The notes beneath the pieces are model-generated. The model was given only the letters and a program-made list of their open reading frames with translations, did no database searches and was not told the origin of the DNA. Positions 1-64,000 of a stretch of DNA of 64,000 bases are shown piece after piece. Source of the stretch: Candidatus Omnitrophota bacterium (GTDB lineage Bacteria; Omnitrophota; Gorgyraeia; Zapsychrales; JBDRMG01); NCBI GenBank assembly GCA_043812495.1, contig JBDRMG010000047.1, forward strand, positions 43,771 through 107,770, written 5' to 3'. Each line of letters opens with the position of its first letter. Position 1 is the stretch's first letter. Made by a program: the position numbers and the translations under genes.

Positions 1-116
1 ATTTTCTACAGAAAGAAGAGCTCATGGCAGAGTTTATTCGCTCTTCTAAGCTTGAGGCACAAGAGCGCGATAGGTTTACGGCCATTATCCAAGAGCGTTA
101 TCGGCGATTGAATTTT

Positions 117-960
117 TTATAAAAAAATATGGATTCCTGCAAGAGCATGAAAGAAATCGCCGAGTCGATTATTTTGATAGATGAACTGCAGAAAAAATAA
201 ATGTCCGCCATGCCTTGCCTTGCAAGGCATGGCGAGACCTCGCCATCCGGCACAACACGGATGGCGGGGATGAACTGCAGAAGAAGTAAATGACGTCACG
301 ACTTATGGAGCCCATTGGGCGACATAAGTCGTAGACGGAATTTACCCCGCACCTTTTTCTTATTCAAGATTGTTTAGCTCGTACGAATTAAAATGATTGA
401 ATGAATAAAAGGTGCGGGGTTTAATTCGCAGACGGCCTTCGGCCTATAATTTATGTCATCCGCCACAAAAAACAATGGCGGAATCCATAAATTATCTGCT
501 CATTAAAAAAAGCGCTTGACAAAATTGTTAATTGGTTCTATATTTAAAGTGAAGTTAAGGACAGCGAAGTCCTCTTAGACCGATGAAGGTTTAAGAGGAT
601 TTTTTAATGAGCGCATGAGCTGCGGAATAAAATGACGCAACTCAAAGCGCGAATTAACCCTTGACATCAAAGATGTCAAGGGTAAGTTCGCACGTATCAT
701 TTGCAGAACACAAAGTGTGATGTAAATGATGTCCGCACTTAGGACACAGACGTCCGACGAGATCAGCGATGATCAAGTCGGACTTTTTAATGACGGCGCA
801 ATTTATGAAACGCCTGCCTTGCCGGCAGGCAGGAAGTGAACATAAATTGCTGCCGGAATTTACCCCGCACCTTTAAATCATTCAAAGATGAATAAAAAAG
901 GTGCGGGGTAAATTCGGACAAATCATTTACATCGTACTTCGTGCTCTGTAAATGATGTCC
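117..960. repeat. Mosaic array of heterogeneous short hairpins joined by A/T-rich TAAAT(G/T)-like linkers. Includes CCCCGCACC...GGTGCGGGG hairpins at 342-420 and 851-912, and GCCCGCCA-type REPs.
   Basis: Many consecutive inverted repeats are visible in the sequence. The linker motif recurs as aatttacc, taaatgat, ttaattcg. The six-frame ORFs here are short and lie inside the repeats. Confidence 0.7.
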
Positions 961-1262
961 TCATTTAGAGCGATGAGGCTCTCTTTATTGACTTTCTCTT
1001 TATTAAAGGAACGGTGGAAGTCAATATTAGGTCTTCTTTCTCGTATAGAGAGAATATTATTGACTGTTCCATTAATAAGGAAAAGACCAATAAAGCCAGC
1101 GATGGTTTTCAGGAGGGCCTTTTTTAATGACCCCGCCGCATTATTGCATTCTGCAAGAATGCAAAAGGCGGGGGAATTAACCTCGAGCCCGAAGGCGAGC
1201 CCGAAGGGCGAGGGGGATTGGTTCTCAAAACAGCCCAAAAAACGATAAAAAAAGGATAGAAA

Positions 1263-2063
1263 ATGAGGCATTTTATTTTGAATTCCATGATGGCAAGTCT
1301 GATTGCTTTCTTAAATTTAAATGGTGCTTACGCCGAAGAATCAAAAACCATCCTTGGTGATTTTCTGAAAGATAAGGGAATCGAGCTTGAGGTTTCGGGA
1401 ACAATGGATCTGTATTCCAAATATATCTGGCGCGGCATGCGCTTGGATGATGATTATGTCATTCAGCCGGGCCTTGCCATCAGCGGATACGGTTTCGAAG
1501 TCAGCGTTTGGTCCAGTTTTGATCTCGACCAGGATGATGCCCTCAATTCCGATGAAGTGGATACAAGCATTACCTATACGCATGATTTTAAAGATCTTGC
1601 TCTTTTCGGGCATAATTTGGACACCATAAGCGTAACCGTCGGACATATTTATTATGATTTTCCCGGCGCCGGTACTTTCAGCAAGGAAACGGTTTTGGGG
1701 CTTGCGTATGATACGCTTCTTTCGCCTTCTGTGACGTGGTATCACGATTACAGCCAGGAAGCCCAAGGCGGCGGTAAAGGGGATTATGTGGTTCTGGATT
1801 TAAGCCACAGCTTTGATGTCATAAAAGAATACGGCATCACGTTTGATTTGGCCACGCACGCGGGATACAACCGTAAGCTTTTTATCAACGGAGAAGGCGG
1901 GGATTGGGGGATTTCCGCCGGATTGACATTGCCCTTGACAAAAAACCTAACACTATCCCCTAACGTCAATTACAGCGTGCCTTTAGGTGATGTCGAAGAT
2001 GAGAATGACGGAAATTACGAGGATGAATTTTATTGGAGTGTTGCAACCGCTTATACCTTTTAA
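1263..2063 (+). CDS. Putative outer-membrane beta-barrel protein (porin-like), encoded immediately upstream of amtB
   Basis: N-terminal signal peptide ending in YAEE. Alternating hydrophobic pattern. C-terminal aromatic residue (…TAYTF), the usual OMP beta-signal. Its stop is 20 bp before the amtB start. Confidence 0.5.
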   Translation: MRHFILNSMMASLIAFLNLNGAYAEESKTILGDFLKDKGIELEVSGTMDLYSKYIWRGMRLDDDYVIQPGLAISGYGFEVSVWSSFDLDQDDALNSDEVDTSITYTHDFKDLALFGHNLDTISVTVGHIYYDFPGAGTFSKETVLGLAYDTLLSPSVTWYHDYSQEAQGGGKGDYVVLDLSHSFDVIKEYGITFDLATHAGYNRKLFINGEGGDWGISAGLTLPLTKNLTLSPNVNYSVPLGDVEDENDGNYEDEFYWSVATAYTF

Positions 2064-2082
2064 TGAGAGAAGGGAGAAAGAA

Positions 2083-3426
2083 ATGTTACGAACATTATTC
2101 AATCGATCAATAAAAATAACGACACTGTTATTTGCTGCACTTTCTTGCTTGCCTATGACAGCGTATGCTGAAGAGATCGCCTTAGCCAGCCAGGTGGGCG
2201 TGGATACGCTTTGGGTTCTCATGGCTGCTTTTTTGGTGTTTTTTATGCAGGCCGGTTTTGGTATGGTGGAGGCGGGTTTTATCCGCGCCAAAAACACATG
2301 CAATATTTTGACCAAAAACTTTCTGGATTTTTGCATGGCTTCACTCGGGTTTTTTGTCTTTGGATATGCCATTATGTTCGGACCGGGTAACGGGTTTATG
2401 GGATTCAAAGGATGGTTTCTTCACGGGGCCGAATCAGGGGCCAGCGTTCCATTATATGCTTTCTGGCTGTTCCAGGCTGTTTTTTGCGGGACGGCCGCAA
2501 CCATCGTCGCCGGCGGTATGGCTGAGCGGATGAAGTTTCAGGCCTACTTGATTTATTCTTTTCTCATTTCGGCTTTTATTTACCCAATCGTGGGTCATTG
2601 GGTATGGGGCGGAGGATGGCTCTCTAAACTGGGTTTCGCGGATTTTGCCGGCTCAACGGTCGTGCATGCTGTCGGCGGTTTTGCGGCTTTAATCGGAACA
2701 GTGATCTTAAAACCGCGAACGGGAAAATTTAATGCCGATGGATCACCGAATGTCATTGCCGGCCATAATATCCCGCTTGCTTCTTTAGGTGTTTTTATTT
2801 TGTGGTTCGGATGGTTTGGTTTTAATCCCGGATCGACTCTAGGGGTGGGAGACGGAAGCCTGATTGCCCGAGTAGCGATCAATACGAATCTGGCCGCCGC
2901 TTCCGGAGGTATTTTTGCCATGATCACGGTCTGGAAAATGTTTGGCAAACCAGACCTTTCCATGGCCATGAACGGGGCTTTAGCTGGTTTGGTAGCGATC
3001 ACAGCGCCATGCGCCTTTGTTGATCCTTCGGCTGCTATATTCATCGGTGCTGTGGCAGGCGTTATCGTTGTCCTGGGCGTTGTTTTCTTGGATAAGCTTC
3101 ACATTGACGATCCCGTGGGTGCTGTGCCTGTGCATGGATTTAACGGTGTTTGGGGGACGCTCTCCGTTGGTTTATTCGGAAAAGAGAGCTTGGGTCTTGC
3201 CTCAAACGGTCTTTTTTTTGGCGGAGGCCTGAAGCAATTGGGTATCCAGGCTCTGGGCGTTGGCTGCGCAGCCCTTTTTATCGTTATCTGTATGGGGGCT
3301 GTCTTTAAGATCCTTGATGCCACCATAGGTTTGCGCGTGTCCAAAGAAGAGGAATATAAAGGCTTAGATATCGGAGAACGCGGCATGGAATCATATTCCG
3401 GATTCCAGGTGTTTACGACTCAATAA
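2083..3426 (+). CDS. amtB: Ammonium transporter (Amt family)
   Basis: The translation has the typical Amt motifs (GFGMVEAGF, multi-TM, signal peptide after MLRTLF). The likely true start is the ATG at 2083 with RBS agggagaaag, not the ORF-track start at 1987. Confidence 0.9.
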   Translation: MLRTLFNRSIKITTLLFAALSCLPMTAYAEEIALASQVGVDTLWVLMAAFLVFFMQAGFGMVEAGFIRAKNTCNILTKNFLDFCMASLGFFVFGYAIMFGPGNGFMGFKGWFLHGAESGASVPLYAFWLFQAVFCGTAATIVAGGMAERMKFQAYLIYSFLISAFIYPIVGHWVWGGGWLSKLGFADFAGSTVVHAVGGFAALIGTVILKPRTGKFNADGSPNVIAGHNIPLASLGVFILWFGWFGFNPGSTLGVGDGSLIARVAINTNLAAASGGIFAMITVWKMFGKPDLSMAMNGALAGLVAITAPCAFVDPSAAIFIGAVAGVIVVLGVVFLDKLHIDDPVGAVPVHGFNGVWGTLSVGLFGKESLGLASNGLFFGGGLKQLGIQALGVGCAALFIVICMGAVFKILDATIGLRVSKEEEYKGLDIGERGMESYSGFQVFTTQ

Positions 3427-3544
3427 GTGAAGCCCCCCTCTGCCCCGCATTTTGCGGGGCAAGAAGCGGGGTGGCTGAATCTAACTCGTGCGGTAACTTA
3501 CGTCACTTTGTTCCGTAAGTTACGCGCTCGTAAGATGGAGGTGC

Positions 3545-3889
3545 ATGATGAAATTAATTATTGCCATGATCCAACCGCATAAACTGCCCGACGTCAAGGA
3601 AGCCCTCTATAAAGCGGAAGTTTTTAAAATGACCGTCACCAATGTGCTCGGGTGCGGGCAACAGAAAGGTTATAGCGAGACATACCGCGGCGTCGCGCAG
3701 GAAATCAACTTGTTGAAAAAAGTCAGACTTGAAATCGCCGTCAACGAGAACTTCGTCAAACCGACCATTGACGCCATCATCAAAGGCGCCAAGACGGGGA
3801 AAATCGGAGACGGAAAAATATTCGTTCTGGATTTGCCCCGCTGCATCCGCATCCGGACAGGGGAAGAGGGATCGGAAGCGATTGGGTGA
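3545..3889 (+). CDS. glnK: Nitrogen regulatory protein P-II (GlnK-type, amtB-linked)
   Basis: 112 aa GlnB/GlnK-family sequence (…[12 protein letters not shown]… T-loop) immediately downstream of amtB. The start may be the second ATG at 3548. Confidence 0.9.
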
Positions 3890-4170
3890 GTCAACAAGCG
3901 GGATCCTCGCAGGCTTAAAGTTGTTTGAGTTTTAATTGAAAATGTGTTAAAACAATAATGCTTTGAACCAGGAGGTCTTAGGATGCCCAAACTTACGGAT
4001 GGAGCGCTAGCGAAAGAACGTAAGTTTGAGGCCGAACTTAGACCCCGCACCTTTTTTCTCATTCAGATAGTTTTGAATCGCGCGACTCAAAAATATTGAA
4101 TAAGAAAAAGGTGCGGGGTTCAATTCGCCCGCCACTGAATCAATGGCGGGCTCATTGAAGGAGGAGCAAA

Positions 4171-6276
4171 ATGAAAGTTGAGAAAAGCGAAAATAGAAAC
4201 GAATCTATTCCTGATTTTTACGGGGAAAATGTCTTTAGCTTAAAAGTCATGCGCAACTATCTTTCCGAAACAGCGTACAAATCTCTAAGCACAACCATTA
4301 AAACCGGCGGAACCCTTGATCCCGACATTGCCGATGAGGTGGCAGATGCGATGAAAACATGGGCTTTATCCAAGGGGGCTACGCATTTTACGCATTGGTT
4401 TCAGCCGCTCACGGGAACGACGGCAGAGAAACACGATTCCTTTATTTCGCCGGATGAAGAAGGCGGCGTGATCCTGAAGTTTTCCGGCAAAGAACTGATT
4501 CAGGGCGAACCTGATGCCTCTAGTTTCCCGTCGGGCGGCCTAAGGCCGACCTTTGAAGCCCGCGGATATACCGGTTGGGATCCGACAAGCCCGGCATTTA
4601 TCAAGGAAGGCCCGAAAAGAGCCACGCTTTGTATTCCGACGTATTTTATCGGATGGAACGGCGAAGCCCTGGATAAAAAGACACCGTTATTGCGTTCCAT
4701 GAAGGCTCTTTCCAAACAGGTGTGCCGTCTGGGTGAACTCTTTGGCGTCAAATCCAAAGGCAAAATAGCCTACGCGACACTGGGCGGCGAGCAGGAATAT
4801 TTCCTGATCGACAGAAAATATTACAATCAGCGCATTGACCTGATTCAGACAGGCAGGACATTGTATGGCAAAGAACCGGCCAAGCATCAGCAGATGGCTG
4901 ATCATTATTTTGGAGCGATCAAAAGCAGAATCATGGGCTTTATGGAAGACTTAGACTATGAAATGTGGAAGTTGGGTGTGCCCACAAAAACACGCCATAA
5001 TGAGGTGGCTCCGGCCCAGTTTGAAGTGGCTCCTATTTTTGAGAGCTTGAACCTCGCTGTTGACCACAACATGATCTGCATGGAAACAATGAAAAAGGTC
5101 GCCGAAAAGCACGGCCTAGTCTGCCTTTTGCACGAAAAACCGTTTGCCGGCATTAACGGCTCGGGTAAGCACAACAACTGGTCCATCGTCGGTCCGGACG
5201 GAAAAAATTGGCTATCACCCGGCGATAATCCGCACGAAGACGCCAAATTTCTTGTGGTGCTTTGCGCGATTATTAAAGCGGTTGACACGTATGCCGAATT
5301 GCTGCGCGTTTCGATTGCCTCAGCCGGAAATGACCACCGCTTAGGTTCCCACGAAGCGCCGCCGGCGATTATTTCCATTTTCTTAGGCGATCAGTTGACG
5401 GATATTATCGAGCAGATTGAAAAAGGCGAAGCCAAAAGCTCTAAACAAGGCGGTGTGCTTGAAATCGGCGTGGATTCGCTGCCGAAACTGCCGCGTGATG
5501 CCACGGACCGCAACAGAACATCTCCTTTTGCCTTTACGGGATCAAAGTTCGAATTCCGCGCCGTTGGCTCCGACATGAGCTTGGCTGGCCCCAATATCAT
5601 TCTCAATATGATTGTGGCCGAATCCTTGGATGGAATTTGCACAGAACTCGAAGCCGCTGTTAAGGCCAAAAAGGATTTTAATGCGTCCGTTTCGAAAATC
5701 CTTAAAGGCATCATTGCAAAACACAAGAGAGTTATTTTTAATGGGGACAACTACACGGAAGAATGGCTCAAAGAGGCGAAGAAAAGAGGCCTTCCTAACC
5801 TCAAAAATACTCTCGAGGCCTTGGAGGTGCTCAAGAAACCCGAGTACATTCGAGTTTTTGAAAAACACTGCGTTCTCTCTAAAAAAGAACTCATGTCTCG
5901 TTATGGAGTCTACAAAGAGGCTTTTGAGATTACGATTGATTATGAAGCCAAGCTGGCCGCGGATATGGCCAAGACCCTGATCATTCCTGTCGTCGTCAGT
6001 TATCAGAATGAACTGGCCAATACCATCAGATCCGTTGAGGGCATCAATAAGACAAGCTTAAAAGAATCTCGCAAGCTTTTGAAGAGCATCTCCAAAGAAG
6101 CAGAGACAGCCTTAAGCTACATCGAGGACCTTGAAGGAGCGATCAAGAAGAAAGAGCCTCTGAAGACCAAAGAAGCGATGAAAGAACTGCGCGAGACCAT
6201 CGACGCGCTCGAAGGCCTGATTCCGGCCGACAAATGGCCATTGCCGTCATATGCCGAAATGCTCTTTATGCTTTAG
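4171..6276 (+). CDS. glnN: Glutamine synthetase type III
   Basis: About 700 aa with a GSIII-like N-terminus (FYGENVF…HFTHWFQPLTG) and a catalytic core. The size and motifs fit GSIII rather than GSI. Confidence 0.85.
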   Translation: MKVEKSENRNESIPDFYGENVFSLKVMRNYLSETAYKSLSTTIKTGGTLDPDIADEVADAMKTWALSKGATHFTHWFQPLTGTTAEKHDSFISPDEEGGVILKFSGKELIQGEPDASSFPSGGLRPTFEARGYTGWDPTSPAFIKEGPKRATLCIPTYFIGWNGEALDKKTPLLRSMKALSKQVCRLGELFGVKSKGKIAYATLGGEQEYFLIDRKYYNQRIDLIQTGRTLYGKEPAKHQQMADHYFGAIKSRIMGFMEDLDYEMWKLGVPTKTRHNEVAPAQFEVAPIFESLNLAVDHNMICMETMKKVAEKHGLVCLLHEKPFAGINGSGKHNNWSIVGPDGKNWLSPGDNPHEDAKFLVVLCAIIKAVDTYAELLRVSIASAGNDHRLGSHEAPPAIISIFLGDQLTDIIEQIEKGEAKSSKQGGVLEIGVDSLPKLPRDATDRNRTSPFAFTGSKFEFRAVGSDMSLAGPNIILNMIVAESLDGICTELEAAVKAKKDFNASVSKILKGIIAKHKRVIFNGDNYTEEWLKEAKKRGLPNLKNTLEALEVLKKPEYIRVFEKHCVLSKKELMSRYGVYKEAFEITIDYEAKLAADMAKTLIIPVVVSYQNELANTIRSVEGINKTSLKESRKLLKSISKEAETALSYIEDLEGAIKKKEPLKTKEAMKELRETIDALEGLIPADKWPLPSYAEMLFML

Positions 6277-6389
6277 AGACAATGATTCTTTTCCTAAAAC
6301 ACATTACAGCATCAAGGCTTACGCATAAATTTTTTTGTTTTTGAATGCACAATAATTAGGCAAAAACCTTATTCATAAAGGAGCTTTCC

Positions 6390-8081
6390 ATGCTCAGAAT
6401 CGGCTTAGCGCAAATCAATGTCACCGTCGGCGATCTTGAGGGTAATCGCAACAAGATTATCGAATATATCAAGCGGGCCAAGCAATTCAATATCAACATC
6501 GTTGTGTTTCCTGAATTGGCCTTAACGGGTTATCCGCCGGAAGATCTTCTCCTGAAGGACCATTTTATCAAAGATAATTTCAAAGCGCTGAACCGCATCA
6601 TCCAGGAGACAGAAAACACGTTGGCCATTATTGGGTTTGTTGACAGAGACAAAGCCGGGCGCCTGTACAATGCCGCAGCCGTCATTTATCACAAAAAACT
6701 CAAAGGCGTATACCGCAAGATGGAACTTCCTAATTATGGCGTTTTTGACGAAAAAAGATATTTTACGCCCGGCACAGAAAATAAAGTTTTTGCTTTTGGA
6801 GATCATAAACTGGGCATAAGCATTTGCGAAGATATTTGGCACCCCCAGGGCCCTTGCCGACAACAGGTCAAGGCCGGAGCTAATTTATTAATCAATTTGT
6901 CCTCGTCTCCGTATCAAGCGGGAAAAGCAAAAATGCGAGGAAAATTTTTATCTCAGCAAGCCAAAAAGAACAAAGCTTCTGTGGCCTATGTGAATCTCAT
7001 CGGAGGGCAAGACGAGCTGGTCTTTGACGGCGCGAGCCTGATCATTGATCCTAAAGGAAAAATCGTCGCATCCGGAAAATCTTTCGAAGAAGATCTCGTG
7101 ACCGCCGATCTCGCGCTCCCGGTTAAATCAAGGGCTTCAGAAAAAGATCAGCTCAAAATGATATTGATCGAGAAAGATCTGAAGATAAAAGGAAAATTAT
7201 TGATCAAAGGCAAGAGAGCCAAACCGCTAAGCCCAACCGAAGAAATCTACAAGGCCCTTGTCCTGGGTACGCGCGATTATGTCCTCAAAAATGGATTTAA
7301 AAAAGTCGTCTTAGGCTTAAGCGGCGGAATTGATTCTTCGCTCGTGGCAACAATTGCCTGCGATGCCTTGGGTGCGCAAAACGTGATCGGCGTAACCATG
7401 CCATCGCGCTTTACGTCGAGTGAAACGCGCTATGACGCCCTGCGCCTGGCGGATAATCTCAGGATACAAGATCGTGAAGTCCCGATCGACTCCATTTACG
7501 AAGCGTATTTGAAAACGCTCAAAGAGGAATTTCTCGGGCTTGACCCCGATACAACCGAAGAGAACATCCAGGCGCGTATCCGTGGCAATATCCTCATGGC
7601 TTTTTCCAACAAATTCGGCTGGCTTGTGTTGACCACAGGCAACAAAAGCGAAGTGGCCGTCGGTTACTGTACGCTTTACGGCGATATGGCCGGCGGATTT
7701 GCCGTCATTAAAGATATTCCCAAAACGCTTGTTTATCGCCTCGCTCGCTACCGCAATAGTCTTGAAAAGAAAGAATTGATTGCGCCCAGTATCCTCAAGC
7801 GTCCTCCTACGGCGGAATTGCGTAAGAATCAAAAAGATCAGGATTCTCTGCCGCCCTATGATGTCTTAGATAAAATCTTAGAGGCTTATGTCGAAAAAGA
7901 CAAAAGCCTGTCCAAGATCAAAGGGGCGAAAACGAACGAAAAACTTATTTGCAAAGTTACGCGTATGGTTGACCGGATGGAATATAAGCGGCGTCAGTCA
8001 CCGCCGGGTGTGAAAATTACGCCCAGGGCATTCGGCAAAGACAGGCGGCTTCCGATCACCAACAGATATAAGGAATATTGA
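6390..8081 (+). CDS. nadE: Glutamine-dependent NAD+ synthetase (CN-hydrolase glutaminase domain plus NAD synthetase domain)
   Basis: N-terminal nitrilase-like domain (VVFPELALTGYPPEDLL) and C-terminal NAD synthase PP-loop (GLSGGIDSS). Confidence 0.9.
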   Translation: MLRIGLAQINVTVGDLEGNRNKIIEYIKRAKQFNINIVVFPELALTGYPPEDLLLKDHFIKDNFKALNRIIQETENTLAIIGFVDRDKAGRLYNAAAVIYHKKLKGVYRKMELPNYGVFDEKRYFTPGTENKVFAFGDHKLGISICEDIWHPQGPCRQQVKAGANLLINLSSSPYQAGKAKMRGKFLSQQAKKNKASVAYVNLIGGQDELVFDGASLIIDPKGKIVASGKSFEEDLVTADLALPVKSRASEKDQLKMILIEKDLKIKGKLLIKGKRAKPLSPTEEIYKALVLGTRDYVLKNGFKKVVLGLSGGIDSSLVATIACDALGAQNVIGVTMPSRFTSSETRYDALRLADNLRIQDREVPIDSIYEAYLKTLKEEFLGLDPDTTEENIQARIRGNILMAFSNKFGWLVLTTGNKSEVAVGYCTLYGDMAGGFAVIKDIPKTLVYRLARYRNSLEKKELIAPSILKRPPTAELRKNQKDQDSLPPYDVLDKILEAYVEKDKSLSKIKGAKTNEKLICKVTRMVDRMEYKRRQSPPGVKITPRAFGKDRRLPITNRYKEY

Positions 8082-8095
8082 TAAAAGGCAACTTA

Positions 8096-8832
8096 CCAAT
8101 TACAAACCCGCATTGTAATTATGGTTATTGAAAGAATAGATTATGCCTTATAGAAAAATACCGTTGGTTAAGCAAAACATATATCACATATGCACCAAAA
8201 GTATTGCCGGTTATATAATCTTTAACTCAGATAAGGAGTATGTAAGAATGTTATCGACCTTAAGCTATTATCAATATGAGGAGATTGACTGTAGATTTTC
8301 TCATTTTCTTTTATCCGAAGAAAGGTCGAAAAAAAGTTTAACTTCTATCCAACCTGCGAAAAAGACTATCAAGATCATAGCCTACTGCCTTATGCCGACG
8401 CATATTCATTTAATTCTCGAGCAGTTAATAGATCAGGGTATTTCGCGATATATGAATTTAGTGCTTAAAAGTTATAGTAAATATTTCAACGCAAAACATA
8501 AACGAAAAGGACCTCTATGGGAAGGAAGGTTCAAGAGTATCCTTATAAAAAGTGATGAGCAATTATTACATTTAACAAGATATATCCACCTTAATCCTGT
8601 GAGTGCGGCTTTAGTCAATTTACCTCAAGATTGGAAATTTTCTTCTTATGGCGAATATATAAATTTAGTTAAAGAAAATACAAAAATTTGCGCTTTCAAT
8701 GATTACTTAGAAATAAGCACTATGCAGTACGAAAAATTTGTCAAGGACCAAATCGGTTATCAAAGAGAGCTGCAACAGATAAAACACTTAGCATTGGAAG
8801 GTTAACCAATTACAAACCCGCATTGTAATTGG
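8096..8832 (+). mobile_element. IS200-like RAYT insertion: HUH tyrosine transposase gene flanked by two same-orientation copies of the hairpin CCAATTACAAACCCGCATTGTAATTGG
   Basis: The hairpin occurs at 8096-8124 and 8806-8832, with near-perfect 9-11 bp stems, bracketing the transposase ORF. The gene is AT-rich relative to its flanks. Confidence 0.75.
8143..8805 (+). CDS. REP-associated tyrosine transposase (IS200/Y1 HUH family)
   Basis: HUH motif (CLMPTHIHLIL). About 220 aa. The hairpins lie immediately outside the ORF. Confidence 0.8.
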   Translation: MPYRKIPLVKQNIYHICTKSIAGYIIFNSDKEYVRMLSTLSYYQYEEIDCRFSHFLLSEERSKKSLTSIQPAKKTIKIIAYCLMPTHIHLILEQLIDQGISRYMNLVLKSYSKYFNAKHKRKGPLWEGRFKSILIKSDEQLLHLTRYIHLNPVSAALVNLPQDWKFSSYGEYINLVKENTKICAFNDYLEISTMQYEKFVKDQIGYQRELQQIKHLALEG

Positions 8833-8848
8833 TTTAAGGAATCGCGCG

Positions 8849-9067
8849 ATGATGGTGAGCGAAATCAAAGAATATTTTCTGACGCGAGAAAAAGGCAAGG
8901 TTTTTCGGTCGGCCATCAATGACACCGAGAGAATTCTTATTGAAGAGGCCCTCAAGCGCTCTCGGGGTAATCAAGTGGACGCGGCCAGAATTTTAGGCGT
9001 CAACCGAAACACGATCAGGACAAAAATTAGAAAATTACAAATAGGCACAACTTCTTATAAGCTATGA
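8849..9067 (+). CDS. Small Fis-type helix-turn-helix DNA-binding protein, translationally coupled to gltB
   Basis: Its C-terminus resembles the Fis/NtrC-type HTH ([22 protein letters not shown]). The stop overlaps the gltB start at 9064. Confidence 0.6.
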
Positions 9068-12000
9068 GCCAATCCATTTATCCAAGAAAACAAGGACTGT
9101 ATGATCCGGCGAGCGAGCACGATGCTTGCGGTGTCGGCTTCGTCGTTAATATCGACGGCAGAAAATCGCATACGATCATCGAGCGCGGCATAGAGGTTTT
9201 AACAAAATTACTTCATCGCGGAGCGGCCGGCGAGGACAAGAAAACAGGCGATGGAGCCGGGATCCTCGTGCAGATTCCCCATGATTTCTTCTGCGCCCAA
9301 TGTTCATCGTTAAAAATCGCGTTAGGCCAAGAGGGAACATACGGCGTCGGCATGATTTTTATGCCTCAGGAAACAAAAATGCTTGAAAAATGCCAAGAGA
9401 TCACGAAAGAAGTGGCTTGCGAAGAAGGCTTTGAGTTTCTTGGTTGGCGCGAAGTCCCGGTGGATAGCTCGGCTGTGGGGAAAAAGGCCAGAGAAAAGCA
9501 ACCTTTAATTGTCCAGTGTTTTGTTCGTCACGACAACCTCAGAGAAGAAGCCCTTGAGCGAAAACTCTATGTCACCAGAAAACAAGTTGAACAACGCATT
9601 GAAAAAACTCTTTCGCTGGGTGATCGATTTTATATTGTCAGTTTATCTTCCCGGACGATCGTCTATAAAGGGATGATGATGGGCGAGCAAATCAGCTCTT
9701 TTTACAAAGATCTGAGCGATCCCTCGTTTATAAGCGCTATGGCCGTGATTCATCAACGCTACAGCACCAATACGTTTCCGTCCTGGAAACTGGCTCAGCC
9801 GTTTCGGTATTTGGCGCACAACGGAGAAATCAATACACTGCGCGGCAATCTCAACCAAATGAGGGCGCGCGAGAATCTTCTTGAATCCGATGACTTCGGC
9901 GACGATATTAAAAAGATTCTGCCTGTGATTGATCCCGGCGGAAGCGATTCCGCGTGCCTTGACAATGTTTTGGAATTATTGAACTCGGCCGGTCGTGATT
10001 TGGCGCACGCGATGATGATGCTAATCCCCCAGGCCTGGGGTCAAAAGTATCCCATTGGGCCGGATTTAAAAGGATTTTTTGAATATCACGCGGGGCTCAT
10101 GGAGCCGTGGGATGGTCCGGCCGCGGTGGCTTTTAGCGACGGGTCCGTGATAGGCGCTTTGTTAGACCGCAACGGTCTTCGCCCGGCGCGCTATACGATC
10201 ACCAAGAATAACTTTATGGTGCTTGCCTCCGAAGCGGGTGTTCTTGATTTCGCACCTGAGGGGATCCTTGAGAAAGGGGCCTTGCGACCCGGCGATATTA
10301 TTTTGGTTGATCTCAACAAAAAGCGTGTTCTTAAGAATAACGAAATCAAAACATTTTACGCCAGACGACAGCCTTATCGCCGCTGGGTGGAAGAGAATAA
10401 AATCCTTCTGCATGGGCTTTTTAATGACGTGGCTCCGGTGTCTTTGGACGCGGAGAGTCTTTTGACGCGAGAAAAACTTTTCGGATATACCCTGGAAGAT
10501 TGTAAAGAAATCATCAATCCCATGGCGTCCCGGGGATATGAACCTGTTGGTTCCATGGGATCGGATATTCCTCTGGCTGTTTTCTCGGAGAAGCCGCAGC
10601 TTTTGTACGCGTATTTCAAACAGCTCTTTGCTCAGATTACCAATCCCGCGATCGATCCGATCCGCGAAGAGCTCGTGATGTCGTTGATGACTTTTATCGG
10701 AAATCCGGGAAATATCCTTTCGGAAGTTCCGCAAAACAGCAATCTCATCAAGCTTATGCATCCGATTCTATCGAATGAGGATCTTGAGCGCGTGCGCTCT
10801 TTGAATCAAAAAGACTTTTGGGCCGTGACGTTGCAAATGGGTTTTGCGGCGGGAGGCTCGGGCGAAACTCTGGAAGAATCCCTAGGTCAGCTCTGCCGCG
10901 CGGCCGAGGCTTCGGTTACGAACGGTTCGTCCGTGATTATTTTAAGCGACCGGAATCTCTCTAAAGATTTGGCGCCTATCCCCGCGCTTCTGGCTGTTTC
11001 GGCTGTGAATCAGTATCTCATCCGGCAATCCATGAAGACCAACGTGGGTATTATCGTCGAGACCGGCGGGGCCCGGGAGATTCAGCATTTTGCGCTTCTC
11101 TTGGCCTTCGGCGCGACGGCCATTAATCCTTATTTAGCTTTTGAGGTTGTGACCGCGATGGCTTTACAAAAAACTTTAGAAAAAGAAATGGACACAACTA
11201 AGGCCATTGAGAATTATATCAAAGCGATTTGTAAGGGGCTTTTAAAGGTTATGTCCAAAATGGGCATTTCCACGCTTCGCAGCTACAGAGGCGCTCAAAT
11301 ATTTGAGGCGATTGGATTAACCTATGACGTGATCGAACAGTATTTTACCGGCACGTCTTCGCGTATCGACGGGATTGGCTTAAACGAAATTGCCAGAGAA
11401 GCGAACGCAAGACACAAATCCGCTTATGATCCCTCCTCAGAGCTTGGCTCTCTTCCAAGTGGAGGATGCTACAAATACCGACGGGACGGAGAAAGGCATC
11501 TGTGGACTCCGGAATCGATCAGTCAATTGCAATTCGCGACGCGGAATAATAATTACAAAATCTACAAAGAATATGCGCAGCTGATTAATAATCAGACCAA
11601 AAAGATCAGTACTCTGCGAGGTCTGTTTCAGTTCAAGAAGACAGAACCTATCCCGATTGAAGACGTGGAGCCGGCTGCGGACATCATCAAGCGTTTCGCG
11701 ACATCGGCAATGTCTTTTGGCTCGATCAGCCGGGAGGCCCATGAGACCTTAGCCATTGCCATGAACCGTTTGGGCGCGATGAGTAACAGCGGAGAAGGTG
11801 GAGAAGACCCCGCGCGCTATAAACTTTTACCAAACGGAGATAATCGCTCAAGCGCCGTCAAACAAGTCGCAAGCGGGCGTTTTGGCGTGACGGCCGAATA
11901 TTGTGTGAATGCCCGCGAGCTTCAGATCAAAATCGCGCAAGGCGCAAAACCCGGCGAAGGCGGCCAGCTCCCCGGGCACAAAGTCAACGAAGAAATCGCC

Positions 12001-13599
12001 CGCGTACGTCATTCTACGCCGGGCGTCACATTGATTTCGCCGCCGCCGCATCATGACGTTTATTCGATTGAGGATATTAAACAACTTATCTTTGATTTAA
12101 AAAATGCGAATCCCGCGGCGCGTATTTCCGTTAAACTTGTTTCCGAGACGGGTGTCGGAACCATCGCGGCCGGTGTCGCTAAAGCGCACGCCGATATGGT
12201 TTTGATCAGCGGCTACGACGGAGGGACGGGCGCTTCGCCTTTATCGTCGATCCGTCATGCCGGCGTCCCCTGGGAGCTTGGACTTGCGGAAACGCAACAG
12301 ACCCTTGTTCTCAACGGCCTGCGCAGCCGTATTCGCGTTCAAACCGACGGTCAGCTTAAAACAGGACGCGATGTTGTAATCGCGGCGCTTTTGGGCGCCG
12401 AGGAATTTGGTTTTGCCACTGCGCCCTTGGTGGTTTGCGGGTGCGTGATGATGAGAAAATGCCATCTCAACACCTGCCCTGTTGGTGTTGCAACCCAAGA
12501 CCCTGAACTTCGCAAGCGCTTTAAAGGCAAACCGGAATACGTCGTGAATTTCTTTTCTTTTATTGCTCAGGAAGTCAGGGAATACATGGCCCAGCTGGGC
12601 ATAAGAAAAATAGATGATTTGATTGGCCGAACCGATCTTCTTGAAATTAATGAGGCCATCAATTTTTGGAAGGCCAAAGGATTGGATTTTTCAAGAATCT
12701 TAAGTGAAAATAATCCGGATACAGCAGCCATCCGGCGATGCACCCAGAGTCAAGATCACGAAATCGATCATGTGCTTGACCGGGAGCTGATTGAACGTTC
12801 ATCCCAATCTCTGGAAAATAAGAAGCCCGTCAAAATTGATTTACCGATCCGCAATACCCATCTGACGACCGGGGCTATGCTTTCCGGCGAGATCGCCAAA
12901 CGCTACGGGCATCAGGGCCTGCCGGATGACACGATCACATGTTCCTTCCAGGGATCGGCGGGGCAGAGCTTTGGGGCTTTTGCCGCCAAGGGTCTTACGT
13001 TTATTCTTGAAGGAGAAGCCAATGACTATTGCGGCAAAGGGATGTGCGGCGGAAAGATTATTATGAAGCCTTTGAAAGGCTGCACCTTTGATCCATCGGA
13101 GAATATCATCTGCGGCAATGTTCTTCTTTACGGGGCGACATCGGGGGAAATCTATATTCACGGCCGCGCAGGGGAACGATTTGCCATCAGAAACAGCGGT
13201 GCCTATGCTGTGGTGGAGGGAATCGGCGATCACGGCTGCGAATACATGACAGGCGGCCGCGTCGTTGTGCTGGGAGAAACAGGAATTAATTTTGCGGCCG
13301 GCATGAGCGGCGGAATCGCCTACGTGTATGACCCCAACAGCAAACTGGATGGCCGTACCAACCTTGATATGGTGGACCTTGAGCTTGTGAACGAACCGGA
13401 GGACATCAAAGAGCTGAAGGGCATGATCGAAAGACATTTCAAATACACGGCCAGCCCGAAGGCTCGATATATTTTGGATCATTGGGAAGAATCTTTGCCT
13501 TTGTTCGTAAAGGTGTTTCCGATGGAATACCGTCGAGTTTTGGGAAAGATGAGCAAGGAAGATGAAGAGATCGAACGCGAAGAAACGGTGATGAAGTAA
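9064..13599 (+). CDS. gltB: Glutamate synthase large subunit
   Basis: 1511 aa. N-terminal Ntn amidotransferase Cys (…HDACGVGF) and the FMN/GXGXG domains typical of GltB. Confidence 0.95.
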
Positions 13600-15026
13600 T
13601 GGGTGAAATACACGGTTTCATGAAATACCCTAGGCAGGACTTTGAAAAAGAGCCTGTTGAAATCCGCAAACAGCACTGGAAAGAGTTTGTTAAGCTTCTG
13701 GCCGAGGAAGATATCAGAAAACAAGGCGCCCGGTGCATGGAATGCGGAGTGCCTTTTTGTCATTGGGCTTGCCCTCTGGGGAATGTGATCCCCGACTGGA
13801 ATGATCTGGTCTATAAAGGACGATGGCCAGAGGCGCTCAAGCGGCTTTTTGAGACCAATAATTTTCCGGAAATCACAGGACGCATCTGTCCGGCCCCCTG
13901 CGAGCATTCCTGCGTGCTTGCGATCAATGAACCCGCCGTGACGATTAAGAATATTGAGTTGTCGATCATCGAAAAGGCCTACGAACAAGGATGGATCAAA
14001 GCCCATATTCCCAGAAAGCGCACCGGAAAGAAAATAGCCGTGGTCGGATCCGGCCCGGCGGGCTTGGCCTGCGCCGATCAACTGAATCAAGCCGGTCACA
14101 CCGTGACCGTTTATGAGAAAAATGAAAATGTCGGCGGTATTCTTGCTTTTGGCATTCCGGATTTTAAATTAGAAAAATGGATTTTGGAAAGACGCATTCA
14201 TCTGATGAAAGAAGAAGGCGTTATTTTTCAAACCGGCATCCATGTGGGCGTTGGCCTAAAGGCTAAAGACATTCTTAAAGAAAGCGATGCCCTCGTGCTT
14301 TGCGTTGGAACCGAACAATCCCGTGATTTGAAAGTGCCGGGACGCGAATTAACCGGCGTCACCCAGGCCATGACCTATTTAGTTCAGCAGAATCGCGTGA
14401 ACAAAGGACAAAGAATCAGCCCGAAAGAGAGAATCAGCGCCGAGGGTAAAAATGTTATTGTCTTAGGCGGCGGAGATACGGGCGCGGATTGCGTGGGAAC
14501 AGCGAATCGCCAAGGGGCCAAAGCCGTCAGGCAATATGAAATTATGCCCTGTTTGCCCACCGAGCGAGACCCGGACAATCCATGGCCGCAATGGGCGTTT
14601 GTTTATCGTCCATCCTCATCCCATGAAGAAGGAGTCGAGCAGAATTTTTGTATAATGACCAAGCACTTAAGCGGCAAAAACGGTCAACTGAAAAAACTGC
14701 ATGCCGTGCGCCTGGAATACGGACCCAAAGATGCTGAAAGCTGCCGTTGCCCGAGCTGCGAAATCCCCAACTCAGACTTTGACGTTGACTGCGATCTTTT
14801 GATTTTGGCTATGGGATTCTTAGGTCCGGTCAAAGCAGGACTCATCAAGGAATTAGGCGTCGAGCTTGATGCCCGCGGCAATGTCAAAACAGATGAAAAT
14901 TATAAAACCAATGTGGACGGTGTCTTTGCGGCCGGCGATATGCGCCGGGGCCAGTCGCTTGTGGTGTGGGCTATTGAAGAAGGCCGAAAAGCCGCTTGTT
15001 GTGTCCATCAATGGCTTGGTCAATAA
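13599..15026 (+). CDS. gltD: Glutamate synthase small subunit (NADPH-dependent oxidoreductase)
   Basis: Fe-S cysteine cluster plus dinucleotide-binding [12 protein letters not shown] motif. The start overlaps the gltB stop. Confidence 0.9.
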
Positions 15027-15057
15027 TCAACAATGTTGGAATTTTCTTGTTTAAAAG

Positions 15058-15125
15058 TTAACGCGAATTTTCGCGAATCTAACGCGAATGATCGCGAATT
15101 TCTTGATGATCTATTCGCGAAAATC
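15058..15125. promoter_or_regulatory. Cluster of five TTCGCGAA / CGCGAA palindromic half-sites in the gltD-downstream intergenic region
   Basis: aacgcgaattttcgcgaatctaacgcgaatgatcgcgaatttc…tattcgcgaaaat read directly from the sequence. Candidate regulator-binding array or repeat. Confidence 0.35.
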
Positions 15126-15172
15126 TGCCCGCCTCGGCCGTTGGCCTCATCGAGGCCGGGCGTTTGATTTGC
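15126..15172 (+). terminator. Rho-independent terminator-like GC hairpin plus T-rich tract after gltD
   Basis: gcccgcctcggcc…ggccgggcg hairpin followed by tttgatttg. Confidence 0.5.
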
Positions 15173-15272
15173 GTGAATTTGCGTTTAAACTATTTATTTA
15201 ATTTTTACGTAGAATTAAATTACGGAAAATCATTTTAAGTCATAACAAATCAAAGAACTATACGAGGCCACA

Positions 15273-17906
15273 ATGAGTAAATCCAATCAAACGCATAACA
15301 CAGGACTTTCGGGCTTAGATAAAATCTTACAAGGAGTTCGCTTGGGCGACAATGTTGTGATGCAGGTCGACGCCATCGATGATTATGTACGCTTTGTTCA
15401 CCCTTTTGCCAAGGCGGCTCATCATGCTAAGAAAGACCTGATTTATTTTCGGTTTGCCGATCATGAACCGGTGATTCCCGAGGGTATCGCTGTTCATACC
15501 TACGAATTGCATCCCGAGGCGGGATTTGAAAATTTCATTTCAGAAATATTTGATGTCATAGAAAAGCTCGGCAAGGGCGCATTTTATATCTTTGACTGTC
15601 TCTCGGAGCTGGCCGTGGATTGGTACAGCGACCGTATGCTGGGAAATTTCTTTATGCTGACATGTCCTTATCTTTTTGATTATGAGACCGTTGCCTATTT
15701 TGCCCTGAAACGCGATAATCATACGGCGTACGCGATTGAAGCGATTCATGGAACGGCTCAGATCGTTATGGACGTGTACCGCCATAAAGAAGACATGTAT
15801 GTTCATCCGCTTAAAGTTGAAGGCCGCTATACGCCAACCATGTATATGCTTCACCGATGGGACAAAGAAGAATTCGCTCCGGTTACCCGAAGCTCAACGA
15901 CCGCGGAAATTTTGACAGCCGCCCCTCAGCCGTGGCTTGATTTTACAATGCAAAAACGCGATGTCTGGACGCGCAATTTCCTCCAGGCCCAGGAAGTGGT
16001 CAATACCACACGTTCCGATAGCCGCGAGACGTGGAAGAAAAGTAAACTGTTCCAGAGGCTTTTACGTATGGCTGTAACTCGCGATGAGCGCCCGCTTAAG
16101 CTCGCCGAGAAATATTTTGACTTTGCCGATGTCGTCGATATCGGTAAGCGCATGATCGGCACCGGTTTAGTCGGCGGAAAATCCGTCGGTATGCTTTTAG
16201 CCAGAGCCATTCTCAAGAAAGCTGATCCTATCTGGGCACAGAAGCTTGAGCCTCACGATTCCTTTTATATCGGCTCGGATGTCTTCTATACTTATTTGAT
16301 TCAGAACAAATGCTGGTGGATGCGCCGGAAGCTCAACAGCACCTCAGAGAATTTTGATTTGGCGGATGAAGCCTGCGCGCTCATACTCAAAGGCGAATTT
16401 ACAAAAGATATTCAGGATCAATTTCTGGAAATGTTGGATTATTTCGGACAATCACCGATCATTGTCCGTTCGTCCAGTCTTCTGGAAGACGCGTACGGAA
16501 ATTCTTTCTCAGGAAAATACGAAAGTGTTTTCTGCGCCAATCAAGGAACGCCGGAAGAACGTTTTGAGAAATTCGTGGACGCGGTGCGTACGGTCTACGC
16601 CAGCACCATGAGCAAAGAAGCCCTGTCGTATCGGGCGCATTGGGGGCTTTTGGATAGCGACGAACAGATGGCGCTTTTGGTACAACGCGTGTCCGGCACC
16701 GTTCACGAAAGCCAGTTCTTCCCGCAAATTTCCGGCGTCGGGTTTTCTTTTAATCCCTTTGTCTGGAATAGTGAGATCGATCCTAAAGCCGGAATGCTGA
16801 GACTTGTTTTTGGCCTGGGCACCAGGGCCGTGGAGCGCGTCGATGATGATTACACGCGCATCGTGGCGCTCAACGCACCCATGCGGCGGCCCGAGGCAAG
16901 TTCGGAAGATATCCGCAAGTACACCCAGCACAAAATCGATATTCTTGATCTGAAGGCCAATTGCCACACCTCGCGTATGTTTGAGGATGTCATCAAAGAG
17001 GCGCCCGACGTTCCACTGGATATTTTTGCTTCGCGTGATCAAGAGCTTGAGCGCCGTATGCGCGAAATGAAACGCTCCAATGTTTTTTCTTGGATTCTGG
17101 CTTTTGATACCCTGCTTTCCAAGACAGCCTTTGTTGATGATATGCGAACCATGCTGACAATACTCCAGGAATCTTACAATTATCCCGTGGATGTGGAGTT
17201 CACGACCAATTTCCTCGACAAAGACCATTACCGGATTAATCTTGTCCAGTGCCGTCCGTTTCAGGTTAAAGGAAACATCTTAAGCGTTGAAACCCCGCGC
17301 GTGATTAACCGGGAGAAAATTATTCTTGAAACCAAAGGTCCTGTGATCGGAAGCAGCGTCGCCATGACGATTGATCGCATTATTTATGTCTCACCGGAAG
17401 CTTACGGAACAATGAAGGAAGGCGATCGTTATGCCGTGGCCAGGTTGGTCGGCCGGCTGACACACTTAAAAAACAAGGACAAAAAACCGACCATGATGCT
17501 CATTGGTCCCGGTCGTTGGGCCACGTCCACCCCGTCGTTGGGTGTGCCGGTGTCTTTTACGGAAATTAATACAGCTTCGGTTCTTTGCGAAGTCGCAGCC
17601 ATGCACGAAGGGTTGATTCCGGAAGTGTCTTTGGGTACGCACTTTTTCAATGATTTGGTCGAAATGGACATGCTGTATTTTGCTCTTTACCCGCAGAAAT
17701 ACGACAATCTGCTCAACAGCGAGTTTTTCAAGAAATCAAAAAACCAATTAACATCACTGATTCCTGATGCGGCCTCTTTAGCGTCCGTTGTGTACGTCAT
17801 TGATGCGGATGTCTCCAAAGAAGACGAATGCATTTGTCTCAACGCCGATGTTCTCAAGCAGAATGCTGTTTGTTATCTGGGCGAGGGGACGCCGGCGTCC
17901 GAATAA
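15273..17906 (+). CDS. PEP-synthase / pyruvate-phosphate dikinase N-terminal-like (PPDK_N, ATP-grasp) domain protein with a degenerate KaiC/RecA-like N-terminal domain
   Basis: The central region aligns by eye to PpsA PPDK_N (VGGKSVGM; IVRSSSLLEDAYGNSFSGKYESVF, compare VRSSATAEDMPDASFAGQQETF). The N-terminus has a KaiC-like GLSGLDKIL signature but no Walker A. No phospho-His or PEP-utilizing C-terminal domains were recognised. Confidence 0.6.
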   Translation: MSKSNQTHNTGLSGLDKILQGVRLGDNVVMQVDAIDDYVRFVHPFAKAAHHAKKDLIYFRFADHEPVIPEGIAVHTYELHPEAGFENFISEIFDVIEKLGKGAFYIFDCLSELAVDWYSDRMLGNFFMLTCPYLFDYETVAYFALKRDNHTAYAIEAIHGTAQIVMDVYRHKEDMYVHPLKVEGRYTPTMYMLHRWDKEEFAPVTRSSTTAEILTAAPQPWLDFTMQKRDVWTRNFLQAQEVVNTTRSDSRETWKKSKLFQRLLRMAVTRDERPLKLAEKYFDFADVVDIGKRMIGTGLVGGKSVGMLLARAILKKADPIWAQKLEPHDSFYIGSDVFYTYLIQNKCWWMRRKLNSTSENFDLADEACALILKGEFTKDIQDQFLEMLDYFGQSPIIVRSSSLLEDAYGNSFSGKYESVFCANQGTPEERFEKFVDAVRTVYASTMSKEALSYRAHWGLLDSDEQMALLVQRVSGTVHESQFFPQISGVGFSFNPFVWNSEIDPKAGMLRLVFGLGTRAVERVDDDYTRIVALNAPMRRPEASSEDIRKYTQHKIDILDLKANCHTSRMFEDVIKEAPDVPLDIFASRDQELERRMREMKRSNVFSWILAFDTLLSKTAFVDDMRTMLTILQESYNYPVDVEFTTNFLDKDHYRINLVQCRPFQVKGNILSVETPRVINREKIILETKGPVIGSSVAMTIDRIIYVSPEAYGTMKEGDRYAVARLVGRLTHLKNKDKKPTMMLIGPGRWATSTPSLGVPVSFTEINTASVLCEVAAMHEGLIPEVSLGTHFFNDLVEMDMLYFALYPQKYDNLLNSEFFKKSKNQLTSLIPDAASLASVVYVIDADVSKEDECICLNADVLKQNAVCYLGEGTPASE

Positions 17907-17976
17907 AAAGACGTGCCGCTCGATCAGCCCTGCCAAAACAGCGAAAAATTCTCTCCTTGAGATTTCCAAAAAACGT

Positions 17977-18005
17977 TTGACAATTCAAATGGTTGATTGT
18001 ATATT
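17977..18005 (+). promoter_or_regulatory. Consensus sigma70-like promoter (TTGACA, 17 bp spacer, TATATT) directly upstream of repeat element copy 1
   Basis: ttgaca at 17977-17982, 17 bp spacer, tatatt at 18000-18005. Confidence 0.55.
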
Positions 18006-18010
18006 GCTTC

Positions 18011-18126
18011 TATTCTACTTCGCATAAGCGATGAAAATGATAGTAGATGCTTCGTAGAATATTCTCAGCTGAATAATTCTCCGAAGCCTATACTAGATTT
18101 TTCTACTGGTAAGGCGAAGGAGAATA
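18011..18126 (+). repeat. About 115 nt two-hairpin element (copy 1 of 3); candidate sRNA, leader RNA or MITE
   Basis: About 90% identical to 33123-33236. Hairpin 1 is attctacTTCgc…gcTTCgtagaat and hairpin 2 is tattctccGAAgcc…ggcGAAggagaata. A terminator-like hairpin lies about 55 nt downstream. Confidence 0.7.
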
Positions 18127-18180
18127 ATTCGGGCAATGGCGTTCGGATCATTTACAGATTGATCTGTAGGGGCAACGAGG

Positions 18181-18225
18181 TCCTCAAGAAAATCCAAAGA
18201 AGGATTTTTTGAGGATTTTTTTATT
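18181..18225 (+). terminator. Rho-independent terminator-like hairpin with T-run
   Basis: tcctcaagaaaatccaaagaaggattttttgagga followed by ttttttt. Confidence 0.55.
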
Positions 18226-18311
18226 TTGTCAAAAAGCTCGCCCAGCCATCCCGCCTGAAGTTTTCAAATAATTTCTGAGAATTCGAATCAATCTTCAAAC
18301 TTCTTTAAAAA

Positions 18312-19157
18312 ATGAAAATTATCCACAAAGAAATCCTCACGGACACTCAAGGCGTTAAAATCATCAAATTTTATATCCAATCTCCTTTTATCGCTAAAAA
18401 AGCCCAACCCGGACAATTTGTCGTGGCCATGGTCCAGGAAGACGGAGAACGCATTCCTCTGACCGTTGTCGATACGCATGGAGATGAGATCACGCTCATT
18501 ATGCAGGAAGCTGGTTTATCGACAAAGCTCATGGGAAAATTGAACGTGGGAGATTCTCTTTACGCACTTGTGGGGCCCTTGGGGCACGCGACGCCCATTA
18601 AAAATTACGGCAAGGTTATTCTTGTGGCCGGTGGTGTGGGGATCGCCGAAATTTATCCCGTGGCCAAAAAACTTAAAGAAACGGGAAATCATGTCGTTGT
18701 GATCTTAGGCGCGAGAACCAAAGATATCTTGTTTTATGAAAATGAGCTAAGACATATCGCGGATGAACTTTATGTCACGACCGATGACGGCTCGTACGGC
18801 CAAAAAGGTTTTACAACAGATGTTCTGAAAGAACTTCTTGGGAAAAGTAAATATGATTTTGTTTATGCCGTCGGACCTTTACCGATGATGGAAAAAGTTT
18901 CGCTGGTATCAAAAGGTTTCGGCGTGAAAACAGCTGTTTCCCTGAATGCCACCATGCTGGATGCGAGCGGCATGTGCGGAGGATGCCGGGTCACAGTGGA
19001 CGGCAAGGTCAAATTTGCCTGCGTGGACGGCCCGGAATTCGACGGCCATTTGGTTGACTGGGATGAAATGAAAAAAAGAAGCAAGATGTATCTTGATCAG
19101 GAAAAACATTCCTGTCATTTACATAATGGGGCTTCACAAAAATCGTTTCGTCCTTGA
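18312..19157 (+). CDS. nfnA: NfnA / sulfide dehydrogenase beta-like FAD/NAD-binding [2Fe-2S] subunit (PyrK-like)
   Basis: Ferredoxin-NADP reductase-like fold with a C-terminal Cys cluster (GGCRVTVDGKVKFACVDGP). Paired with the downstream GltD-like gene. Confidence 0.75.
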   Translation: MKIIHKEILTDTQGVKIIKFYIQSPFIAKKAQPGQFVVAMVQEDGERIPLTVVDTHGDEITLIMQEAGLSTKLMGKLNVGDSLYALVGPLGHATPIKNYGKVILVAGGVGIAEIYPVAKKLKETGNHVVVILGARTKDILFYENELRHIADELYVTTDDGSYGQKGFTTDVLKELLGKSKYDFVYAVGPLPMMEKVSLVSKGFGVKTAVSLNATMLDASGMCGGCRVTVDGKVKFACVDGPEFDGHLVDWDEMKKRSKMYLDQEKHSCHLHNGASQKSFRP

Positions 19158-19235
19158 TTACACAGATTAAGAATCTGATTCCACAGATTGAAACTCATCG
19201 AGAACATCTGTGTAATCTTATGAAAATCCGTGTAA
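19158..19235. repeat. Short element built of GATTACACAGAT / ATCTGTGTAATC inverted repeats (copy 1)
   Basis: gattacacagat, gattccacagat and atctgtgtaatc lie within 80 bp. The same motif set recurs at 56886-56950. Confidence 0.6.
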
Positions 19236-19280
19236 TCGATAGCACAGAACGAATTTTATGAAAGGCTATTTATATAAGAT

Positions 19281-22068
<2,788 letters not shown>

Positions 22069-22108
22069 GCAGAAGAGAAAAGAACAGAGGACAGAAAGTA
22101 TTGTTTGC

Positions 22109-22146
22109 GGCGCCCCGCCGTCTTGTGGCGGGGCGCCCCTGTTTGC
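22109..22146 (+). terminator. Rho-independent terminator after gdhA
   Basis: Perfect hairpin ggcgccccgcc-gtcttgt-ggcggggcgcc followed by ctgtttg. Confidence 0.6.
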
Positions 22147-22197
22147 ATCACTAATTTTACATTGCGAATGATTTTCGCTTAAGATATAATTGACCTC

Positions 22198-22539
22198 ATG
22201 GAGATTATAAAAAACACGCTTAAAATTTCTCAGCTTAAAGAAATGGCGGAACGCTTATTCGGCAATCTGGTGAAAGCCGTTGTGGATACCGAGCAAGAGT
22301 GGCTGGCCGTCGATGGCGAACTTCATTCGGATTTAGAGGCCTTCTTGCTGGAAGGCGGCTCAAAACAAAAAAACCTCTGGGGGATTAATCTTTATGTGGA
22401 CAGGCAAGGTGAAGATTTTATCGAATTTGACTCGGTAATCAATATGCGTCCGTCGCAAAACAATCGAAGCCGTGGCGTGGATAGCCCTGAGATTCGAAAG
22501 CGCATCACGGACATCGTCAACAAAAGGTTAAAGCTGTGA
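22198..22539 (+). CDS. Hypothetical protein (first of a translationally coupled pair)
   Basis: 113 aa ORF. Its stop overlaps a GTG start of the next ORF. Confidence 0.4.
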   Translation: MEIIKNTLKISQLKEMAERLFGNLVKAVVDTEQEWLAVDGELHSDLEAFLLEGGSKQKNLWGINLYVDRQGEDFIEFDSVINMRPSQNNRSRGVDSPEIRKRITDIVNKRLKL

Positions 22540-22868
22540 GCCCGCAACACAAAAATCTTACCCTTGAAAAATGGAACCGGTTGTCTTTTATCGAGCAGAT
22601 GGCCAATATCGGTAGCGAGGTCGAGCGCGCCCTCAACTGGCGGGCCAGGCATCACGCGGCCTATTGTCAATTGGCTTTTGAGCGCGCCCTTGAGCTGTTG
22701 GATTTAACCCTAGAGAGCGTGAAAGGTTTTTCCCGCCTTAAAGAACTTACCCGCCTGCGGGAAGCGATGGCGGATTATTTTTTCGGGACAAACCGATTTC
22801 AGTATAACGAAGCGTCTCTAAAACAATACTTTCTGAACTTTGCCTACGCCGCCCGCCGGAATCGTTGA
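22536..22868 (+). CDS. Hypothetical protein (second of pair; GTG start)
   Basis: 110 aa. Overlaps the upstream stop by 4 bp. Confidence 0.4.
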   Translation: MSPQHKNLTLEKWNRLSFIEQMANIGSEVERALNWRARHHAAYCQLAFERALELLDLTLESVKGFSRLKELTRLREAMADYFFGTNRFQYNEASLKQYFLNFAYAARRNR

Positions 22869-22899
22869 TCAAAGAATAAAGACGCATTACCGGCGGCCT

Positions 22900-23300
22900 C
22901 CAGCCCATCTCCCTCCGGATTTTCTTCCTTGACATAGGGGGGATTTTTGTTAAATTGAGACCGTTGACCCTTACAACGGTCTCATCCTGAACGAAGTCGA
23001 AGGATTTGCGCACATGAGTTACATCTCCCGTTTCGCTTGGTCCGTAACTCATGGGGTTATCCAGGGGTGAAAGTCGTGGAAAAAACACAAAATTGAAAGC
23101 AAATTCCGGCAGCCCGCCATTGATTCATCGGCGGGCTGCCGATTCTATTTAAGCTCAGAAAAGATCGCAGACGTTGCCGGTCAATGATTATAGATTATAG
23201 TGTTTTCTTCTTCGCCCGCCACTAAATCGTTGGCGGGCTCGAAGTAAATTCGCCTCGTCACTTAGGTCATTTCATTCCATGAGTGACGGGCTCATTTAAG
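22900..23300. repeat. Array of heterogeneous hairpins, including a CTTCG-flanked GCCCGCCA REP at 23205-23250
   Basis: gagaccgttg…caacggtctc, catgagttac…gtaactcatg, cgcccgccactaaatcgttggcgggctcgaag and others. Confidence 0.65.
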
Positions 23301-23505
23301 CGGGTTTCGGACAAGGGCAATAATGTTTCGTTTGGATTAAGAGAAAATCGTACAGTAGACGAGTAAAATTTAAAGTTGATGTTTTAGAGGTCTCCTATAT
23401 TCGCTGCAAATAGTTTTCATATAATATAATTTATATAGTATAATAATGTCCATTAAGTTAATTACATCTGATATTTATAAGGGTACAATTTGTTAAAATA
23501 AGGAT

Positions 23506-24231
23506 ATGACTATGTTCCAAGCAAAAAATTTTAAAATTTTCTCATGTCAATGCTCAATATTTACTCCTCTATTAACCTTTTCTCCTAATAAAATCCATAT
23601 TGCTATTGCGGGTAAATATGCAGAAATTCTAAATGGCAATCCTGTTTTGTTACCTCTGCCAGAAGATGCCCCTAAAGAAATTCCAAGAATTATACTTTCT
23701 AGCGGAGATGGTAAATTAAAGTTAGAAATTGCAAATAGCAGAGTTAACTTTTTTCGATTTAGAAAAGAAAGCGATACTGAAATTGATTTTCCTTCTTTTT
23801 TAGAACTGAATTTATCTATTGTTAAAGATTACATAGAGTGCACTTCTGCAAAAATAGGTCGAATAGCATTAGTGATTAGACGTTTTGTGGAGACTGAAGA
23901 CCCGGGAAAAATATTAGCGAAGCATTTTTGTAAAGAGAAATTTTGTATGGAGGATTCCAAATTATCTTGTTTTAATAGACCCGAAAATTTCGAGATACAT
24001 TCACACAAAAAATATCCACTACCAAAAAGTAAAACAATTGTCAATAGTTGGGTAAGATGCAAAAGCGGTCTTTTAAAGAACATAAAACAGCCCATTGTTT
24101 TTGTTGAGCAAGATTTTAATACGTTGGCAGAAGATCAGGATAAATTAGATTATGACGCTGAAAGAATTGCAGCTTTTTACATGGAATCATTCAATGAACA
24201 AGCAGAAATTCTAAAGAAATATTTTCCGTAA
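23506..24231 (+). CDS. Hypothetical protein, gene 1 of a very AT-rich three-gene cassette (no recognisable domain)
   Basis: 241 aa ORF with RBS aagga. GC is far below the flanking DNA. 1 bp gap to the next ORF. Confidence 0.6.
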   Translation: MTMFQAKNFKIFSCQCSIFTPLLTFSPNKIHIAIAGKYAEILNGNPVLLPLPEDAPKEIPRIILSSGDGKLKLEIANSRVNFFRFRKESDTEIDFPSFLELNLSIVKDYIECTSAKIGRIALVIRRFVETEDPGKILAKHFCKEKFCMEDSKLSCFNRPENFEIHSHKKYPLPKSKTIVNSWVRCKSGLLKNIKQPIVFVEQDFNTLAEDQDKLDYDAERIAAFYMESFNEQAEILKKYFP

Positions 24232-24232
24232 A

Positions 24233-24970
24233 ATGGACAAAATACTTCAATTAAAAGATACAGGACAAAATAGATTGCCAACAATTGATTTAGGCGCAGA
24301 GTTAACTGCTACTTCTCTGGAGGGGTATAGCCTTCGCACATTTCCCTACGAAATGGAAAGAGATGTTTTAAATATTGAAAGTCGATCAAACAGAGCCGAA
24401 CCCTATAATATTGTCTTCTTTTATGACTTTTACAATTCGGTGATTACAACGTCAGAACGTGGAGAATTGAATAAATATGCAATTAATGTCGATACTGGTT
24501 TAAAATGGCATGCAGTAGATTTTGGTTATTTTCATGGAAGGACAGCTACAACTAGAACAAAAAATTTAATTGATCCAGTTGAAGTGGAGAAAGCAAGCAA
24601 GGGCCTTCTTACAATAATTCACAGGTTCCGTCAAATTGTCAACTTAAAAGAGGGTTGGGATACATACGCCGCAAAACCAATAAAGCAAGAAACAATCAAC
24701 CGTGCGATAGAATTTTTTTATAAAGTTCTTTTTAAAATTAATTATCGCTCACTTCCGATTCCTTTTGTCGTCCCCCTCGAAGATGGAGGAATATTTTTCG
24801 AGTGGAGAACTTGCTACAAAGAACTCCATCATACAATTCCAGAGGATATTGCAGAGCCGTATACATATTACAAGATTGATAAAACATTATTCGAGAATTT
24901 TGAAGAAGAGAAGGAAACTCGAGATATAGATGAAATTGTTGATTTAATAACAAGCTGGTTGCAAAAGTAA
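24233..24970 (+). CDS. Hypothetical protein, gene 2 of the AT-rich cassette
   Basis: 245 aa ORF, tightly spaced. No recognisable motif. Confidence 0.6.
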   Translation: MDKILQLKDTGQNRLPTIDLGAELTATSLEGYSLRTFPYEMERDVLNIESRSNRAEPYNIVFFYDFYNSVITTSERGELNKYAINVDTGLKWHAVDFGYFHGRTATTRTKNLIDPVEVEKASKGLLTIIHRFRQIVNLKEGWDTYAAKPIKQETINRAIEFFYKVLFKINYRSLPIPFVVPLEDGGIFFEWRTCYKELHHTIPEDIAEPYTYYKIDKTLFENFEEEKETRDIDEIVDLITSWLQK

Positions 24971-25344
24971 TGATTGGAATAATTCCTCCGGAAGATTTTC
25001 TATACAAACGGATTCCTCCTATCCACTGGCATTTTCAGGAAGATAGAGTATCCTCGGGTGCATTTAAAACCAGTAGATTAGTCCTGTCTGTTGATTGGGA
25101 CCAATATTCTACTCCTCAAAAGACCTTAGAGGGGTATCAAGGAAATGGACTAATTAAAATACAAGCAAAGTTCCCGAGGCAAAAAGAGCTAGCCGTTCTC
25201 CATAGACCTATCAAGGATGATCCCGTTGAAAAAGATAATCCCGCCCATAGTCATATTGAAGGTGCAAATCTTAATAAAGAATCAACAGCAAAATATCTCT
25301 TAGAAAATTCCATCCTGCTTGAAAAAGTTAACAAATCTTTGTAG
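24970..25344 (+). CDS. Hypothetical protein, gene 3 of the AT-rich cassette
   Basis: 124 aa ORF. Its ATGA start overlaps the gene 2 stop. No recognisable motif. Confidence 0.55.
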   Translation: MIGIIPPEDFLYKRIPPIHWHFQEDRVSSGAFKTSRLVLSVDWDQYSTPQKTLEGYQGNGLIKIQAKFPRQKELAVLHRPIKDDPVEKDNPAHSHIEGANLNKESTAKYLLENSILLEKVNKSL

Positions 25345-25379
25345 ACGTTGTCCGTAATCATTTAGCATAAAAAAATAAT

Positions 25380-25500
25380 TTAGACCGTTTCTAAATTTAT
25401 TTTTTAGTGGTAACCCCACGCTCCTCTTGTTCATCGGAGCTTTGGGGTAAATTCGCACCTATGGTTTACGTTCCGTAAACCATGTGCTCATTTATGAATA
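25380..25500. repeat. Hairpin repeats abutting the 5' end of the YhcG-N/SNase gene
   Basis: gtggtaacccc / ggggtaa and aattcgcacctatggtttacgttccgtaaaccatgtgctcat hairpins. Confidence 0.6.
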
Positions 25501-25633
25501 AACCTCTAACAAATCCAACACCTATCCCACCCTCGTCAAGAACATCCAATCCGAACTCTCAAACCTTGAATTCTTCATCAAGCGCCAGACGGCGGAATCC
25601 TACTGGAAAGTCGGGAAATTCATTCATGAGCAT

Positions 25634-26479
25634 TTGCTCGAGAATAAAAAGCGGGCGGGATATGGAGAAAGCCTTTACGAACGGCTGTCGAAGGACGTTG
25701 GCAAGGACGCAAGCACGTTAAGCAAAACCGTCCGATTTTACCGCACCTACCCAATTTTGGACCGCGGTCCAAAATTGTCCTGGACCCATTATCGGAAATT
25801 GATCACCGTCAAAGACCAAAAAGAGCGAAAGAAACTTGAGGCGCAGATTGTTCAGAAGAATTGGGACGGCCAAAAACTTCAGAATTATCTAAATACCAAA
25901 CGTGAGCTGGAAACCGGCAAAGACGACCGCAAACCTATTGCGCAACTCAAATTGACCCGCGGCCGGCCGGATGTTTTTGAGGTCATCAAAAGCGACGACG
26001 CCGGGGCTGATTCAGAACTTATTTTGGATTATGGGTTTCGGGTCACGTGCGCGTTGCCACCGGCCGTTGGTTTTAAGCCCAAAGAAGGGGATTTCGTCCA
26101 GCTCAACCGTGACAGCAAACGTCCGACAATCACAAAGGCAGACGTTAAGAAAGACGAAATCTATACCTACGAAGCCAGGGTGAAAAAGGTCATTGACGGC
26201 GATACTCTTTTGGTAAAAATTGATATTGATTTTGGAATCAGCATCAGGCAAAAACTTCGCCTGCGCGGAATCGATTGCCCGGAAATGGACACCGACGAAG
26301 GTAAGGCCGCCAAAAAATTTGTCGAGGACCGCCTCAAGGGTCTTGACTTTATCATCATCAAAACATTTAAGGATTCGACGGATAAATATGACAGATATTT
26401 GGCTGATGTGTTTTATGGCGAAGAGCAGGAATTTTTGAACCAGGAATTATTAAATGAACGGTTGGCAATGGTGTATTGA
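25634..26479 (+). CDS. YhcG/DUF1016-type N-terminal domain fused to a staphylococcal-nuclease-like (SNase) domain
   Basis: The N-region has YGESLYERLS…TVRFYRTYP…LSWTHYRKLITV. The C-region is SNase-like (GDTLLVKIDIDFG…LRLRGIDCPE…DRYLADVF). In-frame similarity extends upstream to about 25502 with no ATG, so the start is uncertain or the 5' end is disrupted by the hairpin element. Confidence 0.6.
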   Translation: MLENKKRAGYGESLYERLSKDVGKDASTLSKTVRFYRTYPILDRGPKLSWTHYRKLITVKDQKERKKLEAQIVQKNWDGQKLQNYLNTKRELETGKDDRKPIAQLKLTRGRPDVFEVIKSDDAGADSELILDYGFRVTCALPPAVGFKPKEGDFVQLNRDSKRPTITKADVKKDEIYTYEARVKKVIDGDTLLVKIDIDFGISIRQKLRLRGIDCPEMDTDEGKAAKKFVEDRLKGLDFIIIKTFKDSTDKYDRYLADVFYGEEQEFLNQELLNERLAMVY

Positions 26480-26489
26480 TTCTGCTTCG

Positions 26490-26935
26490 CTGCAATGTTC
26501 TCATGTTGCAGCTTCGCAGAATGGATCACTTAGGAATTGTGAAAAGACAGACCACGGGTTTACCCGTGGTGGGTTGCCAAAGGTTTTTCGTGAGCGAAGC
26601 TCACGTAATATACATGGAACCACGGGTTTGCCCGTGGGGATCCATTTGCAGAATATATTGGATTGTTTTCTTCTTCGCCCGCCACTAAATCGTTGGCGGG
26701 CTCGAAGTAAATTAGGTCAGTGACTTATGTTCCTCTAAATGACGTCGCAACTTATGGAGCGAAGCGAACATAAGTTGCTTGACGGAATTTACTCCGTACC
26801 TTTGAGATATGTTGAATTATTTGCTAAAGGTGCGGAACTAATTCGTACAGTCACTTATGTTCATTCACTTTGTTCACTCCATAAGTGACGCACCCATGAG
26901 CCGTCCATAAGTCACGACCTCATTTAAATCAGGAG
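26490..26935. repeat. Hairpin-repeat array (REP plus heterogeneous hairpins)
   Basis: Includes tgcttcgctgcaatgttctcatgttgcagcttcgca, ccacgggtttacccgtgg twice, a CTTCG-flanked REP and cacttatg…cataagtg units. Confidence 0.65.
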
Positions 26936-27088
26936 CTTCTGGATAAGAGGCTGGCGGCGATATACTGATGGCAGACCACCTCCCCTCCCTCCGGGAACGG
27001 AGGCGGCTTAGAAAATAGGGGAAGACACTATAACGCCTTGACATTGTAGCGTTATAGTGCTATACTTCTTATAGCGAAAGGAGCCAAG

Positions 27089-27322
27089 ATGATTAAGCTC
27101 AGCAAACGATCGACCATCTATTTTGACCCGCAAGTGCATAAAATTCTTAAATATAAAGCTATCGAAAGCTCACGTTCCGTCTCAGAGATTGTCCATGATG
27201 CGATCTTGCACGAATTAGCCGAAGACAAAGAGGATTTGGAAGCCTTTTCCAAACGCGCCCATGAGCCGACCGTATCTTTTGAAGCCTTGTTAAAAGAGCT
27301 GAAATTAGATGGCAAAATATAA
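27089..27322 (+). CDS. Ribbon-helix-helix (CopG/ParD-like) antitoxin
   Basis: 77 aa RHH-like N-terminus (TIYFDPQVHKILKYKA…SVSEIVHDAI). Overlaps the downstream toxin gene. Confidence 0.7.
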   Translation: MIKLSKRSTIYFDPQVHKILKYKAIESSRSVSEIVHDAILHELAEDKEDLEAFSKRAHEPTVSFEALLKELKLDGKI

Positions 27323-27569
27323 GATTGAGATTAAAAAAAGCGCTGTTAAAGAAGTCAAACAGCTTCCCGCCAAGGATATTAAGAAAATCCTGAAGAAAAT
27401 TATGGACCTCGGAGATGATCCCCACCCGCCGGACAGCAAGAAATTATCCGGTCATGATCGATATCGCCTTCGCTACCGGCATTATCGAATTCTTTATGAA
27501 ATTGTCGAAGATATTCTCATTATTTATGTTGTTAGAATCGGACATCGAAAAGATATTTACAGGAAGTAA
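27309..27569 (+). CDS. RelE/ParE-family toxin
   Basis: 86 aa with the RelE/ParE C-terminal signature (YRLRY…RILYEIVED…IYVVRIGHRKDIY). Overlaps the antitoxin by 14 bp. Confidence 0.75.
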   Translation: MAKYKIEIKKSAVKEVKQLPAKDIKKILKKIMDLGDDPHPPDSKKLSGHDRYRLRYRHYRILYEIVEDILIIYVVRIGHRKDIYRK

Positions 27570-27802
27570 AGAGATTGTAAACGTTGTCAGCAAATGATGA
27601 TAAAGGTTTCTTCTTTGTTCCGCCGCTGAAGCGTTGGCAAACCATCTTCGTTTTCGGATGGAAGGTGGTTCAAAATTTGTTTGCAGGATTTTGGCGAACA
27701 AAAAGTTTCGGATAACGCCTTTAATTTTTAATTTTGTTAATTCCCGCCACTTTCGAGTCATTCCTCAATTTTTCCCCTTGGCATAAAATTCCTAAAATCT
27801 TT

Positions 27803-27831
27803 TTGACACCCACACATGCGTGTGGTATCAT
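27803..27831 (+). promoter_or_regulatory. Near-perfect sigma70 promoter (TTGACA, 17 bp, TATCAT) whose spacer is an inverted repeat (CCACAC-atgc-GTGTGG)
   Basis: ttgaca at 27803-27808 and tatcat at 27826-27831. The palindromic spacer is a candidate operator. No convincing ORF follows within 250 bp. Confidence 0.5.
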
Positions 27832-27894
27832 ATTTCTATTCAATCAACAATGGCAAAGATGTCTAAATGGTTGAAATATAAAATTGTATTTGCT

Positions 27895-27990
27895 CTATCC
27901 CCGCCGCATTCTTGCAGAATGCAAGAGGCGGGGTCCATTCGCACTGATCAGTTACGTTCCCTACGGTCACGTAACTGATGTGCTCATGGA
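27895..27990. repeat. Hairpin repeats: CCCCGCCGCATTCTTGCAGAATGCAAGAGGCGGGG (also at 1128-1165) plus a cagttacg…cgtaactg hairpin
   Basis: Read directly from the sequence. There is a near-identical copy near 1130. Confidence 0.6.
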
Positions 27991-28044
27991 AAAGAACGAT
28001 TCCCGAATGATTTCATGTTTTGCTTAACCAGAAAAGAAAGAGAT

Positions 28045-28071
28045 GAACCGGTGATAATTTGGCACCGGTTC
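28045..28071. promoter_or_regulatory. Perfect 9 bp inverted repeat GAACCGGTG-N9-CACCGGTTC about 35 bp upstream of dinD-lexA; candidate LexA (SOS) operator
   Basis: The palindrome encloses a GATAAT -10-like hexamer. The downstream genes are dinD and lexA, separated by 38 bp. Confidence 0.45.
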
Positions 28072-28105
28072 AAGACAATGAAACGTTTCTAATCCGAGTA
28101 ACTTT

Positions 28106-28960
28106 ATGACAAGCGAAAATTCAATTCAAAAAGACCATCCATCGACCTTTGAAGCATTGCGGAAAGTCAATCAATATGGCCAGGATTATTGGTCTGCGCG
28201 CGAACTCGCTAAAATTCTGGGTTATTCTGAATTTCGCCACTTTCTTCCGGTTGTTAATAAAGCCAAGGAAGCGTGTCAAAATAGTAATCAAAATATTGCC
28301 GACCATTTCGAGGATGTCCTCGAAATGGTCTCGATAGGTTCTGGGGCACAACGTGAAATACAAGAGATAAGGCTCTCTCGTTATGCCTGTTATTTGATTG
28401 TCCAGAACGCTGACCCGGCCAAACCCATCGTGGCCGTTGGTCAGACATATTTTGCCGTTCAAACAAGAAAACAGGAAATCATTGAACAGGCTGATTATCG
28501 TAAGCTAAAGACAGAAAATGAAAAGCGGCTTTTCCTGCGTAATGAGCTCAAAGTTCATAATAAAAAATTAGCCGGCGTTGCTAAGGATGCCGGAGTTATC
28601 GCACCTCTTGATTATGCGATTTTTCAAGATCATGGCTACAAAGGTTTATACGGTGGATTTACCTCAAAGGATATTCACCGGCGAAAAGGGCTTAAGAAAA
28701 ACCAGCAGATCTTGGACCACATGGGCAGCACTGAGCTGGCGGCCAATCTTTTCCGAGCTACCCAAACCGAAGAAAAATTAAAGAGGGATAATGTTCAAGA
28801 CAAGACTAGGGCCAATGTGGTTCATTATGAGGTTGGCAAGAAAGTCCGGGAAACTATTGGAGCGCTTGGCAGCACCATGCCGGAAAATCTGCCAGTAGTT
28901 AAGAATATTAAGCTTATCCAGGCAAAGAGACGAAAAAGATTAAGAAATACGAAGCCATAA
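28106..28960 (+). CDS. dinD: DNA-damage-inducible protein D
   Basis: The translation aligns by eye to E. coli DinD (…YWSARELAKILGYSEFRHF…GAQREIQEIRLSRYACYLIV…QTYFAVQTRKQEIIEQ). Confidence 0.8.
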   Translation: MTSENSIQKDHPSTFEALRKVNQYGQDYWSARELAKILGYSEFRHFLPVVNKAKEACQNSNQNIADHFEDVLEMVSIGSGAQREIQEIRLSRYACYLIVQNADPAKPIVAVGQTYFAVQTRKQEIIEQADYRKLKTENEKRLFLRNELKVHNKKLAGVAKDAGVIAPLDYAIFQDHGYKGLYGGFTSKDIHRRKGLKKNQQILDHMGSTELAANLFRATQTEEKLKRDNVQDKTRANVVHYEVGKKVRETIGALGSTMPENLPVVKNIKLIQAKRRKRLRNTKP

Positions 28961-28998
28961 ATTCACTTAACAGAACAGGAACCTATCGGAGAAAACCC

Positions 28999-29598
28999 AT
29001 GGAAGAGCGACAGAAGCTTACCCCCAAACAAAAGAAGGTTTTACGGTTTATCTACGAAGAGATTAAGAATAGCCGCTTGCCTCCGACCATTCGCGAAATT
29101 GCCGAACAATTCGGGTTCAGCTCAACCGGCACTGTGCGCGATTATCTTCGGGCCCTTGTTTCCAAAGGCTATATCAAGATTTCCGCTGGGAAATCCAGGG
29201 CGATTGAACTTGTCAAAGAGGCCCTTTTTCAGGTACCTGTGGTCGGCTCTGTTGCGGCCGGGCATCCGACTCTGGCCGTTGAAGATATCGAAGGATACCT
29301 TGATTTGGATTCGCTTGTTTATCCGGAGGATGATTATTTTGCGCTTCGGGTGAAAGGCGACAGCATGATCGACGCCGGAATTTTACCGAATGATTTTGTT
29401 CTCATCAGGCGTCAGCAGGTGGCTGAAGTCGGAGAGATTGTTGTGGCATTGATCGATGATGAAGCGACCGTAAAAACTCTCGCTAAGCGCGGGGACAAAT
29501 TCTTTCTTGAGCCGGCCAATGCGCGCTACAAACCTATCCCTGTGACCCGCGACACCGTTATTATCGGCAAAGTACTTAATATTATCCGCAAGTATTAG
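28999..29598 (+). CDS. lexA: LexA repressor (S24 peptidase)
   Basis: N-terminal winged HTH (LTPKQKKVLRFIYEEI…PTIREIAEQFGFSSTGTVRDYLRAL). Ala-Gly cleavage site (VAAGHP). C-terminal GDSM and Lys catalytic dyad. Confidence 0.85.
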   Translation: MEERQKLTPKQKKVLRFIYEEIKNSRLPPTIREIAEQFGFSSTGTVRDYLRALVSKGYIKISAGKSRAIELVKEALFQVPVVGSVAAGHPTLAVEDIEGYLDLDSLVYPEDDYFALRVKGDSMIDAGILPNDFVLIRRQQVAEVGEIVVALIDDEATVKTLAKRGDKFFLEPANARYKPIPVTRDTVIIGKVLNIIRKY

Positions 29599-29654
29599 CG
29601 TTTAGCGGATAGCGTATAGCGTTTAGGGGTTAGGGTAAGATCAAGAAATTCAGA

Positions 29655-29981
29655 ATGGAATGTGATCAGAAACGTTACGAGCAACTCCAAATTCAGCAAG
29701 AACAAGAGTGGGAATCCGCTTGCGTATCCTGCGGAGCTTGTTGTGGTGCCCTGGACGATGATCCCTGCGAGCATTTGATTCAAATCAGCCCAACCCGTTA
29801 CCGCTGTAATACTTACAGCAATCGCTATGGGACATACAAAACACACAAAGGCCGTACGTTGACCTGCGTTCCCATCCGGAAAATCCTTCATGCCTCGTGG
29901 CCCGGAGACAGGCTTTGTGCCTACAAATCCCGCCATTTAAGAAAAGCATGGAGCCCCATGGGCAAGCCCGTGTTTCATTGA
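29655..29981 (+). CDS. Cys-rich protein with CxxCxxCC (putative Fe/Zn-chelating, YkgJ-like) motif
   Basis: CVSCGACCG and additional Cys residues. 108 aa. Confidence 0.45.
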   Translation: MECDQKRYEQLQIQQEQEWESACVSCGACCGALDDDPCEHLIQISPTRYRCNTYSNRYGTYKTHKGRTLTCVPIRKILHASWPGDRLCAYKSRHLRKAWSPMGKPVFH

Positions 29982-29984
29982 AAA

Positions 29985-30535
29985 CATATTCTGCTTCGCC
30001 CAAATGTCCTTCGACTTTCGCTCCATTAGAGCGAGAGTCGAACCATTTTCACGTTTGGGCTTCGCAGGAATTATCCGCCTTACATTAATCGGGCTTGACC
30101 ATGCGGGCGGAATCTCGCCGAAGCATGCTTACGCATTCTCCTACAGGCAAGCCCACAGCCCTCTTGCCGAATTCAAGATTCGCCTCTGGCGAGCTGCGAA
30201 GGCGGATAAAATCTGGCCTCGCTGACTTGCCATTTGGAAAAAATCGGTTATACTTTAAATGCGGATAAATCCGCAAAACTATGCCACGGAAAAATGTAAA
30301 ACTTTCCTCCGTGGCATTTTTATTCTACTTCGCCGAATACCCTGCTGCTTGTTGCGGGGATAAAGGCGAAGTAGAACCCTACGAAGCTCCCAAACGAGTT
30401 CTGCGAAGCTTTAGCGAAGCAGAACGAAAGTTTTGGAGCGTAGTAGGGTTGGGTATTCGGTCCTCCTTCGCCAAGGCTTCGGAGGGATTCTGCGAAGCTT
30501 TAGCGAAGCAGAACTTCAAAGAATGAAACATCCAA
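29985..30535. repeat. Dense palindromic repeat region of the TTCG-hairpin superfamily, including a duplicated ttctgcgaagctttagcgaagcagaac unit
   Basis: ttctgcTTCgcccaaa…tttgggcTTCgcaggaa. The 28 nt unit occurs at 30396 and 30488. Fragments of the 115 nt element are also present. Confidence 0.65.
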
Positions 30536-30601
30536 GACTTCCCATGAGATATCCCAGAGCTTGCTACGGGGAGGTTCATTTTACAAAGCGAGGTTCTCAG
30601 A

Positions 30602-31015
30602 ATGATCAGCGGATACCGATTAGAGCGGCGACGATACAAACGATTAAGACTCACCCTGTCCGTCATGTATTGGATTGAAAGCCCTGCCTATGTCAAAAGA
30701 ATCCTTCAAAGCCGCATTTATGAAGGCCGGACGGTTGATTTGAGCGAAGGAGGCGTGGCCCTGGCGGTCAACCATTATTTGCCTTTGCGCACAAAACTTT
30801 GCTTGCGCTTTGTCTTGATCGAAGCCAGTTCCACCGGCGATGCTCATTTCTATAATACGCTGGAGATTGCAGGAGAGGTGCGCTCAACGGTGACATCTGT
30901 CCATCACGAATACCGCTTAGGTGTCTGTTTCGAAGGGCTGTCCTTTGAAAAAAGACGCAGAATCAATGATATCCTTTTCTCTTCCCTAAGACCTGAGTCC
31001 GTAGGCATCGGCTAG
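30602..31015 (+). CDS. PilZ-domain protein (c-di-GMP binding)
   Basis: RRRYKR and DLSEGGVAL motifs, matching RxxxR … D/NxSxGG. Confidence 0.65.
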   Translation: MISGYRLERRRYKRLRLTLSVMYWIESPAYVKRILQSRIYEGRTVDLSEGGVALAVNHYLPLRTKLCLRFVLIEASSTGDAHFYNTLEIAGEVRSTVTSVHHEYRLGVCFEGLSFEKRRRINDILFSSLRPESVGIG

Positions 31016-31166
31016 TGCCGCCCCAACTAACATATGCTGAATATGCTCTATCTGATCTAAAGGCAGAAGGAGAGATGAATATTACGCAGAAGAAAGTTGG
31101 GGGCGGCACTAGGTTTCTTGTCTTTTATCTTGCCCAAAGAAACATTCAGAGCTACAATAATGCGTC

Positions 31167-31574
31167 ATGAAAGACACTTCAGAGAAAAAAGACAAAATTC
31201 TTGTCATTGACGATGATCCCTGCATGGTCAAGCTTCTTGGGACGAGACTCTCGGCGCACGGCTTTGATGTCATCTCGGCCGAGGATGCCTCGGTCGGTCT
31301 GGAAATGGCCGTCAAGCAATCACCCAACTTGATCATCTTGGATGTGATGATGCCGCTGATCAACGGTTACAATATCTGCCGTCTCTTGAAAGAAGAAGAA
31401 AAATTGACAACACCGATTGTTATGGTCACGGGCCGCACGACAGAAGAAGATAAGAAAATCGGCCAAGAAGTCGGAGTGGATGCATATTTGACAAAACCCC
31501 TGAATACCGAACAATTGTTTTCAACCATTAACGGTTTGCTGAAGAAAGAAAAGGACCATTCTTATTTGGATTGA
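31167..31574 (+). CDS. Stand-alone response regulator receiver (CheY-like)
   Basis: KILVIDDDP…LIILDVMMP…YLTKP receiver signature. Confidence 0.8.
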   Translation: MKDTSEKKDKILVIDDDPCMVKLLGTRLSAHGFDVISAEDASVGLEMAVKQSPNLIILDVMMPLINGYNICRLLKEEEKLTTPIVMVTGRTTEEDKKIGQEVGVDAYLTKPLNTEQLFSTINGLLKKEKDHSYLD

Positions 31575-31700
31575 TCAGTATTTCATAACTTTAAGAAAGA
31601 CAAATAGATGATGGGAAAGATTGGATGGCCCAGGTTCTTTCATTCAACTTAAATATGAAAGAACCAAAGAAAACCCTACCACGTAGTTCCTGGCGATAAA

Positions 31701-33032
31701 ATGGATTCCCTAAAACCAAAACCCGAAGAGTTAGAACATTTAAGCATTGAGTCTTTGGGCCCAGCCGCCATCCCGTCGCCTTTATTAAAAAACAAAGACC
31801 ATTTTAAAAATGATACAGCCAAGGTCTTGGTTTTCTCGGAAATGCAAAGACTCGGCGAATACCAAAAAAGCGGCAAAAAATTACCCGCGTTTGAAATTGC
31901 CGGTCCCCAAGCGAAGATCTTTTTTGATCCCAAGAAGATCGCCTGCGGCATTGTTACGTGCGGCGGTTTGTGTCCGGGTCTCAATGATGTCATTCGTACC
32001 GTGGCCTTGTCGCTTCTTTGGCAATACGGAGTCAAAAAAGTTTTGGGTTTTCGTTACGGCTACAACGGTCTGTCCAAAGATCCTTTTATGCCGCCTTTGG
32101 AAATTACCCCCAAGGTTGTCGACGAAATTCAGCACGAAGGCGGGACAATTCTGGGAAGTTCGCGGGGGCCCGTGGAGCCGTCCGAAATGGTCGATACGCT
32201 TGAAAAAAATAAAATAAACATTCTCTTTGCTATCGGCGGAGACGGAACGTTTAGAGGGGCTCACACTATCTGTGAGGAAATCAAGAGACGAAAAGTTCCC
32301 CTAGCCGTGATAGGTATTCCCAAGACCATTGACAATGATATTTACGGATCCAGCCAGACATTCGGTTTTCATACCGCCGTAGGAAAGGCCCGGGAAGCGA
32401 TTTATGCGGCGCACGAAGAAGCCAAGGCCGCGTGGAACGGTATTGGCTTAGTCAAGCTCATGGGCCGGGATTCGGGCTTTATTGCCGCGCATGCCACCTT
32501 GGCCAACAGCGACGTGAATTTTTGCTTTGTTCCGGAGGTTCCTTTTTCGCTCGAAGGCGAAGACGGATTTTTGAGACTATTGGAAAAACGCCTGGAACGT
32601 AAACACCACGCCGTCATTGTTGTCTCTGAAGGCGCGGGGCAAGACCTTATCCAGAAGAAAGAGGCACCCAAGCATGACGAGTCCGGCAATATCCGCTATA
32701 AAGATATCGGCCTGTTTTTAAAAGAACATATCGAAAGCCATTTTAGAGAAAAGAAAACCCCTTTGACCCTTAAATACATTGATCCCAGCTACATGATCCG
32801 CAGTTGTCCGGCCAATGCCGAAGATTCGGCCTTTTGCCTGATGCTCGGTCAAAACGCGGTGCATGCCGGTATGAGTGGAAAGACTGACATATTTGTGGGT
32901 TTCTGGAATCAGCACTTCACGCATGTTCCATTTTCTTTGGGAATTTTAAAGAAAAAGAAATTGGACCCCTCAAGCGATTTGTGGCAGACCCTTCTGGAGA
33001 CAACCGGCCAGCAAGGCCGCTGCTGCCTGTAG
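31701..33032 (+). CDS. pfk: 6-phosphofructokinase (long, possibly PPi-dependent type)
   Basis: CGIVTCGGLCPGLNDVIR and GGDGT PFK motifs. 443 aa. Confidence 0.8.
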   Translation: MDSLKPKPEELEHLSIESLGPAAIPSPLLKNKDHFKNDTAKVLVFSEMQRLGEYQKSGKKLPAFEIAGPQAKIFFDPKKIACGIVTCGGLCPGLNDVIRTVALSLLWQYGVKKVLGFRYGYNGLSKDPFMPPLEITPKVVDEIQHEGGTILGSSRGPVEPSEMVDTLEKNKINILFAIGGDGTFRGAHTICEEIKRRKVPLAVIGIPKTIDNDIYGSSQTFGFHTAVGKAREAIYAAHEEAKAAWNGIGLVKLMGRDSGFIAAHATLANSDVNFCFVPEVPFSLEGEDGFLRLLEKRLERKHHAVIVVSEGAGQDLIQKKEAPKHDESGNIRYKDIGLFLKEHIESHFREKKTPLTLKYIDPSYMIRSCPANAEDSAFCLMLGQNAVHAGMSGKTDIFVGFWNQHFTHVPFSLGILKKKKLDPSSDLWQTLLETTGQQGRCCL

Positions 33033-33082
33033 GAAAATCAATTGACTAAAAATTTCTTTGAGAGCTTTGAGGATATTTTGAG

Positions 33083-33110
33083 TTGACAAAAATATTTTCA
33101 ATGGTATAGT
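33083..33110 (+). promoter_or_regulatory. Consensus sigma70-like promoter (TTGACA, 16 bp, TATAGT) directly upstream of repeat element copy 2
   Basis: ttgaca at 33083-33088 and tatagt at 33105-33110. Confidence 0.5.
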
Positions 33111-33122
33111 GATAATAATTTT

Positions 33123-33236
33123 ATTCTACTTCGCATAAGCAATGGAAAAATAGTATATGCTTCGTAGAATATTCTCTGCCGAATAATTCTCCGAAGCCTA
33201 TACTATCTTTCTCTATTGGTAAGGCGAAGGAGAATA
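33123..33236 (+). repeat. About 115 nt two-hairpin element (copy 2 of 3)
   Basis: About 90% identical to 18011-18126. Followed at 33299-33329 by an aaggacggcc…ggccgtcctt hairpin. Confidence 0.7.
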
Positions 33237-33298
33237 GGGCAAAGAAGCTCTAAAAAAGCGTTACGCGAACATTGATGAGGAAAGCAATTGATTATTTT

Positions 33299-33335
33299 AA
33301 GGACGGCCTTTTTAATAAGGGCCGTCCTTTCTCTT
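33299..33335. terminator. Terminator-like GC hairpin downstream of element copy 2 (orientation ambiguous)
   Basis: aaggacggcctttttaataagggccgtcctt followed by tctcttc. Confidence 0.4.
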
Positions 33336-33528
33336 CAATGAGACCATGATTTATGGAGCAAAGCGCCCGCCAATTTTTTAAATTTTTAGCGAGGTCTCGC
33401 CAATTCGATAAAATCGAATTGACGGAACATAAGTCATAAGGTCGAATTGACCCAGCCCGCCATTGATTCAGTGGCGGGCTGGGATAAAAAAAATACAAAT
33501 ATAATATTTCATCTAATAGGACAATGAT

Positions 33529-35046
33529 ATGAAAAAAATCGGTTTTGATAATGAAAAATATTTGAAAGAGCAGGCGCAAGCCATTTTGGAGAGGGTCAAG
33601 CAGTTTGACAATAAACTCTATCTGGAGTTCGGCGGTAAGCTTTTGTTTGATTATCATGCGGCTCGTGTTTTGCCGGGATTTGACCCCAATGTCAAGATGC
33701 GGTTGTTGAAGCAGCTCAAAAATGATGCGGATATTATTTTATGTATTTATGCGGGGGATATCGAACGAAAGAAAGTCCGTGCCGATTTTGGAATTACCTA
33801 TGATGCGGATGCCTTGAAATTGATCGATGATTTAAGAGACTGGGGCATTGATGTCTGCGCGGTTGTGATTACGCGCTTTGAGAATCAACCCGCCGCGACC
33901 ATTTTCAAAAATAAATTACAACGCCAGGGCACCAAGGTCTATACGCATCCGTTTACAAAAGGATATCCGACGGATGTCGATCTGATTGTCAGCGAGCAGG
34001 GTTACGGCGCCAACGAATACATCAAAACAAAACACGGCTTGGTCATTGTGACAGGCCCCGGGCCGGGAAGCGGAAAACTCGCGACTTGCCTGTCCCAGAT
34101 TTACCATGAATATCAAAAAGGCGTCAAAGCCGGTTATGCAAAATTCGAAACATTTCCCATCTGGAACTTGCCTTTAAAACATCCGGTGAATGTCGCTTAT
34201 GAATGCGCCACGGCCGATATTAAAGATTTCAACATGATCGATTCGTTCCACTTGGAAGCTTATCATCAAACAACGGTCAACTATAACCGGGACGTCGAAG
34301 TCTTTCCGGTCTTAAAAAGAATTCTAACTAAAATCATGGGCGAGGATGCGGTTTATAAATCTCCGACGGATATGGGGGTTAATCGGGCCGGTTTTGGCAT
34401 CATTGATGATGAGGCTATTCGCGAAGCATCCAAACAGGAAGCGATCAGGCGATATTTTAAATACGGCTGCGAATATTCCATGGGTTTGGTGGATAAGGAA
34501 ACCGTTGAACGCGCAGAATTATTGATGAAGGAAATGGGCGTTGCTATCGAAAACCGAACAGTTGTAAAGCCTGCGCGAGAGGCCGCCGAACAAGCTCGAG
34601 AAAAAGGAAAAGGAAACGAAGGCATTTTCTGCGGAGCCGCCATAGAGTTGCGTGACGGAAAGATTATCACGGGGAAGAATTCGCCTCTGATGCACGCGGC
34701 CTCCAGTCTCATCCTCAATGCCCTCAAGGACCTGGCCGAAATTCCGGACAAAATCCATCTATTGTCGGAAAATATTATCGGGTCCATATCCAACCTTAAG
34801 AAAGATGTGCTCAAGGCCAAAACATTGAGTTTAGACTTAGACGAAGCCTTGATCAGCCTCAGCATCAGCGCGGCCACCAATTCCACCTCTCAGTTAGCGA
34901 TAGAAAAATTAAAGGAATTGCAGGGATGCGAGGTTCACATTACGCATGTTCCGACGCCGGGTGATGAAGCAGGCTTAAGGCGACTCGGCGTGAATCTGAC
35001 CTGTGATACCAATTTTACGTCCAAAAGTTTTTTTGAAATCTCCTAA
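33529..35046 (+). CDS. DUF1846 / UPF0371-family protein
   Basis: 505 aa. The N-terminus [15 protein letters not shown]… and size are typical of UPF0371 proteins. Confidence 0.6.
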
Positions 35047-35269
35047 TCGACAACTGTAATGAAATATTATAATTGTATTTGCTTAATCCCCAGCCCGCCA
35101 CTGAATCAATAGCGGGCGGTGTCAATTCGGCCTTATGACTTATGTCGTCCGCCACAGAAACAATGGCGGACTCCATAAATCATGGCCTCATCGATAAGCG
35201 AAAGAGGAAGATATGCCAAGACGCAATGATATTCACAAAGTGCTTATAATCGGATCGGGACCCATTATT
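35011..35269 (+). repeat. Direct repeat copy 1 (about 258 bp): DUF1846 3' end, intergenic REPs and the first 19 codons of carB
   Basis: Near-identical to 37494-37751. It carries one extra T near its left end and synonymous differences in the carB codons. Confidence 0.85.
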
Positions 35270-35275
35270 CAGAAG
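35213..35275 (+). pseudogene. carB 5' fragment (MPRRNDIHKVLIIGSGPIIQK, then stop) left at the left junction of the insert
   Basis: Identical peptide to the carB1 N-terminus at 37695, but the nucleotides differ synonymously. It terminates at the repeat boundary. Confidence 0.7.
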
Positions 35276-35771
35276 TAAGTTATATAAATCCTGGAGAAAC
35301 GGTGAAATTTCCGGTTGTGAATCCCTTTAATTATGAAAAGTTTAAAAATGAAACAGCCACTATAGTATGTACTTTAGGAGCGTTGTTTAATAGAGTGACA
35401 ATAGTTTTGAAACCCCTGCCAGAAGTGCAAAACACCTCTACAAACGAAAAGTAAATTTATAGTATTCCCCTATGATCGGAAAATTGATCATGGCCGTTTT
35501 TCTACCTGTATACAGAGAGTCTTTCCGTTGCTCCGTATTTCTGGGCGTCCTGAGCGGAGACACCTCTCAAATTTTATAAGAGCTGTATACAAAGATGGAG
35601 TCACTCATCGAATATTTCTGCCCGTTCTGATCAAACATGCCCGTTTAATCAAGAGGATTTTTTAACATAGAAATAGCCTTTTTTAAAATTGTCACAGAGA
35701 GATGGGATAGAACTTCTTATAAAATTAAGATTTAATAGGTTTGGCATGATATTATTTGTTGTATATGTTAA

Positions 35772-36062
35772 GTGAGGAAATCATTTAGTAAAATGATTTT
35801 GGTTGTTTTATTATTTTTCAGCTTTTCTCTACAAGCTTTTGCTTCACCGAAGGATAGTCAGGAATATCTTGAACGCCAAACAATTTTTAATAATGTAACA
35901 GATTTTTTTGCTACTATTGGTGAATCAAAAGAAAAGAGAATAGTAATCAAAAGAGCAAAATGGCTAGCAAGACGAAAAGCACGTCTAAAGAAAGCCAGAG
36001 AGGAACAAAGAAAAAGTGAGATAGATGTTTTATCAATCAGTAGTATAATAAATTGGATTTAA
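35772..36062 (+). CDS. Small secreted protein with a Lys/Arg-rich C-terminal region
   Basis: Signal peptide (MILVVLLFFSFSLQAFA). 96 aa. Confidence 0.4.
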   Translation: MRKSFSKMILVVLLFFSFSLQAFASPKDSQEYLERQTIFNNVTDFFATIGESKEKRIVIKRAKWLARRKARLKKAREEQRKSEIDVLSISSIINWI

Positions 36063-36104
36063 AGGATGTCGTTTTATCTCTTGAAAACCTAACAGTATAG
36101 ACAT

Positions 36105-37268
36105 ATGGAAGAATTCATTTTTGATTTAAGTGTTGTTCTCGTTGGTGCAGCTATTTTATCCTTCTTGGCTGTTATCTTAAAGCAACCAATAATAATTGCT
36201 TATATCGTATGCGGAGTATTGGTTGGTCCTTGGGGAATCGGTTTGATTAAACATGCCGAATTTATAGAGATGATTGCACATCTTGGAATAACATTGCTTC
36301 TTTTTCTGGCAGGGCTTTGTTTGCATCCTCAAAAACTCGTCATGTTATTTAAAAAAACCACACTTGTTACTCTCGGCAACTGTTTAGCCTCGTTTCTTAT
36401 AGCCTTTCTTTTTGCTCTCATATTCCGTTTTGGAATTATGGATAGCCTCTGCATAGGTCTTGCGTTAATGTTTTCGAGTACTATATTAACTGTCAAGTTA
36501 CTTCCCACAACGAAGTTGCACCAGCAGAGAATGGGTGCTGTTTGCATAGGTATTTTGATTATGCAGGATTTATTGGCTATATCTGTGCTTGCGTTTATTC
36601 GGTGTTTAGATGCACCTCAAGGGGTCATGATTAACTTTGGTTTACTGATTATTAAGCTTTGTGTATTTATCGGAATTTTAGTTTTATTTGAACAATTTGT
36701 ACTAAGAAAAATTATGCATAAGGTCGAACGTTTTCATGAAGCGTTATTTATATTGGGATTGGCATGGTGTTTTGGGATAGCAAGCATTTCAAACCACATG
36801 GGACTTTTTTATGAAACAGGGGCCTTTTTTGCTGGCGTCGTATTAGCTAGGCACCGAATTTCGCTATTTATATCTGAAAGCTTGAAACCGCTGAGAGATT
36901 TTTTCTTAGTACTGTTTTTCTTTACTTTGGGAGCAAGGCTCGATTTTCTGGTGATGAAAGGTATCTTGATTCCAGCGGTACTCTTAGCGACGGTATTTTT
37001 AGTTATTAAACCATGGCTATTTAAAAAGTTCTTTATATTAACTGGCGAACAGACTGCTTTTGCCAAGGAAGCTGGAATACGGCTAGGGCAATTGAGTGAA
37101 TTTTCTTTATTAGTTGCGCTTTTAGCATTTGAATTAGGCCATATAAGTAGCGGTGCATCTCAACTCATTCAACTCGTCACCATTCTTACCTTTATAGCTT
37201 CAAGCTATATTGTGGTCTTCAAATATCCTACTCCAATTGGGGCAACAGAGAATTTGATTAAGGATTGA
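36105..37268 (+). CDS. Cation/proton antiporter (CPA family, Na+/H+ exchanger-like)
   Basis: Polytopic membrane protein with a GVLVGPWGIGLI-type motif and the TM topology of Na_H exchanger-family proteins. Confidence 0.65.
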   Translation: MEEFIFDLSVVLVGAAILSFLAVILKQPIIIAYIVCGVLVGPWGIGLIKHAEFIEMIAHLGITLLLFLAGLCLHPQKLVMLFKKTTLVTLGNCLASFLIAFLFALIFRFGIMDSLCIGLALMFSSTILTVKLLPTTKLHQQRMGAVCIGILIMQDLLAISVLAFIRCLDAPQGVMINFGLLIIKLCVFIGILVLFEQFVLRKIMHKVERFHEALFILGLAWCFGIASISNHMGLFYETGAFFAGVVLARHRISLFISESLKPLRDFFLVLFFFTLGARLDFLVMKGILIPAVLLATVFLVIKPWLFKKFFILTGEQTAFAKEAGIRLGQLSEFSLLVALLAFELGHISSGASQLIQLVTILTFIASSYIVVFKYPTPIGATENLIKD

Positions 37269-37493
37269 TTCTTTTCGTCAATGTCCACATATTATAGAAT
37301 GGACAACTTTAATTGATTATATATCAAACAGTTATAGTATTTTTATATAGAAAGATATGGACAAATAGGACAAAAATTACGAGGGAATTGCCTCTTTGAA
37401 AACCAAAAGTTCTTGCCATTAAGAGTAATTGTCAATATAATAACCCTACTGTAGGGTGAGAGGTTTCCCCTCATGAAATCTGAGAGGGACCCT

Positions 37494-37751
37494 AATTTTA
37501 CGTCCAAAAGTTTTTTGAAATCTCCTAATCGACAACTGTAATGAAATATTATAATTGTATTTGCTTAATCCCCAGCCCGCCACTGAATCAATAGCGGGCG
37601 GTGTCAATTCGGCTTTATGACTTATGTCGTCCGCCACAGAAACAATGGCGGACTCCATAAATCATGGCCTCATCGATAAGCGAAAGAGGAAGATATGCCA
37701 AGACGCAATGATATTCACAAAGTTCTCATTATCGGATCAGGCCCCATTATT
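37494..37751 (+). repeat. Direct repeat copy 2 (about 258 bp), providing the intact carB1 start
   Basis: See copy 1. Confidence 0.85.
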
Positions 37752-40700
37752 ATCGGTCAGGCCTGTGAATTTGATTATTCCGGGACCCAGGCCTGCAAGG
37801 CCCTTAAGGAAGAAGGGTATGAAGTTATTCTGGTCAATTCCAATCCCGCGACCATTATGACCGATCCGGGCATGGCCGATAAAACATATATTCAGCCTCT
37901 AACGGTTGATAGCCTTGAGAAGATTATCGAAAAAGAACGACCCGACGCGCTCCTTCCTAATTTGGGAGGACAGACAGGATTAAATCTTTCCTCTAGCCTC
38001 TACAAGGCTGGCATTTTGGATAAGTACGGCGTTCAGATTATCGGCGTTAAACCCGATGCCATCGAACGCGGTGAAGATCGCATTGCCTTTAAAGAAACCA
38101 TGAAAAAGCTTGGTATTGAGCTTCCGAAATCTGAGGCTTGTCATTCAGTTGAAGAGGCCGAGAAAATTGCCGAAATGCTCGGTTACCCCGTTGTGTTAAG
38201 ACCGGCTTATACTCTTGGCGGCACAGGTGGTGGCATGGCCTATAACGTCGAAGAGTTGCGCACAATTGTCACGCGGGGCTTAAACGCGAGCCTTGTGCGC
38301 CAGGTCTTGGTGGAAGAATCCGTACTCGGCTGGGAAGAGTTGGAGCTGGAAGTTGTGCGCGATGAGAAGAATCAAAAGATCACGGTTTGTTTTATTGAAA
38401 ATATTGATGCCATGGGCGTTCATACGGGCGATAGTTTCTGCGCGGCGCCTATGCTGACGGTTCCTAAGCCCCTTCAGAACAAGATGCAAGAGTTATCTTA
38501 CCGAATCGTTGATGCGATCGGCGTGGTGGGCGGGACCAATATCCAATTTGCCCACAATCTCAAGGATGATCGTTTGGTTGTGATCGAGATCAATCCAAGA
38601 ACATCGCGTTCTTCCGCGCTGGCCTCGAAGGCCACGGGTTTTCCAATTGCGCGGATTTCTACAAAATTAGCCGCGGGTCTGACCATGGATGAAATTCCTT
38701 ACTGGAAAGAAGGAACTCTTGAAAAATATGCCCCCAGCGGTGATTATGTGGTCATCAAGTTTGCCCGTTGGGCCTTTGAGAAATTTCCTCAAGCCAAAGA
38801 TGTTCTTGGTACGCAGATGAGGGCGGTGGGTGAGGTCATGAGTATCGGGAAAACCTTCAAAGAGGCTTTTCAGAAATCGATTCGTTCTCTTGAGATCAAT
38901 CGCTATGGTTTGGGCAGTGCCAAAAATTTCAAGCAATTGTCTTTGGATGAGCTCAAAAAAAGACTTGCCAATCCGTCGAGCGAGCGCATCTTTCTCATAT
39001 ACGAAGCCCTGCGTAAAGGCATAAATATTGAAGAGCTTTATCAAATGACGTATATCGGCCGGTGGTTTATTAAAGAGATGAAAGAGCTTGTTGACTATGA
39101 AGAAGAGATGCTTGCGTGTGGATGGAATAAGCTGTCGGACGAGAAGCTTAAGAAGGCCAAAGAATGGGGATTTGCCGATCGTTATCTCGCGAAGCTTTTT
39201 GGGATTAAGGAAAAAGACGTGAGACAGCGACGGATAAAAATCGGTAAACATGGTCGTTTTGAAGCGGTGCCGGTAAGCGGCGTGGAAAACGCGGCCTATT
39301 ATTATTCCACCTATATTGCCGAAGATTCTGTTCCCGTATCATCCAATAAGAAGATTATGATTTTAGGCGGCGGACCCAACCGTATCGGCCAGGGCATTGA
39401 ATTCGACTATACCTGCGTGCATGCGGCCTTTGCCTTGCGCGATGAAGGCTATGAATCGATTATGGTCAACTGCAATCCGGAAACGGTTTCTACGGATTAT
39501 GATACGTCCAACAAATTATACTTTGAACCTCTGACCATCGAAGACGTTCTAACGATTTATCACAAAGAAAAGCCCGAAGGCGTGATTGTCCAGTTCGGCG
39601 GTCAAACACCTTTGAATATTGCTCAGGAACTGAAAGATAACGGTGTTCAAATCCTTGGGACAAGCCCTGAAAGCATTCATTTTGCCGAAGACAGAGAACG
39701 TTTCCGCGAGAAAATGATTGAACTCAATATTCCTCAGCCGGAAAGCGGAACAGCCCGTTCGTTGGACCAGGCCATCAAGATCGCTAACAAAATAGGTTAT
39801 CCTCTGATGGTTCGGCCTTCTTATGTATTGGGCGGGCGCGGCATGGAAGTCATTTATGACGAACCCATGCTGAAGAAATATGCCCTGGAAGCGATCGAAG
39901 TGAGCCCCGATCATCCTATGCTCATCGACCGTTTTCTTGAACACGCCATCGAAACGGAAGTCGACGCCCTGTGTGACGGCCAGGAAACCTTTGTGGCCGC
40001 CGTTATGGAACACATTGAATTGGCCGGTGTCCATTCCGGCGATTCGGCTTGTTCTATTCCGACGCGTAACATCCCGGAAAAACACCTTAAGACCATAGAA
40101 GAGTATACGGTAAAGATCGCCAAGGCCTTAGGGGTCGTCGGTCTGACCAATATTCAGTATGCGATTTGCGACGACAAGGTCTATATCTTGGAAGCCAATC
40201 CCCGCGCTTCAAGAACGGTTCCGCTGGTCTCCAAAATCATGGGTGTTCCGATCGCAAGAATCGCGACCCAGCTTATGCTCGGCAAGAAGCTTAAGGACTT
40301 TCCTGAAATCAGAAATCTCAAAGCTCCCTTTTTCGGCGTTAAAGAAGCCGTTTTCCCTTTCAACATGTTTCCCGAAGTTGATCCGATTCTTGGGCCGGAG
40401 ATGAGGGCGACAGGTGAAGTGATGGGCATGGGCGATTCCTTCGGCATGGCGTTCTTCAAAGCCCAGGAATCAACCCCGGCCAAACTTCCCGTTGAAGGCA
40501 ATGTCTTATTGACGGTAACCGATAAAGATAAACAAGCCCTGCTTCCCATTGCCAAAAGAATCGAAAAATTAGGTTTCACGATTTATACTACCGAAGGAAC
40601 CGGCCGGTTTTTGGATGAAAACAAAGTTAAGAACACGCGCATCAAAAAATTACACGAAGGACGACCCAATATTTTGGATGCGATCAAAAACAATGAATTG

Positions 40701-40940
40701 CACTTGATTATCAACACGCCGATTGGCAAGGAAAGCAAATACGATGATAGCTATATCCGGATGATGGCGATTCAAAAGAAAATTCCTTATGTCACATCGA
40801 TCGCTGCAGCCGAAGCTAGCGTCGAGGGTATTGAGGCCGTTAAAAAAGGTGACATTGCCCCCAAATGCCTTCAGGACTATCATAGGTCTTCGGTTCAAAA
40901 GACGAAGAAAAAGCCTTGTCAAGCTTGCGGCGCAAAATAG
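37695..40940 (+). CDS. carB: Carbamoyl-phosphate synthase large subunit, paralog 1
   Basis: 1081 aa. Duplicated ATP-grasp halves and an MGS-like C-terminus. The N-terminus is [30 protein letters not shown]. Confidence 0.9.
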   Translation: MPRRNDIHKVLIIGSGPIIIGQACEFDYSGTQACKALKEEGYEVILVNSNPATIMTDPGMADKTYIQPLTVDSLEKIIEKERPDALLPNLGGQTGLNLSSSLYKAGILDKYGVQIIGVKPDAIERGEDRIAFKETMKKLGIELPKSEACHSVEEAEKIAEMLGYPVVLRPAYTLGGTGGGMAYNVEELRTIVTRGLNASLVRQVLVEESVLGWEELELEVVRDEKNQKITVCFIENIDAMGVHTGDSFCAAPMLTVPKPLQNKMQELSYRIVDAIGVVGGTNIQFAHNLKDDRLVVIEINPRTSRSSALASKATGFPIARISTKLAAGLTMDEIPYWKEGTLEKYAPSGDYVVIKFARWAFEKFPQAKDVLGTQMRAVGEVMSIGKTFKEAFQKSIRSLEINRYGLGSAKNFKQLSLDELKKRLANPSSERIFLIYEALRKGINIEELYQMTYIGRWFIKEMKELVDYEEEMLACGWNKLSDEKLKKAKEWGFADRYLAKLFGIKEKDVRQRRIKIGKHGRFEAVPVSGVENAAYYYSTYIAEDSVPVSSNKKIMILGGGPNRIGQGIEFDYTCVHAAFALRDEGYESIMVNCNPETVSTDYDTSNKLYFEPLTIEDVLTIYHKEKPEGVIVQFGGQTPLNIAQELKDNGVQILGTSPESIHFAEDRERFREKMIELNIPQPESGTARSLDQAIKIANKIGYPLMVRPSYVLGGRGMEVIYDEPMLKKYALEAIEVSPDHPMLIDRFLEHAIETEVDALCDGQETFVAAVMEHIELAGVHSGDSACSIPTRNIPEKHLKTIEEYTVKIAKALGVVGLTNIQYAICDDKVYILEANPRASRTVPLVSKIMGVPIARIATQLMLGKKLKDFPEIRNLKAPFFGVKEAVFPFNMFPEVDPILGPEMRATGEVMGMGDSFGMAFFKAQESTPAKLPVEGNVLLTVTDKDKQALLPIAKRIEKLGFTIYTTEGTGRFLDENKVKNTRIKKLHEGRPNILDAIKNNELHLIINTPIGKESKYDDSYIRMMAIQKKIPYVTSIAAAEASVEGIEAVKKGDIAPKCLQDYHRSSVQKTKKKPCQACGAK

Positions 40941-41307
40941 AATTTGAAAATCATAGAGTCTTCAATGGCCTGGAGCCGAAAAGTATCTTGACAACCCACA
41001 AGCGTAATTGTATACTGCCTTCAGGTTAAACAAAATTTTTGCTGAACGAGCCCACGCGTGATAAGGAAAGTGATTCTGGGCGTTGAAGTCCGGCTTTACC
41101 GCCAAGGTATTGTCGGATTTTTTATTGGTTCGACTCGCTTTGTCCTTCGACAAACTCAGGTTCCGCTCGCTCACCACACTCGGAAAATGAATACCACGGG
41201 CATGCCCGTGGATGGATACCGATTCTCGAAGGGTCGATCGAAGATTGAAAAGAAATTAATCAGGGACCACGGGCATGCCCGTGGGGATCCAGGGAAAAAA
41301 TAGAACG

Positions 41308-42405
41308 ATGAAACAAGCCATCCTATATTTTGAGAACGACGCAAGTTTTTTGGGCCGTTCCTTAGGCGTCACCGGCGAATCGGCCGGCGAAGTTGTATTT
41401 AATACCGCTATGACCGGTTATCAAGAAATCCTCACGGATCCCTCCTATGCCGGTCAGATTGTGACGATGACCTATCCTTTGATCGGCAATTACGGCGTCA
41501 ATCCGGAGGATGTCGAGTCCAATAAGATCCACGTCAAGGGTTTTGTAGCCAAAGAATTCTGCAAACGCCATTCCAATTTCCGCGCAACCCAAAGCCTGAT
41601 CGATTATCTGAATGAAAATAAAATTATGGCCATCGAAGGCGTGGATACGCGTGCCATCACCAAATTACTGCGTACTCAAGGGGCCATGAAAGGCATCATC
41701 TCGACGGAAGATCTTGATAAGAAAAGCCTGGCCAAAAAACTAAAGAAAATTCCAGATATGGTTGGTTGTGATCTTGTTAAGGATGTGACGACCAAAGAAA
41801 AATATATCTGGGACGGACGCAAAGATTATGCCTTTAAAGTGGCGGCCATTGATTGCGGAATTAAGTTTAATATCCTTCGCATCCTCGCGCAGCTCGGCTG
41901 CCAAGTTCATGTTTTTCCGGCGCAGTCGTCTTTTGATGACATCATGGCGGTTGAGCCAGACGGCTTGTTTTTGTCCAATGGTCCGGGTGATCCGGCGCCT
42001 GTGACCTATGTCATCGAGACGGTTAAAAAATGCCTCGGTGTTTTACCGATATTCGGAATCTGCTTAGGCCATCAAATTTTGGGCCTAGCCCTTGGGGGAA
42101 AAACATATAAGTTAAAGTTCGGCCATCACGGCGCGAATCATCCGGCCAAGGATCTTTTGCGCCAGCGCATCGGCATCACGTCGCAAAATCATAGCTTTTG
42201 TGTGGATTTCGAAAGCTTAGGAAAAGACAATGTCGAAGTCACGCACATGAATTTGAATGACCAGACCGTCGAAGGTTTGCGGCATAAGAAATATCCGCTC
42301 TATTCCGTGCAATATCATCCGGAGGCGGCACCGGGACCGCATGACGCGCAGTATTTGTTTGAAGATTTTATTGAATTGATGAAAAGTCATAAGAAAAAAA
42401 AGTAA
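41308..42405 (+). CDS. carA: Carbamoyl-phosphate synthase small subunit (glutamine amidotransferase)
   Basis: Class I GATase triad region (GICLGHQ, HH). The likely start is MKQAILYFENDA at 41308; the ORF track begins at 41275. Confidence 0.9.
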   Translation: MKQAILYFENDASFLGRSLGVTGESAGEVVFNTAMTGYQEILTDPSYAGQIVTMTYPLIGNYGVNPEDVESNKIHVKGFVAKEFCKRHSNFRATQSLIDYLNENKIMAIEGVDTRAITKLLRTQGAMKGIISTEDLDKKSLAKKLKKIPDMVGCDLVKDVTTKEKYIWDGRKDYAFKVAAIDCGIKFNILRILAQLGCQVHVFPAQSSFDDIMAVEPDGLFLSNGPGDPAPVTYVIETVKKCLGVLPIFGICLGHQILGLALGGKTYKLKFGHHGANHPAKDLLRQRIGITSQNHSFCVDFESLGKDNVEVTHMNLNDQTVEGLRHKKYPLYSVQYHPEAAPGPHDAQYLFEDFIELMKSHKKKK

Positions 42406-42411
42406 GAAACA

Positions 42412-45400
42412 ATGCCTAAGCGTACAGACATAAAGAAAATCCTTGTGATTGGGTCCGGGCCCATCGTGATCGGCCAGGCCTGTGAATTTGATTATTCCGG
42501 AACCCAAGCCTGCAAGGCCCTCAAGGAAGAGGGTTTTGAAATTGTTTTGGTGAATTCCAATCCCGCGACCATTATGACGGATCCGGAAATCGCCGATCAT
42601 ACGTATATCGAACCTTTGACGGCCGAATTCGTTGAGAAGATTATCGCTAAAGAGAAACCCGATGCGGTTCTACCGACCTTGGGCGGGCAGACAGCCTTGA
42701 ATATTGCCATCCAGCTTCATGAAAATGGTGCTCTCAAGCGCCACAACGCTGAGCTCATCGGCGCCGGATATGAAATCATCAAGAAGGCCGAGGACCGCGA
42801 GTGTTTCAAGAAAGCAGCCATCAAGGCCGGCCTGGAAGTCCCTGAAAGCGCCTTTGCCTATAATATCGAAGAAGCCATGGATGTGACTAAGAAACTCGGT
42901 TTTCCCCTCATCATCCGACCCAGTTATACCCTCGGCGGCGCAGGCGGAGGGATTGCCAATAACATGGAGGAATTTGAGAAAGTTGCTTCTCTGGGGATTG
43001 AAAGCAGTATGATCCATGAGATTCTCATCGAAGAATCCATTATCGGATGGAAAGAGTTTGAGCTTGAGGTTATGCGCGACAATAAAGATAATGTGGTTAT
43101 CATTTGCTCCATCGAGAATCTTGATCCCATGGGCATTCATACAGGCGACAGTATTACCGTTGCGCCGGCGCAGACGTTAACGGATAAAGAATACCAGCAC
43201 ATGCGCGATCAGTCCCTTGCTTTGATCCGCGAAATCGGTGTCGAGACAGGCGGGTCCAATATTCAATTTGCTGTCAATCCCGCGGATGGGCGCATGGTTG
43301 TGATTGAAATGAATCCGCGTGTTTCTCGCAGCTCTGCTTTGGCGAGCAAAGCCACCGGTTTTCCCATTGCCAAGTTTGCCGCGAAGCTCGCCGTAGGTTA
43401 TTCCTTAGACGAAATCCAAAATGACATCACCAAGGAAACGCCGGCTTCCTTTGAGCCGACCATTGATTATTGTGTGGTGAAGATTCCCCGTTTTACGTTT
43501 GAGAAATTTCCCGAAGCCAAGGATATCCTGGGGATATCCATGAAATCCGTCGGGGAAACCATGGCCATCGGCCGCACGTTCAAGGAAGCCTTGCAAAAAG
43601 GTTTGCGGGGTTTGGAAATCGGCCATACGGGTCTGGATAATAAACTCAAATTTTCTGAAATACCCGATGAAAAAATCAAATGGCGCTTGCAGGAACCCAA
43701 TGCCTCGCGTATTTTTTATGTCAAATATGCTCTTCAGAAAGGTTTCAGCGAAGAAGATATTTTTAACTACTCTAAGATTGATCCGTGGTTTATTGCGCAA
43801 ATAAAGGAAATTGTGCAGTTTGAGAATCAAATGACCGAGACTTTGAACCAGAAAAAGACGCTGGATGTATCTGTGTTGCGTCGTGCCAAGGAGCTTGGTT
43901 TCAGCGATGCGCAACTGAGTGCTTCAATGAACTTAAAAGAGGAGGAATTTCGAGAGTATCGCAAGAAGCTCGGGATTGTGGCCACCTTTAAACTTGTCGA
44001 TACGTGCGCGGCCGAATTTAAAGCCTACACTCCTTATTTTTATTCGACCTATGAAATTGAAGATGAGGCCCAAGAGCAGATTGAGAAATTGGCGAAGAAT
44101 GCAATCGCGGATGACGCAGATATTAATCTGCGACATCGGCGGTTGCAATTGGTGAAATCTGCGGTTGCAAAGAAAAGAAAGATTATTATCCTCGGCGGCG
44201 GCCCGAACCGCATCGGTCAGGGCATTGAGTTTGACTATTGTTGTTGCCATGCCGCCTTTACGCTTCAGGAATTAGGCTATGAAGCCATTATGGTCAACTC
44301 CAATCCCGAAACAGTGTCAACCGATTATGATACATCCGACCGATTGTATTTTGAGCCGTTAACCTTTGAAGATGTTATGAATATTATTGAAGTCGAGAAG
44401 CCCGACGGTATTATTGTTCAGTTTGGCGGCCAAACGCCTTTAAATCTGGCGCGCCGGCTGCATGAGGCCGGCGCTCCCATTATCGGAACCAGCATTGACT
44501 CGATTGATTTGGCGGAAGATCGGGAGAAATTTTCGGAGTTTATCAAAAAACTTGGCCTTGTCCAACCGGCCAACGGTTATGCCCTCAACGTCGATGAGGC
44601 GGTCAAAACCGCGTCTCTGATCGGGTATCCTGTTTTGGCGCGTCCGTCGTATGTCTTGGGCGGCCGTGCCATGCGCATCGTTTATGACGAGAAATCTCTT
44701 TTGTCCTTTGTGGAAGAGGCCAAAGAGGTCTCGGCGGGTCATCCCCTTTTGATTGACAAATTTATTGAGGATGCCATTGAAGTGGATGTCGATGCCGTTT
44801 GTGACGGACAAGAGACGTATGTCGCCGGTATTATGGAGCATATTGAAAATGCGGGAATCCATTCCGGTGATTCGGCGTGCGTTCTTCCTCCCTTGACGAT
44901 CAGCGACGAGCTGATCGGAAAAATAAAAGAATACACTTACGCAATCGCGAAACATCTCCATGTCGTGGGGCTCATGAATATTCAATACGCCATCAAAGGA
45001 CATCAGATTTATGTTTTGGAAGTTAATCCCCGGGCCTCGCGCACGGTTCCTTTTGTCAGTAAGGCAACGGGTGTGCCTTTGGCCAAAATGGCGGCTCAAA
45101 TTATGGTCGGAAAAAAAGTTACGGATTTTAAACGCGTGGATATCGCTGACCTAAAATATGTTTCCGTGAAAGAATCCGTGCTGCCTTTTTCGCGCTTCTC
45201 CGGAGTCGATATTGTCCTGGGCCCGGAGATGAAATCCACCGGTGAGGTTATGGGTATTGACATGACCTTTGGCGCGGCCTTTGCCAAATCGCAAATCTGC
45301 GCGAATCAGGCCCTGCCGAGAAAAGGAACGGTTTTTATCAGCGTTAATGACAATGACAAACGCCATGTGGTTTTCTTAGCTAAAAAGCTGTCTGATCTGA

Positions 45401-45741
45401 AATTCGAAATCATCTCGACGAAAGGGACATCTAAGGTTCTTAAGTCCAATGACGTCAAGGTGAGCGTTGTGGATAAATTCGGCGAAGGCAAGAACGATCT
45501 GTTGACTTATATCAAGAAAGGTGAGATAAATTTAGTGATCAATACCCCTTCGGGCCAAAAAAGTCAATCGGATATGCGCGCTATTCGCGCCGCCGCTATC
45601 TTACACGGCATCCCCTGCATCACGACCTTGCAAGGGGCCTGGGCGGCGGTTAACGGTATTGAGGCCAGCTTGCATAAAGATTTTACAATCCAATCCTTGC
45701 AGGAATATTATCGTCAAGGGAGCTTATCATGTGCGGAATAG
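42412..45741 (+). CDS. carB: Carbamoyl-phosphate synthase large subunit, paralog 2
   Basis: 1109 aa, full length, closely related to paralog 1 ([30 protein letters not shown]). Confidence 0.9.
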
Positions 45742-47117
45742 CCGGTGCCTCCAATCATCCGGAAGCGGCAAAAATAATTTTTTTGGCCCTCTATGCCCTT
45801 CAGCACCGCGGAGAAGAGGCGGCGGGCATTGTTTCGTACGACGGCGAAAATGTACATATGACCAAAGCCCCCGGCCTTGTGGCGGATACATTTGATGAAA
45901 AGGCGCTCAATAGCCTGCGCGGCAAAGTGGCGATCGGCCACACCCGTTATTCCACGACCGGTTCAAGCAATCTGAAAAATATCCAACCGTTTCTTGTGAC
46001 CCATAAGAATAAACCCCTCGCCGTGGCCCATAACGGCAATCTGACCAATACGGAAAGTCTCTATAAACAATTGGAAGAAGAAGGGTCCATTTTTCAGACA
46101 TCCATGGATTCGGAATTGATTATTCATCTTTTGGTCAAAGAAAAAAACGGTGATCTGAAGGAGAAATTTAAGAAAATTCTTTCTCAACTCCAAGGTGCCT
46201 TTTCGCTTATATTTCTCGTTGAGGATACGTTGGTCGGCGTGCGTGATCCGTCGGGTTTTCGGCCGCTGTGTTTAGGGAAATTGGATGATTCTTATATTTT
46301 GGCTTCCGAAAGCTGTGCCTTGGACTTAATGAAGGCAAAGTTTATCCGGGAGATTGAACCCGGAGAAGTTGTCTTTATCAAAGGGAAGAAACTGGAATCC
46401 TGCTTCTTGCCAGACGCAAGTAAAACCAGACCCTCTCAATGCATTTTTGAAAATATTTATTTTGCCAGGCCCGATAGTCATATTTTTGGCGATAATGTCT
46501 ATCTGGTCAGAAAACGCCTGGGAAAACAGTTGGCCAAAGAGCACTCGGCAAAAGGCGCGGATTTTGTCATGTCTATTCCGGATTCCGGAAATTATGCCGC
46601 GCTTGGTTTTGCTCAAGAATCAGGCTTACCGCTTGAGATCGGCATGATCCGTAATCATTATATCGGCCGGACCTTTATCCAGCCGTCGCAATTCTTGAGG
46701 GATTTTAGAGTCCGGGTCAAACTCAATCCCATCACCGAGGTTCTCAAGGGCAAGAAGATTGTGGTTGTGGAAGATTCGATTGTGCGCGGCACGACCAGCC
46801 GAAGCCGCATCGAAGAAATCCGGCGCACCGGCGTCAAAGAAATCCATATGCGCATCAGCTGCCCGCCCATCAGATTCCCCTGTTTTTACGGCATCGATTT
46901 TCCAAGCCGGAGAGAATTGATTGCGTCGAAAAAAAGCGTCAAGGTCATTGCCGACTTTATCAAAGTCGATTCTCTGAAATATCTGAGCCTGGAAGGAATG
47001 CTCAGCGTTATGAAAGACAAGAGGGCTTTCTGCCATGCCTGTTATAGCGGAGAGTACCCTGTATGTATTCCGAAAAATAAAAGTAAATATTTATTGGAAG
47101 GACCGGGAAAGCGATGA
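45729..47117 (+). CDS. purF: Amidophosphoribosyltransferase
   Basis: N-terminal MCGIAG Ntn-amidotransferase start and a PRTase domain. Overlaps the carB2 stop. Confidence 0.9.
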
Positions 47118-47125
47118 GTAAATTT

Positions 47126-47168
47126 ATCCGTCTTCGTCAAATACGTTAAGTATTTGACGAAGACGGAT
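47126..47168. other. Perfect 19 bp-stem hairpin (atccgtcttcgtcaaatac-gttaa-gtatttgacgaagacggat) immediately after purF
   Basis: Read directly from the sequence. It contains the cttcg/cgaag motif. There is no T-run, so it is more likely a repeat-family member than an intrinsic terminator. Confidence 0.5.
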
Positions 47169-47234
47169 CAAATACAATAAGTATTTCCTGCTAGCAGGCA
47201 GGGACTTAAACGGGTTAATGAGAAGGAAGGAATA

Positions 47235-48875
47235 ATGAGCAAGTTCATCTTTGTGACAGGGGGGGTTGTGTCCAGCTTAGGCAAAGGGATTGCCTCGTCA
47301 TCCATTGGAAAGCTCCTGGAGGCCAGAGGCCTCAAGACAACCATTATCAAATGCGATCCTTATATTAATGTTGATCCGGGAACCATGAACCCTTTTCAGC
47401 ATGGCGAGGTTTATGTAACGGATGACGGCGCCGAAGCAGACCTGGATTTAGGTCATTATGAGCGCTTTACCAATGCCAAGATCGGCAAGGAGAATAATAT
47501 CACCACGGGAAAGATTTATTTTTCTGTCATCACCAAAGAGCGCCGCGGGGATTATTTGGGAAAGACCGTTCAGATCATTCCTCACATCACGGATGAAATA
47601 AAGAATTGCATCAAGAAAGTGGCCCATGACCGGGACGTGGACGTAACGATTGTGGAAATCGGCGGAACCGTAGGCGATATCGAAAGCCTTCCTTTTTTGG
47701 AGGCCATTCGTCAACTGCGCTGGGAATTGGGCGCTGAGTACGCGATCAATATCCACGTGACCTTGCTTCCGTTTATCCGTTCGGCCGGCGAGCAGAAAAC
47801 CAAGCCGACGCAGCACAGCGTCGGGCGCCTGCGCGAAATCGGTATCAATGCCGATATCCTTCTTTGCCGTACGGAAAGACCCATCAAAAAAGAGCAAAGA
47901 GATAAAATCGCCCTGTTTTGCAATGTCGATAAAGAGGCCGTGATTGAGGCCGCGGACGTAAAACACATTTACGAAGTTCCCCTGGCCCTCAAAAAACAGC
48001 AATTGGATGATTTGATCTTAAGAAAGCTAAATATCAAGCGGGAAGAAAAAGATCTGAAGCATTGGCAGGAATTTGTTATGCAAAGGCTCAAAAATCCTTC
48101 CAAAGAAGTCAAAATTTCCGTAGTCGGAAAATATATCACCCTGCCCGATGCCTACAAATCTATTTATGAGGCCTTGGCGCACGGCGGAATCGCCAATGAT
48201 GCCCGGGTCAATATCAATAGGGTCGATTCGGAGGATATTGAAAAAGGAAATATCGAGAAATACCTGAAAGGATCGGACGGTATTCTGATTCCGGGCGGGT
48301 TTGGAACACGGGGCATCGAAGGAAAAATCAAAGCCGTTGAATTTGCGCGGGAAAACAATATTCCGTTTCTGGGGATTTGCCTGGGGATGCAATGCGCGAC
48401 GATTGAGTTTGCGCGCAATATTGTCGGATTGAAGAATGCCAATTCAACCGAATTTGATAAAGACACGAAATCTCCGGTGATTAGCCTTTTGGAAGAGCAA
48501 AAGAAAGTGAAAAATATGGGGGCCACCATGCGCCTGGGGGCCTACCCTTGCAAATTGGCGAAGAAATCCAAAGCCATGGCCGCCTACAAAAAGGAAAATA
48601 TTTCCGAACGCCACCGTCATCGTTATGAATTCAACAACGAATACAAAAAGATGATGGAAAAGAAGGGGATGGTGTTCTGTGGTATTTATACCAATAAAAG
48701 TTTAGTTGAAATTATTGAACTCAAGGACCATCCCTGGTTTGTTGCCTGCCAATTTCATCCGGAGTTTAAGTCAAAACCCGACAAAGCCCATCCTCTCTTT
48801 GACCATTTCATCCGCGCGGCCGTGGATAAGCAAGATAAAACAAAAGACCTAAGCATTTTTTGCTTTTTGGCTTGA
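47235..48875 (+). CDS. pyrG: CTP synthase
   Basis: The N-terminus [19 protein letters not shown] is canonical PyrG. The C-terminal GATase has GICLGMQ. Confidence 0.95.
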
Positions 48876-48904
48876 TCTATGTATAATAAATAAGACTTAA
48901 AAAG

Positions 48905-49125
48905 AATATTTGCGCGGTTCTGCTTCGTCCGCCATTGATGCATTGGCGGACTTCGCAGCAACATTTTGAAATAAAGAATTAATTTGGAAGCGTTAGCGGC
49001 TTCGAAGCTTCCAAATGATTCTGCTTCGTTAAATGCTTACGTATTTAACTTCGCAGGAATCAGTCCTTCGAAGCTCTAATGTCAAAACATTAGAGCGAAG
49101 AAGACTGAAAATTTTGAAGCGAAGA
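48905..49125. repeat. Hairpin array upstream of tRNA-Leu (CTTCG-flanked REP plus gattctgcTTCg…cTTCgcaggaatc-type hairpins)
   Basis: ttctgcttcg-tccgccattgatgcattggcgga-cttcgcagcaa, then gattctgcttcgttaaatgc…atttaacttcgcaggaatc, then ccttcgaagctctaatgt…acattagagcgaagaag. Confidence 0.65.
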
Positions 49126-49127
49126 AG

Positions 49128-49209
49128 CGCGGGTGGCGGAATTGGTATACGCGCACGTTTGAGGGGCGTGTGGGGCAACCCGTGTGGGTTCAAGTCCCAC
49201 CCCGCGCAT
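49128..49209 (+). tRNA. tRNA-Leu(GAG): tRNA-Leu (anticodon GAG), class II with a long variable arm
   Basis: Hand-folded. Acceptor GCGCGGG/CCCGCGC. Anticodon stem CACGT/GCGTG with loop TTGAGGG. Variable arm GGGGCAACCC. T-arm GTGGG-TTCAAGT-CCCAC. CCA is not encoded. Confidence 0.7.
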
Positions 49210-49214
49210 TAGAT

Positions 49215-49330
49215 TTTAAATAACTTAGAGCGAAGCGACATAAGTTATTTAAATTTTTATCCCGCCTCGCGGCGAAGCGTACCCGTTAACGCTCGGCGCT
49301 GAGGCGAACGGCATGAAAATTAATTTTAGG
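49215..49330. repeat. Hairpin repeats downstream of tRNA-Leu
   Basis: aacttagagcgaagcgacataagtt and cgcctcgcggcgaagcg…cgctcggcgctgaggcg-type palindromes. Confidence 0.5.
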
Positions 49331-49377
49331 CCGCGAGGGATTAGAAAGTTAAAAATGTGATGAGTTGTGGAGATAAA

Positions 49378-49420
49378 AAAAGAGCATTCGAAATTACCTT
49401 GAATGCTCTTAAGAATTTTA
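49378..49420 (-). terminator. Rho-independent terminator for the minus-strand small gene
   Basis: On the plus strand this reads aaaaaaa then agagcattcgaaattaccttgaatgctct. On the minus strand that is a hairpin followed by a U-run. Confidence 0.55.
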
Positions 49421-49444
49421 AAGGAAAGATTCTAAAACTTATTT

Positions 49445-49586
49445 TTATCCTCCACCCACTACAATGCGGTCACCTGATGGAGACTTCTTCTTTCCGCTGT
49501 TACCACCGCCTTTTTTAGCAGCGTAACTATTTCCCACAACGCTAAAAATAAATACTATAACTAAAATACCCAAAAACAATCTTTTC
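49445..49586 (-). CDS. Small secreted Gly/Lys-rich peptide (47 aa from MKRLFLG…)
   Basis: A strong GGAGG RBS lies 6 nt upstream of the ATG at 49586. Signal peptide, then a KKGGGNSGKKK tail. Confidence 0.45.
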
Positions 49587-49691
49587 ATATCAACCTCCAA
49601 TTTTTTATATTTTAATATGGGGGGGGGAATTGTCAATAAATAAAATTATGACTATTTTGACACTTCTTGAAACGTTTGTTATAATTCTCCT

Positions 49692-49964
49692 ATGATTTCG
49701 GAAAAAGACAAACAAGCGATAGCTGCCATAGCAGACAAGTATAACGTCAAACGTATTCTTTTATTTGGTTCTTATGCTGCTTTGCCTGAAGAGAACGCGA
49801 GGGATATCGATTTGGCCGTAGAGGGAATTCAAGCTAAAGATTTTTTTAAATTTTATGGAGATCTGCTTTTCAAATTGAAAAAGTCGGTAGATTTGATTGA
49901 TCTTTCATCAGATTGTAAGTTTAATAGCCTTGTTCGAGAAGAAGGAATACCCATCTATGGCTAG
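49692..49964 (+). CDS. Minimal nucleotidyltransferase (MntA-like antitoxin)
   Basis: GSYA…DIDL nucleotidyltransferase motif. 90 aa. Confidence 0.7.
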   Translation: MISEKDKQAIAAIADKYNVKRILLFGSYAALPEENARDIDLAVEGIQAKDFFKFYGDLLFKLKKSVDLIDLSSDCKFNSLVREEGIPIYG

Positions 49965-50376
49965 CTTAAAAAAACGGATAGAAGTAGAGTACGATAATAT
50001 TCAAAGAATTATTGCACAATTACCTAAAAGTAGATCGTTGCCAAATTTATCTGAACTCGAATTAGCAGGCGTCGCTGCCTTTCTTAACAGTTTTTATAAT
50101 GGAATTGAAAATATCCTAAAGCAAATGGTGCAAGAGAAAGGCCTTGACATCCCTCAGGGGCAAACATGGCAGCGTGATCTTGTTGAGCTAGCGGTCTCTC
50201 ACGATCTAATTTCACAGACAACAAGCAATCTGTTGAAACAATATTTGGCTTTTCGTCATTTCTTCAGCCATGCTTATGCTTTTGATTTGCGTGGTGACAG
50301 AATTTTACCATTGGTTGACGGGGTAGAAAAAGTTTTTGCAGGCTTATGTCATGATATAGAAAAGTTAGAAATTTAA
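49957..50376 (+). CDS. HEPN-domain protein (HepT-like toxin)
   Basis: Rx4HxY motif (FRHFFSHAY). The start is MASLKK at 49957, overlapping the nucleotidyltransferase gene stop by 8 bp. The ORF-track start at 49897 is an out-of-context extension. Confidence 0.65.
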   Translation: MASLKKRIEVEYDNIQRIIAQLPKSRSLPNLSELELAGVAAFLNSFYNGIENILKQMVQEKGLDIPQGQTWQRDLVELAVSHDLISQTTSNLLKQYLAFRHFFSHAYAFDLRGDRILPLVDGVEKVFAGLCHDIEKLEI

Positions 50377-50485
50377 TTCCTTCTACTTAGAAAGCTTCCG
50401 TTTTGCTCCCATTTTATTTGCCAGATTTCCCATAAATGCTTTTAGAGATATCAATTATGCAGCTCTAGACCTAAAATCCAAAATC

Positions 50486-51706
50486 ATGAATGGTCTTCAA
50501 ACCCTTAAGAGAAAAGTCACAAAAAAAGACATCCCATTCGTTATCGCCGCCGTTCTTATTTCTTGGTATGTTTCAATGTGCTTGGCGCATTATATGTCTG
50601 CGCGGCCGCTATGGAACGATGAATGGGCGGTTTCTCTCAGCCTGGAACAATTCGCCAGCAGGGATTTCTTCACAAGGCCGTTGTTTGCCGTTCAGATGTT
50701 TCCTCGGCTTTATCTTTTTTTGATCCAGAAAATCTCACATCCATTTGATTTCCATCTTTTGAGCCTTCGCTTTTTGTCTTTTGTATTCATGTTGTCGGCC
50801 TATTTTTTGTGGATGAAAATTGCCCGCTATGAAATGAAAGACAACAAAGAGTATTGGACGTTTCTGCTCTGCTGGTGTGCCTCTATTCCTATGGTTTATT
50901 ACGCTGCTGAATTAAAACAATATTCCATGGATGTTTTGGCGGGAGCAATCTTTCTTTACTTTATTTACCGCCAAGAATATCTGCAAAGCACAAGCCGCCT
51001 GCGCTTGAATATCTTTCTTGTTTTGCTACCGGCCCTAGGGTTGCTTTCCTATACGGCGTTCTTGTTTTGTCTGTTTCCGTTTACTAATATGTTGGTATCC
51101 GCCAAGAAGGACAAAACCCTCTATCGCTCGCTGGTGTTGTTTTGCGCGTCTTGCGTTATTTTTGCCTTGTTGTCGTTCTTTTTTGATATGCGCTTTCGGC
51201 CCGGAGCGGTGATGATGCCGGGAGGGCATGCCGAATATTTTATTTCCTTTAAAAATGTCCCTGAGTTCTTCCGGTCGTTTGGCGAGGGGACCAACAATCT
51301 ATTTTCGCGTTTCTTTGCGGAGCGGCCTCGCGTTATCAAAAAAATTGCCCGATGCTTTTTAGGTTTCGGGTTCATTTTTCTTTTTTATGGATTTTTCAAG
51401 AATTTTAAGAAAGACGGAGGTTATTTGAAATCATTGAATACCATAGCCTTCATTTTATACTTAGAGCTATTTGCGCTCGGGGCCTTGCATTTGTATCCTT
51501 TTACCGAGCCGCGCACGTCGCTTGTTTACTGCCCGTTTATTTTCTATTTAACGATCAAGGGGATCGGGATCACCAAAAGAATAAATAAATATTTTTACGG
51601 GATTCTCCATGCGGCTTTTATCATTTTCTTAATGGTCGTGGCTTTGTGTATTTCGCGCATTGTTTATTCGGGACAAGAACTCTCGTTTGCGCCGTTTTTG
51701 TGGTAG
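50486..51706 (+). CDS. Polytopic integral membrane protein (GT-C/ArnT-like glycosyltransferase fold suspected)
   Basis: At least 10 predicted TM segments. No specific motif was recognised. Confidence 0.35.
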   Translation: MNGLQTLKRKVTKKDIPFVIAAVLISWYVSMCLAHYMSARPLWNDEWAVSLSLEQFASRDFFTRPLFAVQMFPRLYLFLIQKISHPFDFHLLSLRFLSFVFMLSAYFLWMKIARYEMKDNKEYWTFLLCWCASIPMVYYAAELKQYSMDVLAGAIFLYFIYRQEYLQSTSRLRLNIFLVLLPALGLLSYTAFLFCLFPFTNMLVSAKKDKTLYRSLVLFCASCVIFALLSFFFDMRFRPGAVMMPGGHAEYFISFKNVPEFFRSFGEGTNNLFSRFFAERPRVIKKIARCFLGFGFIFLFYGFFKNFKKDGGYLKSLNTIAFILYLELFALGALHLYPFTEPRTSLVYCPFIFYLTIKGIGITKRINKYFYGILHAAFIIFLMVVALCISRIVYSGQELSFAPFLW

Positions 51707-51715
51707 AATGATTCA

Positions 51716-52453
51716 ATGAATAAAACAGAAGGGGAAGCCATGCCAGGAAAAATTCTTGTGAGCGCGAGCATCCTATGCGCTGACTTTTCCAAACTCGCAG
51801 AAGAGATCAAGAAGTGCGAGGCCGCCGGCATCGATGAGCTCCATATCGATGTCATGGACGGACATTTTGTCCCTAATATTACGATCGGCCCCATCATTGT
51901 CAAAGCCATAAGGCCCTTGACCAAATTACACATTAATGCCCATTTGATGATTGAGCACCCCGGGAGCTATATCGATGATTTCATTGACGCGGGATCCGAT
52001 GTCATTTCACTTCAAACAGAATGTTACGGCAAGCGAACACAAGGGTGTCAGGCCTTCGGACAGTTCCCTAAGGAAATAGAATCTTTTGATCCTGCGCTCG
52101 CAAACGAAGACATCAAAAAAGCAAAGAGCCGAGGCAAAAAAGTCTTTATGGTTATTAACCCCGGAACGCCTCTTTGCATTCAGCCGGTTCTGGACAAGAT
52201 CGATGGTGTTTTGATTATGTCGGTGAATCCCGGATTTGCCGGGCAGAAGTTTATGCCAAGCGTATTGCCGAAAATCCAGAAATTACGCAAAATTTTTAAA
52301 GGGGATATTGCCGTAGACGGCGGGATCAATGAAACAACAGCTCCCGAGGCCGTCAAGGCCGGGGCCAATATTCTGGCTACAGCCAGTTACTTTTTCTCAA
52401 GCCCTCATCCCAAAAGGCTTGTCAAGGACCTTAAGAGCCTAAAAGAGAAATGA
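51716..52453 (+). CDS. rpe: Ribulose-phosphate 3-epimerase
   Basis: ILVSASILCADFSKLAEEI…HIDVMDGHFVPNITIGP…HLMIEHP matches Rpe. It contains an insertion of about 40 aa that looks atypical. The start is possibly the ATG near 51746. Confidence 0.8.
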   Translation: MNKTEGEAMPGKILVSASILCADFSKLAEEIKKCEAAGIDELHIDVMDGHFVPNITIGPIIVKAIRPLTKLHINAHLMIEHPGSYIDDFIDAGSDVISLQTECYGKRTQGCQAFGQFPKEIESFDPALANEDIKKAKSRGKKVFMVINPGTPLCIQPVLDKIDGVLIMSVNPGFAGQKFMPSVLPKIQKLRKIFKGDIAVDGGINETTAPEAVKAGANILATASYFFSSPHPKRLVKDLKSLKEK

Positions 52454-52523
52454 TCATGGGGAATGTTGTTTGTTGAAGCCAGGCGTTTTCCGTGTTATAT
52501 TTTAGGTAGAAGGAAAAGAGGAA

Positions 52524-52718
52524 GTGACTGAACCAATGAAAATCAAGAAAGAATTTGCCCAAACAGCTATTGAATACATGATTCTATTGACAGTTGTGGC
52601 CACCATAACATTTCTTGCCCTCTCCAAAGGTGGAGTGCTAGAAAGAAGCCGGGATGCGTCCGAAGGTTACTTCAACGCCATTTCCGAAAGAATTATGGGT
52701 GATCCGCCGGATCTATAA
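52524..52718 (+). CDS. Flp/Fap-family pilin
   Basis: The Flp motif TAIEYMILLTVVA is present. Small protein. The probable start is MKIKKEF at 52539. Confidence 0.6.
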   Translation: MTEPMKIKKEFAQTAIEYMILLTVVATITFLALSKGGVLERSRDASEGYFNAISERIMGDPPDL

Positions 52719-52740
52719 GATTTCATTAGGAAAGAAAAGA

Positions 52741-52782
52741 AAAAACGCTACAGGCCAATAAGGGCTGTAGCGTTTTTATTTT
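52741..52782. terminator. Bidirectional rho-independent terminator between flp (+) and the REC-GGDEF gene (-)
   Basis: aaaaaacgctacaggccaataagggctgtagcgttttta. It has an A-run and a T-run on either side. Confidence 0.65.
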
Positions 52783-52805
52783 GATCATGGGCTTATCGGA
52801 GAGCG

Positions 52806-53735
52806 TTATGTCTTGCGCTTATCCCTGACAAAAGCACTGCCTTCCTGACTTTTGGCGTATTTTTTTAATTCCGCGCCGATTTCTCCGACTTGAGCAATGT
52901 GACTGATTTTTTGCACGGCATTACTGACGATGCCGATAGAAACAGACAAAAAGCCGATGCGGACCGCGTTTCCCTGCCGGTCCTTTGTTAAAATATATTT
53001 ATTGTTTTTATCCTTTTCATTATAAAAATTCGCAGCACTGTTATCGAATTCTTGGATGATATCCTGACAGATCGCATCCGCTTTGTCATCATCGGCAATA
53101 AAAACAAAATCATCCCCGCCGATATGACCGATAAAGGCTTCGGGATTCCCTTTGGCGCGCACAGACTTAATCAATATGCGGGCGGTTTCACGGATGACTT
53201 CGTCGCCGTGTTCAAAACCGTACTTATCATTATAGGCCTTGAATTTATCTAAATCGACATAGCCCACAGCAAAGATTTTCTTTTCATCGATAGAGCGCTG
53301 AAGCTCTTCCATAATGGTAACATTCCCGGGAAGATGCGTAAGCGGATTGGCGTCAAGGCTGCGTTCCGTGCGCCGCAGAATCATCTTGATTCTGGCCAGG
53401 AGCTCGTTGGGTTCAAATGGCTTAACGACATAATCATCCGCACCGGCATTGATACCGCTGACCTTGTCTTCGACTTCCTTTTTTCCGGTCAGCATAATAA
53501 TGGGAATATGCTGAAGGAGAATATCCTTTTTAACTTCTTGGCAGAATTTCCGTCCATCCATGACGGGCATCTTGTAATCGACAATAATGAGACTGGGTGG
53601 TTTAGACTTGGCCAGCTCCAGCCCTTCTTTTCCGTTGTTGGCCTGGATAACGTCATAAACATCAGAAAGAGTCAACGAGAGGACATCCAGAATATCGGGA
53701 TCATCATCGATCGTCAGTATTTTTTCTTTACTCAT
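52806..53735 (-). CDS. Response regulator: receiver domain plus GGDEF-like domain with variant GGDDF motif
   Basis: N-terminal REC (ILTIDDDPDILDV…LIIVDYKMP). The C-terminus is diguanylate-cyclase-like with HIGGDDFVF. Confidence 0.7.
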   Translation of the reverse strand: MSKEKILTIDDDPDILDVLSLTLSDVYDVIQANNGKEGLELAKSKPPSLIIVDYKMPVMDGRKFCQEVKKDILLQHIPIIMLTGKKEVEDKVSGINAGADDYVVKPFEPNELLARIKMILRRTERSLDANPLTHLPGNVTIMEELQRSIDEKKIFAVGYVDLDKFKAYNDKYGFEHGDEVIRETARILIKSVRAKGNPEAFIGHIGGDDFVFIADDDKADAICQDIIQEFDNSAANFYNEKDKNNKYILTKDRQGNAVRIGFLSVSIGIVSNAVQKISHIAQVGEIGAELKKYAKSQEGSAFVRDKRKT

Positions 53736-53789
53736 AATTTCAGGAGCCTTATTTATTCTCCTTCGCCTTACTAATGGAACATAATGGTA

Positions 53790-53945
53790 CAGGCTTCGGA
53801 GAATTATTCCGATGAGAATATTCTACGAAGTTCTCCTTCGCCAAGGCTACGGAGGAATCCTTCGAAGTCCGCCAATGAAACAATGGCGGACGAAGAAGGA
53901 CATATACTATTATTTCTATTGGTTATGCGAAGTAGAATAGGATTC
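53790..53945 (-). repeat. Third copy of the 115 nt element (minus strand) in the 5' leader of the REC-GGDEF gene. It is interrupted by about 72 nt of nested hairpin insertions next to CTTCG/TTCG motifs.
   Basis: The reverse complement reads tattctacttcgcataaccaatagaaataatagtatatg, then the inserted hairpins, then ttcgtagaatattctcatcggaataattctccgaagcc…ggcgaaggagaata. Confidence 0.65.
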
Positions 53946-55463
53946 GCCTTTACTTTGGACAACGGGTATTTGGAAATGAAAAACAGTTCCTTGGCCGACT
54001 TGGCTTGTGACCCAGATTTTACCTTGATGGGCTTCAATAATTTTCTTGACAAGAGCTAAGCCCAAACCCGTTCCTTTGACGTTTTGATTGATTTCGTTTT
54101 CAACCCGGTAAAATTCATTAAAAAGTTGCGACAAATCTTCTTGTTTAATCCCGATGCCGGTATCACAAACGGTAAAATAGACGTTATAGTTTTCTCGTTG
54201 AATACGGATGGTGATTTGCCCGTTTGCAGGAGTAAACTTGATGGCATTGCTTAACAGATTGATCAGGACCCGCTCAAATTGACTTCGGTCAATGAAAACC
54301 GACGGAAGGTTGGGTTCGATTTGCGTGCTAAATGTGATATTCTTTTCTTTCATCTGCGGCAGGAGAAGATCGCGAATATAATCGAGCAGTTCGGCGATAT
54401 TTTGCTCTTGGACCTTCATCTCGACCCGGCCGGATTCTATGCGGGAAATATCCAAAAGATCGTTAATGAGGCTGACAAGATTATCGGAATGTTTATCGAT
54501 CTTGGCTAAGCGCTGCTTGACTTCCTCGGGAATTTCTCCCATTTTACCCGTAATCAAGATAGACGCGTATCCTTTGATAGAGGTCAGGGGTGTGCGTAAT
54601 TCATGAGAAACAGCGGAGACGAATTCAGACTTGGCTTTGCTGATGGTCTTGACTTCTTCCAGGGCCCTGGCTAGCTCACTGGTACGGTCTTGGATTTTTG
54701 ACTCCAGTTCTTGGCGGGACCGATAAACTTGCTCAAACAATTGAGCGTTTTCGAGAGACTGTCCAATTTGATGGGCCAAGATGGAAATGAGCTCCTCGTC
54801 TCCTTCGGTAATGGGGGGCCGTTCGCTGCCGTTGCCGACAAAAAGGATTCCGATCATTCCGTCCTGCGAAAGGATGGGAATGCAGATAAAATGGTCCACC
54901 TTGAAAAATTGAGCAATTTTTTCTTTCTTCTGTTTAGGCGAAGTCGCTGATGAAAATGTTCGTCCCTCCCGTAAGGATGTATAAATAGAATTTTCTTTTG
55001 TTAGATGATGAAGGGCTTCGAGGGCTTCTTCTTTCGAAAGACCTAAGGCCAGTCGGGGATAAAGTTCTTTTTTCTCATCCAGCATGCAAACGGTGGTCTT
55101 CTCAAAACCCAATTCGGTGACAAGAGACCTGGCCAGGCGTTGGAATATCTCATCCGCGTCGAGCGTTGTGCTGATTAAACGAGATGTTTTTTGCAGAGCA
55201 TTTAAAGCGGCTAATCGCTTATCCAGCTCTTCCTGCGTTTTATTGAGCTCAAGATCTGTTTTAACGATCAATTTGGCCTGCTCGTCTAAATCATCGAAAG
55301 AACGTTTTAGTTTGTTGATTTGGAGGCGAAGCTGTCGAGCCTGCTCTGCTTTATTGAGAAAGGCTAAGACGAACACGGTAATCGTCACGAGGCCCAAAAA
55401 ACCAAAAATGCCGGCCGAATTGTTGATCTGGATTTGATTAAAGAAATTCGTCAGGATATCCAT
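53916..55463 (-). CDS. Sensor histidine kinase with GAF domain
   Basis: H-box HELRTPLTSIKGY. HATPase N/G boxes. N-terminal TM plus coiled-coil plus GAF-like region. Confidence 0.8.
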   Translation of the reverse strand: MDILTNFFNQIQINNSAGIFGFLGLVTITVFVLAFLNKAEQARQLRLQINKLKRSFDDLDEQAKLIVKTDLELNKTQEELDKRLAALNALQKTSRLISTTLDADEIFQRLARSLVTELGFEKTTVCMLDEKKELYPRLALGLSKEEALEALHHLTKENSIYTSLREGRTFSSATSPKQKKEKIAQFFKVDHFICIPILSQDGMIGILFVGNGSERPPITEGDEELISILAHQIGQSLENAQLFEQVYRSRQELESKIQDRTSELARALEEVKTISKAKSEFVSAVSHELRTPLTSIKGYASILITGKMGEIPEEVKQRLAKIDKHSDNLVSLINDLLDISRIESGRVEMKVQEQNIAELLDYIRDLLLPQMKEKNITFSTQIEPNLPSVFIDRSQFERVLINLLSNAIKFTPANGQITIRIQRENYNVYFTVCDTGIGIKQEDLSQLFNEFYRVENEINQNVKGTGLGLALVKKIIEAHQGKIWVTSQVGQGTVFHFQIPVVQSKGESYSTSHNQ

Positions 55464-55558
55464 TTAATGAGGTTTGCGCTTATGGACCCCGCTCACCGGA
55501 GTTGTTAAACAATTTCGGTGGGCGGGGGTTAAGCAAATGCAATCATAATATTTCAACA

Positions 55559-56746
55559 TTATACGATGCCCGCAATCGTTATGGTTTCATTGAGCAAATG
55601 AGCAGATCCGAAGCGCTCAAGGGACTTGACAGGCGCAATTTCACCGTAGGTGTACATGCCGATGAGCGGAGTATCCGTGCCGAGAATTTCTTTGACCATT
55701 TGAATTTCTTGAATCGCCGAGCGCCGGAGTATTTTATTTCTTGAGAATGACTCGAAAATAATAATGAGTTTCGGCGTTTTGCCCAAAAGGGCGTCTTTGA
55801 CTTCTTGCGCGGCCTCAAGAGCCGCCCGCTTACAGAAGTCTTTGTTGCCAATCATGATGTGAACCTCAGACCCCTGAGGCACGTTACCTTGACATATAAT
55901 ACTCCCATCGGGTCTAACCTCCAAAGCATTTCTTAACAGATACTCACTTTCTCCCTCGATATAAATTCCCAAGGGATGCAGATAAGCCTTTTGAGCGAAT
56001 GAACCGGAGCGTAAATCACTCAGATCCGTTCCAAAAAATTCTTCATAGAGACTAGAGGCTCTTTTTCCGTCAATTTGCTTGATCACCGACCCTTCTGTGC
56101 GGTCGGCGAATCGGGGTTTTCCTAACGGCTTCCAGCCATGCTTACTGCCTATCCCGACGCTTATGTGTCCGCCCATCAAAAGACCCACGGCGGAATCATT
56201 CATCGATTGATCTTGGAAATATTGATAGGTTTCTTGAAAGCGAAAATTATCGCTTGTTCCCGCGCCGATGATAGGAAAGACATTGCCGAGAATTTCTTGG
56301 GCCCCTTTCACAAGAAGTGAGCCGTCTCTCAGTAATCCGTCGCTTAAGAGAAGAAAGATGCTGCGATGGGAAGAACTGAAATCACTCACCGTATTTCTTG
56401 CCAAAGAATTGCCGGCAATATGAAGATCTTGTCCTCGAATGTCTCGGGTATGACCTATGCCGAATTGGACATCTTTCGATGCGAGGGCAAGAACAGCAAT
56501 GCCTTGCGTTTCAATGGATTCAGACAGAAGGATACCGGCCGTCGAACCGCCGATAATTCTGCTTGGATTCAATGTTCTTTGAACAGTATGTAAGGTTTCG
56601 AGAGGGTTATAATGAACGGTTGAGAAAACAATCGCGCAGTCGATATGATCTTGCCTTGACTGAGTCAGGGCCTGGAAGGCGGCCTCTCGCGCGGCCGTAG
56701 AGGTTTGCGTTTCTTGGCTAAAACCTATGCCGATTTCAATGGACAC
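55559..56746 (-). CDS. FIST-domain sensory protein (FIST_N plus FIST_C)
   Basis: About 395 aa. Architecture and composition resemble FIST proteins. Assigned by eye only. Confidence 0.45.
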   Translation of the reverse strand: MSIEIGIGFSQETQTSTAAREAAFQALTQSRQDHIDCAIVFSTVHYNPLETLHTVQRTLNPSRIIGGSTAGILLSESIETQGIAVLALASKDVQFGIGHTRDIRGQDLHIAGNSLARNTVSDFSSSHRSIFLLLSDGLLRDGSLLVKGAQEILGNVFPIIGAGTSDNFRFQETYQYFQDQSMNDSAVGLLMGGHISVGIGSKHGWKPLGKPRFADRTEGSVIKQIDGKRASSLYEEFFGTDLSDLRSGSFAQKAYLHPLGIYIEGESEYLLRNALEVRPDGSIICQGNVPQGSEVHIMIGNKDFCKRAALEAAQEVKDALLGKTPKLIIIFESFSRNKILRRSAIQEIQMVKEILGTDTPLIGMYTYGEIAPVKSLERFGSAHLLNETITIAGIV

Positions 56747-56885
56747 CTAAAGCAAAGCTCCTCATGATGACGCCTATGTCGATGGGCTATTAAAAAACAG
56801 AATATTTTTCATTCTATCTTCTAACTATAACAGTGTCAATAATTTTTGTTGACCATAGAGAGGATTATGATATTATTTATGGGTT

Positions 56886-56950
56886 GATTACACAGATTTT
56901 AATGGATTACACAGATCAAAACGGATTGTTTTATAATCTGTGTAATCATT
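56886..56950. repeat. GATTACACAGAT / ATCTGTGTAATC element (copy 2) immediately upstream of tRNA-Glu
   Basis: gattacacagat twice plus atctgtgtaatc. Same motif as at 19158-19235. Confidence 0.6.
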
Positions 56951-56953
56951 TGA

Positions 56954-57031
56954 GGCCCCGTCGTCTAGCCTGGTCCAGGACAGATGGTTCTCAGCCATCA
57001 GACGCGGGTTCAAATCCCGCCGGGGCTACCA
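56954..57031 (+). tRNA. tRNA-Glu(CUC): tRNA-Glu (anticodon CUC) with encoded CCA; likely integration site for the downstream island
   Basis: Hand-folded. Acceptor GGCCCCG/CGGGGCU with a G1-U72 wobble pair. D-arm like E. coli tRNA-Glu (UCGUCUAG…AGGAC). Anticodon stem GATGG/CCATC with loop TTCTCAG. T-arm GCGGG-TTCAAAT-CCCGC. Confidence 0.7.
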
Positions 57032-57336
57032 GAAATCTGCCTCTCTTTAGGGTAAGAGAGATTGTTTGGGCCCCGCCATTGTTCCAATGGCGGGGCCCTT
57101 TTAACGCTTTCCCCCTCAAAAGGTTACAACATTCCGTTTATTAGCTCACCAAAGTTATTTAATTACAAAGCACCTGCTTTAAAATCCTCTCTGAAATAAT
57201 CGGCTTTATCTCATAAAATGCCGAAAACATCTCACATATAATGGCTCGTATATAATCAAAAATTTGTTCTTATTTGGAAGATTTTCGACGAGTTTGAGGG
57301 CATTATATAGGAATTTTCAATCAGAGAGGAATTCTA

Positions 57337-58959
57337 TTACTTCTCGGCAGGATTTTTGAAAAGCACTTGCCACATTTCTTTTTGTTTTGCCCAGCTCATT
57401 TGGCGGGAGATTTCATTGATTTTGTATTCGGGGACGGAAAAGAGACTTTCATTTTCGTCTAAAAGGATTTCCTCTTGAATGTCCGGCGCAAGCAAAAGAA
57501 GATTCATGACAACGTAAACTTTGATATTGCTCATGTTCAAACAATTGGCCATTTGCTTCAAATCTTTGACCCGGCCTTCGGATATTACCTTTTGTATCTG
57601 ATGAGCCAGAATTAAGTTTTGCTTTAACTTCGGTTCTTTGTTGATTTTCTCTTGGTTTAAAAATGAAGGCTGATTTTTAAGATCCTTTATATCAACCGGA
57701 AACTCATATTTTCTGATACCTTCTCTCAATGCGATCTCCAAAATCTGTTTTTTCCAATCATAACTTGCCTCTTTAATGATTGACTTTAGGATGGGAATTT
57801 TTTCTTTAAGCGTCAACAATTCCCACGTCTTTGCGTCAAGCTTAGGGAAGGACGCCGTGGCTCTCAAAAGCTCGACGATCTTTTCTTCAATCTTCCTGGC
57901 ATTGACCAGGCGTACAGGGCAGCTTTGATAGCCTCGCTTAATGGCATTTATGCAAAGATAATAGTGATATTTGTATTTGTCTTCTTTGACTTGATACGTA
58001 AAATACATCGCGCAGTTGCAGGATTTGCAGCGTAAGATTCCACTTAACAAGCCCACATGTTTATTTGTCTTGGCCATGCTCCATTCGGGTTTGTTTTTGG
58101 CGAGCATCTCTTGAGCCTTTTGAAAGATTTCCTCGGAAACAATAGCTTCTTGTTCTCCCGGATACAGTATATCCAGATGCTGAACTTTACCCATATAAAG
58201 GACATTCCTGAGAAGGCGTTGGACGCTGGAAATCTTAAAGGTAATACCGCCGAAACTTTTTCCCTTTTTGGATTCGTGCAATTTTGTCAAATACCCCTTC
58301 TCATTAAGAATTTTTGTAACAGCCATGATGGAGCATTTTTCAAGGTATAAGTCAAATATCTCCCGTACGATTTCAGCTTCTTTGGGATTGATGATGAGCT
58401 TGCGTTCTTTCTTATCGACATCATAACCTAAGGGAGGGTGCCCGCCGAGCCACTTACCTTTTCTTTTAGCAGCGCACATCTTGTCACGGGTGCGCTCCGA
58501 GATAATTTCGCGTTCGAATTGGGCGAAGGACAGAAGAATATTAAGTGTAAGCCTTCCCATCGAGTTTTGCGTATTAAAATGCTGAGTTACAGATACAAAA
58601 GTAATATTATTCTCTTCGAATATGGACAACAATTCGGCAAAATCAAGAAGCGAGCGAGAGAGACGGTCAACTTTGTAGACAACGACACAGTTAACCGTTC
58701 CGGCTTTAATGTCAGCCATAAGCTTTTGAAGAGCGGGCCTGTCTGTGTTGGCGCCTGTAAAACCACCGTCGTCATATTTTTCTGGCAGGCAAATCCAACC
58801 GGAATTCTTCTGGCTGGCAATGTAGCTTTCACAGGATTCACGCTGGGCATCCAGCGTAGTAAAGTCACGCTCAAGCCCATCACTGATTGATTTCCGCGTA
58901 TAAATGGCACAGCGGATAATCGGTTTTTCTTGTTGTTCCTCTTTTTGCTTAACGTTCAT
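57337..58959 (-). CDS. Large serine recombinase
   Basis: N-terminal resolvase catalytic domain (AIYTRKS…YKVDRLSRS), a recombinase domain and a Cys-rich zinc ribbon (CKSCNC…C). Confidence 0.85.
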   Translation of the reverse strand: MNVKQKEEQQEKPIIRCAIYTRKSISDGLERDFTTLDAQRESCESYIASQKNSGWICLPEKYDDGGFTGANTDRPALQKLMADIKAGTVNCVVVYKVDRLSRSLLDFAELLSIFEENNITFVSVTQHFNTQNSMGRLTLNILLSFAQFEREIISERTRDKMCAAKRKGKWLGGHPPLGYDVDKKERKLIINPKEAEIVREIFDLYLEKCSIMAVTKILNEKGYLTKLHESKKGKSFGGITFKISSVQRLLRNVLYMGKVQHLDILYPGEQEAIVSEEIFQKAQEMLAKNKPEWSMAKTNKHVGLLSGILRCKSCNCAMYFTYQVKEDKYKYHYYLCINAIKRGYQSCPVRLVNARKIEEKIVELLRATASFPKLDAKTWELLTLKEKIPILKSIIKEASYDWKKQILEIALREGIRKYEFPVDIKDLKNQPSFLNQEKINKEPKLKQNLILAHQIQKVISEGRVKDLKQMANCLNMSNIKVYVVMNLLLLAPDIQEEILLDENESLFSVPEYKINEISRQMSWAKQKEMWQVLFKNPAEK

Positions 58960-58967
58960 AATGATTT

Positions 58968-59486
58968 TTAAAGGTTAAAGAAACAATACCCGTTCCAATG
59001 CGCGCCGGTAATTTCTTTGGCAATGGCCGAGAGATGTTTATAGATTTTTCCGTTATGCTCAAAGCCGTCTTCCAAAACCTTAACCTCTATTTTCTTGCCC
59101 TTATATTCCTTCATGATGATGCTTCCCGGAATAGGGAGGCGGTTGTCCCGCGTGCGCCCTTTTGTTTTCCCGTCAGCTTCAGGGCTTGGCTTTAGCCTTA
59201 AGGCTTTATTATTAACAGGGTCGTAGGCTTTTATAAATTCATTAAGCCTTGTTTGCGCATTTTCTGATAAACTGCCGTATTCAAGCTCTTGAAGGCGGTA
59301 GGCAAGCCTTCGTATCAAAAAGACCTTATTATCTGAAGTGGCTTTCTGGCCGTCAAAAAGCGCCCTATACTCTTTCTGGAGATCAGGAACCGCCATATTT
59401 TCAAAGGCTTTTATTCTTTCTTCAATTATCTCTGTCATCGGATTTTCCCTTACGCATATAGGGCCATACAATTCGAGAGATAGCAA
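58968..59486 (-). CDS. Recombinase-associated small protein (DUF2924-like)
   Basis: About 155-172 aa ORF immediately downstream of, and co-oriented with, the serine recombinase. It resembles proteins usually found next to such recombinases. The start is possibly MTEIIEE at 59438. Confidence 0.45.
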   Translation of the reverse strand: MLSLELYGPICVRENPMTEIIEERIKAFENMAVPDLQKEYRALFDGQKATSDNKVFLIRRLAYRLQELEYGSLSENAQTRLNEFIKAYDPVNNKALRLKPSPEADGKTKGRTRDNRLPIPGSIIMKEYKGKKIEVKVLEDGFEHNGKIYKHLSAIAKEITGAHWNGYCFFNL

Positions 59487-59542
59487 GGGATATTTGAAGC
59501 TTTTGAAGTAAGAATAAAATAATTGACAAGGTGTATGTCTAG

Positions 59543-60184
59543 GTGTATGCTATTGTATGTATGAAAGTAATGACAATGTCAAGTAGAGAATTAGCAGCCA
59601 TTCGCGAAATTCGCAATTCCCTCATGCATAGAGGAAGAGTCCCGTCTATTCGAGAGTTGATGAATTCATTAGGGTATCGATCCCCACGCTCTGCGGCAGT
59701 AATTTATGAGAATTTAATTGAAAAAGGTGTTTTGCGTCGAAAGCGTGACGGTAGTTTTCAATTTGTAAAAGGACTCGAAGACGATACGATTCGAGCACAA
59801 ACTGTCGATGTACCTTTAGTGGGAAGTATTTTTTGCGGCGTTCCGATACTTGCAGAAGAAAATGTCGAAGCTATGATTCCAGTTTCGACTAAATTGGCCA
59901 AGCCATCGAATAAATATTTTTTGTTAAGAGCTAAAGGCGATTCGATGGATCAAAAGGGCATTAACGATGGCGATTTACTTTTAATTCGACAACAGGCAAC
60001 AGCAGAAAATGGTGATATAGTGGTAGCGTTGATTGATGATGAGGCAACGGTGAAGGAGTTTCATGCAAACGGAGAAACGGTCATTTTGAAACCGCACTCG
60101 CGCAACAAGAAACATCAACCGATTGTTTTAACAAGGGATTTTCAGGTACAAGGAGTTATGATAACAGCAATACCGAATGTATAA
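59543..60184 (+). CDS. Second LexA-family (S24 peptidase) repressor, island-encoded
   Basis: LexA-type N-terminal DNA-binding domain (…IRELMNSLGYRSPRSAAVIYENLIEKGVL). C-terminal GDSM…K peptidase domain. The last 60 aa are similar to chromosomal LexA (IVVALIDDEATVK). Confidence 0.75.
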   Translation: MYAIVCMKVMTMSSRELAAIREIRNSLMHRGRVPSIRELMNSLGYRSPRSAAVIYENLIEKGVLRRKRDGSFQFVKGLEDDTIRAQTVDVPLVGSIFCGVPILAEENVEAMIPVSTKLAKPSNKYFLLRAKGDSMDQKGINDGDLLLIRQQATAENGDIVVALIDDEATVKEFHANGETVILKPHSRNKKHQPIVLTRDFQVQGVMITAIPNV

Positions 60185-60265
60185 AAAATAATTTTAACCA
60201 GATTTCAATGTGTAGCATCCCTTTTCAATTTCCCCTCTGCACATTGGTAATGAGAGGAGAAAGAT

Positions 60266-62002
60266 ATGAGTTTAGAAATAACAACAAGCGTTGGGGATGC
60301 TAAACAGAATAATCAATTAATTGAAGGAGAGGCGGTAAAATTGAATTCAGTTTTAGTTGAAACGAGCAATCTGATCGATGATCGTAATCGACGTATAAAA
60401 GATTTTTTTATTGATTCGGTTAAACAAGGTCATTCTTCAGAATCAATTGTCGATCTTTTTGAGCGTTCTTTAGAGAAATTTGAGCGCAAGGATATGGGGC
60501 AGTACTATACTCCCAAGACCATAGTTGAGTACATAATTTCTCAGCTCAACATTCGACAAGATTCAAAAATCTTAGATCCTTCCTGTGGTTGCGGTTCATT
60601 TCTTTTAACTGTTTTTGACAGATTCAAAGAAAAACATGGTACGGAATTCTTGAAAAATATTTATGGGGTTGATATTAACGAAGACGCCGCAAATATGACA
60701 CGTCTTTGTTTGCACATGAAGGCAGGCTTTAATAGAAAATATATTCCTGTAATCAAACAAAACATAAAATCAGGAAACAGCCTAGTTTCAAATTCATTAC
60801 TGAATAAGCAAGCGTTTAATTGGAAGGATGAATATGCGGAAGTTTTGAATGAAGGTGGTTTTGACTTTATTATAGGGAATCCGCCGTATGTAACTTTAAG
60901 AAACTCCAAGGATTTTGATTCTTCGGAATCAATATATAGGCAAATTATCGGTGGGCCGGTCAATGCCGCGACTCTTATGATCGGACGTTCACTCGAATTG
61001 TTAAGGGATCAAGGTGTGCTTGCATTTTTATTGCCGAAATCTATCCTTTATGTCGATTCCTATCAGAAATTGCGTGACTATTTAAGTCACAATACAGATA
61101 TTTTACAGATTTATGATCTAGGCTCAAAATTTAAGGATGTCCGAGGAGAACAATTTATTCTTTTTGTTAAAAAGAAAGCAAATACTATCAATGGTAGTGT
61201 AAAAATTTGTGTGTTTACTGACAGAAACAAGTCGATGACGCAGCAGACGCACATAGACATTTACCACAAAGATCTTGTTCGTATGCCGAGATTTTATACA
61301 TACGAATTACAGAAGCATTATAGCTTAATTTCCAAGCTGGCTGGGATTGGATCAGAGTTGAGGGAAATCGTGAATGATAAAATATTTAGAGGGTTGCCTA
61401 TCGGTGGAAATCGTGCCGAACAGAAAAGTAATACCGGATACGAAAAAGTAATCCGAGGAAGGGATATAGCGAAATTCAGATTAAAGCCTCTGCCATTTAT
61501 GAAGAGAGATCTTCTGGAAAGGCAGAGTAAAATAAAAATAAATGAAATTAGACAAAAGAAGGTAGTCTTACAAAATATTTTTTCATCAGAGGCAGGCGTA
61601 ATAGCGGCTTATGATCCTAATAAATTATTAAACCTTGATACCGTAACAAACATCATTGTTAAGAGTGATGATGAGGGGAAATATTTCCTTGCATTATTAA
61701 ACTCAAAACTAATCAATTTCTATATTATGTATGCGTTATTTAATAGATCAAAATTGACGATGCACCTTGATAAATCTTACATTGGCTCAATCCCGATTAT
61801 TCCCAATCCGAGTCAATCTGTTCTTAGCAGATTAAAAGGGATTGTCGACTTGCTGGATAAAACAGAAGATAAAGGAGTACAGAAGCAAAAAAATAAAGAG
61901 ATTGATAAAATTGTCTATGACCTTTATGATTTAAAGAAACAAGAGATCCAATTAATAGAAGATGCTGTAAATAAGATGCTTTCTCCAAAAAGTCTATGGT
62001 AA
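60266..62002 (+). CDS. Gamma-class N6-adenine DNA methyltransferase (Eco57I/TaqI-like) with C-terminal target-recognition domain
   Basis: Motif I ILDPSCGCGSFLL. Motif IV IIGNPPYV. About 250 aa C-terminal extension. Confidence 0.8.
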   Translation: MSLEITTSVGDAKQNNQLIEGEAVKLNSVLVETSNLIDDRNRRIKDFFIDSVKQGHSSESIVDLFERSLEKFERKDMGQYYTPKTIVEYIISQLNIRQDSKILDPSCGCGSFLLTVFDRFKEKHGTEFLKNIYGVDINEDAANMTRLCLHMKAGFNRKYIPVIKQNIKSGNSLVSNSLLNKQAFNWKDEYAEVLNEGGFDFIIGNPPYVTLRNSKDFDSSESIYRQIIGGPVNAATLMIGRSLELLRDQGVLAFLLPKSILYVDSYQKLRDYLSHNTDILQIYDLGSKFKDVRGEQFILFVKKKANTINGSVKICVFTDRNKSMTQQTHIDIYHKDLVRMPRFYTYELQKHYSLISKLAGIGSELREIVNDKIFRGLPIGGNRAEQKSNTGYEKVIRGRDIAKFRLKPLPFMKRDLLERQSKIKINEIRQKKVVLQNIFSSEAGVIAAYDPNKLLNLDTVTNIIVKSDDEGKYFLALLNSKLINFYIMYALFNRSKLTMHLDKSYIGSIPIIPNPSQSVLSRLKGIVDLLDKTEDKGVQKQKNKEIDKIVYDLYDLKKQEIQLIEDAVNKMLSPKSLW

Positions 62003-62796
62003 TAAAAAGTTCGACAAGATACAACGAGTTAACAGGTAAAGAATGGCTTCAATATTCCTTCAGCATTTGGCGGGATATTCGCAAAAGCGATGATGAAAGG
62101 AATATTAAGCATCCCGCCATGTTTCCTTCCGCACTTGCCGAGAAAGTTATCAAGACTTATACTCGTGAGAACGATGCCGTGTTGGATCCGTTTATGGGTA
62201 TTGGCAGTACCATTATTGCCGCATACAAACAGAATCGAAAGGCAATCGGCATAGATTTATCAAAGGAGTTTATAAGCTTAGCAAACCGACGCTTGAAAGA
62301 GCTGAAGGGAGCTTTAAATAATAAAAAAATAAAAGTCATTAATGCAGATGCTCGGCACTTGAAAGAACATTTGAAGGATCAAGAAATTGATCTTTGCGTT
62401 ACTTCTCCGCCTTATTGGGATATTCTCAATATGCGAAGAACGGCTGATGGAAAAACAATAAAGAACTATGGTAAGGATAAAACCGATTTAGGAAATATCG
62501 ATAATTATGAACAATTTTTGTCTGAATTAATTCAAATCTTTTCAGGCGTATATGATGTTTTGAAGACCGGTGGCCATTGCGTGGTTGTGGTTATGGATAT
62601 CAGAAAAAAGGATAAATTTTATCCGCTTCATTCTGATCTAGCCGAAAAAATGAAAAGCATTGGCTTCACCTTTGAAGATATAATCATCTGGGACAGACAA
62701 CATGAATATAACAATATGAAACCATTGGGCTGGCCCTCGGTGTTCCGGGTCAACAAAGTCCATGAATATGTTTTAATTTTTAGGAAACGTAAATAA
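61996..62796 (+). CDS. Beta-class DNA methyltransferase (N4-cytosine or N6-adenine; the SPPY motif favours N4C)
   Basis: VTSPPYWD motif, then AdoMet motif FMGIGST, in the permuted beta-class order. Confidence 0.7.
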   Translation: MVIKSSTRYNELTGKEWLQYSFSIWRDIRKSDDERNIKHPAMFPSALAEKVIKTYTRENDAVLDPFMGIGSTIIAAYKQNRKAIGIDLSKEFISLANRRLKELKGALNNKKIKVINADARHLKEHLKDQEIDLCVTSPPYWDILNMRRTADGKTIKNYGKDKTDLGNIDNYEQFLSELIQIFSGVYDVLKTGGHCVVVVMDIRKKDKFYPLHSDLAEKMKSIGFTFEDIIIWDRQHEYNNMKPLGWPSVFRVNKVHEYVLIFRKRK

Positions 62797-63752
62797 TGAA
62801 TAATCCAGAATTGGCATATCTTTTAGGCATGCTTGCAGGAAAGGGTTTCATTAAGAGAGGAGAATCAACAACTGACATCTTAATTGAAATTCCTCACAAA
62901 AATTTAATTGTAGAGGATAAAGATGCGCAGCTTTCCGTCAAGGCGAGCTTAGATGACTTCCGAAACAACATCGAACCTTTAATTAGCGTTTCCGTTAGAA
63001 CTATCCAAGAGCGTATAAGGACAATCATCAAATTTTCTAAGCTCAACGAAGATTTTTTGATAAGGGAAATTAATCGTCATTATAGGAATAAAAGCGAGTG
63101 GAAAGATTTTAGAATTCCTAAGGATATTTTCTCAGCATCTTCAGATATAAAAAAAGAATTTTTGATTGGGCTATCCGATGTCACAGCCCATATTGGTCAT
63201 GGGGGCGAGGCATATGGTTACTCTCATGCTCACAGAGTGTTTGTGGAAATACCAGTGAATTGGTACTTGGCCGTTGATATCTGTAATTTATTGGCTGATT
63301 TGGATATTCCTGTTCAGAATATTGATTGGGGTCATCCAAATATGAGGGATGGCAATCTAAAAAAATATAGAGAGGGCAAAAAGAATTTTTGGAACAAGGA
63401 ACACCAGATTAAGATTTTTGCTGAGCTTTATGAAAAGATTGGATTCAGAATTATCCATAAAATGGAAATCTTAAAGAAGTTGGCTGATAAAAACCGTAGC
63501 GAATGGGATAAAGATCGAAGAAAAAAGGCGTCACGCGCTAAAAATGAGAAGACTAAAGAAAAATTCCTTTCGCAAGTTGGAAAGGTTGAAGAACAGCATA
63601 AGAAGTTCTATTGGGATGTTAAGAGGCTTGTAAGGAAGTCCAGGTCAGCTCATCCGATGGAAAAGAGTGAGTTGCTGCCTCCGGAAATCAGAGGAAAACA
63701 TTTTAATCATTGGACCGAGATTGCAGAAATCTTAGGTTATAAACCACGATAG
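62796..63752 (+). CDS. Hypothetical protein with an N-terminal LAGLIDADG-like motif lacking the catalytic acidic residues
   Basis: LAYLLGMLAGKGF near the N-terminus and a weaker second copy, FLIGLSDVTAHIG. Asp is replaced by Ala/Lys. Follows the two methyltransferases in the same operon. Confidence 0.4.
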   Translation: MNNPELAYLLGMLAGKGFIKRGESTTDILIEIPHKNLIVEDKDAQLSVKASLDDFRNNIEPLISVSVRTIQERIRTIIKFSKLNEDFLIREINRHYRNKSEWKDFRIPKDIFSASSDIKKEFLIGLSDVTAHIGHGGEAYGYSHAHRVFVEIPVNWYLAVDICNLLADLDIPVQNIDWGHPNMRDGNLKKYREGKKNFWNKEHQIKIFAELYEKIGFRIIHKMEILKKLADKNRSEWDKDRRKKASRAKNEKTKEKFLSQVGKVEEQHKKFYWDVKRLVRKSRSAHPMEKSELLPPEIRGKHFNHWTEIAEILGYKPR

Positions 63753-63755
63753 GCA

Positions 63756-64000
63756 TGAGCAAGCAGGAAGAAAAATTATATCCGGATATCGAAGAATGGT
63801 TAAAAGTATATTTAACTGAGAAATATTCGACCAATAAAATTATTACGACTCGCAAGACTTCTAGGCAGAATTTAGATGTTTGCCTTAAGAGCCTTGGAAT
63901 CGAGATCAAAGAAGCCATTGGATTATCGATTAAGGTTGACATCGTTGGTATCCTTGTGCGAGGGCAAAAAGTCAGATTGGTTTTTGTTGAGGTAAAAGAT
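63756..64000 (+). CDS. Partial CDS (runs off the window) with a PD-(D/E)xK-like nuclease motif; candidate restriction endonuclease
   Basis: The translation MSKQEEKLYPDIEEW…KVDIVGILVRGQKVRLVFVEVKD contains D…EVK spacing typical of PD-(D/E)xK. Not in the ORF track because it is truncated. Confidence 0.4.

Follow-up and report, generated by a model that had tools for sequence, protein, structure and literature searches.

A second LexA-type repressor leads a restriction-modification operon on an island next to tRNA-Glu and may couple immunity to DNA damage

The window, i.e., the whole 64,000-nucleotide stretch of DNA analysed here, ends in a segment whose sequence supports an integrative island that spans 6.7 kb or more and is located just 3' of a tRNA-Glu gene. 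This host gene (56954..57031, plus strand, anticodon CTC; ARAGORN; Rfam tRNA, 57.7 bits) forms the left flank of the island. It is followed by a perfect 14-bp GC-rich inverted repeat (100% complementary) and TTTTAA (57068..57098, plus strand), which together are probably the tRNA-Glu terminator; the left boundary would thus lie between 57099 and 57336, and the right end lies beyond the window. The GC content of 57032-64000 is 0.382, compared with 0.452 in the remainder of the window and a lowest value of 0.414 among the other 7-kb windows, which bears out the AT-rich block that the initial annotation had placed 3' of the tRNA. All features listed there for the island were recovered in place. 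They form two divergent units: a DUF2924-integrase pair on the minus strand and an operon led by a LexA homologue, LexA2, on the plus strand. The low GC content, the phage-type integrase with DUF2924 and the cargo continuing past the window are all consistent with a foreign serine-integrase island at this tRNA, as initially proposed.

The minus-strand unit encodes a large serine recombinase of 540 aa (57337..58959) with Resolvase (123.5 bits), Recombinase (60.9 bits) and Zn_ribbon_recom (45.5 bits) domains. It also scores 381 bits against the phage-type integrase family phrog_95 and stays under the cutoffs of both the XisF and the Ccr equivalog. Upstream of the integrase gene and co-directional with it lies the gene for a 156-aa DUF2924 protein (58968..59438, minus strand; PF11149, 132 bits; phrog_11806, 129.6 bits), whose start, read from the sequence, is most likely the ATG at 59438. 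These domain matches agree with the recombinase and DUF2924-like partner described earlier. Integrases of the phiC31 and Bxb1 type recombine through strand exchange at a 2-bp core, so that no long direct repeat results; a search for the tRNA 3' end as a direct repeat, which had been suggested as the mark of integration, is thus unsuited to a large serine recombinase. No such direct repeat is present within 57032-64000, and the right end of the island falls outside the window.

The plus-strand unit begins with the gene for LexA2 (207 aa; 59561..60184), which according to Pfam combines a winged-helix LexA DNA-binding domain (LexA_DNA_bind, 32.4 bits) with an S24 peptidase (Peptidase_S24, 102 bits). 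The protein scores 160.8 bits against the TIGR00498 lexA equivalog, exceeding the cutoff of 110.95, and is a 100% match to NCBI MFH1360695.1; no model in PADLOC-DB matches it. Its start is most likely the ATG at 59561, in agreement with the deposited protein, which disfavours the GTG at 59543. Cleavage is predicted at Cys92-Gly93, with Ser128 and Lys165 as catalytic residues; among 78 members of the LexA2 clade, the Cys is conserved in 76 and the Gly, Ser and Lys in all 78 each. UmuD is likewise cleaved at Cys-Gly. A separate housekeeping pair, dinD and lexA1 (28106..29598, plus strand), lies outside the island in the same window, so that LexA2 is indeed a second LexA paralog. In this pair, dinD (28106-28960; NF008573 DinD, 407 bits) is directly followed by lexA1 (28999-29598; TIGR00498, 204 bits), whose product has an Ala-Gly cleavage site. 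LexA1 is 41% identical to E. coli LexA and only 37.6% identical to LexA2, and the GC content is 0.49 at this housekeeping locus vs 0.405 for LexA2. Retention of the Gly, Ser and Lys, the Cys-Gly site and a promoter of its own with putative operators suggest, at the level of sequence, that LexA2 is the cleavage-competent head of a restriction-modification (R-M) operon that it had been taken for.

The LexA2 promoter and putative operator (59523..59559, plus strand; 10 of 12 in the promoter scan) comprise TTGACA (59523-59528), 17 nt and TATGCT (59546-59551). Because the ATG lies 9 nt past the -10 region, the LexA2 mRNA would be leaderless or nearly so. TGTATG occurs three times in direct orientation (59532, 59544 and 59554), overlapping the spacer, -10 element and start region of the promoter, and a minus-strand promoter-like site (59576..59547) uses the same -10 region. 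This putative operator motif occurs once in the 64 kb (0.18 occurrences expected). Moreover, 105 of 137 loci have a sigma-70 promoter with TGTAT direct repeats in the 100 nt 5' of LexA2 (0.0013 expected per interval), and the architecture is almost absent away from LexA2. This conservation is the basis on which the repeats are proposed as the LexA2 operator. Direct-repeat operators are unusual for LexA; the alphaproteobacterial protein recognizes GTTC-N7-GTTC.

The spacer between LexA2 and the first methyltransferase gene is 81 bp long and yielded no terminator-like site in the scan; several promoter-like matches occur within the operon. It contains a conserved element (60203..60247, plus strand), an 11-bp inverted repeat TCAATGTGTAG...CTGCACATTGG that encloses a C-rich loop. 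The element recurs in 14 loci with 10 distinct sequences; its distance from where the LexA2 protein match ends is always 23-44 nt, and the cargo genes after it vary between loci. It has no Rfam match, a fold z-score of 0.11 and no covariation; the hairpin could curb read-through from LexA2 into the cargo.

The first cargo gene encodes a gamma-class N6-adenine DNA methyltransferase of 578 aa (60266..62002, plus strand). Its Eco57I (99 bits), N6_Mtase (98.2 bits) and TaqI_C (46.9 bits) domains, the last being the specificity domain, agree with motif I (DPSCGCGSF) and motif IV (NPPY) in upholding the initial gamma call; the protein scores 138.5 bits with PADLOC MTase_II and is 77% identical to its orthologue in locus L038. 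The second methyltransferase (266 aa; 61996..62796, plus strand; PADLOC MTase_II, 173.7 bits) is 85% identical to its L038 counterpart. It had been described as a beta enzyme with SPPY, of which the motif and the N6_N4_Mtase family (PF01555, 139.5 bits) stand; however, the family match consists of two permuted stretches, residues 16-97 aligning to Pfam model positions 135-220, and since motif I (DPFMGIGST) is N-terminal to SPPY, the protein falls outside the classical beta order.

The two remaining genes may supply the restriction activity. The third cargo gene (62796..63752, plus strand), annotated initially as an ORF of unclear role, encodes a 318-aa protein that indeed has no match in Pfam, NCBIfam, PADLOC, PHROG or PDB sequences, and its 814 homologues are spread over bacteria and archaea. 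Its AlphaFold model (pLDDT 90.3) is matched by Foldseek to LAGLIDADG enzymes and maturases in the PDB (E 1e-6 to 1e-3), and the modelled protein shares the double alpha-beta-beta-alpha-beta-beta-alpha fold of LAGLIDADG homing endonucleases, maturases and WhiA (PDB 2ab5, 1dq3, 2vs8, 3hyj). In contrast to the LAGLIDADG enzymes, it carries Lys16 and Thr130 in place of the catalytic Asp or Glu at the canonical acid positions of both motifs, and is thus probably catalytically inactive; it also differs from them in its constant association with two methyltransferases and a PD-(D/E)xK-like protein. To our knowledge, no R-M enzyme with a LAGLIDADG fold has been described so far. The gene for the PD-(D/E)xK-like protein (63755..64000, plus strand) runs off the window, as had been noted, leaving the N-terminal 82 codons of approx. 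160 aa; full-length orthologues of 160 aa occur in loci L038, L084 and L086, always 3' of the 318-aa gene. Residues D62, E79 and K81 (D62...E79-x-K81) are invariant, and although the model is weak (pLDDT 64.6), its top Foldseek matches are PD-(D/E)xK nucleases (E 7e-3 or weaker). We infer a division of labour in which the 318-aa protein would be the DNA-recognition subunit of the restriction enzyme and the approx. 160-aa protein its catalytic subunit. The four genes are best explained as a two-methylase type II-like R-M cassette. The same cassette occurs elsewhere without LexA2, so that the regulator and its cargo represent modules that can be separated.

LexA2 belongs to a distinct, horizontally spread clade found in several phyla. 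Its members share 49-88% identity across loci of Omnitrophota, Nitrospirota, Bacteroidota and Patescibacteria (phyla taken from record titles), but only 31-38% with LexA1 or E. coli LexA. Arenibacter echinorum DSM 23522 and Winogradskyella damuponensis JCM 17633 are examples of carriers that are in culture. Six of the seven distant members tested contain both LexA_DNA_bind and S24, and the seventh scored on S24 only. Cargo was counted in 105 non-identical loci in which the sequence continues for 1.5 kb or more past LexA2, a survey that is neither exhaustive nor unbiased because it was seeded with six 8-residue query peptides. A co-directional gene lies within 300 bp of LexA2 in 95 loci (median gap 18 bp); gaps of 2-30 bp are typical, several loci show 4-bp overlaps, and some have 130-300 bp before the cargo, where internal promoters are possible. 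The cargo is CBASS in 35 loci, a DNA methyltransferase or R-M system in 30, an error-prone Y-family polymerase plus DnaE2 in 5 and another conflict system in 6; 20 loci have unclassified cargo and 10 lack a co-directional neighbour. Among the 18 loci whose LexA shares at least 66% identity with that of the window, 16 have methyltransferase or R-M cargo and 3 have CBASS. The arrangement noted in the window thus recurs in dozens of unrelated loci, where LexA2-clade genes precede R-M, CBASS or other conflict systems. Moreover, the LexA2 modules of L002 and L005 lie in islands flanked by directly repeated comM 3' ends, and in L013 a serine recombinase overlapping tRNA-Leu adjoins a LexA2-CBASS module.

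It is probable, on sequence grounds, that LexA2 represses its own operon and that RecA-stimulated cleavage raises expression of the cargo; the DNA binding, cleavage, co-transcription and induction involved are all inferred. LexA2 dimers would bind the three TGTATG repeats over the -10 and start of their own leaderless promoter and throttle transcription of the entire operon, and probably also the face-to-face DUF2924-integrase promoter. Such negative autoregulation would keep methylation and restriction low and steady. RecA filaments formed on single-stranded DNA after DNA damage or during phage replication would then trigger self-cleavage at Cys92-Gly93 via Ser128 and Lys165, and release of the promoter would boost the immune cargo and possibly excision. 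The occurrence of the same LexA type at the head of diverse anti-phage systems in at least four phyla points to an undescribed coupling of immunity to DNA damage; no earlier description of LexA2-led immune operons was found in the literature. An increase in restriction enzyme during DNA damage could harm the cell, which would count against this mechanism. In a survey of other bacteria, which covered public RNA-seq from 14 species and 15 E. coli strains, defence expression is reported to correlate negatively with recA expression (bioRxiv 10.64898/2025.12.14.694197).

The divergent layout, with a minus-strand promoter-like site sharing the -10 region, would also suit a LexA2 that acts mainly as a maintenance repressor of the island, targets the DUF2924-integrase unit and controls excision and transfer after DNA damage. 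Lambda CI, SXT SetR and ICEBs1 ImmR are repressors of this kind, and the R-M genes would be co-transcribed passengers, as are rexAB with cI in lambda. The phage type of integrase and DUF2924, the location of LexA2 modules within islands and a start that looks leaderless, like that of lambda cI from P_RM, accord with this reading. It is nonetheless rather doubtful, as recombinases are absent from the 8-10 kb around most clade members, tblastn detected weak integrase matches in only 6 of 83 loci and no DUF2924, the conserved neighbour of LexA2 is the downstream cargo position and not the integration unit, and searches of IMG/VR, INPHARED phages and PLSDB plasmids yielded no member of the clade. 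The two explanations overlap and differ in which output matters.

Conservation of the Gly, Ser and Lys, and nearly always the Cys, across four phyla would hardly be expected unless self-cleavage is under selection, and in five loci LexA2 is followed by a Y-family polymerase plus DnaE2 cassette, a classic DNA-damage cargo. It is therefore unlikely that LexA2 controls its cargo independently of RecA in the manner of R-M C proteins, buffering expression and timing establishment in a new host, with a self-cleavage that is vestigial or answers another signal. Operators over the -10 and start would fit such pure negative autoregulation, and toxic cargo (restriction enzymes, CBASS effectors) needs tight dosage; IrvR of Streptococcus mutans is a known RecA-independent LexA-like regulator (PMC7101444). 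That LexA2 and its cargo are adjacent by chance, with the DNA downstream of LexA acting as a defence hotspot and the R-M genes having their own promoters and no regulatory link, is very improbable: defence genes are known to cluster in hotspots, and the hairpin in the 81-bp spacer and the promoter-like matches inside the operon would fit, but LexA2, promoter and cargo position travel together while the upstream flanks differ at every locus, gaps are typically short or 4-bp overlaps, the housekeeping LexA1 of the same genome lacks such neighbours, and one MAG has two LexA2 copies, each followed by a different R-M system of its own.

The preferred reading, RecA-responsive control of an immune operon by LexA2, has partial counterparts among known systems. 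The lexA2-imuA-imuB-dnaE2 mutagenesis cassette, reportedly described by Abella et al. in 2004 and Erill et al. in 2006 from Pseudomonas putida and many bacteria, likewise has a second LexA with its own operator as the first gene of a horizontally dispersed operon that it represses (repression being a prediction here), and its Y-family polymerase plus DnaE2 cargo recurs in five LexA2-clade loci. In contrast, the cargo here is mostly immune (R-M, CBASS, helicase-nuclease, TA pair), and the TGTAT direct-repeat operator, Cys-Gly site and apparently leaderless transcript set LexA2 apart. Lambda cI-rexA-rexB is an operon on an integrated element in which an S24 self-cleaving repressor comes first on a leaderless transcript, followed by phage exclusion. 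CI has an HTH_3-type domain instead of the LexA winged helix, and, unlike in lambda, no prophage genes were seen here. Cleavage of CI lowers rexAB expression, as CI activates P_RM; cleavage of LexA2 should raise cargo expression, since its putative operators overlap the -10.

In CapH/CapP, to which the module had been likened, a repressor of immune operons is proteolysed upon DNA damage or in response to single-stranded DNA, which increases expression (bioRxiv 10.1101/2022.04.27.489752; 10.64898/2026.05.16.725639). Both regulators are associated with many different defence systems; however, CapH/CapP, a system related to DdrO/IrrE, pairs an HTH repressor with a separate metallopeptidase, whereas LexA2 would act alone, as an S24 repressor that cleaves itself and is expected to require RecA filaments for doing so. 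As the proteins are unrelated, the likeness holds as a functional analogy only. R-M controller (C) proteins are small autoregulatory DNA-binding proteins encoded within the R-M complex that set its expression, and the review describing them mentions LexA for TA systems only and not for R-M control (PMC3874152). LexA2, with its predicted autoregulation, shares this position inside an R-M gene complex; unlike it, C proteins are 80-100-aa HTH activator-repressors located ahead of the restriction gene and have no protease domain. The WYL-domain regulators CapW and BrxR repress diverse co-localised defence systems and islands (PMC9122588, PMC9122601, PMC9122589) and thus resemble LexA2 as a transcription factor family with such a distribution, but they differ from it in their unrelated fold, in sensing a ligand instead of undergoing proteolysis and in their operators.

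In the window, which stems from a Candidatus Omnitrophota MAG, the region directly behind tRNA-Glu(CTC) (56954-57031) has the features of a foreign block. Between 57032 and 64000 the GC content is 38.2%, compared with 45.2% in the rest of the window, and is below that of every other 7-kb window. A perfect 14-bp GC-rich hairpin (57068-57098) is located behind the tRNA gene, and 305 bp separate the tRNA from the stop codon of a 540-aa large serine recombinase encoded on the minus strand (57337-58959). All three domains of large serine integrases, the catalytic, recombinase and zinc beta-ribbon domains (Resolvase, Recombinase and Zn_ribbon_recom, each above the Pfam threshold), are found in this one protein, which also matches the phage integrase family phrog_95 (381 bits). 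A DUF2924 protein (58968-59438; PF11149, 132 bits; phrog_11806) is encoded on the same strand, and the LexA-led genes diverge from this pair. The AT-rich, tRNA-Glu-adjacent block described in the initial annotation is thus present in all its parts, and it combines an integrase beside a tRNA gene with deviating base composition, as expected of a tRNA-targeted island. No repeat of the tRNA-Glu 3' end was found in 57032-64000, and the island runs on past 64000; however, serine integrases are not expected to leave long repeats, so a repeat of this kind is unsuited as a test here. A metagenome scan for an empty site with the NosP-like neighbour (55559-56746) yielded no relative. Upstream of tRNA-Glu, GATTACACAGAT occurs in two tandem direct copies (56886, 56905) and one inverted copy (56931-56948), forming 17-18-nt inverted repeats around a promoter-like site (56908-56937); the copies at 56886-56948 may act as an operator that controls transcription of the tRNA gene. 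Both the intergenic region and the start codon of DUF2924 (59438) lie between the arms of a 17-nt inverted repeat (59409-59425 and 59503-59519; 94% complementary), which could enclose the ribosome-binding site on the minus-strand mRNA.

The island LexA (LexA2; 59561-60184, plus strand) is 100% identical to NCBI protein MFH1360695.1, which is encoded on a 108-kb contig. It consists of an N-terminal LexA winged-helix domain (PF01726, 32.4 bits) and a C-terminal S24 peptidase domain (PF00717, 102 bits), and as a whole protein it exceeds the LexA equivalog cutoff (TIGR00498, 160.8 bits vs 110.95). The catalytic residues Ser128 and Lys165 are present, and this dyad is invariant across the LexA2 clade, i.e., the relatives collected from GTDB genomes and JGI metagenomes. 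At the scissile position, LexA2 has Cys92-Gly93 instead of the canonical Ala-Gly. Since Cys-Gly is the cleavage site of UmuD, self-cleavage of LexA2 at Cys92-Gly93 is plausible.

LexA2 had been regarded as a second LexA paralog, and a tblastn search of the window indeed located a separate gene, LexA1, at 28999-29598. LexA1 scores higher (TIGR00498, 204 bits), has Ala-Gly at the cleavage position and starts 38 bp past dinD (28106-28960; NF008573, 407 bits), whereas LexA2 is the head of an R-M operon. The two proteins are 37.6% identical to each other and 41% (LexA1) and 35% (LexA2) identical to E. coli LexA; their genes differ in GC content (49% vs 40.5%). LexA1 rules out LexA2 as the sole LexA of the cell. 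The role of housekeeping SOS repressor plausibly falls to LexA1, LexA2 being an additional copy carried by foreign DNA. Ahead of dinD-lexA1 lies a perfect 10-bp inverted repeat, TGAACCGGTG-N9-CACCGGTTCA (28044-28072), with GAAC...GTTC half-sites inside, which might be an operator for LexA1 or a terminator.

Directly 5' of LexA2 is a predicted promoter, TTGACA-17 nt-TATGCT (59523-59551), which is among the best promoter matches of the region. Three TGTATG direct repeats (59532, 59544 and 59554) overlap its spacer, -10 and start region. The LexA2 ATG lies 9 nt past the -10 element and has no Shine-Dalgarno sequence; therefore, the mRNA is probably leaderless. No terminator-like site was found between LexA2 and the first methyltransferase gene. 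Moreover, a minus-strand promoter-like site (59576..59547) has its -10 region in common with the LexA2 promoter; therefore, the predicted LexA2 operators could also govern the DUF2924-integrase unit. The repeat pattern is unique in the 64 kb, occurring only at the LexA2 promoter (0.18 chance matches expected). Within the clade, a TGTAT-N5-7-TGTAT operator is located at most 100 nt 5' of LexA2 in 105 of 137 loci, with 20 further matches in 1.58 Mb, corresponding to 0.0013 expected per interval of this kind. Because the operator is nearly absent from these 1.58 Mb of flanking DNA and LexA1 is a separate gene, the distribution in the 64-kb window and the flanks points to LexA2 being a local rather than a genome-wide SOS regulator.

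Between LexA2 and the first gene downstream of it is a hairpin-like spacer element of approx. 45 nt, TCAATGTGTAG-(21 nt, C-rich)-CTGCACATTGG, at about 60203-60247. It is found behind LexA2 in 14 loci with 10 distinct sequences, among them the window, L005, L006, L007, L010, L038, L090, L092, L094 and L100, at a distance of 23-44 nt from the end of the LexA2 match and upstream of differing methyltransferase genes; it belongs to the regulator module and not to the cargo, as the genes downstream of LexA2 in its operon are called here. It has no Rfam match, its folding energy is no better than that of shuffled sequences, the 10 sequences contain no covariation, and a T-run is absent. The distal end of the cargo has no further copy of the element, which would have hinted at a cassette recombination site. 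The element could stabilize the mRNA, serve as a processing site or bind a protein, or it could exert translational control via the stretch UUUCCCCUCU, which is complementary to the downstream Shine-Dalgarno region.

In the window, the cargo begins with a 578-aa gamma-type N6A methyltransferase (60266-62002, plus strand) with the motifs DPSCGCGSF and NPPY and a TaqI_C specificity domain, followed on the same strand by a 266-aa N6_N4_Mtase (61996-62796) with DPFMGIGST and SPPY. The second enzyme had been assigned to the beta class; it is an SPPY methyltransferase, as proposed, but its motif I precedes motif IV, which is not the classical beta order. Because both methyltransferases have intact AdoMet-binding and catalytic motifs, the cargo is likely an R-M system. 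The candidates for its restriction endonuclease are the products of the two following plus-strand genes, a 318-aa protein (62796-63752) and a protein that runs off the window from 63755 and is 160 aa long in full-length orthologues; neither has a family match, and they always occur together behind methyltransferases. The whole cassette, including the approx. 265-aa SPPY methyltransferase, recurs in metagenome and MAG loci (L038 and L084-L087). Two of these, L084 and L086, contain an extra gene for a 142-143-aa protein between the SPPY methyltransferase and the 318-aa gene (7564-7992 and 7570-8001, respectively); it is present only in LexA-less cassettes and is absent from the LexA2-led window and L038, and the 142-aa protein has no Pfam match. 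It might be a regulator whose place LexA2 takes.

The 318-aa protein has no sequence match in Pfam, NCBIfam, PADLOC, PHROG or PDB. Its family is large and unannotated and comprises 814 homologues from bacteria and archaea, some being annotated as archaeal, and in every locus examined it is paired with the 160-aa D...ExK protein, 3' of two DNA methyltransferase genes. The structure model (pLDDT 90.3) has a double LAGLIDADG fold, and all 32 PDB matches found by Foldseek at E ≤1e-3 are LAGLIDADG proteins, including bI3 maturase, PI-PfuI, PI-SceI and I-DmoI (E 1e-6 to 1e-3). The positions of the catalytic Asp/Glu residues, assigned from homologue conservation and from helix ends in the structure model, are occupied by Lys16 and Thr130, each conserved in at least 90% of homologues. 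An active LAGLIDADG nuclease can be rejected on these grounds; because the catalytic acids are absent, the protein is classed as LAGLIDADG-fold only, and it is proposed to recognize DNA. In the 160-aa protein, D62, E79 and K81 (D62...E79-x-K81) are invariant. A homologue search with the truncated nuclease returned only two sequences, on contigs of 583 and 1,731 bp, and the structure model is therefore weak (pLDDT 64.6); the topology predicted by this low-confidence model fits the alpha-beta-beta-beta-alpha-beta core of PD-(D/E)xK enzymes. Its Foldseek matches, the best being Hjc, a splicing endonuclease and BamHI with E-values of 7e-3 to 3e-2, are weak, and all are PD-(D/E)xK nucleases. Neither Pfam nor PHROGs gave a match for the protein, and the only two matches among PDB sequences (E 0.026 and 0.46) are not significant. 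Together, these features are consistent with a PD-(D/E)xK-like candidate nuclease, as the initial annotation had labelled it.

Scans of GTDB genomes and JGI metagenomes for LexA2, seeded by peptide words and non-exhaustive, returned 160 loci; after addition of the window and removal of identical copies, 142 remained. The LexA2 clade is distinct. Its members, whose loci carry the labels Omnitrophota, Nitrospirota, Bacteroidota and Patescibacteria, share 49-88% identity with one another, compared with only 31-38% with LexA1 or E. coli LexA. Both LexA_DNA_bind and S24 domains were detected in six of seven distant members checked, the seventh scoring on S24 only. The scissile Cys-Gly is present in 76 of 78 members, whereas the Gly, Ser and Lys do not vary at all. 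An IMG/VR scan yielded no clade member, and neither did INPHARED phages and PLSDB plasmids, in which every match is at most 39.6% identical and represents an ordinary LexA. Bacteroidota have been reported to lack canonical LexA (PMC8565304); in this phylum, LexA2 genes of canonical type precede CBASS and look like accessory, defence-linked genes.

The genes behind LexA2 were tallied in the 105 loci that extend at least 1.5 kb past it. A co-directional gene follows within 300 bp in 95 of them, with a median gap of 18 bp; the gap is 30 bp or less in 62 loci, and several have a 4-bp overlap. CBASS operons (CD-NTase with patatin, Cap2/Cap3, SAVED or Cap15) are the cargo in 35 loci and DNA methyltransferase or R-M genes (TdeIII, DpnII, EcoRV, HNH and Mrr partners) in 30, with one locus, L002, counted under both. 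Y-family polymerase plus DnaE2 was found in 5 loci, other conflict systems (ResIII helicase, caspase-helicase, OLD-like ATPase, PIN pair, SAVED) in 6, and DUF2188 only in 9; the cargo is unclassified in 11, and a co-directional neighbour is absent in 10. A LexA with at least 66% identity to that of the window is found in 18 loci, where the cargo is methyltransferase or R-M genes in 16 and CBASS in 3. In L038, the identity to the window is 77-90% for the cargo proteins and only 72% for LexA2, whereas in loci with LexA2 80-81% identical to the window copy the cargo is unrelated; therefore, regulator and cargo have been shuffled. Moreover, L084 and the Omnitrophota MAG GCA_028716565.1 have the window-type R-M cassette but no LexA2 with it. 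In another Omnitrophota MAG, GCA_016931055.1, there are two LexA2 paralogues (L004 and L038) that are 73% identical to each other; one heads Mrr_cat plus a methyltransferase, and the other heads the same cassette as in the window.

The upstream flanks are unlike in every LexA2 locus, and comparison of loci refuted the integrase-DUF2924 pair as a constant partner of LexA2. In L002, the comM 3' end is repeated directly, over 300 nt, on both sides of a LexA2-R-M-CBASS module, and in L005 the module lies between 126- and 96-nt repeats, the left copies being at a comM C-terminal fragment; repeats of this kind are what site-specific insertion at comM leaves as its signature. Within these 5-6-kb comM-bounded units, an integrase was not seen. 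In L013, a 3.7-Mb Bacteroidia chromosome, the ORF of a 534-aa serine recombinase (16274-17878) overlaps tRNA-Leu(GAG) (17786-17867) on the opposite strand; it adjoins a LexA2-CBASS module (CD-NTase, Cap15), with a possible type I R-M system on the other side. The picture drawn from these loci is one of chromosomal islands that share a LexA2-led module, the island of the window apparently using a serine integrase beside tRNA-Glu. At the comM 3' end, successive C-terminal remnants divide blocks of accessory genes (L002, 1954-17063; L005, 9245-14327), which suggests tandem accretion of small islands, the LexA2-R-M-CBASS module being one.

The reading favoured here, and considered fairly probable, is that LexA2 represses its own synthesis and that RecA-triggered cleavage raises cargo expression. 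LexA2 would bind the TGTATG repeats of its own leaderless operon and thereby hold the R-M genes at a low and steady level. Once RecA filaments form, following DNA damage or phage replication, they would set off self-cleavage at Cys-Gly, and expression of the cargo, possibly also of the divergent integrase unit, would rise. A survey of expression in other bacteria, with public RNA-seq data from 14 species plus 15 E. coli strains, found that defence and recA expression correlate negatively, which counts against a simple "damage induces defence" logic (bioRxiv 10.64898/2025.12.14.694197). It seems unlikely, though compatible with RecA-triggered derepression of the cargo, that LexA2 is mainly an island-maintenance repressor with excision as its key target. 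More doubtful is a RecA-independent dosage controller, which fits poorly with cleavage residues that do not vary from phylum to phylum. A merely incidental adjacency of LexA2 and cargo is very improbable, given the short gaps and the fact that LexA2 travels together with a cargo slot.

To our knowledge, only a few dedicated regulators of immune expression are known, namely CapH/CapP, WYL proteins and C proteins. How bacteria time the expression of immune systems that are costly or toxic to themselves is an unsolved problem of the field. The RecA filament is the best understood bacterial damage sensor, and a LexA paralogue heading R-M and CBASS operons would link immune expression to it directly. 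Five systems come closest as precedents: the lexA2-imuA-imuB-dnaE2 cassette, CapH/CapP, WYL regulators, the lambda cI-rexAB operon and C proteins. In the lexA2-imuA-imuB-dnaE2 cassette, a LexA paralogue is likewise the first gene; however, the window carries R-M cargo instead and is not a member, while the loci with Y-family polymerase and DnaE2 number five elsewhere in the clade. CapH/CapP consists of an HTH repressor and a separate zinc metallopeptidase, whereas LexA2 is a single S24 protein; no metallopeptidase gene is present near LexA2, and PADLOC gives no match, so LexA2 is not a member but by analogy may work in a similar way. PADLOC has no model for LexA2, and a literature search, with most subscription journals outside its range, found no description of LexA-led R-M or CBASS operons. 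A review of R-M regulation names LexA for TA systems only (PMC3874152). LexA2 is rated as a variant within a known kind, namely damage-sensing regulators coupled to immune operons.

A broader proposal, which is put forward tentatively and may well prove wrong, is that the LexA2 clade represents a previously unrecognized portable cassette. It would combine a sigma-70 promoter and TGTAT direct-repeat operators with a leaderless LexA that cleaves itself at Cys-Gly (plus the spacer hairpin in the Omnitrophota branch). In four or more phyla, horizontal transfer would have placed it before error-prone polymerases and many unrelated immune systems (R-M, several CBASS types, helicase-nucleases and TA pairs); the R-M system of the window would pair a catalytically dead LAGLIDADG-fold recognition subunit with a small PD-(D/E)xK nuclease. 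If so, RecA-sensed DNA damage would be a direct transcriptional trigger of immunity, and LexA2 would join CapH/CapP and the WYL proteins as a third class of immune regulator that senses damage. The pairing of a dead LAGLIDADG fold with PD-(D/E)xK would be an enzyme architecture not known among restriction systems. A link of immune expression to the RecA filament through LexA2 is testable by standard assays, and cultured Flavobacteriia carry the LexA2 module; strains in culture with LexA2-CBASS are Arenibacter echinorum DSM 23522 (L057), Winogradskyella damuponensis JCM 17633 (L049) and Pseudochryseolinea flava SDU1-6 (L042). Moreover, the window brings to light an R-M cassette that is widespread but unannotated and that has a component with a LAGLIDADG fold; it could yield a new kind of restriction enzyme.

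Two minor observations concern the make-up of the module. A DUF2188 protein (approx. 80 aa, PF09954) is encoded directly behind LexA2 in about 20 loci (L020, L023, L033, L040, L045, L046, L053, L058, L063, L066, L067, L071, L072, L075, L076, L082, L117, L130, L134 and L142), ahead of varied cargo that includes metallo-beta-lactamase fold proteins, ResIII helicase, caspase-helicase and SAVED; beside LexA2, the module may thus have a further regulatory component in DUF2188. In addition, the operators of the two paralogues of GCA_016931055.1, L004 and L038, differ slightly (TGTATAC..ATGTATG vs TGTATAA..TGTATAC), and these differences may insulate the two circuits from each other.
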